This document shows, piece by piece, positions 1 through 64,000 of a stretch of DNA of 64,000 nt (the stretch's first letter is position 1; every line of letters starts with the position of its first letter). Both the position numbers and the translations under genes were made by a program. The stretch lies in contig JAYZAY010000043.1 of the NCBI GenBank assembly GCA_036339465.1, forward strand, positions 2,833 through 66,832, in the 5' to 3' direction. The notes beneath the pieces are model-generated. The model made no database searches. It was not told the DNA's origin and saw only the letters and a program-made list of their open reading frames with translations. This DNA is from Myxococcota bacterium (GTDB lineage: Bacteria > Myxococcota > XYA12-FULL-58-9 > JABJBS01).

Positions 1-926
1 AAAGCATATCCGCGAAACCCCAAATCTCGTCCACCGACAATCTTCAAGGCAATTCGGTCCGTGGTCCGCCACTCCCCATTCCCGCCTACCCGCTGCCATT
101 TTAAAAACACCCGCCCTTCAAATCCTCTGGGTGCAAAAAGACGTGTAAAAACATAAAGCCTATCACCCGGCCGGGCCTTAAAGCTCTCATCTCCCTGAAC
201 CCAAAATTTCCACGCTGGGGTTTCCGTGAAAAGGTAATAGTTGGCATGGTGCCGCTCCACCTTATGATAGATCCCAATATGTTGAATGGACAACGGAATT
301 GGGGGAATCAATCGAAAAAGATAGAGAAAAATAAACAAACCGTAAATCGACATTGATGGAACAACAAAAAATCTCTTCAATTGCTGCCAGCAGGGAGTCC
401 GCCGCCATAGAAGTCCCAAAATGCCCGATGAAACCACCATGCTCAATAGAATCGACAAAGCGAAAACAGCGTGTCCCACTTTGCCTAACACCGTAGGAAG
501 AGCATAGAGGAGATAACTCACAAGGCAAATATGAAAAAGTAAATTTTGAAGGACAGGGCCTATTTTCTGCACTGGCTCCCATTCGTTCAGCAATAAAATA
601 GCCAAAAGAAAACCCAGAAAAAGGAACGAATGAGAAAGTGACGCCGACTTAAAATAGAGGATAGTGAAAGCGCTCAATAGCGCGCCCAAAAGAAAGTGGT
701 AGATTTTAGTCGAATAGCGACTAAACAAAAGTTTTACCGAAGGCTTATGAACATTCGCCGCTTCCAAGAAAAAGTCATTAACGCCACACACCAACAATCC
801 AGAAAGGAGAATAAGATAGCAACCATGGGAAATGATGGTTAAAAGGTTATCGATACGCCCAAGCGTAATCAGGTCAAAGATAAAACCAAAAGTAAAAGCC
901 CCCACTGACCCGTAAGGACGCATCAT
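1..926 (-). CDS. Partial (3' end runs off the window start) hypothetical polytopic membrane protein with a C-terminal soluble domain
   Basis: Hand reverse-complement translation gives an uninterrupted reading frame from ATG at 926 (MMRPYGSVGAFTFGFIFDL...) to position 1, 308 codons with no stop. The N-terminal half has several hydrophobic helices. The frame is not in the ORF track because it has no stop inside the window. Confidence 0.55.
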   Translation of the reverse strand, partial: MMRPYGSVGAFTFGFIFDLITLGRIDNLLTIISHGCYLILLSGLLVCGVNDFFLEAANVHKPSVKLLFSRYSTKIYHFLLGALLSAFTILYFKSASLSHSFLFLGFLLAILLLNEWEPVQKIGPVLQNLLFHICLVSYLLYALPTVLGKVGHAVFALSILLSMVVSSGILGLLWRRTPCWQQLKRFFVVPSMSIYGLFIFLYLFRLIPPIPLSIQHIGIYHKVERHHANYYLFTETPAWKFWVQGDESFKARPGDRLYVFTRLFAPRGFEGRVFLKWQRVGGNGEWRTTDRIALKIVGGRDLGFRGYA

Positions 927-1509
927 ATGGTACGACGTCCTAACCCACGAGGACATACCGTCAAGCTTTATTTTCTTCCTATTAAACGCCACCGTAAATA
1001 CTTTATGTAACCACAATTTATAAAACAAACTTATGAGTTCTCGTCAGTCTAACTCTACGCAACACCAATAAAACACCAATAGCCCACAAAGCCGCCGTGA
1101 CTCATTCATACGCCCAAAGACTTAATGACACACATGCACAACAGGGGTGGCCCCATTCCTTTGAACAAGATAAACCGTAAGAAAATAGAGACATACCAAC
1201 AACCAAGTGGGCTTATCCATCCGCCTCTCAAAAATTCTTTGACAGACCCAAACCAGAGTCGCCATAAAAAAATAGCTGAAAGCATATGGCACGAAAGCAA
1301 GAAAACCGGCATTCGTATCTGCTCTGTATACTGTACTTAAGACAAGAAAGAGTCATACCAACATCCCGGAAACGAATGTGTCCTGGTTTAGGTCCGAGTA
1401 AACGTCGCGTCTCGTCAATCGTATGTCCGGTTCCAATATGCTCCCTCTCGAGACCTTGCATTTGGTCGGTTCGTTGCTCAGTCATGGTTTTTTTTGGGGG
1501 CAGGTATTG

Positions 1510-3171
1510 TTACCCATCCTTACGATCTAGAATATGGATAGGGGATTGCCCTTCTGAGAACTGAATTTTCTGATACCCCTTGAGCGTATTATCGTCTTCC
1601 GTTTTCCCAGCAGTCTTCTTTCCGGCAACACCCTGATTCTTTGGTTCAATAATCGACGTTTCTGGTTTTTGGAATTCAAATATCATATCCTTAAAACTTT
1701 TTAGTTTTGCAAACGATTTATAGATTTTCTCCCCTCGGCTTGGCTTCGCACCTTCCCTCTTAAGGCTCATTATATCTTTCTTGAAATTGAAAGGTGATAC
1801 ATTACTATAGGCCAAGGTTTCTTGCTTCGCAGAAATTTTCATGGCAGCACCCGTTCTATCCGGCGCAAACCCTCCCCTCAACAAACCGTGAGGTAAGTAC
1901 AACCGCCCAAAATCCGGAGGTACAAATCTCAAACGAAGTGATGCCCTCTCGGTGTCCGGCTCACTCAACCCACTCTCCCGACTTCGCCCAAGCAGGTAAG
2001 ACTCAGGAAGAAAAGGGCCTCTAACATCAATAGCCCCCCCCGACTCCGCCCCAAGGACTATCGTGGGACCACGAAACTGGTCCCCTCCTAGCTTACTAAC
2101 CAAATAATCTTTTCGTTCCGCACGAATACTCCCTGCTTCAAGAAGAATCCCATGGTTCAAATCTTGCGCCTCAATCACCAACTTATTGCCATCCATAAAA
2201 GACCGCACGCCCTCGAGTGCTCCGCCCGAGTTCGTGTGACTATTAATGGCGGACGTAATGGCGCTCACCACATTCCTAAGAGACTCTCCTGCACTAAATG
2301 AACGTAGCTGTAATTCAACGCCATTCAATCTGAATCGACTACCACTAAAAGATTGTGCTGTTTCACTAGCGGCCGGAGTACTGCGATCATAAATCAAGGA
2401 AAGTTCGCGTTCAAAACGAGCCACAGCCGCCTTCGCACTAACCCCCGACCTGTCTTGAATATCATTAATTGCGTTAACTCGGCCTTCAATACTCTCAGTC
2501 TTCCAGGGGTCTACGGCAACATCGTTAATATATACACTTTCATAAGCCCATCCGGAAGCTACCTTAACCTCTCCATTTAAAGAGTGTATTCCCTTTGTCC
2601 TTTGTGCCTGGATATTTCCAGTGTGTCCTTGTAGTAAAGTAAGAAGAGCATTGTTTTGAGCCGTATTCGCACCCGTGGTAGCAACCGTAAGACTAAGTTC
2701 TCGATCATCATCTCTCGCCACAGTGAATGTGGTATTTGTGCTATCCCAACTCGCGCTCACATTCGTAAGCGAACCGATATTTGAAGCCAACTGGCTTAAA
2801 ATATCCGCTTTACTGGTGTAGCTCTTCGAGGTATCGAGAGTCGCGGTAACATCATTGACCTTAATCCGTAAACCAGCACTGATATCAACATTCGAATACC
2901 CATGAGCATCACTAGAGCTACCAATATAATTCATCCAGCTTGCATTCGCTCGTTTGATTAAACCACCCTCATCAACAGTCAACCATCCTGTCACGCCATC
3001 ACTGCTTGTTCCTGAATTAGGAATCCCGGGGACAAAAACATCGCTTTTCGGCGTCTCAAAACTGAGACGCTCGGTAGTGGAAGCTGGGGCTTTCAGAAAT
3101 ACCGAAGGTACATTCCCCCCATTACGCAGCGACGCGCGGCCATAGTCCATAGGGGTAACCGGTTTAAGCAT
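1510..3171 (-). CDS. FliD-like flagellar filament cap protein (hook-associated protein 2 family), divergent
   Basis: The 553-aa ORF has two copies of the FliD-type motif I-N-x-V plus AIN plus GVSA plus YRL/ERELSL, for example YINDVAV...RVNAINDIQDRSGVSAKAAVARFERELSLIYD and FRLNGVELQ...VVSAITSAINS. It has no signal peptide, as expected for a type-III secreted protein. The termini are not canonical FliD. Confidence 0.45.
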   Translation of the reverse strand: MLKPVTPMDYGRASLRNGGNVPSVFLKAPASTTERLSFETPKSDVFVPGIPNSGTSSDGVTGWLTVDEGGLIKRANASWMNYIGSSSDAHGYSNVDISAGLRIKVNDVTATLDTSKSYTSKADILSQLASNIGSLTNVSASWDSTNTTFTVARDDDRELSLTVATTGANTAQNNALLTLLQGHTGNIQAQRTKGIHSLNGEVKVASGWAYESVYINDVAVDPWKTESIEGRVNAINDIQDRSGVSAKAAVARFERELSLIYDRSTPAASETAQSFSGSRFRLNGVELQLRSFSAGESLRNVVSAITSAINSHTNSGGALEGVRSFMDGNKLVIEAQDLNHGILLEAGSIRAERKDYLVSKLGGDQFRGPTIVLGAESGGAIDVRGPFLPESYLLGRSRESGLSEPDTERASLRLRFVPPDFGRLYLPHGLLRGGFAPDRTGAAMKISAKQETLAYSNVSPFNFKKDIMSLKREGAKPSRGEKIYKSFAKLKSFKDMIFEFQKPETSIIEPKNQGVAGKKTAGKTEDDNTLKGYQKIQFSEGQSPIHILDRKDG

Positions 3172-3617
3172 TTATTCCGCCTGGCGAGCTGATATTCTTG
3201 GGTATTGGGTCCCCCGGAAAGGGAAACTCACTATTCCCTATAATTGTAGGGTCTTGAAGTCGCCTTTGGCTAGTTAAAAAACATGATTCAGAACATGATA
3301 TAAAATACCGGTCTTGGGGACCAATGTAGGTTCCGATTCTACCTGATCGGTCCAGCCGGTGGCCCCAAGAGCCCCTTGAGACGCAGCAAAACAACAGCCT
3401 GCAGCCCGCGCTCAGCACACCCCAATTAAAACACCCCCTAAACCCGGGCACTCAAACCCTACACTCGACTTCATCCTCAGCTAATTTTTTTCGCAGAAGA
3501 TCTACCGCGAGGGGATGAAATGCCCTGCCGAGTTCGGCTATACTGTGAAAAGAACGTAGGCCGTTTTGGGAAAGAGAACGTTCCCTTAGCCCCCACCGGC
3601 CCCTTAAGCCAAGTGTA

Positions 3618-4013
3618 TTGGAGATGGTCGTGATTAAGATTCAAATCATCCATTCTGATGAGGGCACCAGTAATGCCGTTCAGGAAGCATTGGGGCAACA
3701 CTTTACCTTAATGCAGGCACCCGTCAATGAGTCCGACCCCTTCCCCCAAGATTTCTCACCTTCGGATCTTCTAATCCTAGATTTCGATCTACCCGACGTC
3801 GCTGAAACTCTGAGGCTTATCCGAAACCAAGGCGTCGACACCGAAACGATTCTACTTCTGCCGCCCAAATACCCATTCAAAACCGTAAGTGCACTTTTCC
3901 GTTTTGGCATTCAAGAATGCGTGGTGAAACCCTTCGAACAAGAAGACTTACTTCGTTCAGTCAGAAAAGTGAAGGGACTCCCTGAGCCAGAAGTACAACA
4001 AAAAGAGGAATAA
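3618..4013 (+). CDS. CheY-like receiver (REC) domain protein, possibly an atypical pseudo-receiver. It ends at a TAA lying in frame with the downstream HDOD gene
   Basis: REC-like pattern LLILDFDLPD...ILLLPP...KPF..DLLRSV. A GTG at 3627 is an alternative start with better SD spacing. The C-terminal KEE repeats come from the 12-bp tandem repeat. Confidence 0.6.
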   Translation: MEMVVIKIQIIHSDEGTSNAVQEALGQHFTLMQAPVNESDPFPQDFSPSDLLILDFDLPDVAETLRLIRNQGVDTETILLLPPKYPFKTVSALFRFGIQECVVKPFEQEDLLRSVRKVKGLPEPEVQQKEE

Positions 4014-4037
4014 AAAGAGGAAGAAAAAGAGGAAGAA
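4002..4037 (+). repeat. 12-bp tandem repeat (aaagaggaaGaa, three copies) encoding a KEEE linker. Copy 1 reads aaagaggaaTaa and creates the stop of the REC ORF
   Basis: Direct reading: aaa gag gaa taa / aaa gag gaa gaa / aaa gag gaa gaa. Confidence 0.9.
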
Positions 4038-4115
4038 GGAAAAAACGCCGCCGACAAAGACGCACCGTCGGTCAAAGAGATTACCTCATATACCCTAGAC
4101 CAATCCGACCTACCA

Positions 4116-4931
4116 ATGATGCCCGCCATCGCGATGCGCATCGTCAGACTTTGCCGAGACTCCGATATCAACGCCAACCAGCTCGAAAAAATAATTATGA
4201 GCGACCAAGCATTTGCCGGACAATTACTCCAAACTGCAAATTCAGCCCTCTATCGGCGCGCCGTGTCAATTAGCTCAATCCAATCGGCGATCGTACGCGT
4301 CGGCCTGAGACATGTGAAAAATCTAGCAATCGGACTTTCCGCCAACGCATTACACAAACTTCCCACTCCAAGAGCACAGAAGCTTTGGCAAGACTCCCGT
4401 ACCATTGCCAGCGCCGCACAGATAGTCGGGTGGTGGTATGGTATGCCCGAGGATGCCTATGTGGTCGGCCTCCTGCATAATGTGGGAATGACCATTCTCA
4501 ATAATTTGGATACCGAAAGGTTCGAGCATTGTATCAACCTTGCCAGCGAACAAAGAGCACTTGAAGAAACCCAACAGGAATTTTTTGGTGTCAATCATAT
4601 AGAAATAGGTGCCGCCCTCCTCAAAAAATGGAGCCTCGACCAACCCTTCGTCGATGCCATCGCTGCACAAGCCGCACCATGGAATTTTCCAGGCACCACC
4701 GATAAAGGAAACACCCTCGCCACCTGCATCCACGCTTCGAAAGTATTCATGGAGCTGCCTATATTTAAAAGCATGGGGGCCGAAGAGCTAAGCCAAAGTG
4801 AGCGTCTCGAACTCGAAGAAGAACTATTGGATACCCCCGTGATACAACATCTCAAAATGAGCGCAAATCAACTTTCAGAAACCATCACAAAGCTAGAAAA
4901 AGTATTTATTCAAGATAGCTCAGATAGTTAG
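4116..4931 (+). CDS. HDOD domain protein (HD-related output domain), likely the C-terminal half of an ancestral REC-HDOD regulator
   Basis: Typical HDOD start ...DLPMMPAIAMRIV.L..D.D.N..QLEKIIMSDQAFAGQLLQTANSALY. It shares the reading frame with the upstream REC ORF, and no stop lies between 4014 and 4116. Confidence 0.8.
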   Translation: MMPAIAMRIVRLCRDSDINANQLEKIIMSDQAFAGQLLQTANSALYRRAVSISSIQSAIVRVGLRHVKNLAIGLSANALHKLPTPRAQKLWQDSRTIASAAQIVGWWYGMPEDAYVVGLLHNVGMTILNNLDTERFEHCINLASEQRALEETQQEFFGVNHIEIGAALLKKWSLDQPFVDAIAAQAAPWNFPGTTDKGNTLATCIHASKVFMELPIFKSMGAEELSQSERLELEEELLDTPVIQHLKMSANQLSETITKLEKVFIQDSSDS

Positions 4932-5785
4932 TCCCTTAATGCTCTACCTTTGACACAAACCAACTTTCATACAGAGCATAGCTTCCGAAGACGCTACAAT
5001 TATTACAACAAACCGTCACTGGTACCATTGAGCCATCAAATTGGGGAAAACGTCTATCATGGGGACATAGGCCCACTGTTCACGATGCTATGATGATACC
5101 ATCCCAATCGATTGAAATGCTCTCCATTCTCATGATGGCCCGTATGCCCGCCTATGGTCGCCAAGAAACAACAGAGAACGACAAAGAACGACAGAGAACA
5201 ACAACGCCACGCACAATGAGTCACCAGACACCACCAAGAGCTGTATTCCAACGGCGACCGAGGCTGTTGATGGGTCACCGGGCACCACCGAAAACAGCTC
5301 GCCCCGACTCAAATACCTCTACCAATCCAAACACCCATACCAGTACCGATGGTCCCATCCAAACACCTACGCTACCCAGTAGAACACGTTACAAAACATA
5401 TGAAATTGACACTGATGACGCTGAGTCCCCAGACACTCTTAACCAAACCCTAGACACTCAAAACAGCAATCAGCCAGAAGGGCCAAAACTTCCACCAACA
5501 GACTTCCCACCTACGACACCACGTAAAGATATCGCATAATGCGACTACCATAAAAAACACGCCGCGCTCTTACGATTGCGCATTCACTCACCCTAAGAGC
5601 CAAAACACCTATACCCAAAACGGCAACGGCATCATTGATTAAAGGGGGAACGCGGCTATCTTCTTCTGCTTAACTTTCCAAGCACTGCCCGTCGGCCACC
5701 ACAAGCATTTGTTATTACGTGGATATATTAACCTTGAAACATGTTAGACTCTTGGGCAAGATGGAAATTCAAAGGGGGAGAAATC

Positions 5786-7156
5786 ATGAGCGCCAGCATC
5801 GAAGTGAACACCACTGTACCCAAACTCAAGCAGGTGCCCGGACCCACAAAGAAATTCCTAGTCGGAAACACCCTCGATTTTCAAAAAGCGCCTTTGGGGT
5901 TTTGCCTCGACATTGCTGAAAGATATGGAGAGATAGTCCAATTCAGAGTCGGACTCGACAATTGGTACCTCATTAACAACGCAGACTTCGTGCACGAATT
6001 TACGGTCCGACGCGCGAACCTCTTCCACAAACCACGCCTTGCAAAACGACTCTGGAAACCGTTTTTGGGCGATGGGATACTCTCACTGGATGGCCAAGAA
6101 TGGCGCCATGAACAAAAGTTCGTGAAGCCCGGCTTCCACAAAAAGAGAATCGATGCCTATGGCGAAGTAATGGTCACACATACCTTGGAGATGATTGAAA
6201 AGTGGACAGACGGCCTAATCGACAACATCTGTGTGGACATGACAGCATTGACCCTAAGAATCGTAGGCAAGACACTCTTTGATGCGGATGTTCAGAACGA
6301 CGCATCCACCATCGGTGATGCAATGCACACACTACAAGAATGTATGGTCGAACACATAAACAATCCAATTCCAGTACCCAAGTGGTGGCCCAGTCAAACC
6401 AATCGCCGAAAAATCCAAGCCATCGAAGACATTGAAGACATCGTTCGAAGAATTATCAACGAGCGCAGAAAGGAAGGAAGAGACCACGGGGATCTCCTCT
6501 CAATGATGGTTTTTACAGAAGACGAAACTGGCGCTCAAATGAGCGATAAGCAGCTTCGCGACGAAACCATGACCCTTGTTTTCGCAGGACATGAAACAAC
6601 CGCCACAGCGTTGGCTTGGATGACTTATATCATGGCCAAGGAACCCGAAGTCGTCAGAAAGATACGTCATGAACTCGACGAAGTGGTAGGAAAGCGTGCC
6701 ATCACGCTCTCAGATCTTCCAGCTCTACCTTATCTCGAAATGGTCATTAAGGAATCCATGCGGTTTCTTCCATCCGTTTGGGCCTTCATGCGAGAGCCAA
6801 TCGAAGATGTCCAATTAGGTGAGTATCTAATCCCCAAGGGTGATCAAATATTGATCAGTCCATACGTTATTCAGCACAATCCTCGATATTTCCCAGAACC
6901 CGAGAAATTCATACCTGAGCGTTTTTCGAAAGAGAACGAAAGAAAACTTCCAAAGGGTGCTTACGTCCCATTCGCTGCGGGCGCACGGGTTTGCCTAGGC
7001 AAGGCCTTCGCTCTGATGGAAGCGCGAATGATTTTGGGCACGATGGTCCAGAGAGTCGATTTTAAGATTGACGAAGATTTCGAAATTGATTTCCTCGCTC
7101 AGTTATCCCTTCAGCCCCGAGGTGGATTGCCAATTACCGTCAAAAAACGCACCTAG
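5786..7156 (+). CDS. Cytochrome P450 monooxygenase
   Basis: Heme-binding loop FAAGARVCLG, I-helix AGHETTA, EXXR region. SD aagggggag lies 6 nt before ATG 5786. The ORF track opens at 5741 but the RBS favours 5786. Confidence 0.9.
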   Translation: MSASIEVNTTVPKLKQVPGPTKKFLVGNTLDFQKAPLGFCLDIAERYGEIVQFRVGLDNWYLINNADFVHEFTVRRANLFHKPRLAKRLWKPFLGDGILSLDGQEWRHEQKFVKPGFHKKRIDAYGEVMVTHTLEMIEKWTDGLIDNICVDMTALTLRIVGKTLFDADVQNDASTIGDAMHTLQECMVEHINNPIPVPKWWPSQTNRRKIQAIEDIEDIVRRIINERRKEGRDHGDLLSMMVFTEDETGAQMSDKQLRDETMTLVFAGHETTATALAWMTYIMAKEPEVVRKIRHELDEVVGKRAITLSDLPALPYLEMVIKESMRFLPSVWAFMREPIEDVQLGEYLIPKGDQILISPYVIQHNPRYFPEPEKFIPERFSKENERKLPKGAYVPFAAGARVCLGKAFALMEARMILGTMVQRVDFKIDEDFEIDFLAQLSLQPRGGLPITVKKRT

Positions 7157-7633
7157 ATCCCCCCATTTTTCAATTGCTCCATAGGCCCTACCATTTAGCG
7201 TTCGACAATCGGGTCCTCTCTATACTTGTGGTACTCCACACCGGTGCCTCCGCCAACCTTTGTCTTAGTTCCATTGCCCATTGTAAAACCAATCTCTCCA
7301 TCAAATCGGAGCCAAAAATCCTCGTTGAGAATTAGACTCTTCCCAGAAAAGGATACCCGAAACGCATGTAAACCCTTCTTTAGATATCTGAGACCAACCT
7401 CTATTGGCCCCTCACCTCACAAAGAACCTTGATACTCAAACAACACACTTTTGCGACAATTTGAGATAGCCCCAAAGCCCATGGGTACTCGAACGGTTGG
7501 CCTTGACAAGTCAGAGCCTTCAATGTGATCCAGGTGTGACCAAGAAACCCGCCGGTTGATGGCTGACAAAGGTTGGCTGCGCGTAGGGAAGCATAGAAGC
7601 TCAAAATAACCTCAAGGTAAGATACCCTTCAGT

Positions 7634-8791
7634 ATGTTAAGAGTCATATCCCAAACACAAACGCTCGGATTAGAAAATCCACCATCGTCCATAGCCGCTT
7701 GGGGGCGATGGGGTGCCCTGATCTTAGCCATTTCGGGGGCAATTCACCTGCTCTGGTTCAGTGGCGCGGAAATCGGTCATTTTTTTCCTCGCTTCGAGCC
7801 CCACGGCAGCAGTTGGTCCCAACGTGTGCACATGTGGACCCGCTGGGACGGTGGCCACTATCTGCGTATTGCTCGGGAAGGTTACAACAATGGGGAACCC
7901 AACAACCAATCCGTGGCGTTCTTTCCACTCTATCCCATGCTCATGGCAGGGGTCAGTGACCTCTTAGACGTAGAAGACTACCAGTCTGGACTTCTGATCT
8001 CCCACTTTTTTCATCTTGTCACCCTTTGGCTCGTATTTTGGTTGGCACGTATCCGCTTTCATTGGGAACTTAAACCCATACTCCTCAGCCTCGGAGCCTT
8101 CGCCCTCTATCCAGCCCACAATTTTGGTTTTTCGATCTACACCGAATCACTTTTCTTGAGTCTTAGCCTGGGGGCATTTATCGCCTACGAATATAAATAT
8201 TTCCTCTTGGCCGGAATCCTGGCAGCTCTAGCCTCTGGTACCCGTTCCCAAGGGGTGCTCGTCGGCGCGGCCCTTTGGTTGGATTTCGCCTGGCAGCACC
8301 GCTCAACCCTACCAACCGACTTAAAAAGCATCACCAAACTTCTTCGCCTATCTATTTTTCCCTTAGGACTCTTTCTCTATTCGACATACCTACACTTCGA
8401 ATTTGGGGATTTCCTTATTTTCTCGAAAACTCAAGCCCTATGGGGACGTCATCTGACAACACCCATCCATACAATTTTACAAGACGGCGCCAACGTGGAT
8501 GTCTATTTAATTTTGGTCGGGTCGGTCTACCTAACCTACACAATGTGGCAAACGCCCCATCACCACCCCCTTAGAGACCGGCTCTACACCACACTATCGT
8601 TGGCATTACCGCTCTGTTCTGGGTCCATGCAGTCATTTTCACGACTGGTTTGGGTCTTGTTCCCACTCTATATTGTTGGCGTTATGAAATTCCAGACCCA
8701 CAGTAAAATCAAAAAGTCCTACGTTGTATTGGGCCTCTTTTTTTCCCTCATCTACGCATTTAAGGTCGGCCAGAAAGCCGGCGTGACATAG
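7634..8791 (+). CDS. GT-C-fold integral membrane glycosyltransferase-like protein (mannosyltransferase/DUF2029-like)
   Basis: 385 aa with about 9-10 hydrophobic helices and an RWDGGHYLRIAREGY motif after TM1, characteristic of PMT/PIG-V/GT87-type membrane glycosyltransferases. Confidence 0.55.
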   Translation: MLRVISQTQTLGLENPPSSIAAWGRWGALILAISGAIHLLWFSGAEIGHFFPRFEPHGSSWSQRVHMWTRWDGGHYLRIAREGYNNGEPNNQSVAFFPLYPMLMAGVSDLLDVEDYQSGLLISHFFHLVTLWLVFWLARIRFHWELKPILLSLGAFALYPAHNFGFSIYTESLFLSLSLGAFIAYEYKYFLLAGILAALASGTRSQGVLVGAALWLDFAWQHRSTLPTDLKSITKLLRLSIFPLGLFLYSTYLHFEFGDFLIFSKTQALWGRHLTTPIHTILQDGANVDVYLILVGSVYLTYTMWQTPHHHPLRDRLYTTLSLALPLCSGSMQSFSRLVWVLFPLYIVGVMKFQTHSKIKKSYVVLGLFFSLIYAFKVGQKAGVT

Positions 8792-8878
8792 CTTCCGACC
8801 TCCAGCTTTGCTCACCAACCACCACATCACCAACGACGGAGATGATTGACTTCAAGGTCGTTTGGCACAATAGAGTAA

Positions 8879-9574
8879 ACCTCCGTCTCTTGGTCCACAG
8901 CCTCAGATACCTTTAAAAACCTTCCGGATAATTCCTTTTATCCCAACTATATCTTTCGACTTCAAAGCAGATTTTATAAAGCCCCCCCTCCCCGCGTGCC
9001 CGAGAAATTGGTCCAAGGACTGCGAAACCATGTTCAAACCCTCTCGTCCAGAGACTTCGAAGGTCGTCTCACCGGAAGCAATGGCGAAAAGAAAGCCACA
9101 GAATACGTGGCGAATTTCTTCAAGGTAAATGGCCTCCTACCAAACGGAGACAACGCGTCTTATTTTGAAACATTCTCTTTTAGTGCAAGCGTATCCTTGG
9201 GTGGTAAAAACAAATTCTCATTCAGCAAAGGTGGCGTCACTATTTCTTCTGCGGTCAAAGCAGACTTTCTACCCTTGGCCTTTTCCAAAACGGGAACACG
9301 CTCGGCGAAGGTCTATATGGGAACCATTCCCGATTACGCCAGCCATGGCAGCCAAGACGTGAAGTTCTCCCGGCGCCACACCCGAAAGCCCCGCGGAAAG
9401 AGCCGGGATCTTGGCAGGCGACATCATGAGCCGACTGGCCGAAAAGAAGATGAACAATATTTATGATTTCTTTTATATGCTCGGAATACTGAAACCAGGT
9501 TCCAAAATCCCCCTGATGGTGCTTCGAAATGGAAAAGAAATCGAGTTGCAAATAACCCCCACCCTCCGCGACTG
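8879..9574 (+). pseudogene. Decayed gene remnant: M28 aminopeptidase-like N-terminus fused by deletion and frameshift to a C-terminal PDZ domain
   Basis: The 8996 frame reads ...LRNHVQTLSSRDFEGRLTGSNGEKKATEYVANFFKVNGLLPNGDNASYFETFSF, an M28 N-terminal signature. This frame is open back to a TAA at 8876 with no ATG, and only a GTG at 8996. From 9363 a different frame encodes a PDZ C-terminus AGILAGDIMSRLAEKKMNNIYDFFYMLGILKPGSKIPLMVLRNGKEIELQITPTL. The roughly 350-aa catalytic core is missing. Confidence 0.4.
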
Positions 9575-9749
9575 AATCTACATTTATTAAACACATTGCC
9601 AACGTCAAAGGCTGATTGCTTTCTTTTTCTTGAGGTGGGCACAAGCCAACGTTTTCTCTTAGTTGTTGTTTTCATCTAATTGGTCAAATAGATTAAAGAT
9701 TCGCATATGACATGCACCGACATGGACACACTGCAACCAGAGAAAAAAC

Positions 9750-10235
9750 ATGAAAACAGCTTTAACCACCATCCTAACCATCTGTCTTTTCGCCCCCCAG
9801 GTCATCGCCGGAAACACTGTAGAAAAGCAATATTGTATCAACGCTGACTTTCTTTACAACTACGACGGTGACAGCCTCACCGCCACCTTCCCACAACTCG
9901 CCAACGCACTTGGAAAAGACATAGATCCCGCAGGTATCCTTTGGTACAAAGCGAAAATCCGAGTCTTGGGAATCGACACACCAGAAAAACGGGGCAAGTG
10001 TAAAGCCGAGAAAAAGCTAGCCAACATAGCAAAAGAATTCGTTAAAACGCGACTCGCTAAGGCAAAATCATTCAAACTCTGTAACTTTGTCCGTGGAAAG
10101 TATTTCCGACTCGTTGGAAATGTCATCTACACCGACACCAACGGCATCGAAGCGGACCTAAGCCAAGAGCTTATCGAGGCCGATCTAGCCGTACCCTACG
10201 ACGGCGGTAGAAAGACCAAAACGTGGTGCGAATAA
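9750..10235 (+). CDS. Secreted thermonuclease (staphylococcal nuclease/SNase-like) family protein
   Basis: Signal peptide MKTALTTILTICLFAPQVIAG. SNase motifs DGDSLTA, IRVLGIDTPEK, and C-terminal YDGGRK. Confidence 0.8.
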   Translation: MKTALTTILTICLFAPQVIAGNTVEKQYCINADFLYNYDGDSLTATFPQLANALGKDIDPAGILWYKAKIRVLGIDTPEKRGKCKAEKKLANIAKEFVKTRLAKAKSFKLCNFVRGKYFRLVGNVIYTDTNGIEADLSQELIEADLAVPYDGGRKTKTWCE

Positions 10236-10311
10236 TCCCCCCTGTATGCTTCTCCATACCTCAAAACAGCCACTTGAGGGAATTGTTTTTGTTTCTCTCC
10301 CAAAGCCCCCG

Positions 10312-10388
10312 CCGCCACGTTACAAGGCCGCCACGTTACAAGGCCGCCACGTTACAAGGCCGCCACGTTACAAGGCCGCCACGTTACC
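10312..10388. repeat. Non-coding 16-bp tandem repeat ccgccacgttacaagg, 4.8 copies
   Basis: Perfect copies at 10312-10327, 10328-10343, 10344-10359 and 10360-10375, then a partial copy. The period is not a multiple of 3. Overlapping small ORFs translate it as RPPRYKAATLQG repeats, which are artefacts. Confidence 0.9.
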
Positions 10389-11055
10389 AACGAATGGTCC
10401 AAAAGATGAAGATATGATTGCCGAGACAGGCTTTCTCACCAACTGAACAAACAATTACGATGGCCTCGCTAGGGACTTCCTACAAAATCCATGCATCAAC
10501 CCAACGAGACCAAACCAGCCACTCCACACCACAGATTAACGCAACGCACTTTTCCAAGACACCAAAAAAGAAAAAATCGATTCACTACAAGTTCGCTTTT
10601 TTCTTTTTGAATCCACAGACGATCTAGCACCATTGAGTGCTAAAGTGAGACAATTACCGATAAGAACAAACCCCATCCTACACCTTTTAAACACCTAGTT
10701 TAAGAAGAAACTTGGCAAAAACGAGAGAAACAGATTCCACTTCTGTGGTCGCTTAAACGCGACATCCCTGCAACAAGATTTAGAATCTCATGGTAGAACC
10801 AAAACCAGAGTAAGCCCTTTGAAAAACTTAAAACTTGAATCTGTCTTGCCCAAACCCAGTCCAGTAACCCCGCCGACCCTGTTTCAACCCAGCATCCCCA
10901 CACAAAGAGCAAGCAATAGCCAATAAGCACCCAACAATTGTGGGATGGGTAGTGTGCCACAAAAAAAGACATGTCGTTGTTGGCTCAACACTAGACCTTC
11001 GACAGCGGATTTGCTAGCCCGCCAGCCATAGCAACCAGCATGGAGAAGAAGATAA

Positions 11056-11307
11056 ATGGAATTAGGCATGACCACCATCCCCACCGATGCTCTCAAACGT
11101 CTTTTAGAATTCATCCATAAGCAAGAGGTTGCCTGCCCCCTCACCCCTGACAGCCTTGCCTGCTTGGGATTTCAAGACCGGCAAGAGAGCCTACTCAAGT
11201 ACCTACGAGAGCAGTCTGAGTCCGCAACCAAGGCAATTCTCGTTTGCGTGATTGCTGAACGACTCCGCTTGGATGAAAATCAGTCGCGCAACCGGCACCT
11301 CGATTGA
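11056..11307 (+). CDS. Small hypothetical protein (83 aa)
   Basis: Good SD ggagaag 6 nt upstream of ATG, and a non-repetitive amino-acid sequence. Confidence 0.35.
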   Translation: MELGMTTIPTDALKRLLEFIHKQEVACPLTPDSLACLGFQDRQESLLKYLREQSESATKAILVCVIAERLRLDENQSRNRHLD

Positions 11308-11313
11308 GACACC

Positions 11314-11538
11314 CTATTTGAAACGGTCATCTTCTCCAAATGACTCGTCGCCCATGGCATTAAAAAGCCGGGTGGCCACAATCAACAAGCCACTCCCGAG
11401 CCCCCCAAAAAAACCCGCAAAAAACTTCCTAAAATACGACCACTCATCAGGCCCATAAGAAAAGGCCAAAAACCAACCGAGAAAAACCAAGATGATGAGG
11501 ATACCAGCCACAACAGGGTGCTTCTTTAATTCATTCAT
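11314..11538 (-). CDS. Small two-TM membrane protein (74 aa), hypothetical
   Basis: Two hydrophobic helices. It lies directly downstream of and co-directional with the DASS transporter. Confidence 0.4.
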   Translation of the reverse strand: MNELKKHPVVAGILIILVFLGWFLAFSYGPDEWSYFRKFFAGFFGGLGSGLLIVATRLFNAMGDESFGEDDRFK

Positions 11539-11579
11539 AAGCCCACCACACGTCCGTTCATTCAGCTTTTCTCACCTCC

Positions 11580-12956
11580 CTAATAGATTATAAAATAGGT
11601 GAAGATCGAGATAATCCCCACCCCCAGGAAATTTAAAACCACCCCCTCTCGCATCATGACCGACATAGAAACCAACTTAGTCCCATAAACCACGGCATTC
11701 GGGGCAGTCGCCACCGGTAACATAAATGCGCAGCTCGCCGTAAGTGCGGCCGGCATCATGAGTAAGAGTGGGTCCACTTGAGCCCCAAGGGCCGCAGCGC
11801 CCAAGATAGGCATCAATAGCGTGGTCGTGGCTGTATTGCTGGTAATCTCGGTCAAGAAAGTAACTCCAAGGCAAAGGATGAGAAGCGACGCCCAAATAGG
11901 CAGAAAACTTAATCCCCCCGCCAACAAAGTTCCCACCACAACCGACAAACCGGAAGCCTCAAACCCTTTGGCAAGGGCGATCCCCCCCCCAAAGAGCAAC
12001 AAAAGCCCCCAAGGGATATTCGCCATATCCTCCCAGGTCATCAAGGGTCCTCCTTGGCCATCTCGAATCGCCCCCAGAGCCACCACCCCCATCAAGCCGA
12101 CCGTGCTATCACCAACCCCTTTTAGCTCTAACAGACCCGTCCACCCGCCAAAAGGCGCGCCCCTAAAAATCCACCCAAGTGCCGTAAAGAGAAAAACCAA
12201 AAGGATTCTCTTTTGCCGAATCGTGAGCGGCCCCTGTTTCGGAAAAAAAACCACCGCCTCTCCCCTACAATTGCGCTGTAACCACGCCCAAGCAACCAAG
12301 AGCAGGACCAGGCTGATGGGGATGGTTTTGGTCATCCAAGAGATGAAATCGATCTCCTGTGAAAAAGCCTCTTCGTAGTGTCCCATTAGAATAAGATTCG
12401 GTGGCGTCCCAATGGGCGTGCCCATGCCACCGATACTTGCGCTATAAGCCAATCCCAAAAGAAGACTCGCTCGGGCCCCATCGGCCAGGGGCGTGCGTTT
12501 AAGGGTCGCCAAAACGATGGGTAAAAGCATCAAAGTGGTCGCCGTGTTGGAGATCCACATACTAAAAAACCACGAGACCATCATAAAACTAAAAAGAACC
12601 CCCTCGGCCGTCTTCATGCCCATCAAATTAAAGAAGCCCCCCGCAATTCTCTCGTGTAACAAGCTTACTTCCATGGCACGAGAGAGCATAAACCCCGCCA
12701 TCAGCAAAAGGATAATCGTATGGCCATAGGCCTGTGCCACAACCTTATGGTTCACCGCCCCCACCATCGGCAGTGCGAAAAACGGAATAATGGAAGTCAG
12801 CGGAATTGGAATAGGCTCAAAAATCCACCAGGCCGCCGTCCAGCCTGCCAGCGCCGCAACCCCGATCTGGGCAGCGCTCAAGCTCCCCACGTAAGCCAAT
12901 AATCCAAGGAGAAGTGCGAAAATCGGACCCGCAATAAACTTCGTCGTTCTAGACAT
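11580..12956 (-). CDS. DASS/SLC13-family anion:sodium symporter (ArsB/NhaD permease superfamily)
   Basis: 458-aa polytopic protein with duplicated SNTATT hairpin motifs (WISNTATTLMLLPI and ITSNTATTTLLMPI). Confidence 0.8.
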   Translation of the reverse strand: MSRTTKFIAGPIFALLLGLLAYVGSLSAAQIGVAALAGWTAAWWIFEPIPIPLTSIIPFFALPMVGAVNHKVVAQAYGHTIILLLMAGFMLSRAMEVSLLHERIAGGFFNLMGMKTAEGVLFSFMMVSWFFSMWISNTATTLMLLPIVLATLKRTPLADGARASLLLGLAYSASIGGMGTPIGTPPNLILMGHYEEAFSQEIDFISWMTKTIPISLVLLLVAWAWLQRNCRGEAVVFFPKQGPLTIRQKRILLVFLFTALGWIFRGAPFGGWTGLLELKGVGDSTVGLMGVVALGAIRDGQGGPLMTWEDMANIPWGLLLLFGGGIALAKGFEASGLSVVVGTLLAGGLSFLPIWASLLILCLGVTFLTEITSNTATTTLLMPILGAAALGAQVDPLLLMMPAALTASCAFMLPVATAPNAVVYGTKLVSMSVMMREGVVLNFLGVGIISIFTYFIIY

Positions 12957-13294
12957 AGAGGACTCTTAACCGCACCAAACCTTAGATGCAAAAGATATAG
13001 ATAGCCCCAAACCGAAAGCCCAAAAAACCAAACAAAACTCAAAAGATTGTTACCATCCAAACAACGACAAGAAAGACAATAAAACAATCCAAGCTGCACC
13101 GAATCAAACGAACTTTTCGGAGCCGACGACCAATTCCTTGGAATCTAACACTCGACAATCGAATCCACTCTTTCCTTAGACAGCTCAAACCCAAAATGAC
13201 ATTGGAGAACAAGGATCGGCGAATTCTACAAATTGCGCACGCTACCATCATGCAAAAGAGTACCCCAAACCCTTTCGCTTGATAAATCCGGCCC

Positions 13295-13843
13295 TCAATC
13301 CCGACAGGAATTGCGCCGACAAAACCCCACAAAGTTCCGAATTTGGGACGTTAACAATTCTTTCGTCAAAGGTGTTGTGGGCTCCATATTATCATCGGTC
13401 TCGTTATGAACAGCAGGTAAAAACACACGTTCATTGAAACAAAGGGCATTTCGGTAACTAAATACCTGCTGCAATTGCTCTACAGGGCGAAGGCCGCCCC
13501 ATCGTCCCGCCGCAAGACCGACAAAACAGACAGGTCGATTCTCAAAACTTTCGGGAAAGGGCAGCATATCGATAAAGAGCTTTAAGACCCCAGGAAAACT
13601 ACCGTTGTATTCAGGCGTGACCACCACCAATCCATCGGCGCCAAGGACTGCATCGATGAAACTCTTAAAAGATTCCGGCTTGGTTGCGTATGCCCCTGGA
13701 CTGAGTAAAGCCTGTGGTAGGTCTCTCAAGTCGAGAAGCCTGACATCATCGACCAGTTCAGCATATTTTACAACCAACGACTGCGCCATTCGAAGTGTGT
13801 AACTGCCCTCACGGTTTGTTCCTGAAACAACCACCAAGCGCAT
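13295..13843 (-). CDS. NAD(P)H-dependent FMN reductase (flavodoxin-like fold)
   Basis: MRLVVVSGTNREGS and VVVTPEYNGSFPGVLKLFIDML motifs. Confidence 0.8.
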   Translation of the reverse strand: MRLVVVSGTNREGSYTLRMAQSLVVKYAELVDDVRLLDLRDLPQALLSPGAYATKPESFKSFIDAVLGADGLVVVTPEYNGSFPGVLKLFIDMLPFPESFENRPVCFVGLAAGRWGGLRPVEQLQQVFSYRNALCFNERVFLPAVHNETDDNMEPTTPLTKELLTSQIRNFVGFCRRNSCRD

Positions 13844-13871
13844 CTTTTATCTCCTAATTCTAGGTTTTGTT

Positions 13872-14864
13872 CTAAATGCAATTCTCTTCAGCAAAATCCC
13901 ACGGTGCCCACACTTTAATCGCCTGGGGAACAACCTCATAGACCACCGGCAATTTCCCAGATAATTCACCATCGCACTCGATGGCACAGGGCCGCCGGTC
14001 AACGGCCGTCGCCTCAATTTTCTTGCCTCGAACCATGGAAAATCCCTCCAGCCCCAAATGCTCACCCTTATAAACCTTCGGGTTATGCTTAAGAAAATCC
14101 ATTAAGCCGACATCCTCAAGAATAATAACATCAAAGAGACCATCATTCAAAACTGCCCGGGGAGCAATTTTCATAGAACCACCAAAGTAACGCGCATTGG
14201 CCACCGCAACCATATTCGCATCAACCACGCGGTCATAAATGTCATCCACTTTGAGATGAATTCGGCAATTCTTGTAGGTCATCAGTCCCAAAACAGTGCC
14301 CAACAAATAGGTCAATTTTCCGCCGAGGATTTTGCCACTGGAATTCACCTTTTCCGTAATTGCACCCGAGGACCCAAAACTAGAGATATTGATAAAATGC
14401 CGTCGCGACTGCTGATAACCATCGTCACAAATCAGCCGTCCAACATCGACAAACTGGCTCTTGGAATGTTCAATAATATGGGCGGGAGGTGCAGCATACA
14501 TCCCTAAGGTTCGTGCAAAATCCCCACCAGTTCCCGCAGGCACCACCGCCAATGCCGTTTCTTCACCGATGAGATTACCCTCATCGTCAAAAAATCCGTT
14601 CACCACCTCATTGAGCGTGCCGTCCCCCCCCACCACCAAAACGGTATCGAATCCATCCAAAATTGCTTGTCGCGTCAGCTCTGTGGCATGTCTTGGTCGA
14701 GTGGTAAGCCGTATCTCTGGTTTTGTCCCCTTTCCAAAGACCCGTTCATAGGCAGCTCGCCAAGCGCCAGCTGCTTTTCCTCCCGCAGCCATGGGATTTG
14801 CAATAACACAAATCGACATCTCAACTCCCCTGCCCCCCACAAGAAGAACCAGCGACTCCGACAA
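13872..14864 (-). CDS. Diacylglycerol kinase-family lipid kinase (YegS/DagK-like)
   Basis: DAGK catalytic motif LVVGGDGTLNEVVNG, and a C-terminal accessory beta-domain. Confidence 0.8.
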   Translation of the reverse strand: MSESLVLLVGGRGVEMSICVIANPMAAGGKAAGAWRAAYERVFGKGTKPEIRLTTRPRHATELTRQAILDGFDTVLVVGGDGTLNEVVNGFFDDEGNLIGEETALAVVPAGTGGDFARTLGMYAAPPAHIIEHSKSQFVDVGRLICDDGYQQSRRHFINISSFGSSGAITEKVNSSGKILGGKLTYLLGTVLGLMTYKNCRIHLKVDDIYDRVVDANMVAVANARYFGGSMKIAPRAVLNDGLFDVIILEDVGLMDFLKHNPKVYKGEHLGLEGFSMVRGKKIEATAVDRRPCAIECDGELSGKLPVVYEVVPQAIKVWAPWDFAEENCI

Positions 14865-16670
14865 TTACCCCTTGGAGGGTTCTACCACCTTCAGACGAAG
14901 TTCCTGCAACTGGTCAAAATCAATATTGGAGGGCGCATCCAACATTAAATCCGTTTGCTTTTGTGTTTTCGGAAACGCGATCACATCTCGGATGGAAGAA
15001 GTTCCAATCATCAACATCATAATTCGGTCGATTCCTAAGGCGATCCCGCCATGGGGGGGAGCACCATACTGTAGTGCATTCAATAAAAAGCCAAACTTAC
15101 TCTGGGCTTCTTCCTCTGAAAGCCCCAAAGCCATAAACATATCCTTCTGAACATCTTCTTGATGGATCCGAATGGAACCACCGCCGATTTCAATACCGTT
15201 CAAAACCAAGTCATAGGCTTGAGCCTTCACTTTACCGGGCTCCGAAGGCAAATACTGACGATCCTCGGGGCGCGGGGAAGTAAATGGGTGGTGAGCGGCT
15301 ACAAAGCGCTTATTGTCCTCATCCCATTCCACCAACGGAAAATCAGTCACCCAACAAAAACGAAAATCATCGGCCTTGGTTAAACTGCGACTCTTAGCGA
15401 TATACTTTCTCAATTGGCCCAAGGCCGGATGCACCACCTTGGGTTTGTCGGCAACGAAAACAGCCGTATCACCTGGCTTTAATCCCAGTCTATCGGCAAT
15501 AGCAGCACGTTCGGCATCGCTGAAAAATTTCGCAATGGGAGACTGCCAACTATGGTCCTCTTTGACTTTGACCCAGGCCATACCCTTCGCACCATACACC
15601 CCGACAAAATTCGCCATTTCATCCAGTTCTTTTCGAGAAAAATCCCCGATGCCCGTGAGGTTAATGGACTTAACAATTCCGCCACCTCCCACCACGTCCG
15701 CAAAAACCTTAAAGCCTGTATTGACAACCAAATCGCTCAAGTCCACCAATTCGAGACCAAAGCGTAAATCAGGCGCATCCAGACCGAATCGTCGTATGGA
15801 TTCATCATAGGTCAGACGCTCAAAGGGAGGTTTGAGCTCCACGCCCCGCAATTGCTTCCAAGCACGTGCAAGAATATCCTCGACCGCCAAATACACATCC
15901 TCAGGAGAACAAAATGACATCTCCACATCGAGCTGTGTAAATTCAGGCTGACGCTCGGCCCTCAGATCCTCATCCCTAAAGCAACGAACAATTTGAAAAT
16001 ATCGGTCATACCCAGCAACCATAAACAGCTGCTTAAAAATCTGGGGTGACTGAGGAAGGGCAAAAAACTTGCCTGAGTGGACCCGCGAAGGCACAACATA
16101 ATCACGTGCCCCCTCAGGTGTGCTTTTAATTAGATAAGGTGTTTCCAATTCGAGGAAACCTTGTTCGTCCAAACCTCGTCGCAAAAGCTGATTAAACTTA
16201 TGTCGCAAAATGAGATTATCCTGTAGACTGGGGCGGCGGAGGTCCAAATATCGATATTTCAATCGAACTTCTTCTGAGGTATCAATATTGTCCTCAATCT
16301 GGAACGGGGGTGTGGGTGATGTCGAGAAGATCTCCAATCGCGTGGCAGCAACTTCAACTTCCCCGGTGGCCAATTTGGGGTTGATATTGCTTCCCCGACC
16401 TCTAACCCTGCCTGTCAGACCCAAAACCCATTCCGTTCTCAAATCTCCCGATACTCGGTGGGCCTCTTCAGCGATTTGCGGGTCAAAAACGATCTGAGTC
16501 AAACCATCGCGGTCCCTAAGGTCAATAAACACACACCCACCATGGTCTCGGCGGTTATGCACCCATCCCATCAGAACGACTTCTTCACCAATATTTTCCG
16601 CTCTTAGGGAACCACACCGATGGGTTCTCTTAATCTCATGAATAAAACGCGCCACAACCCAACCTCGCAA
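14865..16670 (-). CDS. aspS: Aspartate--tRNA ligase
   Basis: N-terminal OB fold ([37 protein letters not shown]) and class II motifs ([26 protein letters not shown]). Confidence 0.95.
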
Positions 16671-16811
16671 TACAAAAAGGAATTTATGGAGGCTACCTAG
16701 CAGATTGGTTTTTCATCGCAAGGGGGTCGGCATTTTTGTAGCGCAGATACACCACGGTTAAACTTGGACCAAACCTCCCATTGAACCGTTGGACCCGGCC
16801 AAGGATCGTGA

Positions 16812-18956
16812 CTAAGTTCGGTCTATGCTCACCACACCCTTTATCTGCCGTATTTTCGCCATCACAATTCGAAGCTGGTCTTTGCCATCGATAAGTATCT
16901 CAAATGTATTTTCCGCCTTATCATCACCGGTAACTTTACAGTTAGCTTCGGCAATATTGACAGCATTGTCGGTAAAAGTTTGGGAAATGGTCGCCAGGAT
17001 ACCGGGTCTGTCCTCGGTGGTAACCCGGATCTGAACGGGCCGCTTAACCTTCGTACTGTCATCCCATTCGACCTCAATACGTCGGTCTGGATCGATGTCC
17101 AGGGCCCGCGAACACATGTGCTGATGCACTGTAATCCCCCTTCCCCGGGTAACAAAACCCACAATCGGGTCACCTGGCAGGGGATTGCAACACTTCGCGA
17201 ACCGAACCAAGACGTCATCGAGGCCAGCAACCATAATTCCACTCGACGAATGGCGTGCAGCTCGACTGATAATCTCCCCCAAACGAGTAGGCTGTGGCTT
17301 CTTTGGCTCCACGTCTGGATTGAGCTTCTGTAAAACCTGAGTTGGCGTGGCATTTCCATAGCCCAAGGCAATAAACAAACCGTCTTGGTTTCGGTGGCGA
17401 AGCATCTTCGCGACTTCATTCAACCGACCAGACTTCTGAAGCTTATTGAGAGACATACCGTTGCGCTTCAATTCTCGTTCAATCAAATCCCGACCCAAGT
17501 GGCGCGAACGCTCTCTTTCCTCAGTACGAATAAGACTGCGAATTTTCTGTTTGGCTCGGCCACTGGCGACAAATTTGAGCCAATCACGGGAGGGCGTTTG
17601 ATTCGAGTTTACAATAATCTCAACCATATCTCCGTTTTTCAGCTCATGCCGGAGAGGGACCATCCGCCCGTTTACCTTAGCCCCCGCACATTGCCGACCG
17701 ACCTCGGTGTGAATGGCAAAGGCGAAATCCACCGGAGTCGCTCCACGCTTCAAGGAAATAACTTCCCCCCTGGGCGTAAACACAAAAACTTCATCGGTGA
17801 ATAAGTCGTATTTTACCGTATCGAGAAACTCATTGGGGTCTTTAAGATCGTGTTGCCACTCCATAAGCTGGCGTAGCCAAGCGAATTGTTGCTTATTCCG
17901 ATGATCAAGATTGTCGACCTCTTTATAATCCCAATGCGCGGCCACCCCCTGCTCACACACGCTATGCATTTCATGGGTTCGGATCTGAATCTCAATTCGC
18001 TCTCCCTCCGGCCCAATAACACTGGTATGCAAGGACTGATATCGGTTGGGTTTCGGCATCGCGACGTAGTCTTTGAAGCGCCCGGGGATAGGGTGCCACA
18101 TCGAATGCACATGCCCAAGCACCGCATAACATTCACCGACTGTCGTCACCAAAACGCGAAAAGCTATTATATCATAGACTTGCTCAAATTCGATATGGTT
18201 GGACACCATTTTCTTGTAAATGGAATAGAGGTGTTTTGGACGTCCCGAAACATCAGCCACGATATGTCTTCTGACCATCTCCTCATCCAGCGTATCCACC
18301 ACGCTCTCAACATAGATTTTACGCTCAGCACGTAATTTATTAACACGTTCACTGATAGCCTGATACTCTTCTGGATAGATGAAGCGGAAAGCCAGATCCT
18401 CCAGCTCACCTTTGAGCCAATTAATCCCCAGCCGATTGGCCAGCGGAGCATAGATGTCGATCGTTTCTTGGGCGATCTGAACACGTTTCCGCTCGGGGAG
18501 GTGGTAAAGGGTTCTCATATTATGCACGCGGTCGGCCAACTTGACTAAAATAACCCGTATATCCTTGGCCATCGCCACGAGCATTTTACGAAAATTTTCC
18601 GCTTGCTTATGCTCATCGGTATCAAAACGAATCTCGGATAATTTGGTGACACCATCCACCATCAGACTAATCTCAAGCCCGAAAAGGTCACGAATGTCCT
18701 CAAGCGTTGCCAAGGTATCCTCTACGGTGTCATGGAGAAGGCCCGTGGCAATACTGGCCTCATCTAATTTTAGCTGCGTGAGTAAATACGCGACTTCGAG
18801 AGGGTGGACGAGATAGGGTTCACCGCTCTTTCTCGTTTGACCCGCGTGAACTTTGGCCGAATACAGATACGCCTTTTGAACCAAACTCAAATCTGCCTGG
18901 GGAAGGTACGAAAGGATCTCCTCGGCTATATCTTCATATCGGCGCTTCAAGACCAT
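16812..18956 (-). CDS. rel: Bifunctional (p)ppGpp synthetase/hydrolase of the RelA/SpoT family
   Basis: HD hydrolase motif LLHDTVEDT, synthetase motifs (RFKDYVAMPKPNRYQSLHT), and TGS and ACT C-terminal domains. 714 aa. Confidence 0.95.
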   Translation of the reverse strand: MVLKRRYEDIAEEILSYLPQADLSLVQKAYLYSAKVHAGQTRKSGEPYLVHPLEVAYLLTQLKLDEASIATGLLHDTVEDTLATLEDIRDLFGLEISLMVDGVTKLSEIRFDTDEHKQAENFRKMLVAMAKDIRVILVKLADRVHNMRTLYHLPERKRVQIAQETIDIYAPLANRLGINWLKGELEDLAFRFIYPEEYQAISERVNKLRAERKIYVESVVDTLDEEMVRRHIVADVSGRPKHLYSIYKKMVSNHIEFEQVYDIIAFRVLVTTVGECYAVLGHVHSMWHPIPGRFKDYVAMPKPNRYQSLHTSVIGPEGERIEIQIRTHEMHSVCEQGVAAHWDYKEVDNLDHRNKQQFAWLRQLMEWQHDLKDPNEFLDTVKYDLFTDEVFVFTPRGEVISLKRGATPVDFAFAIHTEVGRQCAGAKVNGRMVPLRHELKNGDMVEIIVNSNQTPSRDWLKFVASGRAKQKIRSLIRTEERERSRHLGRDLIERELKRNGMSLNKLQKSGRLNEVAKMLRHRNQDGLFIALGYGNATPTQVLQKLNPDVEPKKPQPTRLGEIISRAARHSSSGIMVAGLDDVLVRFAKCCNPLPGDPIVGFVTRGRGITVHQHMCSRALDIDPDRRIEVEWDDSTKVKRPVQIRVTTEDRPGILATISQTFTDNAVNIAEANCKVTGDDKAENTFEILIDGKDQLRIVMAKIRQIKGVVSIDRT

Positions 18957-19117
18957 TCAGCGCTTCTCGCATAAAGTTGGCACCCGCTGATAGTCAAAAA
19001 TCATCATTTGTCATTCTTAGTCTGTCCCAGAGCCAAGCCCAAGGCAATCTGCCCTCATTTAAAAAACATCCATCCCCACGCCCCGGGCGTGTTGAATCAA
19101 GGCCCGATCCTGTTGAA

Positions 19118-19711
19118 TCACGCCCCCCCTAACCATAACTTACCTCCCACACAACGTTCAATTCCCCCCTCGGTCACCACCGCATCCATCCCTATATCGC
19201 CCTCATCTACAGGAAGCTCAGACCATACCTGTAAGTCGTAACCAAACCCCAGTTTATAACCCCCATAGTTCGCTAAAGTACGGTCAAAATAGCCTCCCCC
19301 ATACCCTAGACGCGTACCACAGGTGGTAAAAGCCACCCCAGGTACCACAATCGCCTCGATCGAGGTCAAAGCAGCAACTTCCGTACCCCGGGGTTCCAAA
19401 ATACCAAAGTTGCCCTTAATCAACTCATCATGGTCGGCAAAGGCGACAAAATCCAATGGCAATCCCACCCCCTTAATACGGGGTAAAAAGAGGGCGGTCC
19501 CCTGAGCCAAGCACAAAGAAGCCAGCGGAAAAACATCGACTTCGCCCCGAATCGCCGCATAAATGCCAAGAGAATTTAAGTTGAGGTCTTCAATTAGATT
19601 TGCCAAATTCTCTCGAGCTGTCGCACCAAAACGGTGCCGCTCTGCTTCGGTAAGGGCACTTCGCCTTCTAAGAGCTTCTTTGCGGACATCCGATTTGATC
19701 CTGGCCGCCAT
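19118..19711 (-). CDS. 5-formyltetrahydrofolate cyclo-ligase
   Basis: RLGYGGGYFDR motif. The proposed start MAARIKSDVRKEAL gives about 198 aa, the normal family size. The ORF track extends it to 19876. Confidence 0.8.
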   Translation of the reverse strand: MAARIKSDVRKEALRRRSALTEAERHRFGATARENLANLIEDLNLNSLGIYAAIRGEVDVFPLASLCLAQGTALFLPRIKGVGLPLDFVAFADHDELIKGNFGILEPRGTEVAALTSIEAIVVPGVAFTTCGTRLGYGGGYFDRTLANYGGYKLGFGYDLQVWSELPVDEGDIGMDAVVTEGGIERCVGGKLWLGGA

Positions 19712-20069
19712 AATGATTGGGAGTCCCATCCACACCGACGAGGGTGTAATACCAAGAATGCGGTCCCCGCCCAATGGCGGGCCAACAGGTTCTGAACCTG
19801 GAATCCCAGGTGGGTACGGCCTCTGGAGTTTTAGGCTTCTCGGTTGCATATAGCCCGAGCTTGCACACCACTCCACGAACAGCCATTCCCGTAATCTTAA
19901 AGTGTTGGTTCACGCACGCTCTTGGTAAACCACACACTGGGCAGGGCCGCAAAATCAAACCAAGGGGGGTTCACACCTTTCCTTGATCATCACACCAAAT
20001 AGTCGCCCACAAACATTGTCTCGTCAATCAATTAAGTGGTGGGATAAATTTGTGGTCATGTAATAGTTC

Positions 20070-20110
20070 TTGACAATACCTAAATTGACAATATTGCCTC
20101 AATTGGCAAT
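20070..20110 (+). promoter_or_regulatory. Three direct repeats TTGACAAT / TTGACAAT / TTGGCAAT at 15-18 bp spacing, 30 bp upstream of the 20141 ORF. Candidate operator or promoter
   Basis: Seen directly at 20070-20077, 20085-20092 and 20103-20110. Contains TTGACA -35-like hexamers. Confidence 0.25.
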
Positions 20111-20140
20111 GAACCAAAAAAAAATATCCAGGAGTACCTC

Positions 20141-20473
20141 ATGCAACTTTTCACTTTGGCACTCTTAACGTCCTCGCTCCTCGGAGCAGTGGATCCGGAA
20201 ACAGATCTCACGCTCGTCCCTGGATCCGTCGCCCTAGAAGAACCTCGGCGTTACGAGTCACCGCGAAACTACGACGACACCCTTAAATATATGCGCGCCG
20301 TAACCACAAAAACGCGGACCAAACTCCGGCGAATCGTGAATCGACCAGGACTCCGAGCCCACCACATTGCCAGCCGCGATCCCAAAACAAAATGGGAGGG
20401 CGTCAATATATACCAATGGAAAGGGCACATTCGTTATTTCATTTTACTACGCCAAGACACACCCAAAAAATAG
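20141..20473 (+). CDS. Small secreted hypothetical protein (110 aa)
   Basis: SD aggag 8 nt upstream. N-terminal signal peptide MQLFTLALLTSSLLGAV. Confidence 0.5.
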   Translation: MQLFTLALLTSSLLGAVDPETDLTLVPGSVALEEPRRYESPRNYDDTLKYMRAVTTKTRTKLRRIVNRPGLRAHHIASRDPKTKWEGVNIYQWKGHIRYFILLRQDTPKK

Positions 20474-20499
20474 GATTACCCCTTCCTTAGGGCACCAAC

Positions 20500-21453
20500 C
20501 TATCGAGGCCTACCCTTGAGATATTCGGGGCCATCATCCTCAACCTCAACTTCCTCCTTCTCTATTTCCGGTCTTAGAACCTCCCTCAATATTTCCGTAT
20601 CTCGTTTGGTGGCATCGTCCACCGTTTCGAGGGTTCTCGGCATCACGTCCCGTTGATCAATAACGATCTCCACCCGCCGATTTCTAGCGCGGCCAGTCGA
20701 TGTCTTATTCTCCCCCAAAGGTCTTGTGGCACCATGACCATTGAGAACGAAACGCGCTGGAGACAAGACTTGCTCTTTCAATAGCGCATGGATTACCGAA
20801 AAGGCCCGCGACCCGGAGAGCTCCCAGTTCGACCTAAACCGCTTACTTTTCATGGGGGTATTGTCCGTATGCCCCGACACCGAAATCGCCCCCTCTATTT
20901 TCGCCAGTGCATCCCTAAGCCGTTTCGCCACCGGCATGAATTGCTGCTTTAGGTCGGCACTCCCTGCCGAAAACGAGCCACTTTGTAGAATTCGTACCGT
21001 GATCATACGCTCGCGAACTTCCAGCTCAATCTGGCGCCTCATAATCTCGGGCTTCAATAGTTTCTTGAGTTTGTCAGCATCGATGACGGTTTTCTTTTGT
21101 AGCTCTTTCTCCAATGCATCAGCCTGGGTCAATATATCGTCCACACTCAAGTCCTGCAAAGCTGACTGCGGAGGTGCACCCAACCCCTTGGCCAATCCCT
21201 CCGCCATGGCCTTGAATTTTTCGACATCGATGGTCGCCATACTTAAAAGCATGACGAAAAAACACATGAGCAGCGACATCAAGTCGGCGAAGGTTGTGAC
21301 CCACATGGGGGCACCGGGATCCGCCTCTTTTTCAAGAGGACTCTCGGGCTCTTCATCGCCATGGTCACCACCACGTGAAGGAGCCTCTCCTTTTGGGGGA
21401 GGGCTTTGCTCTGGCTCCTTCTCGGTGAGCGCTTTATCCTCTTGTTCTGCCAA
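20500..21453 (-). CDS. motB: MotB-family stator/OmpA-like protein, paralogue 1, with an acidic N-terminal extension
   Basis: MotB plug/TM motif PMWVTTFADLMSLLMCFFVMLLSMA with the conserved Asp. C-terminal OmpA-like peptidoglycan-binding domain (SGHTDNTPM...NRRVEIVI). About 48 aa of E/P-rich sequence precede the TM. Confidence 0.8.
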   Translation of the reverse strand: MAEQEDKALTEKEPEQSPPPKGEAPSRGGDHGDEEPESPLEKEADPGAPMWVTTFADLMSLLMCFFVMLLSMATIDVEKFKAMAEGLAKGLGAPPQSALQDLSVDDILTQADALEKELQKKTVIDADKLKKLLKPEIMRRQIELEVRERMITVRILQSGSFSAGSADLKQQFMPVAKRLRDALAKIEGAISVSGHTDNTPMKSKRFRSNWELSGSRAFSVIHALLKEQVLSPARFVLNGHGATRPLGENKTSTGRARNRRVEIVIDQRDVMPRTLETVDDATKRDTEILREVLRPEIEKEEVEVEDDGPEYLKGRPR

Positions 21454-21633
21454 TGGAATACCGTTTCCTCTAAAAGCTTTGTTCCTTAATTATTCACAAA
21501 ATACCATCGCAAAACCAAGCATGTCCTTTAGTTCTTGCATTTTCGTCCAATTGAGAGACATATCAAAAGAAGCGTGCGTTTCGGACAACAATGAACCTCA
21601 ATACCCCTACACCCAAGCGATGATCGTTTAAGC

Positions 21634-22689
21634 ATGACTTCAATACCGGGAAATCCTAAGGGGACCGATTCTGGCGAAGGTGAAAATACCCCTTCGGGGG
21701 AATCGGTCCAAAACAATTCAGGGACAAATTCCGACCCGACAAAACCAAACTCAGCCCCCGAAACACCCAAGCGCGGCATCTCCGTGGAAGAGGCGCAAGC
21801 TCTTGCCGCTCCGACACCTCCCAACGATGACGACGACGACGATGAAGAGCCCCCAGGTCCCCCACGCGAGGACGAAGGAGGCGGCGCCCCTCGCTGGGTG
21901 ACAACCTTCGCCGACTTGATGTCGCTCCTCATGTGTTTTTTCGTCATGCTCGTCGCATCGGCCAACCTGGAAAAAACCACCTTCAAAGAAATGGTCGAAT
22001 CCATGCACGAAGGCTTCGGAATTTCAGATTCCAAAAAGATGGAAGAATTTACCATCACCGATGTGCTATCCCAAGCCGACCTCCTCAAGGCAGCCAAACA
22101 GGAAAAATCCCGTAAACAAGCCGCCAAACTTAGGGAGGTTTTGAAACGCGAGATCGTTGAGGGCAAAATTGAGGTAGAAAGCGGCGTCGAAAAAATAACC
22201 ATCCAAGTACTCTCTGCAAGTTCCTTTAGCTCCGGCTCCGCCAACCTCAAATCGGGCTTTAAACCTGTGGCCAAAAAGATCCGAGAATCTCTCATCAATA
22301 TACCCGGGGTCATCACCATATCGGGTCACACAGACAACACCCCCATCCACTCAAGAAAGATTCGTTCAAACTGGGAATTGTCATCAGCACGGGCCTTCTC
22401 CGTCATGCACGAGCTACAAAAAAGTCAGAAGCTTCCAGCCGACCGATTTATATTAAGAGGCTATGCCGACACTCGCCCCAGAGTGCCAAACAATTCAGCT
22501 GCCAATCGGTCCAAGAATCGCCGAGTTGAGATTATGGTCGATCAAAGAGAGAGCTCACAACAGCCAGGCGCCCATGGCCAAAAACAAGACGGAGAAACCA
22601 AGCCAGAAAAGGAACCGATCATCATCAACGCCGACACAATGGAACAATTTGAGAACGAGACCATCCACAAACTCTTGGAGGAGAAATAG
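21634..22689 (+). CDS. motB: MotB-family stator/OmpA-like protein, paralogue 2, with a long disordered acidic N-terminal extension
   Basis: APRWVTTFADLMSLLMCFFVMLVASA, then SGHTDNTPIHSRKIRSNWELSSARAF and NRRVEIMV. About 90 aa of low-complexity sequence (DDDDDDEEPPGPPREDEGGG) precede the TM. Confidence 0.8.
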   Translation: MTSIPGNPKGTDSGEGENTPSGESVQNNSGTNSDPTKPNSAPETPKRGISVEEAQALAAPTPPNDDDDDDEEPPGPPREDEGGGAPRWVTTFADLMSLLMCFFVMLVASANLEKTTFKEMVESMHEGFGISDSKKMEEFTITDVLSQADLLKAAKQEKSRKQAAKLREVLKREIVEGKIEVESGVEKITIQVLSASSFSSGSANLKSGFKPVAKKIRESLINIPGVITISGHTDNTPIHSRKIRSNWELSSARAFSVMHELQKSQKLPADRFILRGYADTRPRVPNNSAANRSKNRRVEIMVDQRESSQQPGAHGQKQDGETKPEKEPIIINADTMEQFENETIHKLLEEK

Positions 22690-22712
22690 ACCGATGACCG
22701 CCGAAGAAACAA

Positions 22713-25442
22713 CTATTCCACATCCCATACTCGGATAATTCGGTCTGCCCCACCCGAGTAAAGAAGCTTACCCCCAGGTTCAAACCTCACAGCCATCACC
22801 GACCCCTGATGACCGGTATATTTAGCAACCTCGACGCCAGTGGCGACCCGCCAGATGCGCACAGTGCCATCATCGGATCCTGTGGCCAACAAAACACCAT
22901 CGGATGAAAAGTCCACCGCTCTAACCCCGCCCGTGTGTCCAAAAATATTCCGAATTAAACTGCCTTTTTTCCCGTTCCAAAGCCTTAAGGACAAATCGAA
23001 ACCAGCACTGGCCACCGTGAGACTCTTTTTTCGTGGGGAAAATGCTAGTTCCGAAATCACGTGCTTATGTTTCTCCAAACGATGAGTGATGTCTCCCGAA
23101 CCAGCCCTAACCACAACCACTTCCTTATCCGTAGCCAAGGCAAAAAATCGGCCATTCGCAGAACTGGCCACGCTTCGAACCGGCTTCTTAAAGCGTATCA
23201 TCTCCTTACGTAATACCCCTGACTTGGCCCCCCAAACTAAGACTCGACCTTCCTTATCCACAGAAACCAAAGACCGGCCATCTCGACTAAAGGCAACCCC
23301 GTAAACCCAATCATCATGTTCTGCGAGTTCGTGTTTCTCAGACCAATCCTCCGCCGACCAAACCTTGATGGTTTTGTCTCGACTACCTGAAGCGAGTAGA
23401 GAACCATCCTTATTCACAACCAGATCTTCAATCGCACCTGTGTGCCCACCAAGCTCCTCAATTGCTTTCCCGCTTTTGACATCCCAAACTTTAATATTTC
23501 CGCCCAAGTCGCCGGTCGCAATCTTTTGCCCTCCAAGCGCCACCATCGCTGTAATACCTTCTTCGTGACCCTTCAAACGCATACGCTCTTGACTTAGCTG
23601 AACGTCCCAAACCCGTATACGGTCGTCGAGACCGGCCGAGAGGACCAACTTATTATCTGACGAAACATCCAGCCCAATAACACCCTGCTTATGGGCCCGT
23701 AACACCCTTAGAATCTTTTTCTCATTGACATCCCAAACTCGGATAGTCCAATCATTGCTGGCCGACAAGAGAACGCTATCCCCTGCGGCAAATTTGAGAC
23801 GCGTTACGACATCTTCATGCCCTTCTAAGCGATGCAATAACTTCGTCCCCTCCTTATTAAAGAGATAGATATAATTGCCGCCAGCAACAGCCAACAGGTC
23901 AAGCTCACTGGCCCACTCCATGGCTTCAACAACCCCCCTATTGAACGGAATTTTCTTGAATTGCTCCCCCGATTCCGTTTTCCACCAGGCAAAGCTCTGG
24001 TCCCAACTTCCGGTCCCTATATAAGCATCATCCGGAGAAAAGCTGAGGGCTCGGATATCCCGTTTGTGCGCTTGCTTGGCCCAAATCATTTTCTCTTTTT
24101 CAATCAAATATAGCGCTAATTTTCCATCGAGCCCTGAGGCGACAAAACGCGTACCATCGTGACTAAAGGCCAAGCCAATCACACCTGAACCAGGAAACGC
24201 ATATCTCCGCACAACTCTCAGGGTTTCCAAATCCCAAAGCCGAATATACTTACCTCGGTCTGAGGAAACCAGGAAGCGTCCTTCACGATCCGCAGCCACC
24301 GCTAACACCTCATCCAGATGGCCTGCAAGAGTCTCCTGATGCTCAAGTTTACGATTCCACAGCTCAATCCGGTCCCCCGAACAGGAAACCACCCATTGTC
24401 TTTTTGGGACCCATGTCGCACATCGAACCGCACCCCTATGCTTATAGCTGAAGCTCCGAGGTAAGATATCCATATCCCAAACAAGAACTTGATTCTTAAA
24501 TGAAGCCGTCACCGCTTGTTTTCGACGGCGATTCATCGCCCCAACCATCGCGGCTTCTCCCACGAAAAAGAGTCCCCGCTCCTCTCCAGTCCGAACATTC
24601 CAATAACGAATGGTTTGGTCACCCGAGAGAGAGAAAAACGTCTGACGGCTCTTCATCCACCCCAGGGAAAGGACCTCTCCCAAATGCTCTTCAATACGGT
24701 AATTTCTCTCCGGACGCCCCATATAGTGGAGATTAATGTTGGCGTCCCAGCCCGCCGAAATCACGAGGTCACGAGACGGCTCGTATAACACGGAAGAAAC
24801 CACTCCTTCATGGGGACTCCAGCGCTCCAAAACCTTAAGCTTATCAATGTTTATCCTCAATACCGCCCCTTGGTCAGTTCCCACCAACATCCAATCCCTA
24901 CCTTTAACGAATTCGACCACCGTCGCCGCATGCCCCGAAGGCAGCCGGACCTTCTTTAAAAGTCGTCCCTTCCAGCTCCATAGCCTAAGCTCGCCTTCAC
25001 GCCCCCCAGAAACCAAACGATTTTCCGACACAAACTCGACCGAGGTTACCGCCCCACGGTGCTGGCCCATTTGCACTTTAAGTTTGCCGTTTTCCCAAAA
25101 CCAAATCCGAATTGCGCCATCAAAGGCACCCGTGGCAACGAATCTTTCGTTGGGAGAGATTGCCATCGACACCACCCCGCCCAGGTTCCCTTCGATAATC
25201 CGTTCTAATTTTCCGGTTCTCCGGTTCCAAACACGCAATTGTCCAGTTGAACCGCCGCTGATAATATTGCGATCGCGATTCAGCAACGAGACCACTCGAA
25301 TGGTCCCCTTATGCCCCTTTAGCTTCAGTGTTGGCTGCCCAGACCGCTGTCCAAACACGCCGGCGGGTAAGCAAATCAAGAGCAAGCAAAAAATAAGTAA
25401 TGAACTCCGCACCACAACCCCCAAAAAACACTCCCCAAGCAT
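22713..25442 (-). CDS. Secreted WD40-repeat protein (about 20 WD repeats, likely three beta-propellers)
   Basis: N-terminal signal peptide MLGECFLGVVVRSSLLIFCLLLICLPAGVFGQ. Reiterated GH..V..V.FS.DG..L.SGS.D.T.R.WD units across 909 aa. Confidence 0.85.
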   Translation of the reverse strand: MLGECFLGVVVRSSLLIFCLLLICLPAGVFGQRSGQPTLKLKGHKGTIRVVSLLNRDRNIISGGSTGQLRVWNRRTGKLERIIEGNLGGVVSMAISPNERFVATGAFDGAIRIWFWENGKLKVQMGQHRGAVTSVEFVSENRLVSGGREGELRLWSWKGRLLKKVRLPSGHAATVVEFVKGRDWMLVGTDQGAVLRINIDKLKVLERWSPHEGVVSSVLYEPSRDLVISAGWDANINLHYMGRPERNYRIEEHLGEVLSLGWMKSRQTFFSLSGDQTIRYWNVRTGEERGLFFVGEAAMVGAMNRRRKQAVTASFKNQVLVWDMDILPRSFSYKHRGAVRCATWVPKRQWVVSCSGDRIELWNRKLEHQETLAGHLDEVLAVAADREGRFLVSSDRGKYIRLWDLETLRVVRRYAFPGSGVIGLAFSHDGTRFVASGLDGKLALYLIEKEKMIWAKQAHKRDIRALSFSPDDAYIGTGSWDQSFAWWKTESGEQFKKIPFNRGVVEAMEWASELDLLAVAGGNYIYLFNKEGTKLLHRLEGHEDVVTRLKFAAGDSVLLSASNDWTIRVWDVNEKKILRVLRAHKQGVIGLDVSSDNKLVLSAGLDDRIRVWDVQLSQERMRLKGHEEGITAMVALGGQKIATGDLGGNIKVWDVKSGKAIEELGGHTGAIEDLVVNKDGSLLASGSRDKTIKVWSAEDWSEKHELAEHDDWVYGVAFSRDGRSLVSVDKEGRVLVWGAKSGVLRKEMIRFKKPVRSVASSANGRFFALATDKEVVVVRAGSGDITHRLEKHKHVISELAFSPRKKSLTVASAGFDLSLRLWNGKKGSLIRNIFGHTGGVRAVDFSSDGVLLATGSDDGTVRIWRVATGVEVAKYTGHQGSVMAVRFEPGGKLLYSGGADRIIRVWDVE

Positions 25443-25526
25443 TGAATCAAGTGCAGTTTTAGGTCAGAGCGCACTCTTTGACCAACAGTACCCCATGGGC
25501 TACCATAAAAGAGAGGAGAGAGGTTC

Positions 25527-26720
25527 TTGGCTTCAAAAGAAAAATCGATAAAACCGACTATTTTGTGTGTCGACGACGAAATCGCCGTCCTCGAAGGCCT
25601 TCAACTGAATCTCCGGCGAGCGGGAACTGTCCATACCGCCACCAGCGGAAAAGAAGGCCTAGAACGCATCTCCAACAGCGAGAAGCCCTTCGCGATCATT
25701 ATTTCCGATATGCGAATGCCCGAAATGAATGGCGCCGAATTTCTCCAACACGCCCGCCAAATAAGCCCCAATTCGGTTCGAATTCTGCTCACCGGACAAA
25801 CCGAAATAGAATCTGCGATTTCTGCCGTCAACGATGGTGGCATCTTCTGCTACCTCCAAAAGCCCTGCCCCAAAGAAAAACTTTTGGAAATCATCGAGGA
25901 GTCCACCAAAGAATTTCAACTTCGAGAAGAAGAAAGAGAAATTCTCGAGCAAACACTTTGGTCGAGCGTCAGCGTCATGTCCGAGATTCTTGGAGTCGTC
26001 AACGAAGCCGCGTTTGGGCATGCCGAACTCATGCGCGTCGTGGTCCTTCATCTCGCCAAAAGCCTCGCGTTGGAGAACGTCTATGAATTCGAATTAGCAG
26101 CCATGCTCTCACAGCTAGGATGCATGGGAATGCCTAGTGAGAGCATCGAAAAGATCCACACGCCTTCCCAAATGACAAGAGAAGAACAAGAAGCCTATCG
26201 CCAACACCCCAAGATAGGCCAAGAATTGCTTGAAAAAATACCTCGACTTGAAGACGTGGCCCTTATGATCGGAAACCAGTTCCGGAAATTCCCCCCCGTG
26301 GAATTGGACCAGCCGGTTTATCTCGAAAACCGGAGGGTCTTGGGCGCAAAAATGCTTCGAATAGCTGTCGATGTCAGCCGATGGCTCGCCAGCGGCAAAA
26401 CCCTACCCGAAATCCAAGACCGAATAGACGGCCGACCACAAAATTACGACACGCGACTTATTGAGGCCCTTAGGAGCCTCAAGCTTCCGAAACCCAAGAA
26501 AGTATTACAGATGCTCAACGTCGACGAAATTGGTGTGGGCATGGAACTCGCGGCCGTCGTGGAAACCATCACCGGAACACGGGTTTTCCTCCCAGGTAAA
26601 ATCGTGACTCCCTTGGCAATAGAAAGGCTGATTCGCTTTCACCAAGGCGTCGGTATCAAAGAACCACTCAGAGTGTTGGCGCCGCCACCAAAAGCTTCAC
26701 CAAAATTGATTCAAACTTAG
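25527..26720 (+). CDS. Response regulator: REC domain plus degenerate (probably catalytically inactive) HD-GYP domain
   Basis: REC: ILCVDDE...IISDMRMPEMNG...KPC. The C-terminal domain aligns to HD-GYP architecture (HPKIGQELL, AKMLRIAVDVSRW), but HD is replaced by SQ (LSQLGCMG) and the HHExxDGSGYP block is absent (GNQFRKFPP). Confidence 0.7.
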   Translation: MASKEKSIKPTILCVDDEIAVLEGLQLNLRRAGTVHTATSGKEGLERISNSEKPFAIIISDMRMPEMNGAEFLQHARQISPNSVRILLTGQTEIESAISAVNDGGIFCYLQKPCPKEKLLEIIEESTKEFQLREEEREILEQTLWSSVSVMSEILGVVNEAAFGHAELMRVVVLHLAKSLALENVYEFELAAMLSQLGCMGMPSESIEKIHTPSQMTREEQEAYRQHPKIGQELLEKIPRLEDVALMIGNQFRKFPPVELDQPVYLENRRVLGAKMLRIAVDVSRWLASGKTLPEIQDRIDGRPQNYDTRLIEALRSLKLPKPKKVLQMLNVDEIGVGMELAAVVETITGTRVFLPGKIVTPLAIERLIRFHQGVGIKEPLRVLAPPPKASPKLIQT

Positions 26721-26815
26721 AATTGTAGGCTAAAAACACATATGATAACTAGGCAACACGGGCAGGAATCGACACCACCTTGTTTTGCGCTCTCCCCATT
26801 TGGAGGAATGTTTCG

Positions 26816-27583
26816 GTGCCAGATTACGCAACTCTTATTGGGCTTGTAGGCTCCTTTGCCATTGTGGGAATGGCAATTATGCAAGGTGAAGGCGGACTCA
26901 TGCTCTTCATCAACGTGCCTTCCCTCCTCATCGTCATTGTAGGGAGTATCTTCGTCGCACTTATGAAATTCGGCCTCAAGCAGTTCTTAGGTGCCATCGG
27001 CGTAGCTCTGAAGGCTTTCTTCTTCAAACTTGAACAACCTACCGATCTAATCGAACAAGCCGTTAACCTTGCCAACAAGGCCCGAAAAGAAGGCATCATC
27101 TCCCTTGAAGAAGAAACCATCACCAATGGCTTCCTGCAAAAGGGCGTTGAATTTCTAGTAGATAATGTAGATGGCAAGGTTATCAAAACCACCCTCTACA
27201 AAGAAATGAATCAAGCCATGGAGCGCCATGACGGAGGTATCAAGATATTCAAAGCCATCGGCGACGTGGGCCCTGCAATGGGAATGATTGGTACACTTGT
27301 GGGACTCGTACAAATGCTCGCGGCCATGGACGATCCGAAAACCATCGGCCCCGCAATGGCGGTAGCACTCCTAACAACCCTTTATGGCGCGATACTCGGT
27401 AATATGTTCGCCTTACCTATCGCCGATAAATTGACCCTCAGAAATCAAGAGGAGCGAATTGTTAAGTTACTCCTAATCGACACAATCCTAGCGATCCAAG
27501 CTGAACTCCACCCCAGAGTTTTGGAAGAATCTCTTCAGCCCTATCTCGCTGAGTCGAAGCGGAAGAAAGAAGAGGAAAAGTAA
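26816..27583 (+). CDS. motA: MotA/PomA-family flagellar stator protein (MotA/TolQ/ExbB superfamily)
   Basis: AIGDVGPAMGMIGTLVGLVQML and AVALLTTLYGAILGNMFALPIADKL motifs. 4-TM topology. SD ggagga 8 nt before GTG 26816. The ORF track ATG at 26780 lacks an RBS. Confidence 0.85.
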   Translation: MPDYATLIGLVGSFAIVGMAIMQGEGGLMLFINVPSLLIVIVGSIFVALMKFGLKQFLGAIGVALKAFFFKLEQPTDLIEQAVNLANKARKEGIISLEEETITNGFLQKGVEFLVDNVDGKVIKTTLYKEMNQAMERHDGGIKIFKAIGDVGPAMGMIGTLVGLVQMLAAMDDPKTIGPAMAVALLTTLYGAILGNMFALPIADKLTLRNQEERIVKLLLIDTILAIQAELHPRVLEESLQPYLAESKRKKEEEK

Positions 27584-27589
27584 TTACTC

Positions 27590-28411
27590 ATGACCGATGA
27601 AACAGACATCGAGACACCTCCATCAAGTTCTTCCGACAATGGCGATTTCGAACAAACTCTTGAAACCGCCCATCTCGTTCTGAGAATTGTTCAAAGCGTG
27701 ATCGAAGCCCAAGCCGCGTCTCAACCCGACTCACCCAACTACTATGAAATTAGCGAAGCCGTAAACGCACTTCAAAAGACCCCGGGACTCCTAGAAAACA
27801 TTCTCAAGGGCGAGCTGCAGCCCAAGCAAGTTATCCGGTATGTTCGCGATCCCTTTGGCCGAATTATCGTCGCTCCATTCGCAAAATTATTTCAAATAGC
27901 CCCCTCCGAAAACAACGCTAAAAAAGACACACCACTTTCGAGGCGGTTTCTCCCTGGCTTTTTTGTGGCCATTCGACTGATGATTGGCGGAGACCTATAC
28001 GAAAGGCTCCATCAACAGGCACAACATATCCTTGAGGAGCACCGCCATAGATTCCCAAATCAGGACGATGAAGAGTTCTGGAAAACCATCTACAAAGATT
28101 CACGCTCACGCGAAATACAGGCAAATCTGTATTCCGTCGTTGCATCAAGATTTTCCCCCTTCGAAAAACGACTCGACTGGTTCTTAAACATCATCAATAA
28201 GAAAGCGCCTGGTTCAAAAAAAGTCAGCCAAGATACACAAGTTGAGCCCTTCGATACGAAGGCACTATTGACGGTATTTCGTGCGATTTACCTAGAAAAC
28301 GATCCGCAAACCCTCAAGGGGCACTTTGACGAGTTTCTCAAAACAAATCCGCTACAACCAGAACAATCAGAAACATTTCACGGTTGGATCGACCACCTAC
28401 GAAACATCTGA
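27590..28411 (+). CDS. Hypothetical soluble protein (273 aa) in the position normally held by MotB
   Basis: Begins 7 bp after the motA stop with SD agaggaaaag. It has no TM plug and no OmpA domain, and an acidic S/D-rich N-terminus. Confidence 0.6.
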   Translation: MTDETDIETPPSSSSDNGDFEQTLETAHLVLRIVQSVIEAQAASQPDSPNYYEISEAVNALQKTPGLLENILKGELQPKQVIRYVRDPFGRIIVAPFAKLFQIAPSENNAKKDTPLSRRFLPGFFVAIRLMIGGDLYERLHQQAQHILEEHRHRFPNQDDEEFWKTIYKDSRSREIQANLYSVVASRFSPFEKRLDWFLNIINKKAPGSKKVSQDTQVEPFDTKALLTVFRAIYLENDPQTLKGHFDEFLKTNPLQPEQSETFHGWIDHLRNI

Positions 28412-28416
28412 CCCAT

Positions 28417-29652
28417 TTAGGTGCGAAACTCAGCCGCCATACGTTGTATTTGCAAAGTATTAGAGATGATTGTTTGAGCCGCAGTCTCAGCCCGATTAAC
28501 GGCGTCAACAGTCTGCTCAACCGCTCCCGCCACCTGGGAAATACTATCTGCAATCTCCGTCGTACCACCCGCCGCTTCATGTAGATGGCGCCCCATTTCC
28601 TGAGCCGTAACGGTCTGTTCCTGAACCGAACTGGCAATGGTCGTTTGGTATTCATTCACTTGAGTAATGATCTCCATAATTTGGCCAATGGCAGTCACCG
28701 CCCCATCCATGTCCGATTGGATTGCGGTAATCTGTAGCGTAATGGATTCAGTTGCCTTGGTGGTTTCTTTGGCGAGCTCCTTCACCTCGTTGGCAACAAC
28801 CGCAAAGCCCTTACCCGCTTCACCGGCACGCGCGGCCTCAATCGTCGCATTGAGCGCGAGGAGGTTTGTTTGTTCCGCAATGCTCCCAATAACCTTAACC
28901 ACCGATCCCACTTCTTTACTGGTGACATCTAGCTTACTGACCATCGCTGTGGTTGTCTCGGCAATATCCACTGCAGATTGCGCCACCTTCGATGCTTGAC
29001 GAGCATTGGCGGCAATCTCCTTAATATTTGAGCCCATTTCTTCCACACCCACCGCCACAGTCTGGACATTCTCACTCACCTGAGAGGCCGTCGCCGAAAG
29101 GCGACTTGTCTCCGCAGACGACGCACTGGAATCCGCGACCATTTTTTGGCTCGTTACCTGGAGCTCTCGAATTGAGCCACCCAAATTATCCTTGGAATCA
29201 TTGATTGAACCTACCAGGGTCCTAACACCCGTTAAGGCAGTACGAAGCTTCGTCGCCATCGCGCCAAACTCCGCACCAACATTTAAATCCCCTCGGCTCA
29301 AAGTATCCAAAAGAGTATCGCTCGCCCCTCCCCCTTCGGCCGCTCCTTTCATCGTCATCTTCGCCGTACCTACAATGGCACCCCAGCTGACCAAGAAAAT
29401 CCCCAGCAGAGAACCCAAGGGGACTTCCTGCCCACTGTCGTTCTTTTTACTCGAAAGCGCAGCTTCACCATCCTGAGCATCGGCATCAGTCTCCACCACC
29501 TCGGCCATTTCTGCGGGACCCGAAGAAGAAACCGAGTAACTCGCAAACACCGAAAACCCCACCGCTAACATCGAGGCCAAAGCAAGTTTCGTAAAACCAT
29601 CCGGTACCCCGCTACTCTCGCTTCCAAAATCGCTCTCTGAATCAGCAACCAT
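28417..29652 (-). CDS. Methyl-accepting chemotaxis protein with a very short periplasmic loop
   Basis: Highly conserved MCP signalling domain [35 protein letters not shown]. Two N-terminal TM helices. Confidence 0.9.
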
Positions 29653-29928
29653 TGCTTCGCCCCAGTCATCACTATGATTAAGATAAGAACACGAAATACC
29701 AACTAACTTTAACCCATCTTGGAGAACGAGTGCGAGCTTTCAGAAAAAAAGAAAGCCGATTTCCTGCGCCATGCCCTTAAATACAAGAAAGGGGGCATCA
29801 ATCTCTTGGCTCAAAGGAGAAAGACAAAGCCATATTCGCGACATCAGTGGCTATTTCGATTTAACAAGTGTATGGGGCACCGTCATTGGAGATCAGGTCA
29901 CGAATATTAGGTAATGAGAGGGCTATTC

Positions 29929-30294
29929 ATGTCAGTATCCGTCGACCCAGAGGTCATTGAAAGCCTGAAAATGCTGGCGTCTGAAGATGATCCGGATTTC
30001 TTGAAGCTTTTAATCGAAACCTATCTTGAGGACGCACAGGCGCTCTACCAACAACTCGTTGACGCATCTCAGTCGGGAGATTCAAACCTTGCCTGTCGAT
30101 TCGCCCATACCCTCAAATCCAGCAGTGCCAACATGGGCGCGATCCCCCTCGCCAACTATGCAGAATTGGTCGAGGAATCCTTGCGAACCGGTACCGATCT
30201 TCAAGCATTGGTCGATCCAATCCAAAAAATGGGCGAAGAACTCAAACTCGTGGTGAATTATCTAAGAAAAGAGCTCCATGGTACTGGTTTATAG
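29929..30294 (+). CDS. Stand-alone Hpt (histidine phosphotransfer) domain protein
   Basis: Hpt signature AHTLKSSSANMGA. SD gaggg before ATG 29929. The ORF track ATG at 29914 is a less likely start. Confidence 0.75.
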   Translation: MSVSVDPEVIESLKMLASEDDPDFLKLLIETYLEDAQALYQQLVDASQSGDSNLACRFAHTLKSSSANMGAIPLANYAELVEESLRTGTDLQALVDPIQKMGEELKLVVNYLRKELHGTGL

Positions 30295-30425
30295 AGCCAA
30301 TCAATTTTTCAGATAATCGTCATCTTTTAATCGAACTTACTTGACAGAAACGCGCCAAAATTTTAGCAACACGCTGCGCGAACCCGCCAATGTTACATCC
30401 CCTACCGGTCAAAAAGAGGTCCCTC

Positions 30426-32891
30426 ATGAATAAAACCAACCTTCTGCTCTGTTTTATACTCATCGGTTCTCAGGGAGCCTGTATTAAATGGTTTCCGGGT
30501 AAAGTAGGAAGTGGGGTGGCTCGTCTCACGGTCCGAGGCGTCGCTGCTATGTCAACCGTGGTGACCAACGACACCAAATGTGGATTTGATAGTGAAGAGG
30601 TCAAAAGCACCTATGTTCGTGAAGGCGAAGTCGGTGGCACCGGCAAAGTTATTTGGACCGTATCTAACTGTAGCATCGCGCTACCTGAGTGGGTTGAAAC
30701 CAAAACCGCATGCGACGGAGTCGTAACCCGAGCCCGTGGAAACCTGGTTATTTCCGCCCGACGCGTGGTGGAAGGGCGCCTTACGGGTAATCCAGACAAG
30801 CCCGTTGTTCCCACCGGACCAGACACCCTAAGGATAGAAATAACCGACGCCAAATTCGAAAATTTCGAAGTCGAAGACAGCTCAAGCGACAGTAAAATGA
30901 TTATGCTTGACGGGTCAATCAAGGCAGTCGCCATGCCACGTCTTGCTCGCAATATCGATGGAGTTTGCGCCATTGTAACCCCAAACGCACGCCTAGAGGA
31001 TATCCAATACAGCGATGCACTCGTACACGTATTTAGCGGCGGACGAGACTTCGACGTCGAAGTTCAGACCTCAAACATCTGGGCTCAAAATGGTAAGCAA
31101 GGAGACATCGAAAACAAATTAGGTGGAACCATCACCATCTGGGACAGTCAGCGCGACGTCCCCAACGATGGTGACCTACTCAATCCAGACTACGAAGGAG
31201 CGGAATTTTTTGATTCCTATAAGTGCACCGAAGAAATCGCCCTTCCAGAAAGTTTTGCCTGCGACTTGGAACCACGAATCGCCGATGCAGCTTCGAGCCT
31301 AACCATCCGCACCCTTGGTAATCTTATCAAATACACCAATGCCGACGAAGCTTGCGGCTTTGCCAGTCCGGAAGTGAAAGAACAATACGAAAAAGTTGGA
31401 ACAATTGGGTATGCGGATGGAACCGTTACTTGGTCGACTCAAAGGCCCTGCGAATTCAACTTCCCAGAAAAAACAGAAATTTTTGAAGACTGCTCCGGCA
31501 ACAAAACCTTCTTTAAAGGAGCTGTCACGCTTACCGGGAAAAAAGTGGTCGAGGGGATTCTAACCGGAGATCCTGAAACACCCGTAATTCCGAATTCTCA
31601 TCTACCCGCTCAGCTAAGTATCAGCGCATCCTTCAATGATTTCGAGCTTACGGTGAGCAATTCCGATAAGTCGCTTTACTATGAGTCGGGAAGTGTCTCT
31701 GGAACCCTCACCCCCCGCATGATGCTAGACAGCACAACAGGTGCTTGCAGCGTTAGTACGCCTAACGCTGGCTACTCGGAAGTCAAACTTCAAAATATCA
31801 AGGGCATCATCGATTCATCTGGCTCAAGGTTTGATATCAATATTGATAAAGCAAACCTCTACGCAGCCTCGGGGGAATACGAACCCAACTCAAACTTTCT
31901 AGACGGTACCGTAACTATCAACCGTGAAACATACCTCGTGCCCCAGAACCGAGATGACATGATTCTCGATCCAGACTACAACGTAGACATATTCAAAGCG
32001 GGTTACGACTGCCACGAAACAGCCGCCCTTCCCGAAAACAATGAAGAGTGTCAATTCGAAAACATGCTGGCCCAAAACGCTTCACGCCTCGTCATTAAGA
32101 CATTCGGCCTCATCACTAAAACCATCGACAATGATAAAGAATGTGGCTTTGGCAGCATCGACGGCCTCATCCCAGAGGGTCTCAGCAGGAATGAGCAAAA
32201 CCTCTACGACGTACAATGGGACATTAGCCGATGTGTTATCGGTGGAAGCTCCGAAGAGCTCGTTGCCACCGACTGCCATGGAAATGAGTTCTTTTTACAA
32301 GGAACTGCGGAGGTCACAGGAAGTAAGTTTGTGGAAGGAGAAGCTGCTCTGGTCTATCCACCCATTCAGCCAACTCAGCGGGAAGCAGCGATGTTTGATT
32401 TCCAAGAAATCGTGCTCAACAATTTCTCCGCCAAGGAATTCCGAAAAGACCAGGAAGACCCAGAGGCTCACCTCATTATTCACGCCGGAAAACTCGTGGG
32501 TTACTCCCACCCCGTAACCGGTGAGTCAGCATCAACCCCAGACCACTACTTCGTTAAGATTCCCGTTTCGGGATTCAGCGCCGTTCGTCTCGAAGATGCA
32601 GATGTCACCATGGTGAGTGGCAAGAAAAAATTCCGAATGCAAATCAACAGCACTCAACTTGATGCGTTCAACGGCACCCTAGGAGAAAAACACAATTCAC
32701 TCAGCGGAGAATTCACCCTTGGTGGCTCGGTGTTCAGCATCCCCGTGAATGAAAATCAGAAGCAGCTGAATCCCAACTTCGACCAAGATTATTTTGACGA
32801 TAGCTACAGGTGCCTGCCTGACCTCAAAGAGCCAGTCCCTACACCAGCTACACCAACTGACCCAGAAGCAACTTCAACCACGACCAATTGA
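30426..32891 (+). CDS. Large probable lipoprotein built from three tandem copies of a roughly 270-aa Cys-containing domain of unknown function
   Basis: Signal peptide with lipobox-like LIGSQGAC. Three repeats share T/K-(E)CGF-(D/A)S-EVK-..Y...G..G.....W......C.....PE...T.C.G......G.L.I.A..VVEG.LTG.P..PV.P. SD aagagg before ATG 30426. Confidence 0.7.
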   Translation: MNKTNLLLCFILIGSQGACIKWFPGKVGSGVARLTVRGVAAMSTVVTNDTKCGFDSEEVKSTYVREGEVGGTGKVIWTVSNCSIALPEWVETKTACDGVVTRARGNLVISARRVVEGRLTGNPDKPVVPTGPDTLRIEITDAKFENFEVEDSSSDSKMIMLDGSIKAVAMPRLARNIDGVCAIVTPNARLEDIQYSDALVHVFSGGRDFDVEVQTSNIWAQNGKQGDIENKLGGTITIWDSQRDVPNDGDLLNPDYEGAEFFDSYKCTEEIALPESFACDLEPRIADAASSLTIRTLGNLIKYTNADEACGFASPEVKEQYEKVGTIGYADGTVTWSTQRPCEFNFPEKTEIFEDCSGNKTFFKGAVTLTGKKVVEGILTGDPETPVIPNSHLPAQLSISASFNDFELTVSNSDKSLYYESGSVSGTLTPRMMLDSTTGACSVSTPNAGYSEVKLQNIKGIIDSSGSRFDINIDKANLYAASGEYEPNSNFLDGTVTINRETYLVPQNRDDMILDPDYNVDIFKAGYDCHETAALPENNEECQFENMLAQNASRLVIKTFGLITKTIDNDKECGFGSIDGLIPEGLSRNEQNLYDVQWDISRCVIGGSSEELVATDCHGNEFFLQGTAEVTGSKFVEGEAALVYPPIQPTQREAAMFDFQEIVLNNFSAKEFRKDQEDPEAHLIIHAGKLVGYSHPVTGESASTPDHYFVKIPVSGFSAVRLEDADVTMVSGKKKFRMQINSTQLDAFNGTLGEKHNSLSGEFTLGGSVFSIPVNENQKQLNPNFDQDYFDDSYRCLPDLKEPVPTPATPTDPEATSTTTN

Positions 32892-33007
32892 GTACCCAAT
32901 TAACAGGTGTCGGGTTATATCCGCCCTTTGTTCCCAAATTCCTTGCTCCGCACCTCCAAGAATAATCCTTCTTTCCCCAGACCCACCTCAATATCCAAAG
33001 GCTAAAC

Positions 33008-33535
33008 TCAAAGTTTCTTCAGTAACTCTTTACCCAGGGCTTGAATCTCAGGAGCATCCACTAAGACCAAAGTCGCTTCAATACGTGCCTTCAGGGCTGT
33101 GGTTCGCCCTAATGTACCTTCGACCCGTGCTTCTTCGATGGTTTGAAATACCTTGTAGAGTAAGTCCTCATCGTCGGACTCCAACAATTTGTTCAGCATG
33201 TCCACATGGCGGGGAAAACCATACGCCTCCTCGTATTGCTTCAACAACTTGCCGAGCTTCCGCGTCGAAAAGGTTTCCTTAATGTGCTCCTCCAAGGCCC
33301 GACGCTCCGCCGCCTGGGACGCAATTTCGGTGTTTCCTAGCTTTTCCTTCAAACTATCTGGGAGTTCCGCGCCACCATCAAAGAGCTTGTTCAACTGAGA
33401 TTTGTAACTTCGATACGCTTGAGATTTCTCCATGCGCCCCTGATCCCCACCTTCCTTCCTGCCACCGACCTTCTTCGATTCTCGCATCGTATCAATTTCC
33501 CTCCAACTACGGTCGTTACGGTCTCGATCAGACAT
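33008..33535 (-). CDS. Hypothetical coiled-coil protein (176 aa)
   Basis: An ORF with the plausible start MSDRDRNDRSW. The longer ORF-track version (to 33799) would overlap the cyclophilin gene. Confidence 0.45.
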   Translation of the reverse strand: MSDRDRNDRSWREIDTMRESKKVGGRKEGGDQGRMEKSQAYRSYKSQLNKLFDGGAELPDSLKEKLGNTEIASQAAERRALEEHIKETFSTRKLGKLLKQYEEAYGFPRHVDMLNKLLESDDEDLLYKVFQTIEEARVEGTLGRTTALKARIEATLVLVDAPEIQALGKELLKKL

Positions 33536-33617
33536 ATACTTTGCCCCAATAGTGCTTAAAGTCTTGAAATACCCCGACTTACTACGGTAGCGTGCCCGAA
33601 ACGTCAAATATCCACCA

Positions 33618-34211
33618 TTGAGGGAGTTAACCGTGGGATTATTTTCAGAGAGTTCCGGAACCGAGCCACCACATGTGGAAAAATTTCCCGAGAACGCAAA
33701 CGTATCCGCCACCTTCGAAACCAGCTTAGGAAGCTTCCAAGTCAAGCTTTTTGCTGCACAATGTCCCATAACCGTCGGCAATTTCGTGGGCCTGGCCACG
33801 GGTAAAACCCCTTGGGAGTCACCCGATGGTGAAAAGGTAGAAAAACCACTTTATGACGGCACTGTCTTTCATCGAGTGATTAAAGACTTTATGATTCAAG
33901 GTGGAGATCCCCTTGGAAACGGCACCGGTGGACCTGGCTATCGCTTCGCAGATGAGATCGTATCTGACCTGAGACACGACAAGCCTGGTATCCTGTCCAT
34001 GGCCAACGCCGGGCCCAATACCAATGGTTCGCAATTCTTCATCACAGAAATCCCCACTCCATGGCTCGATGGAAAACACACTGTTTTTGGTGAGGTCGTA
34101 GATGGCATGGAGATCGTGCTAAAAATAGCCGGCACCGAAGTAGACGGCCGAGACCGACCCACCACGGCGGTTACGCTTGAAAAAGTGTCCATTGAAACCG
34201 CAACAAACTAA
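33618..34211 (+). CDS. Peptidyl-prolyl cis-trans isomerase, cyclophilin type
   Basis: [42 protein letters not shown] and [18 protein letters not shown] motifs. Confidence 0.9.
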
Positions 34212-34258
34212 AGCGTAGCCCCCCTCTTTCACTTAATTTAACTTGAAGGATAGGGCAC

Positions 34259-35911
34259 ATGCCTCTTTGGTTTTGCGCCATCGCCTGCACTCATTTATTT
34301 GCCTTGGAGCAAGGCCACACCCCATCTGGGATGGAGCTGCTCTTCGGTAACCGGCTACCTTTATCCGTAGAACATGAGCCTTCAATTCTCGTTGGATTGG
34401 CCGAGGGTCAGTCGAAGGTGCAATTGAAAGTTCATGGTTCTACCATTCTAGACTATTACGAAAAAGGTGAATTGAAACGGGAGATATTGACCACAGGAGA
34501 TAGACTACTCGTTACCATCGAGGAATCCCAACCGGCTCAATTACAACCCTATGTTCAAATAACGGCCCTACCGTGGTCCAAGAGAGATAAAATCATAGCG
34601 GAAAAAAAGCGATGGGAAAAAAGGGGCCTCAACAACCTTCAATTGCTCGAAACCGGTGTCACCCTTGGCTTCCGCGGCTACACCATGGATACCCGAACCA
34701 TTGCTCTGATTCACCCCACCAAGAATCAATCTGCAGCCACAAAATTAAGCCAAACGCTCCTTCTGAAACGTAATCACCACACAACACTGGGACAACGCCT
34801 ACTCAAACACCCCTTCGGCTATCTGAGGGTGCGCAAGAATGGGAAAGTCCACGCAACGGCGACAAGTTATGTGCGCCTCAGCCCGACCGTCACCAAGACG
34901 GCCGCCCTAAGCTTCATAGAGCCTGCCAATAAGAAAAAGTCGGCAAAAACCAGCACATTTCGAGGCACCGTCTACATTTCCGTGGATCGACGTGGAAAAC
35001 TCGCTACCGTAAACCAACTGAATTCCGAGGCCATCTTGCGAGGAGTCGTTCCTGCCGAACTCTTTTCTTCAGCCCCCCCAGAAGCCCTCAAGGCTCAAGC
35101 AATTGCAGCCAGAACGATTCTTTTGTCCCACCTAGGACACCGACACCACAGTGATCCCTATCACCTCTGCAACAAACAGCACTGCCAGGTCTATGGGGGC
35201 TTCTTGAGAGAGCAGGTCTCCACAAATCAAGCCATCGCGCAAACGCGCGGAACAGTACTCTTCCATGGAAAACATCTGGTGGACGCACTTTACTCGTCAA
35301 CCTGTGGTGGGCACACAGAAGACAACGAGTCGGTGTGGAATTCCCCTCCTCACCCCGCGCTCAGGGGTAGCCTCGATTTCCGACCCAATCCCGACCAAGA
35401 ATTATTCACACACCGCTTACATGAAGAAAAAGTGCTGAGGCAGTGGATCAAACAACCACCCCAAAACGCCTTCTGCTTGAATTCACCCTTTGCTCGGCCC
35501 GCGCTCTTTCGTTGGAAACGCGTTCTGTCCCAAGCGGATCTTAAGCAGCACCTAAACAAAAAGTATCCTGAACTCGGGACCATTGCTTCAATTCGCGTCA
35601 TCGAGCGCGGCCGGGCCGGCAAGGTCAAAAAACTCGAAATCATCGACATCAATCAAGTTCGCCAAAACATCAGCCGTGAACTTCCAATTCGCCGTGCCTT
35701 CGGTAATCTACCCTCCGGAACATTCGTGCTAGACCTCACCAGAAATGCGACAAACCAACTTCAATCCGTTCGTTTTTCCGGGGCAGGATGGGGGCATGGC
35801 GTGGGCATGTGCCAAATGGGAGCCATCGGCCGCGCCACCGCGGGACAATCATTCGAGCAAATCCTATCCCATTATTATCGCAATAGTAACCTCACCAAGC
35901 TCTACGACTAA
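34259..35911 (+). CDS. SpoIID/LytB domain-containing protein (cell-wall amidase enhancer family)
   Basis: SpoIID/LytB core: EAILRGVVPAEL...EALKAQAIAARTILLSHL...CNKQHCQVYGG...TRGTVLFHGKHLVDALYSSTCGGHTEDNESVW. Confidence 0.85.
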   Translation: MPLWFCAIACTHLFALEQGHTPSGMELLFGNRLPLSVEHEPSILVGLAEGQSKVQLKVHGSTILDYYEKGELKREILTTGDRLLVTIEESQPAQLQPYVQITALPWSKRDKIIAEKKRWEKRGLNNLQLLETGVTLGFRGYTMDTRTIALIHPTKNQSAATKLSQTLLLKRNHHTTLGQRLLKHPFGYLRVRKNGKVHATATSYVRLSPTVTKTAALSFIEPANKKKSAKTSTFRGTVYISVDRRGKLATVNQLNSEAILRGVVPAELFSSAPPEALKAQAIAARTILLSHLGHRHHSDPYHLCNKQHCQVYGGFLREQVSTNQAIAQTRGTVLFHGKHLVDALYSSTCGGHTEDNESVWNSPPHPALRGSLDFRPNPDQELFTHRLHEEKVLRQWIKQPPQNAFCLNSPFARPALFRWKRVLSQADLKQHLNKKYPELGTIASIRVIERGRAGKVKKLEIIDINQVRQNISRELPIRRAFGNLPSGTFVLDLTRNATNQLQSVRFSGAGWGHGVGMCQMGAIGRATAGQSFEQILSHYYRNSNLTKLYD

Positions 35912-35933
35912 TCCACAAATTCGGCCCCATCAA

Positions 35934-36962
35934 CTATTTCGGTTCAACTAGGCTAGACCAAGAAAGCCCAGAAAACTTGGTTCTTTGGCCTACTCCCATT
36001 AAGAACCGGGCGATAAAAGGAAGTCCGGAACCTATAACCACGGTCATATTGATAGGATAAAGAACGAGGGTAAAAGCAGCGGCCTCACTTTGTTCCACCC
36101 CCATCAGTAGAAGCCCTCCTATCAGCGCCCCTTGGAAAGTCCCTAGAAAGCCCGGACCCGCAGGCACCATAATTCCAATAACCACAATACTGGTCACGAT
36201 GGCTGCGGCCATCAGTGGTAAATCCCAACCAAAAGCTTCAAACAAGGCAAACAATGCCAGTGCATTTGAAAGCCAGTAGAACACGGTCATAACCAGAACA
36301 ACCGTCACGGTTTTCGCATTATCTAAACCTCGAAGCCCGTCCACAAATCCATACGTTAGCTCACCCAATTTGTTCGCTAAAACGGGCGACACTTTTCCAA
36401 ACGTCTGCTTGAGTAATCTTTGAAATAACGAAACCTTCCAATAGGCAAGAAGACAGGCGATCCCCACTCCCGCAAACAAAACAAAACTCGCCCAAGCCCC
36501 AAACAAGAGAGTGTCGGAAACAGCCACCGAATCAGGCAAAAGAAGAATGGCGAAAAAGAACAGAAAAACCACCGTTAAACCGTCCAAAACTCTTTCGACC
36601 ACCGCGATTCCCAGCCCAGTCGAAATGGTCGTTCCACCATACCTATTAAGCAAAATCGGACGTGAAAACTCCCCAAGTCGTAAAGGCAATACAACGATCA
36701 GAGCCGACCCAGCTAAGGCGATTTGGGTGTGCATCCACCAACCGATAGGAGCACATCGGTCACAAAGATATTTCCAACGAATAACTCGAGCCACCTGAAT
36801 CCCCACATAGCCAAGTGCACAGAGCCCCACATAGAAATAACTGACTTTCTCTAGATAGGTCCAAACCAAGGAAAAATCTACGTCTTTAAATGACACCCAT
36901 AAACAACCCACACTGATCAAGCAGACCACGAGAAGCTTCAATAGAGTCTTCAGATTCAGCAT
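35934..36962 (-). CDS. Lysylphosphatidylglycerol-synthase-TM-like / flippase-like domain membrane protein (UPF0104 family)
   Basis: 342-aa polytopic membrane protein whose N-terminal region is typical of the LPG_synthase_TM (YbhN-like) family. Confidence 0.65.
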   Translation of the reverse strand: MLNLKTLLKLLVVCLISVGCLWVSFKDVDFSLVWTYLEKVSYFYVGLCALGYVGIQVARVIRWKYLCDRCAPIGWWMHTQIALAGSALIVVLPLRLGEFSRPILLNRYGGTTISTGLGIAVVERVLDGLTVVFLFFFAILLLPDSVAVSDTLLFGAWASFVLFAGVGIACLLAYWKVSLFQRLLKQTFGKVSPVLANKLGELTYGFVDGLRGLDNAKTVTVVLVMTVFYWLSNALALFALFEAFGWDLPLMAAAIVTSIVVIGIMVPAGPGFLGTFQGALIGGLLLMGVEQSEAAAFTLVLYPINMTVVIGSGLPFIARFLMGVGQRTKFSGLSWSSLVEPK

Positions 36963-36979
36963 TTTGCAACCTTTCGAGC

Positions 36980-37720
36980 TTATTGAATACGCAAGCCGTG
37001 TAATTCATCAGCGGACTCATCATCGATGAGTTTTCGAGGATTAATACTAAATCCAGTGGTCACAAATTCCTCACCATATTTTTTTTGGAGGTGGCCTAGG
37101 CCCTTTTGAAGCCACGATTTTGCTTGCTTGAGCCGGTGAAGATCCGTGCCCAAAACATGCGACATACCCGATTTTACATAATGCCGAGCGTTTTTTTCCG
37201 CCACTCTCCCATAAACCCCCACAAAGCTTCCCAATTCAAGCTGAAACTTGATTCCCATTTCTACCAATCGTTCCGCTACTTTCCTATCGAGATATGTGTA
37301 TCTTTCAGGATGTGCTAAAAGCAACTTAAAGCCCTTCAGACTCAACCGAAAAAGGACGTCTTGGACATTGGGAATAGAATTCCAGGGCAATTCTACCAAC
37401 AACCATTTCCCCACGCCCCCAAGGGGCATGATTCGCCCACTTTCCACCCTTTCAAAAAGCGCGGGAGAAAGATGGTGCTCCGCATTAGAAAGAAGTTCAA
37501 TGGGGATCTCCGCTTCCCGTAGAGCCTTCTGAAGGCCTTCCAAACGAGTGGCGTGCTCATTAAAATCAATATCCCCACCGGGCCCCTCCCCATAGTGAGG
37601 CGAGCATGCAATCTGCCGAAATCCCACCTTGGCCATCTCCTGCGCCAATCCAAGTGACTCGGCCAAATCAGGGCAGCCATCATCCACACCTGGTAAAATA
37701 TGACAATGAATATCCAGCAT
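36980..37720 (-). CDS. CpsB/CapC (YwqE)-family PHP-domain protein-tyrosine phosphatase
   Basis: MLDIHCHILPGVDDG...SPHY...HPERY motifs. Confidence 0.8.
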   Translation of the reverse strand: MLDIHCHILPGVDDGCPDLAESLGLAQEMAKVGFRQIACSPHYGEGPGGDIDFNEHATRLEGLQKALREAEIPIELLSNAEHHLSPALFERVESGRIMPLGGVGKWLLVELPWNSIPNVQDVLFRLSLKGFKLLLAHPERYTYLDRKVAERLVEMGIKFQLELGSFVGVYGRVAEKNARHYVKSGMSHVLGTDLHRLKQAKSWLQKGLGHLQKKYGEEFVTTGFSINPRKLIDDESADELHGLRIQ

Positions 37721-37832
37721 CCCCCTGAGCTACAACAGAGCTCGTCAAAGAACAACTGGGGAGACCCAAAACCATGCATATCCCCCCAGTCACGACTTGA
37801 CCACTTCAACACATCACCGTACTTAACCGCCC

Positions 37833-39359
37833 ATGACCGATATAATTGACTTAGGGGCAAGGCCCCTTAATCTCGAAGATGTGGCTTTGGTTGCCGCCGG
37901 TAAACCAGTCAAACTCTCTGCTCTCGCCCGAGAAAAAGTTCTCGCTGCCAGGAAGCTCGTTGAACAGTGCACCACCAAGGAAGAACCTGTCTACGGTATC
38001 ACCACAGGTTTTGGTGGCTTGGCTGAGGTCAAGATAGCGCCAGACAAGGTCAAGACACTCCAAAAAAACCTTATTCTATCCCACGCTGCCGGCGTGGGTC
38101 GCCCGATGAGTCGGAGCGAAACTCGAGCCATGATGTTACTTCGGGCCCAAACCTTGGCTGAAGGCCACAGTGGCGTGCGACCAGAAGTGATCGAGCTCGT
38201 ACTGGAAATGCTGAACCGCGGTGTTCACCCCGTAGTACCCGAGAAAGGCTCCGTAGGAGCATCCGGGGATTTGGCTCCGCTGGCCCATTTGGCCCTGGGA
38301 ATGCTGGGGCAAGGTAGCGCAGAGTACGAAGGTCAAACCATTCCCGCCATGGAGGCTCTCTCCCGAGCCTCCTTAAAGCCCCTCGACCCCGAAGCGAAAG
38401 AAGGACTCTCTTTGGTCAATGGCACCCAAGGTATGGCCGCTCTTGGTTCTCTAGCCATATTGGCGGCGGAATCCCTCGCCCAGCTGGCCGACATCGCCGC
38501 AGCCCTCACCCTCGAAGGACTCTATGGAATTATGGAGCCATTCGATCCACGAATCCAAGGGGTTCGACCGCATCCTGGTCAACGGGATGTGGCTCAGAAT
38601 ATAAGAACACTGCTCCAAGGTAGCCCGCTCGAACATCAGCGCAATTCAACTCGCGTACAAGATCCCTACTCCCTTCGCTGCACGCCCCAAGTTCATGGCG
38701 CCAGCCGCGATACTTTCAAGTTCGCCCACGGGATTTTCCACCGAGAAATAAACAGCGCCACAGATAATCCCCTGGTTTTCGCCGAAGATGGGGATATTCT
38801 CTCGGGGGGAAACTTCCACGGTCAACCCTTGGCTCTGGCCCTAGATTTCGTCGCCATCGCAGTAGCTGAACTTGGCAACATCGCCGAACGCCGCGTCGAA
38901 CAACTGGTCAATCCCGCACTCTCTGGACTTCCCCCATTTCTCGTAGAGGAAGGCGGAACCAATTCGGGGTATATGATGGCCCAAGTAACCGCTGCTTCAT
39001 TGGTCAACGAAAATAAGGTCTACGCAACGCCCGCATCCATCGACTCAATCCCAGGGAGCGCAAGCCGAGAAGACCACGTCTCTATGGGCATGACTTCGGC
39101 CCGGAAACTCCGAGAGATCGTCGCGAATACACAAGCAATTCTCTCCGTCGAACTTCTTTGTGGCGCCCAGGCCATCGACCTACGAGGGCCCGAGTCACTG
39201 GGCAAAGGCACTGCTGAAGCCCATCGGGTCATCCGAGAAGCTGTTCCGATGTTAAAACAAGACCGTTTCCTAAGCCGAGACATCGAAGGAGTTCTGAGCT
39301 TAGTGCGACGCAACGTCATTCTCGAGGCAGTCAGTGGCGTTGTGGGAAAAATTCTCTAA
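37833..39359 (+). CDS. hutH: Histidine ammonia-lyase (MIO-dependent aromatic amino acid ammonia-lyase family)
   Basis: MIO-forming GSVGASGDLAPLAHLA, and overall HAL-like sequence with the N-terminal MTDIIDLG...L..V..VA. No hutU, hutI or hutG genes are nearby. Confidence 0.85.
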   Translation: MTDIIDLGARPLNLEDVALVAAGKPVKLSALAREKVLAARKLVEQCTTKEEPVYGITTGFGGLAEVKIAPDKVKTLQKNLILSHAAGVGRPMSRSETRAMMLLRAQTLAEGHSGVRPEVIELVLEMLNRGVHPVVPEKGSVGASGDLAPLAHLALGMLGQGSAEYEGQTIPAMEALSRASLKPLDPEAKEGLSLVNGTQGMAALGSLAILAAESLAQLADIAAALTLEGLYGIMEPFDPRIQGVRPHPGQRDVAQNIRTLLQGSPLEHQRNSTRVQDPYSLRCTPQVHGASRDTFKFAHGIFHREINSATDNPLVFAEDGDILSGGNFHGQPLALALDFVAIAVAELGNIAERRVEQLVNPALSGLPPFLVEEGGTNSGYMMAQVTAASLVNENKVYATPASIDSIPGSASREDHVSMGMTSARKLREIVANTQAILSVELLCGAQAIDLRGPESLGKGTAEAHRVIREAVPMLKQDRFLSRDIEGVLSLVRRNVILEAVSGVVGKIL

Positions 39360-39360
39360 A

Positions 39361-40092
39361 CTACTTTTTCTTGATACCCAAGGTTTTCTTAAGACGGTCA
39401 TGCATATTCACTGATTGCCCTTCCACTGCGCTGATCAGCGTATTGGCTTCACCTACCAAGTCCCCAAAATCCCCTAAAGCCAAGTCCTCAGATACGTCCG
39501 CTTGTCTCATGGTCGGATTGGCTGAGTGCAAATCCCCTTTGGGCTTATCCCGCATCTTGGCCAGGGCTTCTTTTCGCGTTTGGACCATTCTTTCCATTTC
39601 TTCAAATCTTGATTTTAGAGCCTCCAAAGAATTCTTCGGGTTTTGTGCCCAATCACCTTGCCTTTGTAAAAGCCCTTCTAGGGACGTTGACGCATCACCC
39701 TCCAACCCCATCATCTCGCCCGCACTCCTCAACTCCGTAGCGCCAGCACAACCCTCACCCTCCAAAGCAGGGAGCACGATGTTTCGCAAATCCGCCGCAC
39801 CTTCGGAACCCCTCAATGCCTTCATGGAATTGGTGGATTGATTGGTTTGCCCGACATTGGAGACATCTTTATTGAAATAATCGTTCTTGAATGCAGGCCC
39901 CCTGGCTCCCTTTTGTAATTTAGCATCGAGCTGTTTTTGAATCCTCGGATCCACCCCTAAACTACGGCCCACCTCCCTGGCTTGTTTCGCCTGGTGCTTG
40001 GCAGCTTTATCCGATTTTTTAACAGCCTTTTCGTCTTCCTCTTCATCCGGTAAAATAACCGTCTGCGGCTTATAAAGTAGATCTCTTCCCAT
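39361..40092 (-). CDS. Hypothetical coiled-coil protein (243 aa)
   Basis: An ORF with good coding composition. No recognisable motif. Confidence 0.45.
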   Translation of the reverse strand: MGRDLLYKPQTVILPDEEEDEKAVKKSDKAAKHQAKQAREVGRSLGVDPRIQKQLDAKLQKGARGPAFKNDYFNKDVSNVGQTNQSTNSMKALRGSEGAADLRNIVLPALEGEGCAGATELRSAGEMMGLEGDASTSLEGLLQRQGDWAQNPKNSLEALKSRFEEMERMVQTRKEALAKMRDKPKGDLHSANPTMRQADVSEDLALGDFGDLVGEANTLISAVEGQSVNMHDRLKKTLGIKKK

Positions 40093-40252
40093 ACCTTCAT
40101 ACTACTCTCGAATCACCCGTTCCTCAAGCGCGTCGGGCACTGGTATGGAGAGACAATCTACGGTAGCGCCTCAATCTGGAGGTTTTTACTCCAATCAGGC
40201 ATAGGGCCATCCAAAGGTTCATAGAAAATCAAGCCCAACAGCCCATGGGAGG

Positions 40253-41410
40253 TTGGACTTCCCAAGTAAGAACAACATACTTATGGATGATAAGGGCGAG
40301 TCATCAATGGTCAAATTAAAGGGAATGCAGCAGATGTACCTAACACAAGACGATCGTAAACGAATGGCAGGCGACCTCCTAACCATTGGATTTGACGGGC
40401 AAACCCTCAGCCCAGAACTCAAAGAGGTGCTTCGAGAAACCCAAGCAGCCGGGATCATTCTCTTTAAGAGAAACATCGAATCCGTAGAGCAGGTCGTTGA
40501 ACTGAACCGAGAACTGAAGGCTTTCCGCCCTGAGCGGCCCCTAAGCCTGGCCATCGACCACGAAGGTGGGAGGGTGATGCGCATGGACCGGCCCGTCATT
40601 CAATGGCCACCCATGATGAACGTCGGCACCTATGACGACCTCACTCTTACCCAAGCCGTTGGAAAAGCCATGGGACACGAGCTCCGGAGCCTGGGCTTCG
40701 ATATCGATTTTGCACCCGTCTTAGACGTGCACACCAATCCTGGAAACCCAGTCATCGGTGACCGTGCTTTCTCAACTAAACCGCATCAGGTGGGTAAACA
40801 TGGTCTCGCATTCTGGCAAGGACTTAGCTCAGCCGGAGTCGGTGGTTGTGGAAAACACTTCCCAGGACATGGGGACACCGCCCAAGACAGCCACCTAGAA
40901 CTCCCCACCTTGACACACTGCCTGGAAAGACTCCGAGAGATCGAATGGCCTCCATTCCATCAGGCAATCCAGGGGGGACTCGATGCAATTATGACCGCAC
41001 ATGTCCTCTTTCCAGAATTAGATGAATCTCATCCCGCAACATTCTCTAAGGAAATCCTCGATATTCTCCGTGATGAGTTAAATTTCGAAGGACTCATTAT
41101 TAGTGATGATCTAGAAATGAAGGCTGCCGCAGAACGCTACACTTACGAGGAAATGCCCATTCTCGGACTCAACGCAGGGGTCGAACATTTCCTAATCTGT
41201 CAAAAGCCCGAACCCATCTTAGAAGTCTACCGTGGAATTATACTCGGTATCGAGCAGGAGAAGATCTCCCACCAAACTCTTTTTGAGGCCTCCAAAAGCT
41301 CACGTGAATGGCTCGACCGCTGGACGAAGCCAAAAGTAGACCCCACAAAGTGGAGAGACATAGTTGGACATGAGATGTTTGCGGCACTTTGTACCAAATT
41401 ACAAAATTAG
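40253..41410 (+). CDS. nagZ: Beta-N-acetylhexosaminidase NagZ (GH3)
   Basis: LSLAIDHEGGRVMRM and KHFPGHGDT motifs. The true start is probably internal, around 40325-40334, by comparison with NagZ N-termini. Confidence 0.85.
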   Translation: MDFPSKNNILMDDKGESSMVKLKGMQQMYLTQDDRKRMAGDLLTIGFDGQTLSPELKEVLRETQAAGIILFKRNIESVEQVVELNRELKAFRPERPLSLAIDHEGGRVMRMDRPVIQWPPMMNVGTYDDLTLTQAVGKAMGHELRSLGFDIDFAPVLDVHTNPGNPVIGDRAFSTKPHQVGKHGLAFWQGLSSAGVGGCGKHFPGHGDTAQDSHLELPTLTHCLERLREIEWPPFHQAIQGGLDAIMTAHVLFPELDESHPATFSKEILDILRDELNFEGLIISDDLEMKAAAERYTYEEMPILGLNAGVEHFLICQKPEPILEVYRGIILGIEQEKISHQTLFEASKSSREWLDRWTKPKVDPTKWRDIVGHEMFAALCTKLQN

Positions 41411-41440
41411 TCTACACCGTCAGTATTCAGCGTCACCACA

Positions 41441-42358
41441 CTATTCAGCCCGAAAAGGCTCCACAATATCATAAAGCGTTCGCTCGGGCGGAACTTTCAA
41501 TATGTCTTCAGACCGCGACGTGTCCAAAACCGCGTTAAATCGGATATGGTCAAGTTCGGGGGCAGGAAATGAGGTCATTCGATAACGCCATGCCCTCTCC
41601 AAGAATGCTTTAAAGAGTGGATGAGGTACGGGCAAAGTCGGTTTACCAACAATCTTCAAAATTCGTGCTAATGGTACAGGCTCGGTGCTGGCCAAATTGA
41701 TAACGCCACGAACGCCCGGTTTTAATGCCCCTTCGATCATACCAATCAGGTCATCCTCTGCCGTGAGCTGAACCATCGGGTCAAAGCCAGCAAGTGTGGG
41801 TATGATCCTTAATCGTAAATACCTCGAAGGAGCATTTCGCACATTGGGACCAACAATATGAGCAGGTCTCAAGATAACAGTTTCAATATCATGGTGACGC
41901 CAAAAGAATGACTGAATAGCCCGGTCAACAGCAACGATAGAACGCGTTTCTGGAAACCTTTGACTCGCCATCAATGGCGCATCTTCATGGATATAGTGAC
42001 TGTTGGTTGGCATGGGACCATAAACATCCCCACTCGAAAGAAGGATGAGTTTCTTGACTTTGTATTGGCTCACATAGCGAAGCAACGTCTCTGTACCGAT
42101 AATGTTGCGCACATAGAGTTCTTCACTGGAAACCCTGAAATTGTGCACCACCCCTAGGTGGACCACGGCGTCAATCTCATCCTGTCGAAAAATATTTTCC
42201 GCCGACCGACGACGAATATCAATGCGGTGATGAATCAGTCCCTTCGGCAAGCCGGGGCAGGGTCGACGGTCGACTCCAATCACCTCATGCACACGGTGAA
42301 GCCGATTGGCCACCCTACGGCCAAAACGTCCAGATATTCCAGTTAGTACAATCCTCAC
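41441..42358 (-). CDS. NAD-dependent epimerase/dehydratase (SDR superfamily)
   Basis: Rossmann-fold start MRIVLTGISGRFGRRV. Confidence 0.8.
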   Translation of the reverse strand: MRIVLTGISGRFGRRVANRLHRVHEVIGVDRRPCPGLPKGLIHHRIDIRRRSAENIFRQDEIDAVVHLGVVHNFRVSSEELYVRNIIGTETLLRYVSQYKVKKLILLSSGDVYGPMPTNSHYIHEDAPLMASQRFPETRSIVAVDRAIQSFFWRHHDIETVILRPAHIVGPNVRNAPSRYLRLRIIPTLAGFDPMVQLTAEDDLIGMIEGALKPGVRGVINLASTEPVPLARILKIVGKPTLPVPHPLFKAFLERAWRYRMTSFPAPELDHIRFNAVLDTSRSEDILKVPPERTLYDIVEPFRAE

Positions 42359-42378
42359 CCCAACTCCTATTTAACCCA

Positions 42379-43266
42379 CTACCAAAACACGTGTTCCCGA
42401 CGTTTCAAGCCTGCATCAATCATAGCCTGCATCCGTTCCTGGACCGAACGGACTTTCTCCATAATAAAATCATCTTCATCGTTGGCATTTCCATCAAAAG
42501 ACATGGGCTCGCCAAAGTAAATTCGGTAACACGTGGGCAGTGGTAAAAGCCCTAAACCAGGCACCATCGGATGAGTCATGGTAATGGGAAAAGCCGGAAA
42601 ACCAAAGGCTTTGGCCAAAGCCTCTGCGTTGTAAAAAGTCGGCGCTTGTTCCTCAGCCCCAATGACCACCGTAGGCACAATGGGCGTTTGAGTTTCAAGG
42701 GCCAGCCGCATAAAACCCTGACCAAACCTCTGAAGCTGGTAGCGTTTGGCCCACGTTTTATTCAAACCTCTCAGCCCCTCAGGAAAGACCAAGATCGCTT
42801 CGCCTGAGCCCATCAATCTCCTACAATTTTCTGGCGTGCCCAGAATTTGACCACAGCGCGCCAAAAACGGCGAAACAAAGGGGGTGGCTGGGACGAATCT
42901 TTCCACCATGGACCTAAAATAGCGTGGTGGATCACGGTCCAGAAAAGCCGACATAACAATCATCATCGCGTCAAATGGAAGCTGACCGGAGTGGTTTCCT
43001 ATTATCAGGCAGCGGCCATCGGGCACATTTTCCAAACCGAAGGACTGACAGCGAAAGTATTTTTGGTATAACCACGCGACAGGTGCCATTATCTTTCGAA
43101 TATAATTCGGATCGAAACCAAAAGGGTCGACACCGTAAGGGCCTAAATTGGTCGGTATTCGCTCCAATCGGGCCTCTAATTCCCCATTTGACATGACCTC
43201 ACCCATGCCGTCGCTCACCTTGCTCGCAATCTCCAGTAATTTAATCCCAGCGCCTACAACATCCAT
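42379..43266 (-). CDS. Lysophospholipid/1-acylglycerol-3-phosphate acyltransferase-family protein
   Basis: Acyltransferase HX4D motif NHSGQLPFDAMM, and a downstream FPEG block. Confidence 0.8.
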   Translation of the reverse strand: MDVVGAGIKLLEIASKVSDGMGEVMSNGELEARLERIPTNLGPYGVDPFGFDPNYIRKIMAPVAWLYQKYFRCQSFGLENVPDGRCLIIGNHSGQLPFDAMMIVMSAFLDRDPPRYFRSMVERFVPATPFVSPFLARCGQILGTPENCRRLMGSGEAILVFPEGLRGLNKTWAKRYQLQRFGQGFMRLALETQTPIVPTVVIGAEEQAPTFYNAEALAKAFGFPAFPITMTHPMVPGLGLLPLPTCYRIYFGEPMSFDGNANDEDDFIMEKVRSVQERMQAMIDAGLKRREHVFW

Positions 43267-43495
43267 ACCCCTTAATTAAGCTCAGCTAACTTCCGGTGTC
43301 AAACAACGTGTACAGCGAGCAAACCTACTTTACAGTTGAATACACCTACATCATTGTAATTTCGAACAAAACAGATGCCATATGTAGGTAAATACACGAC
43401 AATCACTACGGAGAGGTCAGAATGTGGGTTGACAATTCGGTGCAGGACCCGACTAATTGGTATCCCACCGAAGAACGTTCGAGAGGGTACCGACT

Positions 43496-45406
43496 ATGAA
43501 ACAACCGTCCGTGCAGAAAATATTCTTAATCCTAGGATTTTGTACACTCGTTGTCCAAGGCTGTGGAGAAAAGCGTCTTACAGCAATTAACATTCCAACC
43601 AATGGCGTCCAGGAGTGTCAGGAAGACTCGGATTGTCCCGACGGATTGATCTGCGTTAATAGCGAATGCGTTGAGGTCGAGCACTTCGACTGTAAGGGCG
43701 ACGACCTCCCCATTATTTCGGTCGACCCCAGTGAACTCGATTTCGGAGAAGTCATCATTGCAACCACCACCACCAAACCAGTAACCATCACCAATGAGAG
43801 TTCCTGTAACCTTCGTCTGAGCTCCATCGGTCTAGGCAATGATACCACCGCCGGTTTCAAATGCGACCCTTGTGACATGACTCAGGAAGACATCCTTATC
43901 GCTCCACGCCGTAGTTCAGGCATCAACGTAACATACTCCCCCTTGGTTATCGGTGCCGCTTCAGGGACGTTACTCATTAAATCGGATGCCAAAAACGTTC
44001 AAAGTACAAACGGCTTCTTCGAGGTTATGTTAACTGCGCAATACAGCGGAGAACCCAAGCTCTTAGTCGAACCATCCAACCTTAATTTTGGCTATGTCCC
44101 ATTTCAAATCGGTGATACACCAAGCTCAATCACCCAAGAAGTAACCGTCAAAAACGTCGGCACCGGAAATGCGGCCCTGAAAATAGAATATATTACCCTA
44201 CCCCCTGAGCTAGGCTTTACCATTCCAGAATCCTTCGCAGACTTAGACCCATCATCGCCATTACTCCTCTCTCCTTTTAAGGAAAATGCTCCGGAAACGC
44301 TGCTGACTATTCCCGTAACCTTCACCCCTGATCTCAACAAAGAGTTTCGCGCGCGACTCCAAATTCACGCAGATTACGGCAATGGCGAAAAGGATAAGTA
44401 CCCAATTGAATTGACCGGTTCATCCCTTGGTGAGCCCGAAATTGAAGTCACTCCCAATCTCTTGGAATTCAAAGATAGAAATGATGCCCCCATGCGACTC
44501 TATCGTACCGAACAACAAACCGTCTACATTTCCAATAATGGCCAATCCATGCTCGAAATAGACCTTCTCTTGAACGATTTTGAAACCTCGGGTGACTTCG
44601 AAATATCTCCCCCCATTGTTCCGCCCATAATGCCGGGACAACGAGTCGCCGTAAGCGTATTTTATACCCCGACCCTGGTTTTCTCTCCCACTGCCGATGG
44701 TATCCTCACCATTCGCAGCAATGATACCGATGAGAATACCATCAATATAGCCCTCAAAGGTTATGCCACCACCACCGATTCTGACGACGTCCTAAAAGTG
44801 GAAATGGAGTTTACCAACAGCGGAAGTAATTGGGCCTCAGACGATTTCCGTAATGTCGATTTAAGCCTCGACAGTGAACTCGGATTCATCTGTAAAAAGC
44901 CGACATATGGTCAAGCCTCCGACAACACTCTAGCTATAACCGAAAACCCCTGCCAAGACTGGACGAACTCCGGTTCACTGGGCACGGCCACTTGGCTCTC
45001 ACTTGGAGTAAACGAAGAACCGGAAAGAGTCATTCTCTACGGCCTAGGCCAAGACCTCGCCGACCGAAAGGTGTTCAAAGTTTATACCCACTATGTCGAA
45101 GACTGTAAGCGTGTGGCCACCGGTCAGGTAGCCAATCTCGCCGGTGTTGGCGTCAGTATCCTACTAGGCATTTTGGGTGGGCAGGTTGGTGTGCCAATCA
45201 CATTACCACCAGACCAAATTAGTAGCCTCATTGAAGGTAACTGCTTCGAGCATGCCTCTAGCCAAGTGAAAGTGACCGCCTACGTCAATGACGCCGTTCT
45301 CACCACCACACAAATTGGTCTTGGAAGTAAAGGTGACCGCAAGAAGGCCATCGAGTTCTGTCGTAAAAACGGACAATTCCTCCTAGGAAGTGACGAATGC
45401 AACTAG
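43496..45406 (+). CDS. Large secreted (probably lipo)protein with reiterated ASH / choice-of-anchor-D-like beta-sandwich domains
   Basis: Signal peptide MKQPSVQKIFLILGFCTLVVQGC. Repeats follow the pattern LDFGEVIIATTTTKPVTITNES.CNLRLSSIGL....F.C.P......I.P..S..I.V.YSP...G...G.L.I.SD. SD gagagg before ATG 43496. Confidence 0.7.
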   Translation: MKQPSVQKIFLILGFCTLVVQGCGEKRLTAINIPTNGVQECQEDSDCPDGLICVNSECVEVEHFDCKGDDLPIISVDPSELDFGEVIIATTTTKPVTITNESSCNLRLSSIGLGNDTTAGFKCDPCDMTQEDILIAPRRSSGINVTYSPLVIGAASGTLLIKSDAKNVQSTNGFFEVMLTAQYSGEPKLLVEPSNLNFGYVPFQIGDTPSSITQEVTVKNVGTGNAALKIEYITLPPELGFTIPESFADLDPSSPLLLSPFKENAPETLLTIPVTFTPDLNKEFRARLQIHADYGNGEKDKYPIELTGSSLGEPEIEVTPNLLEFKDRNDAPMRLYRTEQQTVYISNNGQSMLEIDLLLNDFETSGDFEISPPIVPPIMPGQRVAVSVFYTPTLVFSPTADGILTIRSNDTDENTINIALKGYATTTDSDDVLKVEMEFTNSGSNWASDDFRNVDLSLDSELGFICKKPTYGQASDNTLAITENPCQDWTNSGSLGTATWLSLGVNEEPERVILYGLGQDLADRKVFKVYTHYVEDCKRVATGQVANLAGVGVSILLGILGGQVGVPITLPPDQISSLIEGNCFEHASSQVKVTAYVNDAVLTTTQIGLGSKGDRKKAIEFCRKNGQFLLGSDECN

Positions 45407-47745
45407 GCCAAAGAATATTCATAGCAGGAATACTTCTGGCGTTTTCCTCGGGATGCGTAACGGATCTCGAAGAGATTGATTGTTCTAAAACCCCGGACCT
45501 CGGCATCTGTAAATCCGAGGACGACAAAGCCAAAGAAGGAGAACCCAAACTTTTCGTGGATCCGCCTTTCGGGGTCGGCTTTAGCTGTGTGCTTCTAGAA
45601 TGTGATGAACAAAAAGGATTGCTCGTTGAAAACAAAGGCGGGGGCTACCTAGCCCTGAGTGAAATCTTCGTCGTATCCGAACAAGAAACCGACTTTTCAT
45701 TGCAATTTTACCAGCTCGACGAAAACGAAGAGCGCACCGAAATTGCCAAACCTGCCAAGGCAGAGCCTCTAACACTCATCAACAACCAAAAACTCTTCAT
45801 CGTTGTCTCATATCAACCCTCAGATGCAATTGAAGATATCGCGAAACTTCGAATCCGGTGGTATGACGGCAACCAAGAATATGACAACTCCGTTATTGTG
45901 GATACCGATTTTGACCTCACCGCTCGTTTTCAGGCTGTAGCGAAAGCGGAAGTCCTCACCAATGCTCTAAATTTTCCCTATACCGAGCCCACCAGCACAC
46001 ACACAGCTTACGTGGAAATCAAAAACATCAGCACCAAAGATACCATCCTGGGCGTAAACCAAATTCAATTAAGCGAAAACTCGGCCGATACGCTCTCCAT
46101 CGACCTGGGCTGGAGAGGTTACGCCAATCCCGGCGAAACCATCAAAGTACCGGTCATATTCAGCCCTACAAGTGAACAAGTCGCCGAAGGCAACTTAAGT
46201 ATCACCCTCAATGACAGACAAGAGCCATACGATATCCCAATTAAGGCAACTTCGATTACTGGAGGTAGGCTCACTCTTTTAACCCCCTTCTTACCAGAGC
46301 TGGATTTCGGGAACCTTTTCTTCAATGCCTCAAAAACCCTTTCGCTGGAAGTCCAAAATCAAGGTTCCGAAAGCATTCAGGTAACGTCAACGGTAACCAA
46401 CGGTACAGACTACTTCCACGTAATCCCACAAGAAGATTTTGTATTGGGTACCCTTGAAAAAAAGGTCGTAGAGGTGACGGTCATTGGAGCCCTAGGCGGT
46501 ACCTTGAGCGGAAATATAACTTTAAGTGCATCTGAACTTTCTGAGAATACAACAAACGCTAATGGCGACGAAACCACCAATGGGGCCACCTGTGGCGATT
46601 CGAATCCACCCATGGAAAATGATGCGGCAGGAGACCCCGAATCTGAAAATCCCGATGACCTTAGGGGCTGTGGCGAATCGCCTCTGGAACCGGATCAAGA
46701 GCCTGAAACGCCAACCGACCAAAACAGCACAGCTGGTAGTCAAGAAACGCCAACGGAGCAAGCCTCCACTGGCTTGGACGAAGACACCGCCTCCGCAGAC
46801 GAAACTCTAAATCCGACAGATATAGAAATTACATTGACCGCATCATGCGAAGCTCCCGTGGTCACCACCAACCAGGACCATATGTACTTCACACCCCAGG
46901 TCCTCGGATGGTTAGCGGAGGCACAATCCTTTAAGTTATTTAATACGGGCACCGGCCATCTTGTGATCTCAAAGATCGAGTTTGAGCTCGGGTCGTCACA
47001 CCAGATTGAGTTGGTAAACTCAAGACAACTACCAATATCAATAACCCCCGGGGACGAGCCTATGGAATTGGCGGTTCGGCTACGTGCCGGGCTTCTCGGT
47101 TCAGCCAACGCAACCCTATTGGTCACGACCAATGCTATCGACCACCCCCTCGTGCGATTACAAGTGGAGGCGTCTGTCGTTACTTGTCAAGAAGGTTGTC
47201 CAGTGGTCCATGGCACCCCCAATTGTTTTTCCGGCTCATGCCAAATAGAAAATTGCGATGACGGCTATCACGACCTCGATGCCGCCTCCACCACCGGCTG
47301 TGAATGTGCAGAAGAGAGAAACGGCCATGACATCGGAAGTTTGTGCGGAACACACCTTGAAATTCAACCCCTCTACGACCAAAGCGATAAGAAGAACAGT
47401 CACAAAGCCGTCGGGACCTTACACCATCAAGATGATGTAGACCTTTTCTTTGTTGAAACACGTGACGAATTCAACTGGTGGTCCGATGACTATGACGCCA
47501 GGGTAAGCTTGCTAGAGGCCCCAGCCGGCATGGTTCTCTGTGCAAAAATATATGCTCAGTCAGGCCTCGGCTGTACCGATAACGATGTTTTTTACGACAA
47601 TCATTGTAAGGGTGTAGGTGGGACTATTCGGGCTGAAGGTAGCTCTTTTTCAACCGACAATCATTATATTAAAGCCTGGATCATGTGGAGCCCAGGTAGC
47701 GCGCCTGTGTGTTCAAATTACGAGGTGAAATTCCAAGCAAAATAG
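45397..47745 (+). CDS. Second ASH/choice-of-anchor-D-like lipoprotein with an acidic disordered linker and a Cys-rich C-terminal domain
   Basis: Its start overlaps the stop of the previous gene (ATGCAACTAG). Lipobox AFSSGC. ASH-like repeats (LDFGNLFFNASKTLSLEVQNQGSESIQV). Linker rich in D, E, T and P. C-terminal CQEGCPVVHGTPNCFSGSCQIENCDDGYHDLD...GCEC. Confidence 0.7.
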   Translation: MQLGQRIFIAGILLAFSSGCVTDLEEIDCSKTPDLGICKSEDDKAKEGEPKLFVDPPFGVGFSCVLLECDEQKGLLVENKGGGYLALSEIFVVSEQETDFSLQFYQLDENEERTEIAKPAKAEPLTLINNQKLFIVVSYQPSDAIEDIAKLRIRWYDGNQEYDNSVIVDTDFDLTARFQAVAKAEVLTNALNFPYTEPTSTHTAYVEIKNISTKDTILGVNQIQLSENSADTLSIDLGWRGYANPGETIKVPVIFSPTSEQVAEGNLSITLNDRQEPYDIPIKATSITGGRLTLLTPFLPELDFGNLFFNASKTLSLEVQNQGSESIQVTSTVTNGTDYFHVIPQEDFVLGTLEKKVVEVTVIGALGGTLSGNITLSASELSENTTNANGDETTNGATCGDSNPPMENDAAGDPESENPDDLRGCGESPLEPDQEPETPTDQNSTAGSQETPTEQASTGLDEDTASADETLNPTDIEITLTASCEAPVVTTNQDHMYFTPQVLGWLAEAQSFKLFNTGTGHLVISKIEFELGSSHQIELVNSRQLPISITPGDEPMELAVRLRAGLLGSANATLLVTTNAIDHPLVRLQVEASVVTCQEGCPVVHGTPNCFSGSCQIENCDDGYHDLDAASTTGCECAEERNGHDIGSLCGTHLEIQPLYDQSDKKNSHKAVGTLHHQDDVDLFFVETRDEFNWWSDDYDARVSLLEAPAGMVLCAKIYAQSGLGCTDNDVFYDNHCKGVGGTIRAEGSSFSTDNHYIKAWIMWSPGSAPVCSNYEVKFQAK

Positions 47746-47830
47746 TTCCACAAAGCCCTAGCCAGAGAAAACCTTTGGGGATCTCTGGCGGCCATTCTAT
47801 AATTCTCTTAACCTTAGGGAGAGTGATAGC

Positions 47831-48685
47831 GTGTCTACCGAAAATACCGACCCAAATGATTCTTTCCTTAGAGAGATCAGGAATTTCCGGCTCCAATATC
47901 AAGACCTCCTTGAACAATTCTTTAATGTCTTGCCCAACCGCTCAACTCCACGAATCATCTCACCCAATGAAAGCCTGAGCGTCCTCTCGCAGACAACCTA
48001 TCTTTGGCTGCGCTCCGGCAAGATCAAACAACTTAGTAACAAAACAGAACTAAGATATTTTGGTCCCGGAGATTTACTGAAGTGCTGCCCGGCGAGCTCT
48101 GGCTCTGTTTTTGAATTGCAGGATGACGTCCCGTGTCACGCAGAAGAATACTCAGAGTCCGATCTGATGGAGCAGGTGATGGCACATGAAAGCCTCACTA
48201 GATTATGGATCGATATCCAAGATGCCGAGACTCGTTTGCTTGAAATGCTATGCGGCTACCTGGTCACTCCACATTCCCACATAGATTCAAGCTTCAAATA
48301 CTTCAACGAGGGCGATGTCATCATTCGGGAAGGTGACAAACCCGATGGTATTTATGAAATGGTCAGTGGCAAAGCCACCGTATGTATCGGAGGAACCGCG
48401 GTTGGCGAAATTAGTGCAAATGAAATATTCGGTGAAATCAGTTACCTCACAGATTCGCCTCGCTCCGCCACAATCACCGCGCTCTCAACATCCCTGGTCC
48501 AAATATCCAGTGCCGACTCTTTCGATGCCCTTGTGGAACACCGATCGGATTTATTGGCCAATATTTCGAGTAAATTGGCCTACAGACTGGTTGCAACGAA
48601 CCAGAAAGTAGAAGAGGTCAAGGTTCAGGTCCCTGCAACCAAAAAAGTGATGAAAATAAGGGTCAAAAGACTAAGCAGGATCTAA
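47831..48685 (+). CDS. Cyclic-nucleotide-binding (CAP effector) domain protein with a degenerate N-terminal second cNMP-like domain
   Basis: FNEGDVIIREGDKPDGIYEMVSGKATV...GEISANEIFGEISYLTDSPRSATITALSTSLVQI, a canonical cNMP-binding beta-roll. Confidence 0.75.
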   Translation: MSTENTDPNDSFLREIRNFRLQYQDLLEQFFNVLPNRSTPRIISPNESLSVLSQTTYLWLRSGKIKQLSNKTELRYFGPGDLLKCCPASSGSVFELQDDVPCHAEEYSESDLMEQVMAHESLTRLWIDIQDAETRLLEMLCGYLVTPHSHIDSSFKYFNEGDVIIREGDKPDGIYEMVSGKATVCIGGTAVGEISANEIFGEISYLTDSPRSATITALSTSLVQISSADSFDALVEHRSDLLANISSKLAYRLVATNQKVEEVKVQVPATKKVMKIRVKRLSRI

Positions 48686-48706
48686 AAAGACACATAAAAT
48701 CCCAAA

Positions 48707-49138
48707 TCAAGAAAATTTTTCGTGCTTCAATCCCAGGAGCATATAGATGGTTTTGACCAATTCGCTCCCCCGACGCTCCTCTAAGTCTAAGGATACAGTA
48801 CCGGAAGGCTTCGACATAACAGCATCGGCGCCTAGAGTCTTGGCTTCTACAGCAGAAGAAGATCCAAGCGCGGTCACCGCTGAAAGCACAAGAATCTTTC
48901 CTGGAAACTGCCCCCTCGCATGGCGTAAAAAAGTAAGCCCGTCCATAATGGGCATTTCAATATCCAATATGACGATGTCAGGCTTCAACTCATTGACTTG
49001 CTTTAGACCTTCAGCACCATTTCTAGCTTTACCGACAACCTCCAAGTTAGGATCACCCTCGAGTATATTCTGAACGACCATTCGCATCAACGGCGCGTCA
49101 TCCACAATCAAAACTCGTTTCTTCTCCATGAACTCCAT
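48707..49138 (-). CDS. Single-domain CheY-like response regulator
   Basis: KKRVLIVDDAPLMR...DIVILDIEMPIMDG...LSAVTALG...KP. Start MEFMEKKR (alternatives 49129 and 49162). Confidence 0.8.
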   Translation of the reverse strand: MEFMEKKRVLIVDDAPLMRMVVQNILEGDPNLEVVGKARNGAEGLKQVNELKPDIVILDIEMPIMDGLTFLRHARGQFPGKILVLSAVTALGSSSAVEAKTLGADAVMSKPSGTVSLDLEERRGSELVKTIYMLLGLKHEKFS

Positions 49139-49258
49139 CCCATTAAGAAATGCGGGCTCCAATTAGAGCGACTCTGCTCCCCGGATGTTCTCACCTTATG
49201 GAGTTCAACGCAAATAAGGCAAAGCACACCTACCTACAATAACGAATCGACATCTCAC

Positions 49259-50152
49259 TCAACCTGGAGTTCCAGGGGATGCATCCAGCAAAGCCCGGAG
49301 CCTATTCTGCTGCTCTACAGGTAAAAACCGCAACAGACCTTCACGGCTGTTGGGCGGAAATTTCCCTCCGGATTCAATTGCCTCACGCAGGGTTGGCAAT
49401 AGAGATTGCCCCGAAGCAACCAAACCCAATTTCACCCCAACTGGTTCGGAGATAAATTCATACGCACCACCAGCCTCTACCAAAAGCAACAAGCCCGGTG
49501 AAACATCCCATCGATTCAACTCATATTCCCAAAAACCATCCATTCGACCCGACGCGACATAAGCCAAGTCAAGTCCAGCGGCTCCGAAACGTCTAACGCC
49601 TCGAGTTAATAGATTTAGTCGACAAAACTCAGCATGATTATCGCGCGATTCAAAAAGCCTGTCGTAGCCAAACCCAGTGGCCAAAACCGTATCTAAGAGG
49701 CAATTTTTAGAGGAAACTCCGATGGGATCACCATTTAGGAAAGCCCCCCCTCCCTTTTCAGCCCAATACAGCTCATCAACCATCGGAGCATAAGTTGCGC
49801 CAGCGATGGTTTGCCAAAAACCCTCTTCATCTCGAACTTCATAGCCTACCAAAACGCAGAAGTGGGGTATCCCATGGGCATAGTTGACCGTGCCATCCAA
49901 AGGGTCTAAAACCCAGCGTTCACTCTGCCCCGCCGCCCCACTGCTCCCACTCTCTTCTGCCAAAATGGGGATATGGCCAAAAGCGCTCTCTCGAATTCGC
50001 AGTTTGAGAAACTCTTCCGCCGCATGATCCGCCTCCGTCACCAGGTCGATCGCGCCCTTCATCTGGATGGCAACGTCCTTGGAAAAGCGCTCTTTGAGAA
50101 TAGCGCCGGCTTCAACGGCCAATGTCTTTGCAAAATCGAGTAAATCACTCAT
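49259..50152 (-). CDS. Inositol monophosphatase-family protein (SuhB/CysQ-like)
   Basis: WVLDPLDGTVNYAHGIPHFCV motif. Confidence 0.85.
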   Translation of the reverse strand: MSDLLDFAKTLAVEAGAILKERFSKDVAIQMKGAIDLVTEADHAAEEFLKLRIRESAFGHIPILAEESGSSGAAGQSERWVLDPLDGTVNYAHGIPHFCVLVGYEVRDEEGFWQTIAGATYAPMVDELYWAEKGGGAFLNGDPIGVSSKNCLLDTVLATGFGYDRLFESRDNHAEFCRLNLLTRGVRRFGAAGLDLAYVASGRMDGFWEYELNRWDVSPGLLLLVEAGGAYEFISEPVGVKLGLVASGQSLLPTLREAIESGGKFPPNSREGLLRFLPVEQQNRLRALLDASPGTPG

Positions 50153-50192
50153 CCAACCGACCTTTCTGAATCGAGTTTATCTCGGGAAAACT

Positions 50193-51620
50193 CTACGTTT
50201 TAGAAAGCAACTCTCGTAAACCTCCAAAACTCCCATTAGAAAACATAACAACAACATCCTCCCTCTCGGCGTGTCGTTGTAGATGCTTCACAATCAAGGC
50301 TGGTTCATCAATGCTCCAGGCATCCAATCCCGCTAAACACAAAGCCTCCGCCATCCCAACAGGACTGAACCTCTCCGCCTCGGGGATCTCCATAAGACGC
50401 TCATGGCTCGCAATCACGACACAATCGGCCCCCAAAAGAGCGTTCTGTAGTTCCCTTTCGAGTACATTGCGTCTCGCGGTCGCTGACCTCGGTTCATACA
50501 ACGCCCACAATCGTCGATTAGGCCACCGTTGTCTCGCCGCTTGCAAGGTCTCCTTGATGGCGGTGGGATGGTGTCCAAAATCGTCTACAACGATGACACC
50601 TGCCCCCCACGTAGCACAAACTTCCAGACGCCGACGCACCCCTGGGTAAGTCGCCAACCCCTCTCGTATCTCCACCTCTGAGAGACCTATTACTAAATGC
50701 ACCGCCACAGCGGCCAACACATTTTGCACCGCAAAGCGCCCCCATAGGGGAATGAAGAGATTTAAGAGCTCACGCCCCCTAAAATTGACATCAAAAAAAC
50801 AGCCCTCTTCGCTATAACGAATGCCCTTTCCATAACACTCAAAATCATCGGCATCGCTACCTTCTCCATATCGAACCACCGAAAACCCATAATGCGCCCC
50901 TTTAAGAAGACTTAAGGCTCTCTTTGCCCCCCCCCAAACCACCAAGCAACCGTTCTCAGGGATAACATCCCAAAGCTTCTTAAACGCATTCTCAACGGCG
51001 CCAACGTCGGAAAAAATATCGGCGTGGTCAAACTCCAAGCTGGTTAAAATCGCAATATCGGGGCGGTAGTGACGAAACTTGGGGCCTTTATCAAAAAACG
51101 ACGTATCGTATTCGTCCCCCTCCACAACAAATTGATTCCCCGAACCGAACTTAAAGGAATTCGGGTAGCCAACCAAAGCCCCTCCAACCAAATACGAAGG
51201 GTCCAAATTCGCCGCCTCCAATACATGGGATAAAATGGCTGTGGTCGTGGTTTTGCCATGGGTACCGGTGACCACAATACTTTGTCGTTCCCCAATACCA
51301 AATTGTGCAATGGCCTCAGGCATAGAGATATACGCAAGCCCCGCTTGGAGAACATGCTGTGCTTCGAGATTGGTTTTGCGAATAATGTTTCCAATGACCA
51401 CCAAATCCGGTGACGGATCTAAGTTTTTGACATCGTAACCGTTACAAACGCGAATACCCCACTCAGCAAGTTTTTCACTCATGGGGGGATACACATTTTC
51501 GTCGCTGCCCCAAACTTCAGCACCCCTGGATTTAAGTAGGCCGGCCAAGGATCCCATTCCGGTACCACATAGGCCCATACAATAGATTTTCTTACCTCTC
51601 ACGTCCGCACTTATTGTCAT
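50193..51620 (-). CDS. mpl: UDP-N-acetylmuramate:L-alanyl-gamma-D-glutamyl-meso-DAP ligase (murein peptide ligase)
   Basis: KIYCMGLCGTGMGSLAGLL..GAEVWGSDENVYPPMS, GTHGKTTTT, EGDEYDTSFFDK and LEFDHADIF closely match Mpl rather than MurC. Confidence 0.85.
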   Translation of the reverse strand: MTISADVRGKKIYCMGLCGTGMGSLAGLLKSRGAEVWGSDENVYPPMSEKLAEWGIRVCNGYDVKNLDPSPDLVVIGNIIRKTNLEAQHVLQAGLAYISMPEAIAQFGIGERQSIVVTGTHGKTTTTAILSHVLEAANLDPSYLVGGALVGYPNSFKFGSGNQFVVEGDEYDTSFFDKGPKFRHYRPDIAILTSLEFDHADIFSDVGAVENAFKKLWDVIPENGCLVVWGGAKRALSLLKGAHYGFSVVRYGEGSDADDFECYGKGIRYSEEGCFFDVNFRGRELLNLFIPLWGRFAVQNVLAAVAVHLVIGLSEVEIREGLATYPGVRRRLEVCATWGAGVIVVDDFGHHPTAIKETLQAARQRWPNRRLWALYEPRSATARRNVLERELQNALLGADCVVIASHERLMEIPEAERFSPVGMAEALCLAGLDAWSIDEPALIVKHLQRHAEREDVVVMFSNGSFGGLRELLSKT

Positions 51621-51656
51621 GACAAACCTTTCCGAGACAAAAACGAAGCACTCAAC

Positions 51657-52790
51657 CTATAACGACACCACCGACGCGGCCGCCTTAGAAATGAGTTCAT
51701 GGGCGCGAACTCTAAACTTTCTCATCCGGTCCCTTTTTCCTTCGGGACTGGGATGAACTGCATTTGTAAGAAGTATCATGGTCAATTCCGTACTCGGGTC
51801 AAACCAAATTGAAGTTCCCGTAAACCCCAAATGCCCAACCGTGTTTCGAGAAACCACATTACCTACCGTCGAGTCCCGAGCATCGGGGGTATCCCAAGCT
51901 AAAGTCCTCGTTGTGTTTCGAGGACGATTAGACCGAGTCCAAAATCTGCGAACCGTTCCACTATGAAAAAAAGAGTCCTCACCATTCCAAGACTTACGTA
52001 AAACCTCAGACAATTTCCATACACCATCGATGGTCCCAAAAAGTCCAGCGTGTCCAGCTACGCCATCCAATAACCACGCCTTGGGATCGTGAACTTCACC
52101 CACCAAGCGCTTACCCCTTAACGGACAATCTTCGGTCGCAACAAAACGACGTTTCACCAAGTTGCGTTTCTGTTTGAAGTCGCTCTGACGAACAAAAAAC
52201 AAATCCTCATCCAGCTCCAATGGACGCAGAAATGTTTGGTAGAAATAGACGTCTAAGGGCTGGTTCACAATTTTTTCGAGTATCCACCCAAGCACCATAA
52301 ATCCCACATCGGAATAACAAACTCTTGTACCCGGTGTCGCTACCAATGGTAACTCTTTCACCATCAATTTTATAGCTTCAGACGGATTGGACTGCTCAGA
52401 ACAATGTTTCCAAAAATCCGCATCCGCCGGCCAACCAGTGGTATGATCCAGCAGCATATCAATGGTAACGGCCTTAAAGCGGTCATCGCTAAAGATCGGC
52501 AGGCTTCCATGAATGGTGGCACCCAAATCCAAGCGGCCTCGTCCCGCCAAATGCAAGGCCACCAAACCAGCACCGAGTGGTTTGCTCAAGGAAGCGAGGT
52601 CAAATAGGTCGTCATATTTTAGCTTTTTGAGGGGCGGAGGGTCCTCCAAGCAACCATAGACATGACGATGAAAGATCTTTCCCCGAATTGAGGCCAAACA
52701 AGCAGCACCAGAAAAGACCTTCTCGCGCAGAGCGGTTTGAATGCAGCGATCAACTTCCGGGAGTGATTTCTCTTCTAAATTCAAACTCAA
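51657..52790 (-). CDS. Beta-lactamase-related serine hydrolase (class C/AmpH-like, penicillin-binding fold)
   Basis: SxxK motif FDLASLSKP. Confidence 0.8.
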   Translation of the reverse strand: MSLNLEEKSLPEVDRCIQTALREKVFSGAACLASIRGKIFHRHVYGCLEDPPPLKKLKYDDLFDLASLSKPLGAGLVALHLAGRGRLDLGATIHGSLPIFSDDRFKAVTIDMLLDHTTGWPADADFWKHCSEQSNPSEAIKLMVKELPLVATPGTRVCYSDVGFMVLGWILEKIVNQPLDVYFYQTFLRPLELDEDLFFVRQSDFKQKRNLVKRRFVATEDCPLRGKRLVGEVHDPKAWLLDGVAGHAGLFGTIDGVWKLSEVLRKSWNGEDSFFHSGTVRRFWTRSNRPRNTTRTLAWDTPDARDSTVGNVVSRNTVGHLGFTGTSIWFDPSTELTMILLTNAVHPSPEGKRDRMRKFRVRAHELISKAAASVVSL

Positions 52791-53692
52791 AATGAATCGT
52801 CCTCGTTGTAGACCACCAACCGATGTGCCCTACCATCTAAGTGGCCCCAAACACCCTGTCGAATGGCCCGAGACTCCGAATGATGCCCAATTTGTAACCC
52901 CTTCAAGATCGGCTTACCCAGCGCGCTCAGTAGTTCAACCATAAGCTCTCCGCCAGGAAGCTCATCTCGACTCGGCTCGCAATCTTTGAAATCCCCAAGA
53001 GCAAACCCCTCAACGCCTTCGAAAGCCCCCGAATGCCGTAGTTGTTGAAAGTTGCGATCTAAGCGATAAGGACTTTCGCCCACATCTTCAAGAACCAAGA
53101 TAGCACCACCGAGATTCGGCATCCAAGGTGTTCCAACCAAGGAAGCCAACACTGTGAGATTCGCCGTCAACACAAAACCTGAGGCTTGCCCTGGGGCGCC
53201 CGCCCCCACAAAATGCCCAGGATAAACCGATTCATCAATTTCTCGACGTACCAAACCATAAAGTTCTTCCCGAGCCTCGGGACTCCAGTCAGGTAAAGTC
53301 GAAATATTAGCGCCATGAATTGCGGGAAATCGCGCCTGCATCCAGAGAGCGTGAAGCGCGGTCACATCCGAAAAGCCCACCAACATCTTTTCTTGGTCCG
53401 GTCGCCAACCAGCACCGAGCTTAGCCAAAAGTCGGACGGCTCCATACCCCCCCCGCGCGGCCCAAATCACATCACAGGGCCCCGACAAGGCGGCATCAAA
53501 TGCGCCCTTTCTCGCAGTATCGTCCCCTGCAAGGTACCCATCTTTGGCATGGATCTGCCCCAGGCAATCTACGGAAAAATGACCAGCCTTCAATAGGGCC
53601 AATCCTGCATCCAGTCGAATCTCATTCACCACCCCACTGGGGGCAACAACACCTATCCTGGGATATTTCGAAAAGTGTTCACTCATATTCAT
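52787..53692 (-). CDS. ldcA: LD-carboxypeptidase (muramoyltetrapeptide carboxypeptidase, peptidase S66)
   Basis: PRIGVVAPSG N-terminal motif and S66 overall pattern. Overlaps the upstream gene's stop by 4 bp. Confidence 0.85.
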   Translation of the reverse strand: MNMSEHFSKYPRIGVVAPSGVVNEIRLDAGLALLKAGHFSVDCLGQIHAKDGYLAGDDTARKGAFDAALSGPCDVIWAARGGYGAVRLLAKLGAGWRPDQEKMLVGFSDVTALHALWMQARFPAIHGANISTLPDWSPEAREELYGLVRREIDESVYPGHFVGAGAPGQASGFVLTANLTVLASLVGTPWMPNLGGAILVLEDVGESPYRLDRNFQQLRHSGAFEGVEGFALGDFKDCEPSRDELPGGELMVELLSALGKPILKGLQIGHHSESRAIRQGVWGHLDGRAHRLVVYNEDDSF

Positions 53693-53851
53693 CACCAAGA
53701 CCCTTTTCTTATACGATAGAATGCCCAAAACCAAATCTCGTCTAGCCTAAGGCGACTTGGGTACCTCTCAATAAGACAAAATAGGGTCCTGAGGGAATAG
53801 AGTCTTTAGACCATTGACCCATGGCCAAGAGATAGCTAGGTACCCGTTTCT

Positions 53852-54688
53852 ATGTGGTTAAATATCATCATTATACAGTTGCTAACCCACGTTCCGATCG
53901 GTGCGACAAAAGTAGATCCAACCGCCCTGAGTCAAAGCGAGCAACAAGTCTTCAACTCAGTGCGCCAAGATACTTTTTGCAGTTGTACGAGCGCCATGAC
54001 TTTGGCCGGGTGCTCCGCTTTAAGACCGGATTGTCAAATTGCAACCCACCTCGACCAGATTATTTTTCGAGCAATTCAAGCCGGCAACACCCAGGATGAA
54101 TTGCTAAGTTTTCTCCCCGAACACGTCCTTGGACCATTCTGCAAAGCCCCCCAAAACGTCAGGCCCAAAAAGGCACCTAATTCAAAAGGTACGCTCAACG
54201 GGCGAGTTAAGATTTATGAATTCGCTGATTTCAGATGTGGACACTGTAAAAAAGCAGTAGAAAAGGTAAAAACCGCCTTAAAATCATATCCAAAGCAAGT
54301 AGAGTTCTCCTTTATTCCCTTCCCCTTAAACGACCATCCCGAATCTCTTGCAGCCGCCGAAGCTGTGATGGCGGCCGGAGAACAAAACAAATTTTGGGAA
54401 ATGCATGACGCACTCTTCAAAAATCAAAAAGCGGGTTTTAGAAAAACAGAAATTGATAAACTCGCTCGGAAACTTCACTTAAACCTTAAGAGTTTCAATA
54501 CTGCTCTGGCATCGGGAAAATACAAACGCCGACTTGAAGAGTTCAAAAAACTCGGGACAGATTTGGGCGTTCGGGGTACCCCAGCATTTTTCGTGAATGG
54601 GCGTTCCTTCCGACCCGTTCCTGGTGTTCTCCCACTAACAAAGCGAATCGCAATGGAATTAGACCGCAACGAGGATCAATGCCAATGA
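53852..54688 (+). CDS. DsbA-like thioredoxin-fold protein (CGHC active site)
   Basis: FADFRCGHCKKA, and C-terminal GTPAFFVNG. The N-terminal boundary is uncertain. Confidence 0.7.
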   Translation: MWLNIIIIQLLTHVPIGATKVDPTALSQSEQQVFNSVRQDTFCSCTSAMTLAGCSALRPDCQIATHLDQIIFRAIQAGNTQDELLSFLPEHVLGPFCKAPQNVRPKKAPNSKGTLNGRVKIYEFADFRCGHCKKAVEKVKTALKSYPKQVEFSFIPFPLNDHPESLAAAEAVMAAGEQNKFWEMHDALFKNQKAGFRKTEIDKLARKLHLNLKSFNTALASGKYKRRLEEFKKLGTDLGVRGTPAFFVNGRSFRPVPGVLPLTKRIAMELDRNEDQCQ

Positions 54689-55992
54689 AACAAACCATAT
54701 CTACCATGCTAACACTCATCGTCATCACCTGCTTCAGCCTACCGGCAAACGCACAAATTGGAATTGCCCGAAAGGGAAACAAACCGGTCAAACTTCGACA
54801 CGAAGTAGAAACCGAAAGCGTTGATTTTCGAGTCACGGTCACCCCAGGCGTGCCTGCGGTCGGCGAAACTGTAAAGATCGAGATTTCCGTCTCGCAAATT
54901 CTCCCGGAAACCGATGCGGTTTATGGCAACCGAAAACCTTTAGGTGACGCAAAAATGACGGGGATACTGGTAAGCCCCCCCCGCAGTAAAAGGAACAAGG
55001 GACAAGCAATTGCACGGCAGGGGCTCGCGTTGTCTGACGTCGGCAGCTACGGGATGACTTTTACCTCGAATATCGAAGGCGTTCACGCTCTCTATGTCCA
55101 AGGGCAAAGCCCAACCACAGGAAAAATAACGTTTCGAATTCCTGTTTCCTTCGGTGTCTGGCCGGTTTCCGAAACGCAAACCCAAAACCTACCAAGAAAA
55201 CCCAGGCGCGTACCGACAGCCACCTCCGGGGACCTGGTTCACGGTAAGACCCTCTGTAAGACATATTGTAACACCGGCCTCCCTTTCGCCTACCCAACCA
55301 CAAGCATACCAAGTTCTATCAACAGCGACACAGGCATTGCCCTCGGCGCAGGTGCACTCGTTAAAAAAATGCTCGGTGACTCTATCGGAGACCTGGGTGA
55401 AATTGAGCGAAATGACCTCGAGATTTTCCTAAATTCTCTCTTCGTTCCTCTCAAGTCCTTTTTTCCCGCTGTTGTACAGGTCATGCCCGCCTCGATGAAA
55501 CTTAATGAATATGCACTGCAACGGCTCGGTGAATCGGGCATCAAACTTCCCGAAGGTAAACAAGAAGCGGTGGTCTTTGTCGTCTACCGAGGCAATGAGA
55601 AATCGACAGCACCAGAGATAGTAGCCTTCGAGGACCGAATAGCCAGATCAGAGCTTTCCCGTAAAAACAAGATTGGCTATGTTGTCTTCTTCTACAACCC
55701 CAAGGATCCGGACGCATACGAAATTGGGTTCGGCCTCGGACTTGAACCGATTTATACCATTTCAAACATCACCGTACGAAAACAAAACGGGAAGTTAAAT
55801 CATAAACTCAACCGCGCCCTGCGTGCCTTCAAGCGCTCAGGTAGATTTAACAATGCCAGAAGTCTCAAAGGCGGTACCGCCTCACTACGAAGGAAGTTTA
55901 CTCCAATGTATCTTAAGGCAGCTGAATTTGCCACGATGTATTTTTCCGACGAAAGAGAGTTCTCAGCGTTTGACGCCGAGCTAGGAGAGTAA
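54679..55992 (+). CDS. Secreted hypothetical protein (437 aa)
   Basis: Signal peptide MKQTISTMLTLIVITCFSLPANAQ. Overlaps the DsbA-like gene's stop. Confidence 0.55.
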   Translation: MPMKQTISTMLTLIVITCFSLPANAQIGIARKGNKPVKLRHEVETESVDFRVTVTPGVPAVGETVKIEISVSQILPETDAVYGNRKPLGDAKMTGILVSPPRSKRNKGQAIARQGLALSDVGSYGMTFTSNIEGVHALYVQGQSPTTGKITFRIPVSFGVWPVSETQTQNLPRKPRRVPTATSGDLVHGKTLCKTYCNTGLPFAYPTTSIPSSINSDTGIALGAGALVKKMLGDSIGDLGEIERNDLEIFLNSLFVPLKSFFPAVVQVMPASMKLNEYALQRLGESGIKLPEGKQEAVVFVVYRGNEKSTAPEIVAFEDRIARSELSRKNKIGYVVFFYNPKDPDAYEIGFGLGLEPIYTISNITVRKQNGKLNHKLNRALRAFKRSGRFNNARSLKGGTASLRRKFTPMYLKAAEFATMYFSDEREFSAFDAELGE

Positions 55993-57267
55993 TTAAGGCC
56001 TCTTCACAAACGCTTCACGGTGTTGCAGTTCCACTACCGAAATCCTACGGGCATCGGCTTCCTTGACCGTTATAGTCAATTCTCCCCACTTTAAAACCGT
56101 TCCCGCTTCGGCTAGGTAACCGATTTTAGCGGTTACAAATCCAGCCAAAGTCTCGTAAGCAATATCATGAGGAAACTCAATACCAAGCGCTGCCTCAAGT
56201 TCATCTAAATCCACTCGGCCATCCGCCACAATCTTATTGTCTCCAACGACTCTAAATTGTCGTTCTTCCACATCATCTTCATCTTGAATATCCCCGACAA
56301 TTTCCTCAAGAATATCCTCCAAAGTAACAACGCCCGCTGTTCCACCATATTCATCAACGACGATCGCTAAGTGGGTTTTTCGTTTTTGAAAGTCTTTTAG
56401 AAGCTCGGAGATTTTCATAATTTCCGGGACATAAAAAACTGGCCGAAGTAAATTTTTAACTTGAAACTCTCCGTCCCCGTCTCGATCGGCTACGGAAAAC
56501 TCAGCTGCATAAAGTTTCTTCACGTGAAGAAGCCCCAAAATGTTGTCTATCGTACCATCATAAACGGGAATTCTTGAATGGCCTGCCTCCAGTACCACAG
56601 CTCGAACTTCATCTTCCGTAGCCGACATAGGAATCGCAATCATTTCTGTACGTGGCACCATGATTTCGAGAATGATGGTATCGGAAAACTCAATCATCGC
56701 CCTCAGTAGTTTCTTGGAATCGGCAGCAAGATCCTCTGTGGCCGCCGCGGACGAAACGCGCTCAAATTCCCCCGCCGTCCAGAAAAACACCCCATGCTTT
56801 TGCGGTAAGCAGTAGAAAGCCAACCGCCGTACCGGTGCAAGCACTGGCCAAGCAACAATGACGAGTCCACGCTGTAACCATCCCAATCTTGACTGCACGC
56901 CTTGGGACCGGCGCTTTGCCCAGCCACGAACAATCAGCTGGCAAAACAAAACCAGCACCCCAATGAAAAAACAGGTAAGGACACACCTCTGCAGCGAAAC
57001 AGGAGGCCAAAGTTCTTCCACCCCTTTCCAGGTAGATAAACCAATCACCATCACGCACAGCACTTCAAATAACTGAAGAGACGCTAGAGTGCGATCAGGC
57101 GTTAGAGCCCCCTCCCCCTCTGGTATTCGCAAGTCTTCAGATTGGTCTCTATAAAAGGAGTTGCTAGAAACTCCCAGAAGAGAGGTCTTCAAACCAACAA
57201 CAATAAGATAGGACAATATAGAAAGTGCGCTTAGGGTGCTCCAGAGCAACCATTCATCAGTACCCAA
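55993..57267 (-). CDS. CNNM/HlyC-CorC-family membrane protein (DUF21 + CBS pair + CorC_HlyC)
   Basis: N-terminal DUF21 TM domain, CBS pair, and C-terminal LEDILEEIVGDIQDEDD transporter-associated domain. Confidence 0.85.
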   Translation of the reverse strand: MGTDEWLLWSTLSALSILSYLIVVGLKTSLLGVSSNSFYRDQSEDLRIPEGEGALTPDRTLASLQLFEVLCVMVIGLSTWKGVEELWPPVSLQRCVLTCFFIGVLVLFCQLIVRGWAKRRSQGVQSRLGWLQRGLVIVAWPVLAPVRRLAFYCLPQKHGVFFWTAGEFERVSSAAATEDLAADSKKLLRAMIEFSDTIILEIMVPRTEMIAIPMSATEDEVRAVVLEAGHSRIPVYDGTIDNILGLLHVKKLYAAEFSVADRDGDGEFQVKNLLRPVFYVPEIMKISELLKDFQKRKTHLAIVVDEYGGTAGVVTLEDILEEIVGDIQDEDDVEERQFRVVGDNKIVADGRVDLDELEAALGIEFPHDIAYETLAGFVTAKIGYLAEAGTVLKWGELTITVKEADARRISVVELQHREAFVKRP

Positions 57268-57270
57268 AGA

Positions 57271-58071
57271 TCAATCTCCCGTTTGTCCCGTGTTAATCAA
57301 ATAGCTGGTATATTCGTGCGCTAAGAATGCCAAGACATTTAGGTCCTCAACAGAAAACGAAGAACCCGACCGCTTATTCACCAGCTCCAAAACCCCATAC
57401 GTTCGGCCAGTACGCTGAGCCGGAGTGCACAGGAGTGATTGCACCTCATAACCTACGCTTTCGGTTAACTCTGCAAAAAAACGTTCATCGCGACTCACAT
57501 CTGAAACCGCCAAAGCAACACCTTCCTGAGCACAAAAACCGGCAATCCCCTCACCAATGGGGATCCGAAAATCCATGATTTCCTCAGCTTTCGGGCCGCT
57601 TGCGGATAAAAAAGAAAGGTCTGCTTCATTAATATCCGCAATCAGCACCGCGCCAGATTCGACCGGGATAGATTCCACGGCCAGCTGTAAAATAAACTGG
57701 CTCGCATCCTGAAGAGAACTGCAAGTGTAGATGTCTTGAACTTTGCTGAAGAGCTCCCCAAGAATATCTTCAATAGGGCGCGCCTCTTCTTGTCGGCCCT
57801 GTAGGGTCTCGGTCTCCGCCTGGGCTTGAGACTCCGGCGTGATATTCGCCCCCATTTCTCGGATACGAAAAACGCGCCCACTTTTTGGATCCGTCACAGC
57901 CAGACTGCCATCATTGCGAACATCGCAGAGTAACGAACTTACGTCTGTGGAGTCCCCAAGTTTGGCTAAGCCAACCTTCAGAGCACCCATCCAGGTATCA
58001 CCCTTAACTTTACCGATTTTATTCTTCTGACCCTCTTCCCTGGCAGGAATGAGCAGTTCATAAACTGGCAT
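57271..58071 (-). CDS. GAF domain-containing protein
   Basis: C-terminal GAF-like region (IPIGEGIAGFCAQEGVALAVSDVSRDERF...YEVQSLLCTP...GVLELVN). Confidence 0.6.
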   Translation of the reverse strand: MPVYELLIPAREEGQKNKIGKVKGDTWMGALKVGLAKLGDSTDVSSLLCDVRNDGSLAVTDPKSGRVFRIREMGANITPESQAQAETETLQGRQEEARPIEDILGELFSKVQDIYTCSSLQDASQFILQLAVESIPVESGAVLIADINEADLSFLSASGPKAEEIMDFRIPIGEGIAGFCAQEGVALAVSDVSRDERFFAELTESVGYEVQSLLCTPAQRTGRTYGVLELVNKRSGSSFSVEDLNVLAFLAHEYTSYLINTGQTGD

Positions 58072-58173
58072 GGCCCCCTCCCCTTATGTGGTTTGAAAGG
58101 CCATAACACCACAAAACCGAAGCCGTGTCGAATAACTCCTGCAAAACCAAGAACGCCAATGGCCCGGTAGAAT

Positions 58174-58551
58174 CTAGTTCACGTTGGCTACGACCCAACC
58201 AAAGCCATAGAAGGTGATGATACAAGCAATAAGTCGAGGGATAATAGGGTCATAGCTTAACCGTCCCAAAAGACCTTTCATCGCATCAGCAAGCTCCTTG
58301 GGTAGGGTCGAATCTTGGAGGAGTAGATTGCCACAACCACGAACCGCCCTATAATTACCCGCTTCCACCAAAATAATTAATTTATCTAATCTTTGGGCGA
58401 GATCGCGCTCCACTTGAGATAGGGATTTGCGTTTAAGTAGCTCCCCAGTGCGAACCTTCAATTCCTTCAAGTTTCTTAATCTTTCCAGATCTTTTCCGAC
58501 CTCGATAAGTTTGCCGAAGACATCCCCCTGGCTCTTTTTGTTTTGCGACAT
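58174..58551 (-). CDS. Hypothetical protein with a C-terminal TM anchor (125 aa)
   Basis: An ORF 12 bp downstream of gcvH on the same strand. Confidence 0.4.
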   Translation of the reverse strand: MSQNKKSQGDVFGKLIEVGKDLERLRNLKELKVRTGELLKRKSLSQVERDLAQRLDKLIILVEAGNYRAVRGCGNLLLQDSTLPKELADAMKGLLGRLSYDPIIPRLIACIITFYGFGWVVANVN

Positions 58552-58563
58552 TCTGATCTCACC

Positions 58564-58938
58564 TCAACCCAACAAGGAGCCATAGGCATTAGCGTCCATG
58601 AGAGTGGTCATTTCATCCACATTCCCTATCTTCAATTTCAACATCCACCCACCGACGTATGGCTCCGAATTTATCAATTCAGGGGTATCCTCAAGCTGCG
58701 CATTAACTTCAACGACTTCACCAGAAATGGGAGAATAAAGGTCCGAGACCGCCTTGACCGATTCTACGGTACCAAAGGTATCCCCCACTTGGAAGGCGCT
58801 ACCAACTTCGGGCAATTCAACAAAGACCACATCACCCAATTGCTCCTGCGCATGATGGGTAATCCCCACCGTAACCAACTCACCCTCTTGTCTTAACCAC
58901 TCATGGTCTTTCGTGTATTTGAGTTCTTCTTGAATCAT
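58564..58938 (-). CDS. gcvH: Glycine cleavage system H protein
   Basis: Lipoyl-lysine motif TVESVKAVSDLYSPISGEV. 124 aa. Confidence 0.9.
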   Translation of the reverse strand: MIQEELKYTKDHEWLRQEGELVTVGITHHAQEQLGDVVFVELPEVGSAFQVGDTFGTVESVKAVSDLYSPISGEVVEVNAQLEDTPELINSEPYVGGWMLKLKIGNVDEMTTLMDANAYGSLLG

Positions 58939-60038
58939 TCATTCCCTCGTTTGTAGAAAGGTGTTTTTACTACTTCAGCCTTAAGCCATCGCCCCCGAAC
59001 CTCTACCTGGATCTGAGTTCCCGCCTTTGCATGTGCTCGGGCAACGTACCCCAACCCAATGCCATAGCCAAGACTTGGACTATGATTTCCACTCGTAACC
59101 ACGCCCTGAACTTCTTCGGCCACCCCCATGGGGTAATCCTTTCGAGCAATACCTCTATCGAGCATCTTAAAACCAATCAACCGGCGACTCGGCTTGGATT
59201 CCTTCACCCGGCGTAAGACCTCACAACCTTTGAAACTTCCTTTATCCAGCTTAACCACCCAGCCCAGGCCCGCCTCCATTGGATTGGTTTCGTCGGTAAT
59301 GTCATTACCGTAAAGGGCAAATTTCATTTCCAACCTCAAAGTATCCCTAGCCCCCAAGCCACAGGGACTCACCCCGAATTCCTCTCCTGCGTTTTCCAGA
59401 GCCTCCCAAATTGCAACCGCAGATTCCGGTCGACAGTATAGCTCGACCCCATCCTCGCCCGTATAGCCAGTCCGTGCGATACGGACAGTACCCCAGTCGT
59501 TCATATCCCTGTCCTGCCAATGAAAAGGCTTTAGAGTTTCAAGATCAATCATGTCCAATTTCTTCAGCAGGGCTTCGCTTTTCGGCCCCTGAACGGCAAT
59601 TTGTGCGTATTCTTCAGATACGTCTGTCAATTCACAGTCGTAGCCCCCACACACTTCGAGTAAATGGCTAAAATCTTCGTCACGTCGGGAGGCATTAATG
59701 CAAAGAAAAAAGCTTTCGGTGGACTCACGATACACGATTAAGTCGTCCACGATGCCACCGTCGTCCCGACACATAACCGTGTAGAGAGCCTGACCATCTT
59801 CCAGCCTAGACACGTCATTGGTGACCGCAAACTGCAACGCCTCCATGGCGCTAGGCCCACAAACAGTAACTTCCCCCATATGTGATACATCAAAGAGACC
59901 TATGCGCTCCCGAACCGCAACATGCTCCGCAATAACTCCTTCGTATTGGACTGGCATTTCAAAACCTGCGAAGGGAACAATTCGAGCTCCCCTAGCAACA
60001 TGGACATCATAGAGTGGCGTCTTCTTTAAATTTGTCAT
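58935..60038 (-). CDS. gcvT: Glycine cleavage system T protein (aminomethyltransferase)
   Basis: [52 protein letters not shown]. Start MTNLKK (60038). 4-bp overlap with gcvH. Confidence 0.9.
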
Positions 60039-60212
60039 GGCGAGCAATCTTAATGTGATTGGCATGAAATTCAAGACCGAACGACCAAATTCTGCGCTCA
60101 AAGGTCTTTACTGCGTTCATCAAAAAGGTAGCACCGTCGTAGGACCTTCTTTCCCCTTCAAAGCCGTCTTTTTGAAATCGCGAATTTCTGGGCTCATAAC
60201 CTCCGGTCCCAC

Positions 60213-60809
60213 TTATCTCCGATGACCCTTCCAGGTTACGCCAACCTTTCCCCCCCCCGCGATGACCAGAGGCCCCTGCTTCAATCGTGAAGCGCTTGAT
60301 ATAACTGGTTCCAAAAACTCGATCTTATTTTTGCCCTTCGAATACAGTTCGATTCGCATTCCGGGATACCCAGCGGCAACCGCAATTTGGATAAAGTTGT
60401 CTTGGGTCTTCTGTCCGATAAAATACTCTGCCAAACCCAGTATTTCCACGCGTCCCGTGCTCCAATCACTCCCGCGACTCACCTCTAGCTTCAAAGCACT
60501 CAACTCCAACACTCGAGGCCCCAAACTCAATCGCACCCCGGCCTTAGCCTTTTGAAATAGTGCCGCCAATACCATTTTCTTTTCGGCATCGTTGAGTTGA
60601 CCATCTCGATTCAAATCATAGAGTTTCCCGAGCGACTGCGCACTTGCTCTCTTAGGTCTGTAGTTCCACAAACCAATCAAGACTCCGTCGTCCACCTGCA
60701 GCCTTAGCCCCCTTTTCTCCGAGGCTTTATGAGCAACCACAGACAACGGCGTAAAAAAGAGAAAAACGATGAACAAAGATGAGATAGAAAAAACACAAGT
60801 TCGACGCAT
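60213..60809 (-). CDS. Secreted hypothetical protein (198 aa)
   Basis: Signal peptide MRRTCVFSISSLFIVFLFFTPLSVVA. Abuts the upstream large gene (TAA-A-ATG). Confidence 0.5.
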   Translation of the reverse strand: MRRTCVFSISSLFIVFLFFTPLSVVAHKASEKRGLRLQVDDGVLIGLWNYRPKRASAQSLGKLYDLNRDGQLNDAEKKMVLAALFQKAKAGVRLSLGPRVLELSALKLEVSRGSDWSTGRVEILGLAEYFIGQKTQDNFIQIAVAAGYPGMRIELYSKGKNKIEFLEPVISSASRLKQGPLVIAGGGKVGVTWKGHRR

Positions 60810-60810
60810 T

Positions 60811-63800
60811 TTAATGTCGACAGGTGCGTGTGCTCAATTTGGAGAAAAGCGTTTTTAAATCCATCACTCCGGTGGCATGGGGCCCTTCGTCCCTTTTCTT
60901 CAAGCTCGCATTCTCTGTGGCCGGTCCAGGACTCCGAAAAGGCGCCAGTTCCTCAAAACTCGAATCACCATCAATATCCAACCAAATTGGGTTCGTAAAA
61001 GCCAAAGGGGTCACCGTTTGGATTTCATTGGGTCCATTCAACCCATCGGGCTTGCCAAAAGAAAGTAGGTCCGTGGCCACATCCCCCAACACGCCGGCTA
61101 TGGCGTCTGTAATATCCGAGGGTGGGTCTTCAGAAGGAAAAACCACCGGAAACATGGACTCATCACCTTTAACCTCCGCAATCACGAAAGTGTCCCGGTC
61201 AAACTCGGCCGACAACTTTTTGAAAATGGTTCGATTCTTATCCTTCGATAAATCGATTCGACCGATCTCACTGCCATCACCATCGGTTAGAATTTCCCCA
61301 TTTGCGTAGATCAAGAGCTCCGAGACATTGATCCAATTTGGGAGACGTATTTCCACCTGTAATTCCACACGGGCCGACTTAGTATCCTCGGCAAAGGAGA
61401 CAAAATCCCCCACATCCCAATAATAATTGCCCTCCCCATCATCGCGTTTCGTCATCACCTGCAACCGAATGTAGGGCCCATTGGTAACCATCACTTGGTG
61501 CTTCTGAAGAGCTTGCACCATTTCGAGATCATGAACCTGGCTGGGGCTTGCATCCCGAGGCTCTCCCCTAGCATCTGGCTCGACATACACGTAGTTACGA
61601 GGGTAACCAACCTCTTCATACAAACCGTGGCTATCGGAGTTGCCCGTTGCAGTATAGGTAAAGCCCTTCCTTAAAAGATTGATCCAATCCTCAAAAACGC
61701 CAGGATACTCCACCTCCCCCGAGGCATCCAACAACGCTTTATTCATGCCGTTGAGGGGATGGATACTTTGTTTGTCGGCGTAAGATTGATCGCCTAAGCC
61801 TTCTTCCAGAGAGAAATGGTGGACAGCCTCAAGTCGCTTGCCATTGACTACTTCAATCACATCGAAATCATAGGAAAAGTTTTCCGCCTCAAACTGAAGG
61901 CTCTCATCGTCCACAGGACGAATGAGCGCTCCTCCTGTCTTCGCAACAGGATTGTAGGCCCCCATATTGAACTCCGAAAAATACCCCAAAATCGCATCCC
62001 GAGGATGATTGACCTGAATGATGGTTTGCCCAGGCCCATACTCACCCAGCAATCTCATTTGGTCGAAAAGCTGATCGGCATTGCAACGAACCCAATCCAT
62101 CGAAGTTTTATTGACCTTGCTTGCATCTGCACTCATGCAACTATCAACGTAGGGAAAATGGCTTGGAGAATTCAGGGTGTAGCGCATGGGAAATCCGTTA
62201 AAGTGTCCCATTTCGAGCGTGGACATCTCAACGCCAACCATGCTGGTGGTCCAATCATGTAACCCCAGCGCCGCGATCTCCGGCTGGTAATCCGTAATGA
62301 AATTGTGGTCGGTGGAAACAGCAACTTCCAAACCCTCCGCAGCCACAGCAGTTACCCGCTTCGCCATGGAAATACTGGAATCCAATGAACCCTCTGAGTG
62401 AATATGAAAATCGGCGCTGATATAATTATTCGTTTCCACGGTTTTCTTAAGCACGGCCTCCACAAAGGTTTGTTTACCTGCTTCAAACTTCACGGCTTGT
62501 TGGAGCTCTAAATCGTACTCTATGCCTCGAGAAATATACACATCGTAGGTGCCTGGACGCACCTTCCCATGAAATAAACCATCGTGGGAATACACAACCT
62601 TCTCCGCATATTCCCCATCTTTCTGTTGGAACCAATTCAAGTCCGTATGCTTTCGCGGCTCATCGATGGAAAACTGAAAAAGATAATTCCGGGGATCACA
62701 CACAGGTATACAATCATAATCGCGCTTCGGCCCGCCGATATCGTTGGGACTATCCTTGCAACTCCGACAAGCTTCCGAAACTGTATAATTTCCAACCAAC
62801 GTAATCTTGGAAGGCATGGGCGTGCCAGACCCATTGGTAACCGTCGCTCGAAATTCGGCCGCAGCCGGAATGCGAATACTCTTGTAGGGGGCCACAAGTT
62901 GACCGTCGGCATCTTTTTCAATCTTAATTTGATGGGTTTCGTTCAATAAGGTGTGGTTGCCAGGGACCGGATATCGACCTGGCGCGGTGATCAAGTAATA
63001 GTAGGTCCCCTCTTCCAAATGTGCCTTAAAACGACCTTTCGAATCGGGGCTAACCTGGGAGTAGGGCCGCTTCAGGGCATCATAAATCATCATACTGGCT
63101 TCAGACTCACCCAAACCTGTATGCTCATCTACAATCTCGCCCACAAACTCCCCTCTGGACTCACCGCGGATGGTATACAACTCTTCACGGACCGAATCGA
63201 TGTCGCCGTCGCCCACCACAAGATATTTCGTGTATTCATAGGATTCTCCCGCGCCCAATTCATCCGGTGGAAGCCCATAGTAAGCCCCCGTAAAAGATGA
63301 AAATAGAAACGGAATCAAGAGGGAATGTTTGCTAACCGGAGCGCCACCTTCTTTCTCATATTGCTCACGATACTTCCAAACATAATTATTGTCATCATCG
63401 GCAACTGCAAAGCCATAGGAAACACCATCCCCTTTGGTGGCAATAAAGTCCACCACCAAACCTTGGATAGCGGGCAATTGAACCCCTTGCTCATTTTGAA
63501 GTTTCCACGTGGACTCCAACGTATACCGCAGACCAAACCCCCGAGGAATACCGGTTTCAGATGCGGTGACTGCGACCGATCCAGGTGTGAAAACGGAATT
63601 GCCTGAACCAAATAGAGCAATATCTCCAATGGGCAACCGGAAGGTGCTGTCCTCCCCATTCGTACTTGCTTCAATTGGGATATTGAATTGTGCCACCAGG
63701 GCACTGGCTGATTCTGTTAAGCTAACACGACTTGAACCCTCATTGATAACCCGACCCACGATTTCCACATGACTGGCTCCCGGATGCAAAATGTAGTCGG

Positions 63801-64000
63801 TTTCAAATCGAATTTTTTTGAATACCTTATCGGGAAAGACTAAGTCATTCACCAACGACAGGGTCCGAAGAAAATCCCCTCCCCTGGCCCTGGTTCTAAC
63901 AATTGCAGGTTCACCTGACTTCCCTGAGCTAATGACTTCAATCGCTGGAAGTGGCTCATCAATGGTGCCACTATTATAGGGGTAGATCTCTTGAGCTTCG
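60811..64000 (-). CDS. Large multidomain protein with a PHP/CehA-McbA-type metallohydrolase domain. The 5' end lies beyond the window
   Basis: DFHIHSEGSLDS...VSTDHNF metal-binding motifs. The reading frame stays open from 63855 to 64000 on the minus strand (EAQEIYPYNSGTIDELPLPAIEVISSGKSGEPAIVRTRARGGDFLRTLS), so the TTG start at 63855 in the ORF track is probably internal. Confidence 0.65.
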   Translation of the reverse strand, partial: EAQEIYPYNSGTIDEPLPAIEVISSGKSGEPAIVRTRARGGDFLRTLSLVNDLVFPDKVFKKIRFETDYILHPGASHVEIVGRVINEGSSRVSLTESASALVAQFNIPIEASTNGEDSTFRLPIGDIALFGSGNSVFTPGSVAVTASETGIPRGFGLRYTLESTWKLQNEQGVQLPAIQGLVVDFIATKGDGVSYGFAVADDDNNYVWKYREQYEKEGGAPVSKHSLLIPFLFSSFTGAYYGLPPDELGAGESYEYTKYLVVGDGDIDSVREELYTIRGESRGEFVGEIVDEHTGLGESEASMMIYDALKRPYSQVSPDSKGRFKAHLEEGTYYYLITAPGRYPVPGNHTLLNETHQIKIEKDADGQLVAPYKSIRIPAAAEFRATVTNGSGTPMPSKITLVGNYTVSEACRSCKDSPNDIGGPKRDYDCIPVCDPRNYLFQFSIDEPRKHTDLNWFQQKDGEYAEKVVYSHDGLFHGKVRPGTYDVYISRGIEYDLELQQAVKFEAGKQTFVEAVLKKTVETNNYISADFHIHSEGSLDSSISMAKRVTAVAAEGLEVAVSTDHNFITDYQPEIAALGLHDWTTSMVGVEMSTLEMGHFNGFPMRYTLNSPSHFPYVDSCMSADASKVNKTSMDWVRCNADQLFDQMRLLGEYGPGQTIIQVNHPRDAILGYFSEFNMGAYNPVAKTGGALIRPVDDESLQFEAENFSYDFDVIEVVNGKRLEAVHHFSLEEGLGDQSYADKQSIHPLNGMNKALLDASGEVEYPGVFEDWINLLRKGFTYTATGNSDSHGLYEEVGYPRNYVYVEPDARGEPRDASPSQVHDLEMVQALQKHQVMVTNGPYIRLQVMTKRDDGEGNYYWDVGDFVSFAEDTKSARVELQVEIRLPNWINVSELLIYANGEILTDGDGSEIGRIDLSKDKNRTIFKKLSAEFDRDTFVIAEVKGDESMFPVVFPSEDPPSDITDAIAGVLGDVATDLLSFGKPDGLNGPNEIQTVTPLAFTNPIWLDIDGDSSFEELAPFRSPGPATENASLKKRDEGPHATGVMDLKTLFSKLSTRTCRH

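What the first reader, a model, noticed from the sequence alone, without database searches (positions are those of the whole stretch)
20500..28411. Non-canonical stator island: two divergent MotB paralogues, an orphan MotA followed by an unknown protein, plus WD40 and a dead HD-GYP regulator
Canonical stators are encoded as adjacent motA-motB pairs. Here two MotB-family genes (20500-21453 minus, 21634-22689 plus) share a 180-bp divergent promoter region and have no MotA/TolQ/ExbB partner. Both carry the plug/TM motif WVTTFADLMSLLMCFFVML with the proton-relay Asp and an OmpA peptidoglycan-binding domain. Both also have unusually long acidic disordered cytoplasmic N-termini (about 48 and 90 aa, including DDDDDDEEPPGPP). 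The only MotA (26816-27583) lies 4 kb away. It is preceded by a REC plus degenerate HD-GYP regulator and followed, 7 bp later, by a soluble 273-aa protein with no MotB features. A signal-peptide-bearing WD40 protein of about 20 repeats sits between them. One reading is a single MotA ring that can pair with either of two alternative MotB subunits, under c-di-GMP or phosphorelay control. Another is a stator-like energiser for something other than the flagellum, such as gliding or a surface machine. Either would be undescribed.
Basis: partly seen in the sequence, partly recalled or inferred. Interest (0 to 1): 0.7.

Follow-up and report, generated by a model that had tools for sequence, protein, structure and literature searches.

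The report
Stator module: PomA, two PomBs, unknown partner
This marine uncultured bacterium encodes a sodium-type flagellar motor stator as a conserved four-gene set (one PomA, two old PomB copies and an uncharacterised cytoplasmic protein always placed right after PomA), which has been split here by inserted genes, so the "orphan MotA" is not really orphan; the unknown partner is the new part.

Summary
PomA (26816-27583) passes NCBI's PomA equivalog cutoff. It keeps the rotor-contact and Na+-site residues. Both MotB-like genes are intact PomB-type proteins with TM-Asp, plug and OmpA domain.

The "orphan MotA / partnerless MotB" reading fails. In modules whose PomA is 62-63% identical, the four genes lie together as pomB1<- ->pomB2-pomA-X. 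In the window, the WD40 gene and the REC/degenerate-HD-GYP gene sit between pomB2 and pomA and look like lineage-specific insertions. Both PomB paralogues have their own orthologues in related contigs, so the duplication is old and both copies are maintained.

One MotA with two MotBs is already described in Aquifex aeolicus.

The undescribed element is X (27590-28411). It starts 4-11 nt after pomA in every locus where both gene ends are known. It is cytoplasmic and all-alpha (AF2 pLDDT 80). It has no Pfam, NCBIfam or PDB relative. It belongs to a family of at least 237 clusters, some with an N-terminal receiver domain.

My reading is a flagellar Na+ stator with alternative or mixed PomB anchors and a cytoplasmic PomA-linked regulator. 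A flagellar role is not proven, because no other flagellar genes were seen. Verdict: new variant of a known kind, with moderate interest.

The parts
20141..20473 (+). Small 110-aa protein with a signal-peptide-like N-terminus, convergent with pomB1. It may be an associated periplasmic protein. It is peripheral to the module.
   Evidence: ORF. No Pfam hit. Conserved at the same position in L012 and L014 at 40-48% identity.
20500..21453 (-). pomB1: PomB-type stator B subunit of 317 aa. It has a 50-aa acidic cytoplasmic tail, a TM segment with Asp57, a plug and an OmpA-like peptidoglycan-binding domain.
   Evidence: MotB_plug and OmpA hits. NCBIfam MotB family PRK08944 scores 238.9 bits against a cutoff of 259. 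Orthologues in L012 and L014 at 63-70% identity. The minus-strand PomB of L039/L040 is 52-54% identical to it, against 42-45% to B2.
21454..21633 (.). 180-bp divergent intergenic region between pomB1 and pomB2.
   Evidence: Coordinates. The divergent arrangement is conserved in L012, L014, L039, L040, L041 and L042. The consensus promoter scan gave no more hits than chance.
21634..22689 (+). pomB2: second PomB-type stator B subunit of 351 aa. It has an 87-aa acidic, Pro-rich tail, the same TM/plug string as pomB1, and an OmpA-like domain.
   Evidence: MotB_plug and OmpA hits. PRK08944 scores 243.9 bits. It is 50% identical to pomB1 over 223 aa. Orthologues in L012 and L014 are 55-57% identical and have tails that vary widely in length and charge.
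22713..25442 (-). 909-aa WD40 beta-propeller protein with a hydrophobic N-terminal signal-like segment. It is a lineage-specific insertion between pomB2 and pomA.
   Evidence: WD40 and propeller families. Hydropathy peak at residues 1-16. Present in L012 and L014 at only 33-35% identity. Absent from the compact modules.
25527..26720 (+). Response regulator with an intact receiver domain (Asp61) and a conserved degenerate, non-catalytic HD-GYP-like domain.
   Evidence: Response_reg and HD_5, the latter matching profile positions 2-109 of 170. NosR-family model scores 207 bits against a cutoff of 400. Orthologues in L012, L014 and L020 (46-49% identity) all have SQ in place of HD and GNQxR in place of HHExxDGxGYP.
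26816..27583 (+). pomA: stator A subunit of the Na+ type, 255 aa.
   Evidence: NCBIfam PomA equivalog scores 365.7 bits against a cutoff of 341. GTG start with a GGAGGA Shine-Dalgarno sequence. It is 58-59% identical to Parashewanella PomA. Invariant columns include R90, E98, P153, T160, T187, T188 and P201.
27590..28411 (+). X: 273-aa cytoplasmic all-alpha protein of an uncharacterised family, probably translationally coupled to pomA.
   Evidence: - It starts 6 nt after the pomA stop codon.
- No TM segment.
- No Pfam, NCBIfam or PADLOC hit.
- 237 representative homologues at E<=1e-3.
- AF2 model with pLDDT 80.3 and 13 helices.
- Immediately downstream of pomA in L012-L017, L020, L022 and L039-L043.
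28417..29652 (-). Methyl-accepting chemotaxis protein, convergent with X. A conserved neighbour.
   Evidence: MCPsignal E 1.6e-31. Conserved in L012 and L014 at 70-74% identity.
29914..30294 (+). Stand-alone Hpt phosphotransfer protein. A conserved neighbour.
   Evidence: Hpt E 2e-11. Present at the same position in L012 and L014.

Best explanation
The region encodes a PomAB-family, sodium-type flagellar stator organised as a conserved four-gene module: pomB1 <- -> pomB2 - pomA - X. In this lineage the module has been opened by insertion of a WD40 gene and a REC/degenerate-HD-GYP response-regulator gene between pomB2 and pomA.

Shown:
- PomA and both PomBs have all sequence hallmarks of working stator subunits.
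- The two PomBs are old paralogues, each kept with its own orthologues.
- X is always encoded immediately after pomA.
- X is cytoplasmic, helical and of unknown family.

Inferred:
- One PomA pentamer ring can accept either PomB, as homodimers or as a B1/B2 heterodimer. The membrane/plug segments are identical. The cytoplasmic tails, periplasmic linkers and C-terminal tails differ. The result would be two kinds of stator unit with different anchoring or recruitment properties, as proposed for Aquifex MotA/MotB1/MotB2.
- X is made in step with PomA and acts on the cytoplasmic face of the stator as an assembly factor, brake, clutch or regulator.
- X may be under phosphorelay control. Relatives of X are fused to receiver domains, and a receiver protein, an Hpt protein and an MCP flank the genes here.
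For: - PomA reaches the equivalog cutoff at 365.7 bits against 341.
- Invariant columns R90, E98, P153, T160, T187/T188 and P201 correspond to Vibrio PomA R88, E96, P151, T158, T185/T186 and P199. This correspondence rests on established knowledge of PomA, counted on the Parashewanella sequence.
- Both PomBs carry plug and OmpA domains. The invariant stretch TFADLMSLLMCFFV, the SGHTD motif, RSNWELS and NRRVE are all present.
- B1 and B2 orthologue pairs exist in L012 and L014. Contiguous pomB|pomB-pomA-X modules exist in L039-L042.
- pomA-X spacing is 4-11 nt in all loci where both ends are known.
- The X family is large, and 5 of 61 long members carry REC.
- The Aquifex operon motA/motB1/motB2 is a precedent: the TM regions are 97% identical and the periplasmic regions are divergent (PMC4525482).
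- Uncultured Myxococcota MAGs can encode flagella (10.1101/2021.07.06.451402).
Against: - No other flagellar gene (fliG, flhA, flg and so on) was seen in the 64-kb window or in the +/-10 kb around any related module.
- Cultured Myxococcota lack flagella.
- The PomBs fall just below the NCBIfam subfamily cutoff, at 239 and 244 bits against 259.
- Close X homologues exist without pomA upstream (L021 and L023).
- The large alphaproteobacterial branch of the X family sits next to nadE, not next to mot genes. A stator-specific role for X is therefore not general.
- Genomes of this group probably carry two such modules (accession series). "One A for two B" is thus true per module, not necessarily per cell.
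- No interaction was tested.
Confidence: 0.6

Rival explanations
1. The module is a stator-like ion-driven motor that powers something other than a flagellum in a non-flagellated Myxococcota lineage, for example gliding, a surface machine or an envelope process. X and the periplasmic WD40 protein would be its output partners.
For: - No flagellar genes appear in the window or in any related locus.
- The MAG is labelled Myxococcota.
- A conserved non-MotB partner follows PomA.
- The PomBs are below the NCBIfam cutoff.
Against: - PomA meets the flagellar PomA equivalog cutoff and scores only 22.8 bits on TolQ, whose cutoff is 221.
- It is 58-63% identical to gammaproteobacterial PomA proteins that sit in canonical pomAB pairs.
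- It keeps the residues known to contact FliG.
- PomA gives no hit to Zorya ZorA, and the PomBs hit ZorB only weakly at 70-77 bits.
- The WD40 gene is absent from the compact modules.
Confidence: 0.15
2. The stator part is ordinary: a flagellar PomAB with a redundant duplicated PomB. X is merely a co-transcribed neighbour whose own function is unrelated to the motor, as suggested by its alphaproteobacterial relatives next to nadE. WD40, REC-HD-GYP, MCP and Hpt are unrelated neighbours.
For: - X-family genes in Rhodospirillales are stand-alone and lie near nadE, gltX and cysS.
- Two close X homologues lack an upstream pomA.
- X evolves much faster than PomA, at 26-35% against 62-76% identity.
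Against: - pomA-X adjacency with 4-11 nt spacing is kept in every PomA of this clade for which downstream DNA exists. That covers at least 8 distinct loci, and it persists even when all other neighbours change, as in L016, L012 and L039.
- Both PomB paralogues keep their own orthologues and all functional motifs. This argues against simple redundancy or decay.
Confidence: 0.2
3. PomB1 and PomB2 are obligate partners that form a B1/B2 heterodimer inside each PomA5 ring. They would make one kind of asymmetric stator rather than two alternative stators.
For: - The two genes always occur together, divergently transcribed from one short intergenic region, in every module seen.
- Their TM/plug segments are identical.
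- The A5B2 stator is intrinsically asymmetric (general knowledge of stator structures).
Against: - There is no direct evidence.
- In Aquifex each MotB chimera worked on its own with MotA (PMC4525482).
- Divergent promoters also allow independent regulation.
Confidence: 0.2

Closest known systems
Vibrio/Shewanella PomA-PomB sodium-driven polar flagellar stator
   Same: - PomA is 58-63% identical to gammaproteobacterial PomA and passes the equivalog model.
- The PomBs share the PomB-specific TM string (W..TFADLMSLLMCFFV), the Pro-rich segment before it, the plug and the OmpA domain.
   Different: - The gene order is pomB-pomA, not pomA-pomB.
- There are two PomB paralogues per PomA.
- The PomBs lack a periplasmic linker segment of roughly 50 aa (the larger of two gaps in the alignment) that Parashewanella PomB has.
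- The N-terminal tails are long and variable.
- An extra conserved gene, X, follows pomA.
- Here pomB2 and pomA are separated by 4.1 kb of inserted genes.
Aquifex aeolicus motA/motB1/motB2 operon (Takekawa et al. 2015, PMC4525482)
   Same: One A subunit gene goes with two B subunit genes. The TM regions of the two B proteins are (nearly) identical while their periplasmic parts diverge. The stator is Na+-coupled.
   Different: - Aquifex has a single co-directional operon ordered A-B1-B2 and has no X gene.
- Here the PomBs are divergently transcribed and lie upstream of pomA.
- The lineages are unrelated.
Cytoplasmic stator-binding regulators (YcgR, MotI/DgrA and FlgZ PilZ proteins; the EpsE clutch)
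   Same: This is an analogy of proposed role only: a soluble cytoplasmic protein acting on MotA/PomA, possibly under second-messenger or phosphorelay control. The comparison rests on general knowledge.
   Different: - X has no PilZ or glycosyltransferase domain and no detectable sequence or fold similarity to any solved structure.
- None of those regulators is encoded as a fixed downstream partner of motA.
- Binding of X to the stator is untested.
HD-GYP response regulators (RpfG type) and their degenerate relatives
   Same: A REC domain followed by an HD_5-type domain.
   Different: The HD and HHExxDGxGYP motifs are replaced by SQ and GNQxR, and this is conserved across orthologues. The protein is therefore not a c-di-GMP phosphodiesterase. 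A receptor or adaptor role is only conjecture.

Membership tests
Flagellar stator A subunit, PomA type (NCBIfam NF006527) | Full-length match above the curated equivalog cutoff | tested here: met
   365.7 bits against a cutoff of 341, covering residues 15-266 of the long ORF and profile positions 2-252 of 254.
Flagellar stator A subunit, PomA type | Cytoplasmic charged residues that contact FliG (Vibrio R88, E96), the conserved prolines (P151, P199) and the Na+-site threonines (T158, T185, T186) | tested here: met
   Invariant columns R90, E98, P153, P201, T160, T187 and T188 in an alignment with Parashewanella PomA. The residue roles come from established knowledge.
Flagellar stator A subunit, PomA type | Presence of a flagellar rotor (fliG and the rest) in the same genome | not testable with these tools
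   Only a 64-kb window and +/-10 kb of related loci are available, and none contains flagellar genes.
Flagellar stator B subunit, MotB/PomB | Single N-terminal TM helix with the essential Asp, followed by the plug helix | tested here: met
   MotB_plug at E 7e-18 and 2e-16. One TM-like segment in each protein. Invariant TFADLMSLLMCFFV including Asp57 in B1 numbering.
Flagellar stator B subunit, MotB/PomB | C-terminal OmpA-like peptidoglycan-binding domain | tested here: met
   OmpA at E 3e-14 and 4e-14. Invariant SGHTD, RSNWELS and NRRVE.
Flagellar stator B subunit, MotB/PomB | Score above a curated NCBIfam MotB/PomB cutoff | tested here: not met
   The best model is PRK08944, a MotB-family subfamily model. 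Scores are 238.9 and 243.9 bits against a cutoff of 259. This is a near miss, explained by the missing linker segment.
One-MotA/two-MotB stator system (Aquifex type) | One A gene and two B genes in one conserved cluster, with B proteins alike in the TM region and divergent in the periplasmic part | tested here: met
   Compact pomB|pomB-pomA modules in L039-L042. B1 and B2 are 50% identical overall with an identical TM string. Functional pairing was not tested.
HD-GYP c-di-GMP phosphodiesterase | Metal-binding HD dyad and HHExxDGxGYP motif | tested here: not met
   SQ and GNQ(F/H/L)R stand at those positions in all four orthologues. The HD_5 match stops at profile position 109 of 170. The NosR-family model scores 207 bits against a cutoff of 400.
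Zorya anti-phage system (ZorA/ZorB) | A ZorA-type MotA homologue with a long C-terminal tail, plus ZorB and effector genes | tested here: not met
   PomA and X give no PADLOC hit. The PomBs hit ZorB models at only 70-77 bits.
TolQR / ExbBD / AglRQS-type non-flagellar motors | An A subunit matching TolQ/ExbB models, and a B subunit of TolR/ExbD type without an OmpA domain | tested here: not met
   TolQ scores 22.8 bits against a cutoff of 221. Both B subunits carry MotB_plug and OmpA.
Any described protein family for X | Significant sequence or fold match to a curated family or a solved structure | tested here: not met
   - Pfam and NCBIfam: none.
- PADLOC: none.
- PDB profile search: best E 0.87.
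- Foldseek PDB: none at E<=1e-3, TM<0.25.
- The AFDB library was not available.

The most novel reading that the evidence does not exclude
X founds a new family of cytoplasmic stator-associated regulators. It would be an all-alpha domain with no known fold, and elsewhere it serves as the output domain of response regulators. Made together with PomA, it would bind the PomA cytoplasmic domain to control stator assembly, torque or engagement in response to a phosphorelay, and perhaps to c-di-GMP. The same PomA ring would meanwhile be fitted with either of two PomB anchors, or with a B1/B2 heterodimer. Together this would be a previously unknown layer of flagellar motor control.
Probability: 0.3. 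Interest if true: 0.7.

Novelty: new variant of a known kind. Interest (0 to 1): 0.5.

Why it matters
Stator units are where flagellar power output is set. Known cytoplasmic controllers are few: PilZ brakes and the EpsE clutch. A protein of unknown fold that is genetically tied to PomA across divergent marine lineages, and whose relatives are receiver-domain outputs in Alphaproteobacteria, is a concrete candidate for a new controller. It also gives a first functional handle on a family of at least 237 clusters with no annotation.

The module offers a second, independent natural case of one A subunit with two B subunits, besides Aquifex. That is useful for asking how B-subunit periplasmic and cytoplasmic regions tune recruitment.

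The correction also has practical value. Apparent "orphan" mot genes can be one module split by insertions, and this becomes visible only through comparative synteny.

Tried and rejected
- **Zorya or other defence system:** rejected. PomA and X give no PADLOC hit, and the ZorB hits are weak.
- **TolQR/ExbBD-type motor:** rejected.
- **X as a diverged MotB:** rejected. It has no TM segment, no plug or OmpA domain, and an all-alpha model.
- **Active HD-GYP enzyme:** rejected.
- **Promoter and terminator scan of 19900-30400:** counts were no better than shuffles, so it is uninformative.
- **Genome-contig scan with PomA:** it returned only gammaproteobacterial and other canonical loci at 59% identity or less. 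The lineage itself is not among the species representatives reached by the patterns used.
- **Flagellar genes in the rest of the window:** none were found.
- **Acidic N-terminal tails as a conserved functional feature:** rejected, because orthologues have basic tails.
- **Literature on split motA/motB loci:** the S. meliloti paper I opened did not state the operon layout. That precedent is therefore cited only as general knowledge.

Full report
**Observation**

- Both MotB-like proteins carry MotB_plug and OmpA domains. Their best NCBIfam model is the MotB-family model PRK08944, at 239 and 244 bits, just under the cutoff of 259.
- They are 50% identical over 223 aa.
- An alignment with a canonical Parashewanella PomB shows an invariant TFADLMSLLMCFFV segment that includes the essential Asp. 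It also shows the peptidoglycan-binding motifs SGHTD, RSNWELS and NRRVE.
- The MotA gene starts at GTG 26816, behind a GGAGGA site. It passes NCBI's PomA equivalog cutoff at 365.7 bits against 341.
- PomA keeps the columns that correspond to Vibrio PomA R88 and E96 (FliG contact), P151 and P199, and T158, T185 and T186 (Na+ site). The residue roles come from established knowledge.
- The next gene, which I call X (27590-28411), starts 6 nt after the pomA stop codon. It has no TM segment and no Pfam, NCBIfam or PADLOC hit.
- The WD40 protein has a hydrophobic N-terminus.
- The response regulator has an intact receiver domain. Its HD-GYP-like domain has SQ in place of HD and GNQxR in place of HHExxDGxGYP. 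The same substitutions occur in all four orthologues I could align, so the degenerate state is itself conserved.

**Where the window comes from**

X and PomA are identical to proteins of an NCBI MAG labelled "Myxococcota bacterium", on a 69.6-kb contig from marine metagenomes. Related PomA proteins carry the label "Deltaproteobacteria bacterium" MAG. The rest of the window holds housekeeping and envelope genes and no flagellar genes.

**Synteny changes the interpretation**

- Contigs whose PomA is 72-75% identical (L012 and L014) have the same layout as the window. In order they carry a small secreted protein, pomB1(-), pomB2(+), a 910-aa protein(-), an extra pentapeptide-repeat gene, REC-HD_5, pomA, an X-like gene, an extra AMP-binding gene, an MCP(-) and Hpt.
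- L020 has REC-HD_5, pomA and X. L022 has pomA and X. L016 has pomA and X in an entirely different neighbourhood, with no pomB within 10 kb.
- Modules whose PomA is 62-63% identical (L039-L042) are compact: pomB(-) | pomB(+) - pomA - X-like, with nothing in between.
- Their X-like gene is homologous to X, with blastp E values of 1e-20 to 1e-36.
- Their minus-strand PomB is closer to the window's B1 (52-54%) than to B2 (42-45%).
- The conserved unit is therefore pomB1<- ->pomB2-pomA-X. The B1/B2 duplication predates the divergence of these modules. The WD40 and REC-HD-GYP genes are later insertions between pomB2 and pomA.
- The "orphan" MotA and the "partnerless" MotBs are one module pulled apart.
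- NCBI accessions of the two PomA types fall in the same series: MBT6432697 with MBT6432957, and MBT6489598 with MBT6489611. The split and compact modules also occur in the same assemblies and sequencing runs. I infer that single genomes carry both module types. "One A for two B" therefore holds per module.

**The two PomBs**

- Each paralogue has its own orthologues: 63-70% identity for B1 and 55-57% for B2. All functional motifs are intact. Both copies are therefore maintained.
- They differ in three places: the cytoplasmic N-terminal tail, the segment after the plug, and the C-terminal tail.
- The tails are long, at 50 and 87 aa, and acidic here. In L012_B2, L039 and L040 they are Lys-rich and basic, and their length varies up to about 190 aa. 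Only the Pro-rich segment and the GAP-W motif next to the membrane are conserved. I therefore read the tails as disordered and weakly constrained.
- Both paralogues lack a periplasmic linker segment of roughly 50 aa (the larger of two alignment gaps) that Parashewanella PomB has.

**Precedent**

[quoted passage not shown] The two MotBs are 97% identical in the N-terminal/TM region and 23% identical in the periplasmic region. Each worked with MotA as a chimera in E. coli, and the stator is Na+-driven (PMC4525482). The one-A/two-B idea is therefore not new.

Pseudoalteromonas loci show the pomB-then-pomA order without X. The gene order alone is therefore not special either.

**X**

- An exhaustive HMMER search found 237 representative homologues at E<=1e-3.
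- The conserved core spans residues about 85-210. Its motifs are RDPFxR, SRRxLPGFF, a conserved Trp, and KRxxWF..IN.
- All named members are "hypothetical".
- Five of 61 longer members carry an N-terminal receiver domain. The X domain can therefore be a two-component output.
- In Rhodospirillales-type genomes the gene stands alone beside nadE, gltX and cysS, not beside mot genes.
- Two close homologues (L021 and L023) lack an upstream pomA.
- An AF2 model built on 62 sequences is confident, with pLDDT 80.3 and pTM 0.68, and is all-alpha with 13 helices.
- In the PomA clade studied here, every PomA with downstream DNA available is followed by an X gene. The spacing is 4-11 nt wherever both gene ends are known, and this holds even when all other neighbours differ. 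That is the strongest evidence that X works with PomA.

**Mechanism**

I read the region as a Na+-type flagellar stator. One PomA5 ring can take PomB1 or PomB2, or a heterodimer of both, which would give units with different anchoring or recruitment. X is co-produced with PomA and acts on the cytoplasmic face of the stator. It may be under phosphorelay control, given the REC-X fusions elsewhere and the REC protein, Hpt and MCP next to it here.
- The gene identities, the conservation and the linkage are shown.
- The pairing of PomA with each PomB, the binding of X and the regulation are inferred.
- The flagellar assignment rests on PomA's equivalog score, its 58-63% identity to PomA proteins in canonical pomAB pairs and its retained FliG-contact residues.
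- A report that uncultured Myxococcota MAGs encode flagella makes the assignment plausible (10.1101/2021.07.06.451402).
- It is not proven, because no other flagellar gene is visible in any locus.

**Rivals**

- **Non-flagellar energiser** (confidence about 0.15). This is disfavoured by the PomA evidence and by the negative TolQ and Zorya tests.
- **X as an unrelated passenger** (about 0.2). This is disfavoured by the invariant adjacency to pomA.
- **Obligate B1/B2 heterodimer** (about 0.2). This is compatible with everything seen. It is a sub-variant of the main model rather than an exclusive alternative.

**Verdict**

Its one-A/two-B logic is already known. The WD40 and dead HD-GYP genes are accessory.

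The new element is the PomA-linked protein X of unknown fold and family. I rate this a new variant of a known kind, with interest 0.5.

Noticed in passing
window 20141-20473 (+); L012 1599-1961; L014 1475-1822: A small protein of 110-120 aa with a signal-peptide-like N-terminus lies convergent with pomB1. It is conserved at the same position in two related contigs (40-48% identity) and has no Pfam hit. It could be a periplasmic stator accessory, or it could be unrelated.
   Followed up: partly
window 28417-29652 (-) and 29914-30294 (+): An MCP with two N-terminal hydrophobic segments and a stand-alone Hpt protein are conserved just downstream of pomA-X in L012 and L014. No CheA or CheY is in view.
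   Followed up: partly
window 30390-32891 (+); L012 from 15500; L014 from 15490: An 833-aa protein with no Pfam hit and visibly repeated modules lies here. At the same position, related contigs encode a giant ORF of more than 4200 aa, also without Pfam hits.
   Followed up: no
L039-L043 versus L012-L015; NCBI accessions MBT6432697/MBT6432957 and MBT6489598/MBT6489611: The split and compact stator modules appear to coexist in the same MAGs, judging from shared accession series and shared assemblies or sequencing runs. Such genomes would carry two PomA, four PomB and two X genes.
   Followed up: partly
L018, L019, L030 and the locus of P0299: In Rhodospirillales-type genomes the X-family gene is a conserved stand-alone gene. 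It lies divergent from or adjacent to NAD synthase (nadE), gltX and cysS. L019 has two tandem X-family copies.
   Followed up: partly
X-family proteins P0131, P0136 and three others (alignment A5): There are recurrent N-terminal receiver-domain fusions to the X domain. Single cases of SIR2 and alpha/beta-hydrolase fusions also occur.
   Followed up: partly
L008-L011 (Pseudoalteromonas), L007 (Phenylobacterium MAG): These loci hold a second type of PomB/PomA pair in the order pomB then pomA. The PomA is 36-40% identical to the window's PomA, and there is no X gene.
   Followed up: partly
L016 6672-7379 and 13668-14441: Two PilZ-domain proteins and a single-domain receiver protein lie within 4 kb of the pomA-X pair in this lineage. 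This hints at c-di-GMP control of the same motor.
   Followed up: no
L039 5102-5854; L041 7138-7887: A REC + ArdA-like protein and an ion-channel gene (Ion_trans) sit next to pomB1 in the compact module. This neighbourhood is conserved in four contigs.
   Followed up: no
window 1-64000: GC skew is negative in every 2-kb bin, and the cumulative skew reaches -4.96. Long antisense ORFs overlap pomB1 and pomB2 (20741-21631 on + and 21528-22319 on -). They are most likely non-coding shadows of the real genes.
   Followed up: no
window 43457-47745 (+): Two adjacent large proteins carry HYDIN/ASH/Cep192-type Ig-like domains. Such domains are otherwise typical of eukaryotic ciliary proteins.
   Followed up: no

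What the first reader, a model, noticed from the sequence alone, without database searches (positions are those of the whole stretch)
27590..28411. Unknown soluble protein occupies the MotB slot downstream of motA
The gene starts 7 bp after the motA stop and has a good SD, implying translational linkage. The product has no TM segment, no plug and no OmpA domain. It has an acidic S/D-rich N-terminus. This is a candidate novel stator-associated or regulatory subunit. Its stop converges 5 bp from the MCP stop.
Basis: seen in the sequence. Interest (0 to 1): 0.55.

Follow-up and report, generated by a model that had tools for sequence, protein, structure and literature searches.

The report
Unknown soluble protein partnered with PomA
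The gene after the sodium-type flagellar stator gene pomA encodes a soluble helical protein of an undescribed family that stays next to pomA in a group of marine predator-like bacteria, so it is probably a new stator accessory factor; it does not replace MotB, because two MotB genes lie 5 kb upstream.

Summary
The ORF at 27590-28411 is real and is as described. It has 273 aa, no membrane segment, no plug or OmpA domain, and an acidic N-terminus. It starts 6 nt after the pomA stop and ends 5 nt from the stop of the convergent MCP gene.

It has no Pfam, NCBIfam, PADLOC, PHROG or PDB match. A confident all-helical AlphaFold model has no Foldseek neighbour. An exhaustive search still finds 237 cluster representatives that share a conserved core.

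The "MotB slot" reading is misleading. Two PomB-like genes, both with Asp, plug and OmpA, lie at 20500-22689. The same block (pomB, pomB, WD40, REC-degenerate HD-GYP, pomA, X) recurs in other metagenomic contigs.

In nine distinct loci the close subfamily sits directly after a PomA of one clade, from a 4-nt overlap to 69 nt away, while the outer flanks differ. By contrast, 78 of the 80 closest PomA loci in reference genomes have pomB there. Distant family members, mostly alphaproteobacteria-like, are not next to motA. Some are fused to receiver domains or lie near MCP or kinase genes.

Best reading (about 0.5): X is a cytoplasmic accessory or regulatory partner of the PomA stator. No direct evidence of binding exists. 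This is a new variant of a known kind and is moderately interesting.

The parts
27590..28411 (+). Gene X: soluble all-helical protein of 273 aa from an uncharacterised family. Core motifs are PFxR..V..F..LF, LSRRxLPGFFxA..M.G, W...Y.D and F....R..WF...N.
26816..27583 (+). pomA, the sodium-type flagellar stator A subunit (255 aa from GTG 26816, with GGAGGA 7 nt upstream). It keeps the PAMGMIGT and LLTTLYG motifs that hold the Na+-site threonines.
   Evidence: role of the threonines from PMC10374538
25527..26720 (+). Response regulator: a receiver domain plus an HD_5 (HD-GYP-type) domain. The catalytic HD and HHE positions read SQ and GNQ. It is the first gene of the probable RR-pomA-X operon.
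   Evidence: the same gene precedes pomA in L093, L137 and L140
21634..22689 (+). PomB-like stator B subunit, paralogue 2 (MotB_plug + OmpA, TFADLMSLLMCFF).
20500..21453 (-). PomB-like stator B subunit, paralogue 1 (MotB_plug + OmpA, TFADLMSLLMCFF), head to head with paralogue 2.
22713..25442 (-). WD40 repeat protein of 909 aa, conserved inside the stator block.
28417..29652 (-). Methyl-accepting chemotaxis protein, convergent with X. It lies at or near this place in L013 and L140.
29914..30294 (+). Hpt phosphotransfer protein, also conserved in L140.

Best explanation
X is a real, soluble, all-helical cytoplasmic protein of an undescribed family. In a clade of marine bacteria labelled Bdellovibrionales or Myxococcota it is the last gene of a (receiver-degenerate HD-GYP)-pomA-X transcription unit. 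That unit lies in a conserved sodium-type flagellar stator locus, which also encodes two PomB paralogues and a large WD40 protein. X does not replace MotB. Most likely it is made together with PomA and acts on the cytoplasmic side of the PomA ring as an accessory or regulatory factor. Two roles are possible. It could stabilise or chaperone PomA, whose pomB partners are here transcribed separately. Or it could gate stator engagement in response to two-component or second-messenger signals. Shown: gene reality, solubility, lack of any known domain or fold, conserved adjacency to one PomA clade, and presence of PomB genes in the locus. Inferred: co-transcription, physical contact with PomA and the regulatory role.
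For: Adjacency. X-family genes lie directly downstream of motA on the same strand in the window, L009, L010 (same as L011/L012), L013, L042, L093, L095, L137 and L140 (same as L141/L142). Stop-to-start distances measured in eight of them are 6, 69, 4, 12, 34, 14, 11 and -4 nt. In L140 the called genes are 10 nt apart, and its 287-aa product is 35% identical to X. L001 begins with a MotA-like C-terminus 14 nt before X.

Divergence and flanks. The X proteins aligned here are only 21-37% identical to the window protein, or 30-35% over local BLASTP matches. Outer flanks differ between loci: pdxST and a nucleoside transporter in L010, HDOD in L009, AMP-binding in L013, L093 and L140, and PilZ-fliS-fliD in L137. 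This argues that the pair is retained rather than merely inherited.

MotA clade. The partnered MotAs are each other's nearest neighbours (56-92% identity, against 49-63% to pomAB-type PomAs). They share clade-specific residues in cytoplasmic parts: N117, E230, H232 and L236. Of the 80 closest PomA loci in GTDB genomes, 78 carry pomB downstream and 2 carry X.

Locus. The whole block pomB(-), pomB(+), WD40(-), HD_5(+), motA(+), X(+) recurs in L137 next to fliS and fliD, and in L140. This ties the block to flagella.

Signalling links. There are five distinct receiver-X fusions among about 150 representatives. Wider-family members have MCP, hybrid kinase and GGDEF neighbours. PilZ or HDOD genes lie near the pair in L009, L010 and L137.
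Against: There is no direct evidence of contact with PomA. All motA-X pairs belong to one MotA clade, so the pairs are not independent events, and shared descent explains part of the pattern. Two close-subfamily members (L094, L096) have no motA upstream. Most of the wider family, which is alphaproteobacteria-like, stands alone head to head with nadE and has no motA nearby. The conserved core therefore must do something that does not require an adjacent stator gene. No fold or sequence similarity gives any biochemical clue. No cultured organism with the pair was identified.
Confidence: 0.5

Rival explanations
1. Operon passenger. X has a cellular role unrelated to the stator, and it sits after pomA only because one ancestor of this clade had that order.
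For: The wider family is not linked to motA. In 16 loci it lies head to head with nadE, and a receiver-X fusion sits among metabolic genes. L094 and L096 have lost or never had the adjacency. All pairs fall in one MotA clade.
Against: The adjacency, with spacing of 14 nt or less or an overlap in seven of nine loci, survives while X diverges to about 21-37% identity and the outer flanks are reshuffled. A neutral neighbour would be expected to drift away, as the flanking genes did.
Confidence: 0.28
2. Signalling output module. X works in the chemotaxis or two-component pathway, for example as a partner of the degenerate HD-GYP regulator, the MCP or the Hpt protein. It affects motility only indirectly and does not bind the stator.
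For: Receiver-X fusions. An MCP gene lies directly upstream of X in L109 and L110, and hybrid kinases and protoglobin-GGDEF genes are neighbours in the wider family. The REC-HD_5 gene is conserved upstream, and MCP and Hpt downstream, in the window, L013 and L140.
Against: The tightest and most constant neighbour is pomA itself, not the regulator. In L010 and L009 the pair occurs without the REC-HD_5 gene in the sequence available.
Confidence: 0.17
3. MotB substitute. X replaces the B subunit of the stator, as the title of the finding suggests.
For: Only its position directly after motA.
Against: X has no TM helix, no conserved aspartate in a membrane segment, no plug and no peptidoglycan-binding domain. 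Two intact PomB-like genes lie in the same locus, here and in L042, L137 and L140.
Confidence: 0.02

Closest known systems
MotB/PomB (stator B subunit)
   Same: It occupies the position directly after motA/pomA that pomB holds in 78 of the 80 closest PomA loci.
   Different: X has no TM helix with Asp, no plug and no OmpA-like domain, and it is soluble and all-helical. Genuine PomB genes are present upstream.
PilZ-domain stator effectors (YcgR, MotI/DgrA, FlgZ, MotL); recalled from my own knowledge of the literature
   Same: These are soluble cytoplasmic proteins that act on MotA-type subunits to brake, declutch or modulate the motor in response to a signal. Genes related to c-di-GMP (degenerate HD-GYP, PilZ, HDOD) surround the motA-X pair.
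   Different: X has no PilZ domain, it has an all-alpha rather than beta-barrel fold, and it is encoded in the stator operon itself. Ligand binding was not tested.
FliL and MotX/MotY/FlgT (stator accessory proteins); from my own knowledge, with FliL mentioned in PMC10374538
   Same: They are lineage-variable accessory proteins that aid stator incorporation or stability and are often encoded beside stator genes.
   Different: They are membrane-anchored or periplasmic. X has no signal peptide-like or TM segment and is predicted to be cytoplasmic.
Degenerate HD-GYP response regulators such as Pseudomonas aeruginosa PA2572 (from my own knowledge); relevant to the neighbouring gene
   Same: The gene upstream of pomA is a receiver plus an HD-GYP-type domain that lacks the HD and HHE residues, and it lies near an MCP gene.
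   Different: This is not the finding itself. No orthology was tested.

Membership tests
MotB/PomB | N-terminal transmembrane helix carrying the conserved ion-binding aspartate | tested here: not met
   The highest 19-residue hydropathy mean is 1.11, so there is no TM segment. The two upstream genes do have TFADLMSLLMCFF.
MotB/PomB | Plug segment (PF13677) and OmpA-like peptidoglycan-binding domain (PF00691) | tested here: not met
   No Pfam hit at E<=0.1. None in 79 family members either.
PilZ-type stator effectors (YcgR/MotI/FlgZ) | PilZ domain (PF07238) with RxxxR and D/NxSxxG motifs | tested here: not met
   No PF07238 hit in X or in 79 relatives. The model is all-helical.
PilZ-type stator effectors (YcgR/MotI/FlgZ) | Binds c-di-GMP and MotA | not testable with these tools
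   Requires biochemistry.
Uncharacterised X family (defined here) | Core of about 125 residues with PFxR..V..F..LF, LSRRxLPGFF, W...Y.D and F....R..WF...N. Nearly invariant residues are F89, R91, F97, R118, P122, G133, W164, F188, R194 and W197. | tested here: met
Uncharacterised X family, motA-linked subfamily | Full-length similarity that includes the N-terminal helices, and a position directly downstream of a PomA of the N117/E230/H232/L236 clade | tested here: met
PomA (neighbouring gene) | NCBIfam PomA equivalog above cutoff; Na+-site threonine motifs | tested here: met
   365.7 bits against a cutoff of 341. PAMGMIGT and LLTTLYG are present. Role of the residues from PMC10374538.
Zorya ZorA/ZorB or other defence systems | Match to PADLOC models | tested here: not met
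   No PADLOC hit for X or PomA.

The most novel reading that the evidence does not exclude
X founds a new class of cytoplasmic stator-binding proteins. It docks on the PomA cytoplasmic domain and decides whether, or with which of the two PomB paralogues, the PomA ring forms an active unit. The receiver-X fusions elsewhere show that the same domain can be switched by phosphorylation. That would be a motor-control route acting at the stator rather than at the C-ring switch.
Probability: 0.2. Interest if true: 0.75.

Novelty: new variant of a known kind. Interest (0 to 1): 0.5.

Why it matters
Stator accessory and control proteins explain how bacteria tune torque, recruit stators and stop swimming. 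The known cytoplasmic ones are almost all PilZ proteins. A conserved non-PilZ protein of unknown fold encoded with pomA, in a locus with split pomA and pomB genes, two PomB paralogues, a WD40 protein and a degenerate HD-GYP regulator, would be a new way to control or assemble a sodium-type stator. It would also give a first functional handle on a protein family of at least 237 sequence clusters that no database describes.

Tried and rejected
Searches of Pfam, NCBIfam, PADLOC and PHROGs with X all found nothing. A Pfam scan of 79 relatives found only receiver domains in three of them, plus isolated weak hits.

A profile search of PDB sequences found nothing better than E=0.85. Foldseek searches of the AlphaFold model (pLDDT 83.7, pTM 0.70) against PDB and BFVD gave best E-values of 0.6 and 0.4, with TM-scores mostly at or below 0.2 and none above 0.24.

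The word-indexed homologue search found only the protein itself and one relative. The exhaustive search was needed to find the family.

The search for related loci failed three times with broad alignments because no stretch was conserved enough. It worked only with the close subfamily and with PomA.

Three literature searches found nothing on this protein or locus.

The promoter and terminator scan was not above shuffled controls, and it found no plus-strand terminator-like site between pomA and X. The Rfam scan of 19-31 kb found only a 6S RNA.

I considered modelling a PomA-X fusion. I rejected it because the tool reports no inter-domain confidence or contacts.

Full report
**1. The observation**

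The ORF 27590-28411 (+) encodes 273 aa. The upstream ORF ends with TAA at 27581-27583, so 6 nt precede the ATG. The X stop (28409-28411) lies 5 nt from the stop of the convergent MCP gene, which ends at 28417.

X has no transmembrane segment. Its highest 19-residue Kyte-Doolittle mean is 1.11, against 2.45 in PomA. It has no MotB_plug, no OmpA and no other Pfam or NCBIfam match. The first 30 residues contain 8 acidic residues, no basic residues and an SSSS run.

The only overstated point is the Shine-Dalgarno site. GAGG lies about 14 nt before the ATG, which is a fair rather than a good spacing.

The upstream gene is a bona fide PomA. The NCBIfam PomA equivalog scores 365.7 bits against a cutoff of 341. 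NCBI calls the 255-aa product PomA in a MAG labelled Myxococcota bacterium. The likely start is the GTG at 26816, behind a GGAGGA. PomA keeps the PAMGMIGT and LLTTLYG stretches, which hold the threonines reported as conserved in all sodium-driven stators (PMC10374538).

**2. MotB is not missing**

Two PomB-like genes lie head to head at 20500-21453 (-) and 21634-22689 (+). Both have MotB_plug and OmpA domains. Both score just under the cutoff of the NCBIfam MotB subfamily model: 239 and 244 bits against 259. They are 50% identical to each other, and both carry the TFADLMSLLMCFF helix with the aspartate.

A 909-aa WD40 protein (-) and a receiver-HD_5 regulator (+) lie between these genes and pomA. 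The rest of the window holds housekeeping genes and no other flagellar genes.

**3. What X is**

The word-indexed search found only the protein itself and one 36%-identical marine relative. The exhaustive phmmer search found 237 cluster representatives at E<=1e-3.

The alignment shows a conserved core at residues about 85-210. Its motifs are PFxR..V..F..LF, LSRRxLPGFFxA..M.G, W...Y.D and F....R..WF...N. Nearly invariant residues are F89, R91, F97, R118, P122, G133, W164, F188, R194 and W197.

No member has a Pfam family for this core. Three of 79 members scanned with Pfam have an N-terminal receiver domain, and five distinct representatives among about 150 do. A profile search of PDB sequences found nothing.

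AlphaFold2 with the 79-sequence alignment gives a confident model of 12 helices, with pLDDT 83.7 and pTM 0.70. Foldseek finds no neighbour in PDB or BFVD. The best E-values are 0.6 and 0.4, and TM-scores are mostly at or below 0.2, with none above 0.24. PADLOC and PHROGs are also negative.

X is therefore a member of an undescribed family with no recognisable fold relative in the libraries available.

**4. Genomic linkage**

Close, full-length relatives of X lie directly after a motA gene on the same strand in:
- L009;
- L010, L011 and L012;
- L013, labelled uncultured Bdellovibrionales, and L042, labelled Myxococcota DS_MAG40;
- L093 and L095;
- L137;
- L140, L141 and L142.

The stop-to-start distances measured in eight pairs are 6, 69, 4, 12, 34, 14, 11 and -4 nt. 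In L140 the called genes are 10 nt apart. The short contig L001 begins with a MotA-like C-terminus 14 nt before its X gene.

The X proteins aligned here are only 21-37% identical to the window protein, or 30-35% over local BLASTP matches. Their MotAs are 56-92% identical to one another, and each one's nearest neighbours are other X-linked MotAs. Identity to pomAB-type PomAs is 49-63%. The X-linked MotAs also share clade-specific residues in cytoplasmic regions: N117, E230, H232 and L236.

Of the 80 closest PomA loci in one-genome-per-species GTDB contigs, 78 have pomB directly downstream. The two exceptions are the X-carrying loci L013 and L042.

The larger block is also conserved:
- L137 has pomB(-), pomB(+), WD40(-), HD_5(+), motA(+), X(+), followed by PilZ, fliS and fliD.
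- L140 has 5-FTHF cyclo-ligase, pomB(-), pomB(+), WD40(-), pentapeptide, REC-HD_5, motA, X, AMP-binding, MCP(-) and Hpt.
- L042 has pomB(-), pomB(+), motA, X with nothing between them.

Outer flanks differ among loci. L010 has pdxST and a nucleoside transporter, L009 has HDOD, and L013, L093 and L140 have AMP-binding. The pair has therefore been kept while its surroundings changed.

There are exceptions. L094 and L096 carry close-subfamily X genes without motA upstream.

**5. The wider family**

Distant members are mostly longer proteins with Pro/Ala-rich N-termini, and one of them is annotated Rhodospirillaceae. They stand alone, head to head with nadE and near cysS, in 16 loci. One receiver-X fusion sits among metabolic genes. 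In other loci an MCP gene lies directly upstream (L109, L110), or hybrid kinases and protoglobin-GGDEF genes lie nearby. The core domain therefore has a function that does not require an adjacent stator gene, and it recurs in signalling neighbourhoods.

**6. Interpretation**

The reading of X as a MotB replacement is rejected. The best-supported reading is that X is a cytoplasmic accessory or regulatory factor of this PomA-type stator. It is probably co-transcribed with pomA and the degenerate HD-GYP regulator.

Two concrete mechanisms fit. In the first, X stabilises or chaperones PomA, because here pomA is uncoupled from its two pomB partners. In the second, X gates stator engagement under signalling control, by analogy with the PilZ effectors. 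Both mechanisms are inferences. Nothing here shows contact with PomA.

The main rival is that X is a passenger gene retained by descent within one clade. A second rival is that X is a signalling component that acts on the regulator, MCP or Hpt proteins rather than on the stator.

**7. Novelty and score**

Stator accessory proteins are a known kind. What appears undescribed is this family, its fold, and this locus architecture: split pomA and pomB, two PomB paralogues, a WD40 protein and a degenerate HD-GYP regulator. No database model and no paper in three searches covers it.

The evidence is genomic only and comes from uncultured marine bacteria. I rate it a new variant of a known kind, with interest about 0.5.

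Noticed in passing
window 20500-21453 (-) and 21634-22689 (+): Two head-to-head PomB-like paralogues, 50% identical, both with plug, OmpA domain and the TM aspartate. They serve a single pomA that is encoded separately. The same pair occurs in L042, L137 and L140. One A subunit with two B subunits suggests alternative stator compositions.
   Followed up: partly
window 22713-25442 (-): A 909-aa WD40 repeat protein sits inside the stator block between pomB and the regulator. It is conserved at that place in L137 (937 aa) and L140 (908 aa). Its role is unknown.
   Followed up: partly
window 25527-26720 (+): A response regulator with a receiver domain and an HD_5 (HD-GYP-type) domain. Where active enzymes carry HD and HHE (from my own knowledge), it reads SQ and GNQ in all four orthologues aligned. 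It is probably non-catalytic and may be a sensor or adaptor.
   Followed up: partly
window 19760-19950 (-): A 6S RNA (RF00013, 81 bits) lies just upstream of the 5-formyltetrahydrofolate cyclo-ligase gene, which is the classic ssrS-ygfA arrangement. The long ORF 19118-19876 overlaps the RNA, so its start is probably over-extended. The Pfam match begins at residue 61.
   Followed up: partly
window 30390-32891 (+): An 833-aa protein with no Pfam or NCBIfam hit follows the Hpt gene. The sequence appears to contain internal repeats (seen by eye only). At the equivalent position L140 encodes a protein of 4237 aa.
   Followed up: no
window 43457-47745 (+): Two large proteins with Ig-like domains of the eukaryote-type Cep192/HYDIN/ASH families.
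   Followed up: no
L138 7001-8212; also P0011, P0016, P0061, P0088, P0146: These are fusions of a receiver domain to the X-family core. They suggest that the core can act as a phosphorylation-controlled output domain.
   Followed up: partly
L109, L110 (X at about 5397-6479 and 4562-5644): In these wider-family loci an MCP gene lies directly upstream of X on the same strand. This is a second link of the family to chemotaxis genes, independent of motA.
   Followed up: partly

Follow-up and report, generated by a model that had tools for sequence, protein, structure and literature searches.

Proteins of the choice-of-anchor D type (NF012200, with the families HYDIN_VesB_CFA65-like_Ig, Cep192_D4 and ASH) are built from Ig-like modules of ~100 residues and in typical cases end in a sorting tag. 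Proteins that match the MXAN_6577-like cysteine-rich family (NF041328) contain 4-17 tandem copies of a Cys unit of ~50 residues; this family is uncharacterised and a literature search found no mention of it. SusE/SusF-type pairs of Bacteroidota are encoded by adjacent genes and are lipidated proteins with Ig-like and beta-sandwich binding domains. Glycine-zipper lipoproteins such as SlyB (Gly-zipper_Omp, Gly-zipper_YMGG, Rick_17kDa_Anti) have a Gly-rich hydrophobic helical element. In Myxococcus xanthus, TraA and TraB are cell-surface proteins encoded by adjacent genes, one of them with Cys-rich repeats; TraA has a PA14 domain and a MYXO-CTERM signal and TraB has an OmpA domain.

The window analyzed here, a 64,000-nucleotide stretch of DNA from a Myxococcota bacterium, contains two overlapping genes, A and B (Table 1), whose products can be compared with each of these systems. 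Both proteins carry the choice-of-anchor D module with its LDFG..........N.G pattern, but have an N-terminal lipobox instead of the sorting tag and, unlike choice-of-anchor D proteins, form an obligate ordered pair in which each partner ends in an unmodelled domain. The Cys unit of B aligns to the repeats of these NF041328-matching proteins but is not repeated in B, where it is fused to a jelly-roll. The whole C-terminal domain of B (B-CTD, ~190 residues comprising the Cys-rich knot and the jelly-roll) gives no match to NF041328 at E<=0.01 (cut-off 100 bits); matches to that model are limited to many-copy proteins and, among those tested, P0132 alone (145.7 bits) reaches the cut-off. The analogy with SusE/SusF is functional only, as A and B lack sequence homology to them and have no consistently adjacent SusC/SusD-type transporter or glycoside hydrolase. 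Protein A shares with the glycine-zipper lipoproteins a conserved Gly-rich hydrophobic helical element, but this element sits inside a beta-sandwich with flanking invariant Cys, and neither A nor its C-terminal domain (A-CTD) matches PF13488, PF13441 or PF05433 at E<=10. The A/B pair also recalls TraA/TraB in layout; Pfam and NCBIfam models detect no PA14, MYXO-CTERM or OmpA domain in A or B.

Table 1. Features of the A-B locus and its surroundings (positions within the window).
Feature	Coordinates	Strand	Description
Inverted repeat, imperfect	43337-43351 / 43382-43396		12/15 complementary
Candidate -35 element TTGACA(A)	43429..43434	+	67 nt 5' of A ATG
Gene A	43496..45406	+	ORF, 636 aa; predicted lipoprotein: signal peptide, small Cys knot, three Ig-like repeats, A-type C-terminal domain
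A signal peptide	43496..43564	+	lipobox Cys23 (LVVQG-C)
A N-terminal Cys-rich knot	43616..43693	+	C41, C47, C53, C58, C66
A three Ig-like domains (choice-of-anchor D / Cep192_D4 / ASH)	43709..44755	+	~aa 72-166, 187-310, 315-420
A-CTD	44762..45403	+	aa 423-636, ~210 aa; family-specific beta-sandwich
A-CTD hydrophobic Gly-rich helical insert	45104..45244	+	aa 537-583, core LAGVGVSILLGILGGQVGV
Gene B	45397..47745	+	ORF, 782 aa; predicted lipoprotein: signal peptide, four Ig-like repeats split by acidic linker, Cys-rich knot, jelly-roll
B signal peptide	45397..45456	+	lipobox Cys20 (FSSG-C)
B Ig-like domains 1-3	45538..46551	+	~aa 48-175, 185-285, 297-385
B acidic D/E/T/P-rich linker	46549..46836	+	aa 385-480, 52% D/E/T/P
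B Ig-like domain 4	46849..47166	+	aa 485-590; best NF012200 stretch aa 485-580
B Cys-rich knot	47185..47346	+	aa 597-650; C-x3-C-x8-C-x4-C-x4-C-x14-CEC-x12-C
B C-terminal jelly-roll beta-sandwich	47359..47742	+	aa 655-782; conserved GTLH..DD.DLYF
cNMP-binding neighbour	47831..48685	+	284 aa, C-terminal cNMP-binding domain; outside module
Receiver-domain neighbour	48707..49162	-	151 aa, stand-alone Response_reg; convergent with pair, outside module

The genes for A and B are real. Their reading frames lie where the sequence-only reading had placed them, with a 10-nt overlap, ATGCAACTAG, and a Shine-Dalgarno-like AGGAAG 6 nt upstream of the B start codon. Protein A is 100% identical to the NCBI MAG protein P0005 and B to P0001, and NCBI already names both as choice-of-anchor D. 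They had been described as giant; at their actual lengths they are mid-sized proteins.

The pairing is strictly conserved. Protein A has ~30 full-length orthologues with 36-48% identity, and A is followed by B in all 22 related loci with sequence downstream of A, including a distant one (L024). The carriers are uncultured Myxococcota-type MAGs or metagenomes in every case. Stop and start codons share 1-10 nt in the window and in six of these loci (L005, L010, L011, L016, L017, L024), while the gap is <=89 nt in loci without an overlap; this spacing points to one two-protein unit. One MAG has two complete pairs (L006 and L009), and no second paralogous pair is found within the window. The B orthologues were taken from the DNA downstream of the A orthologues and from an exhaustive HMMER search; a word-indexed protein search with B alone or with a 15-sequence B profile recovers a single true orthologue. 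Beyond the pair itself, no neighbour is universal among the loci compared. A 324-aa Cys-rich lipoprotein upstream (8 loci) and a convergent Glyco_trans_1_3 gene downstream (6 loci) are seen only in a high-GC clade and do not occur in the window, and upstream acyltransferase, epimerase and NagZ genes are common only to the window and its four closest relatives. In the window's clade the pair lies among the peptidoglycan-recycling genes NagZ, Mpl and LdcA and a gene for a beta-lactamase-fold protein.

Both proteins have a stalk of Ig-like repeats. The scores against NF012200 are 85.3 bits over three stretches for A and 62.5 bits over two stretches for B (curated cut-off 45). Cep192_D4 (82.4 and 42.6 bits for A and B) and HYDIN_VesB_CFA65-like_Ig (56.1 and 44.1 bits) are likewise above their cut-offs in both proteins. 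The ASH-like character proposed for the repeats of both proteins therefore holds at the level of these models, whereas ASH itself (PF15780, gathering cut-off 27 bits) is passed by A (40.4 bits) and missed by B (23.5 bits). Profile matches in the PDB are to the Ig domains of HYDIN, FAP74 and CEP192 for A and to HYDIN at 1e-42 for B. The first Ig-like domain of B matches Cep192_D4 weakly, aligns to the second Ig domain of A by BLASTP and has an invariant DPPFG motif. The small N-terminal knot of A, whose five Cys are all invariant among orthologues, has weak matches to Dickkopf_N and DUF7107 only and is duplicated in many orthologues. The D/E/T/P-rich linker noted earlier in B is indeed there; since it is found elsewhere only in a shorter form in a 74%-identical relative (P0002) and is absent from the orthologues compared at 33-34% identity, it is a lineage-specific insertion.

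A and B are both predicted to be exported lipoproteins. The call is made at the pattern level, from a lipobox and an invariant Cys preceded by a hydrophobic stretch (Cys23 of A in 29/29 orthologues, Cys20 of B in 15/15). The window lipoboxes, VQGC in A and SSGC in B, are less canonical than the LAGC, AAGC and ASGC of the orthologues. Residue +2 after the lipobox Cys is Gly in A and Val in B. No NCBIfam or Pfam model for a C-terminal sorting signal (MYXO-CTERM, PEP-CTERM, LPXTG, T9SS) matches either protein, and the two ends, ...GSDECN and ...KFQAK, lack a hydrophobic tail. PADLOC gives no match for A or B, and no characterised homologue was found in the literature search. The view of the pair as an uncharacterised, coupled module of exported ASH/choice-of-anchor-D repeat proteins is thus borne out by the conservation of the pair, the domain scores and the lipobox Cys.

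The C-terminal domains are the most conserved parts of the two proteins. In A-CTD the mean column identity is 58%, compared with 48% for the whole of A. Its AF2 model (pLDDT 77.9) finds nothing at E<=1e-3 in the PDB or BFVD with Foldseek, and the domain has no Pfam match even at E<=10 and no NCBIfam model. It is also present in the upstream partner of the distant pair L024 (hhalign probability 99.85%). Its motifs (D.R.VDL..SP.G ... EEPER ... Y.EDC) presumably recall a DUF2135/YfaP-type sandwich, a likeness that no model match supports. The Gly-rich insert, bracketed by the invariant Cys537 and Cys583, is more hydrophobic than any other stretch except the signal peptide in 27/29 orthologues; its hydrophobicity (Kyte-Doolittle 1.90 over 19 aa) is of transmembrane grade and conserved. 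It is modelled as a helix-loop-helix with low pLDDT (51-62), and the matching segment of the L024 homologue has charged residues.

In B-CTD the conservation is 52%, compared with 44% for the whole of B, and all eight Cys of the knot are invariant in orthologues. The jelly-roll is modelled with a pLDDT of 84.4. Foldseek matches of B-CTD in the PDB are weak and non-significant (E 3e-3 to 5e-2, none at E<=1e-3), and include PliG, the ColG collagen-binding domain, CUB, HA70 and the Tk-SP jelly-roll. The PPC/collagen-binding sandwiches (ColG s3b), PliG and CUB, which are among the top matches, are similar in size to the B-CTD model. For the ColG domain, E values are 1.3e-2 to 2e-2 and TM scores are 0.42-0.52 when normalised by the target and 0.28-0.30 by the query; for the PPC/ColG, PliG and CUB folds together the query-normalised TM is 0.28-0.36. 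The G-x-L-H-x3-D-x-D-L-Y-F strand motif presumably resembles the PPC signature, while Pfam, including its PPC model, gives no match at E<=10 and NCBIfam has no model for the domain. The C-terminal module of B thus likely resembles a binding domain, if weakly; as no fold match reaches E<=1e-3, the term binding domain expresses a weak resemblance.

On balance, it seems probable, though by no means secure, that A and B form a heteromeric, adhesin-like binding complex of the envelope or cell surface with a putative ligand. The two proteins would be co-expressed, probably 1:1, exported by Sec and N-terminally lipidated, as a pair restricted to certain uncultured Myxococcota, and may reside in the outer membrane or at the surface. 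Three or four Ig-like beta-sandwiches would form the stalk of each protein, which would end in a distinct, strongly conserved C-terminal domain stabilised by disulfides. The end of B, in which the Cys-rich knot joins a PPC/collagen-binding-like jelly-roll whose His/Asp cluster is invariant, would be the likely ligand-binding head, and the end of A, a beta-sandwich with a protruding Cys-bracketed hydrophobic Gly-rich helix, would likely contact a membrane or B. Gene order and overlap are the only grounds on which a complex is proposed. A role in prey recognition or adhesion is possible.

A and B could also be independent surface proteins, paralogous adhesins encoded side by side that form no complex. 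The similarity between them is confined to the Ig repeats (26% over 243 aa), and choice-of-anchor D proteins often occur singly, which are both consistent with this explanation. However, the order of A and B does not vary in any locus examined, stop/start overlaps are frequent, each partner keeps its own C-terminal domain, and the MAG with two copies has two complete pairs rather than unequal numbers of A and B. Independence is accordingly rather unlikely.

A structural role facing the periplasm, in which A would be anchored at both ends (by the lipid at its N-terminus and by the hydrophobic helix near its C-terminus) and together with B would brace or space the envelope layers instead of binding a ligand outside the cell, is suggested by the conserved transmembrane-grade segment of A, the rod-like Ig strings of both proteins and the peptidoglycan-recycling genes around the pair in the window's clade. 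On the other hand, the strands that follow the helix of A are modelled with high confidence in the same sandwich and invariant Cys flank the helix, so that the segment ends on one side and is not a simple membrane span. The charged residues of the L024 segment also argue against a membrane anchor, and beyond the closest relatives the peptidoglycan genes are not retained next to the pair. Such a tether appears improbable. A bolder extension of the binding complex, in which the disulfide-bracketed hydrophobic loop of A-CTD would enter the outer membrane, whether of its own cell or of a contacted one, while the jelly-roll of B provides the targeting, would make the pair a contact-dependent membrane-active device. 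This is a speculative proposal of low probability; if true, it would represent an undescribed lipoprotein-borne device based on two unmodelled domain families.

The Cys-rich C-terminal module of B had been suggested to bind metal or a ligand. The module exists, with invariant Cys and the look of a binding domain, but the metal part of the suggestion is not supported. A copper, zinc or redox site could be imagined from the twelve Cys in the last 186 residues of B, with their C-x3-C and CEC spacings, and from a Foldseek match to the copper-binding surface protein CorA, which is weak and not significant (E 1.6e-2). The Cys are, however, even in number and invariant in an exported protein, as is typical of disulfides, and the Cys unit serves as a tandem structural repeat elsewhere, so that disulfides fit better than metal sites; in addition, there is no match to MopE or any other metal-binding family. 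A metal- or redox-active module is therefore very unlikely.

The sequence-only reading had further connected the pair with the two signalling genes that follow it and with an upstream operator. Both predicted domains are present. The cNMP-binding protein scores 59.7 bits against PF00027 (aa 156-236) and 35.9 bits against the CRP equivalog NF008732 (cut-off 266); its matches in the PDB and PADLOC are confined to the cNMP domain, and Pfam and NCBIfam detect no HTH or other DNA-binding domain, so that it does not qualify as a CRP/FNR-type regulator. Its gene has its own Shine-Dalgarno site and a promoter-like TTGGGG-17-TATAAT at 47775-47803. A Pycsar-type effector was considered and rejected for this protein, as the cNMP domain is not at the end where PycTIR has it and there is no neighbouring cyclase. 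The response regulator scores 79.4 bits against PF00072 and, having no output domain, is a single-domain protein of the CheY type; its best NCBIfam match, to the N-terminal region of CheB, is far under the cut-off, and no CheY equivalog cut-off is reached. A receiver-domain gene of some kind is convergent to B in the window, L006 and L008, the three closest marine loci with downstream sequence, and a clade-specific regulatory link of this gene to the pair is just conceivable. Among the 22 related loci, however, the orthologue of the window's receiver gene (60% identity) is found in L008 only, where it adjoins a CheA-like kinase, and a phmmer search of these loci gives no homologue of the cNMP-binding protein.

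The inverted repeat upstream of A is present, but the operator reading is not supported, as an equally good repeat appears in 14/300 shuffles of the intergenic region and the four closest relatives do not share the repeat; it is borderline, not clearly above chance, and probably lies outside the A-B module. TTGACAA occurs upstream of gene A in each of the closest relatives (L005-L008), in one alignment block for three of them and elsewhere for L006 and the window, and it may serve as the -35 element of A. Conserved linkage to the signalling genes, the absence of which had been named in advance as speaking against the link, was not found, and the cNMP-binding and receiver genes are units separate from the pair. 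A signal-controlled adhesion or prey-recognition module, wired to these neighbours and regulated through the inverted repeat, is thus hardly credible despite the adjacency of the genes in the window: the linkage is not conserved, which refutes this model for the most part, and the receiver gene lies on the opposite strand.

A very large number of the surface proteins of Myxococcota lack annotation, and these are believed to be the basis of social behaviour and predation. The significance of the pair is modest for now because its function is unassigned and its building blocks are common, and the analysis removes a tempting link to cyclic-nucleotide and phosphorelay signalling as unsupported. 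What it defines is a two-lipoprotein cassette that is strictly paired and widely conserved, and the delimitation of A-CTD and B-CTD provides concrete targets for curating families and for studies of structure and function.

The upstream protein A and the downstream protein B are encoded by two genes that always stand in this order and often overlap; the proteins have lipoprotein signals, stalks of Ig repeats and distinct conserved end domains, and the pair is restricted to uncultured Myxococcota-type genomes. There are about 30 full-length orthologues of A (36–48% identity). Searching GTDB at one genome per species gave 19 loci, all in MAGs, labelled Myxococcota, Myxococcales, Deltaproteobacteria, one Bdellovibrionales or plain 'bacterium'. 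Wherever downstream sequence exists among these loci and two long metagenomic contigs, a B orthologue (30–38% identity, with a lipobox) lies directly 3' of A. The A stop and B start overlap by 1–10 nt in the window and in L005, L010, L011, L016 and L017, and loci without an overlap have no more than 89 nt between the two genes. The coupling proposed by the sequence-only reading is borne out in the window, where the two frames share ATGCAACTAG and a ribosome-binding-like AGGAAG lies 6 nt 5' of the B ATG. A more distant B-like protein (P0112), picked up via the C-terminal domain of B (B-CTD), follows a 585-aa protein, the two genes overlapping by 4 nt; the C-terminus of this upstream partner fits the profile of A's C-terminal domain (A-CTD) with 99.85% probability. 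Two complete pairs (L006 and L009) in one Tara Oceans MAG, ERR594338_concoct_180, with A proteins 45% and 41% identical to that of the window, show duplication of the whole cassette; no second copy was found in the window.

NCBI holds 100% identical entries for both proteins, from a 69.6-kb contig of 'MAG: Myxococcota bacterium', each annotated as 'choice-of-anchor D domain-containing protein'. Both score above the curated thresholds for NF012200, Cep192_D4 and HYDIN_VesB_CFA65-like_Ig, so the proposed choice-of-anchor-D repeats stand, but the ASH model itself is reached by A only. Neither protein is giant, as had been claimed; the acidic linker and Cys-rich C-terminal module described for B are both present (table below).

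Features of the A–B pair and its neighbours (nucleotide positions refer to the window unless a locus is named)
Feature	Position	Strand	Basis or remark
Gene A, 636 aa from ATG	43496-45406	+	ORF
A signal peptide, terminal Cys23		+	Cys23 invariant in 29/29 orthologues
A five-Cys small knot	after signal peptide	+	
A Ig-like domains (3)	~aa 72-166, 187-310, 315-420	+	
A-CTD, 214 aa	C-terminal end of A	+	
Gene B, 782 aa	45397-47745	+	ORF
B signal peptide, terminal Cys20		+	Cys20 invariant in 15/15
B Ig-like domains (3)	before linker	+	first with invariant DPPFG motif
B acidic linker	aa 385-480	+	52% D/E/T/P; after Ig-like domain 3
B fourth Ig-like domain	between acidic linker and eight-Cys knot	+	
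B eight-Cys knot	aa 597-650	+	
B C-terminal beta-sandwich	aa 655-782	+	
cNMP-binding-domain gene	47831-48685	+	domain search
Receiver-domain gene	48707-49162	- (opposite to pair)	domain search
High-GC-clade 324-aa lipoprotein and Glyco_trans_1_3 genes	L003 6920-7894 and 14170-15336		equivalents in L001, L011, L012, L015-L017, L020

The lipoboxes of B orthologues are canonical (LAGC, AAGC, ASGC), and A and B are both probably lipidated. Their mutual similarity is limited to the Ig repeats. That they act as independent tandem adhesins is unlikely beside their ordered pairing, though the shared repeats would suit it. The acidic linker occurs in window B and its 74%-identical relative P0002 and is missing from the compared 33–34%-identical orthologues; it is therefore a lineage-specific insertion. 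A role as a periplasmic tether seems improbable.

Conservation is highest in the end domain of each protein: mean column identity is 58% for A-CTD against 48% for A, and 52% for B-CTD against 44% for B. Searches of Pfam and NCBIfam gave neither domain a match, even at E<=10. A-CTD is modelled (pLDDT 77.9) as a beta-sandwich broken by a low-confidence helix-loop-helix; a fold search of PDB and BFVD gave no match at E<=1e-3, the best being DUF4425 (E 7e-3, TM 0.30). The helix LAGVGVSILLGILGGQVGV (consensus LLGIGGSILLGALGGAIGV; Kyte-Doolittle mean 1.9) is, signal peptide apart, the most hydrophobic window of the protein in 27 of 29 orthologues and is bracketed by the invariant Cys537 and Cys583. 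As the strands C-terminal of it are confidently modelled within the same sandwich, a hairpin, either protruding or buried, is a likelier form for the helix than a membrane span. The corresponding segment of the distant L024 homologue contains charged residues.

The B-CTD model (pLDDT 84.4) is a small Cys knot with a sandwich of about seven strands. Its leading Foldseek matches, all non-significant (E 3e-3 to 5e-2), are PliG, the ColG collagen-binding domain, CUB, botulinum HA70, the C. perfringens enterotoxin C-terminal domain and the Tk-SP jelly-roll. An exhaustive HMMER scan against 1.84 billion representatives gave just 161 matches at E<=1e-3, about 70 of them B-like proteins of 640–750 aa; in the others the Cys unit is repeated 3–17 times in tandem, and these proteins match the uncharacterised NF041328 'MXAN_6577-like cysteine-rich' model. 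Disulfides would form within the even, invariant Cys sets, and metal binding by the Cys module of B is very improbable.

By homology A and B are choice-of-anchor-D/ASH Ig-repeat proteins. They differ from these in having their anchor at the N-terminus, as a lipobox, instead of a tag at the C-terminus, in occurring as an obligate pair and in ending in two unmodelled domains. Functional analogies can be drawn with SusE/F pairs, TraA/B and glycine-zipper lipoproteins, but wherever membership was testable A and B fell outside these groups. The literature searched yielded nothing on the A–B family.

The cNMP-binding and receiver domains recognised downstream by the sequence-only reading are present, but the receiver gene is on the minus strand. 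No relative of the cNMP-binding protein was found by phmmer in any of 22 loci, and a true receiver orthologue (60% identity) occurs in L008 only, 3 kb downstream, where its neighbour is a CheA-like kinase encoded on the opposite strand; the double-receiver protein of L006 is unrelated. Longer contigs instead carry glycosyltransferase, FHA protein, PFK or TonB/ExbBD genes, and the pair has no conserved signalling partner. In L008 (13101-16772) the kinase is a 1051-aa histidine kinase, whose place is taken in the window by the cNMP-binding gene, between B and the receiver gene. The cNMP-binding protein has no detected DNA-binding domain and falls far below the CRP cut-off, and its PADLOC and PDB matches are confined to the cNMP domain. 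Its first ~150 aa (47831-48290) match nothing in Pfam, NCBIfam, PADLOC or PDB, and its domain order is the reverse of that of PycTIR-type effectors. Between the stop of B and the cNMP gene (47763-47803) there is a 7-bp stem, CCAGAGA...TCTCTGG, with a promoter-like TTGGGG-17-TATAAT 3' of it (47775-47803), and an SD of the gene's own, GGGAGAG, precedes the GTG start, which suggests a separate transcription unit. Given unconserved neighbours, no DNA-binding domain and a private SD and promoter-like site, coupling of the pair to the adjacent signalling genes is unsupported and the least probable reading.

The inverted repeat upstream of A, proposed as an operator, exists (12/15 complementary), but it is equalled in 14 of 300 shuffles, and the four closest relatives (L005–L008) do not conserve it. 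TTGACAA is found upstream of A in the window (43429-43435, 67 nt from A) and in each of these relatives; beyond it the intergenic regions do not align, and just three copies share one alignment block. It is a plausible -35 element, in which case the inverted repeat lies 5' of the core promoter.

Peptidoglycan-recycling-type genes lie on either side of the pair (40253-41410, 50193-51620, 51657-52790, 52787-53734), comprising a NagZ-like GH3, a Mpl-like Mur ligase, a beta-lactamase-fold (AmpH/PBP-like) protein and a LdcA-like LD-carboxypeptidase, with a DsbA-like gene at 53852-54688. NagZ alone of this set is near the pair elsewhere, in the closest relatives only. A 243-aa Lys/Glu-rich ORF without a Pfam domain (39361-40092, minus strand) has a conserved counterpart (40% identity) in the corresponding place in L008. 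Loci of the high-GC clade have a Cys-rich lipoprotein upstream of the pair (8 loci), whose repeated C..D.DC..G.C motifs resemble A's N-terminal knot, and a convergent Glyco_trans_1_3 gene just 3' of B (6 loci); neither is in the window.

The reading that we favour, with some reserve, is that A and B form a heteromeric binding complex of the envelope or surface. The two proteins would associate 1:1, the jelly-roll of B may be the binding head, and the hydrophobic loop of A may contact the membrane or a partner.
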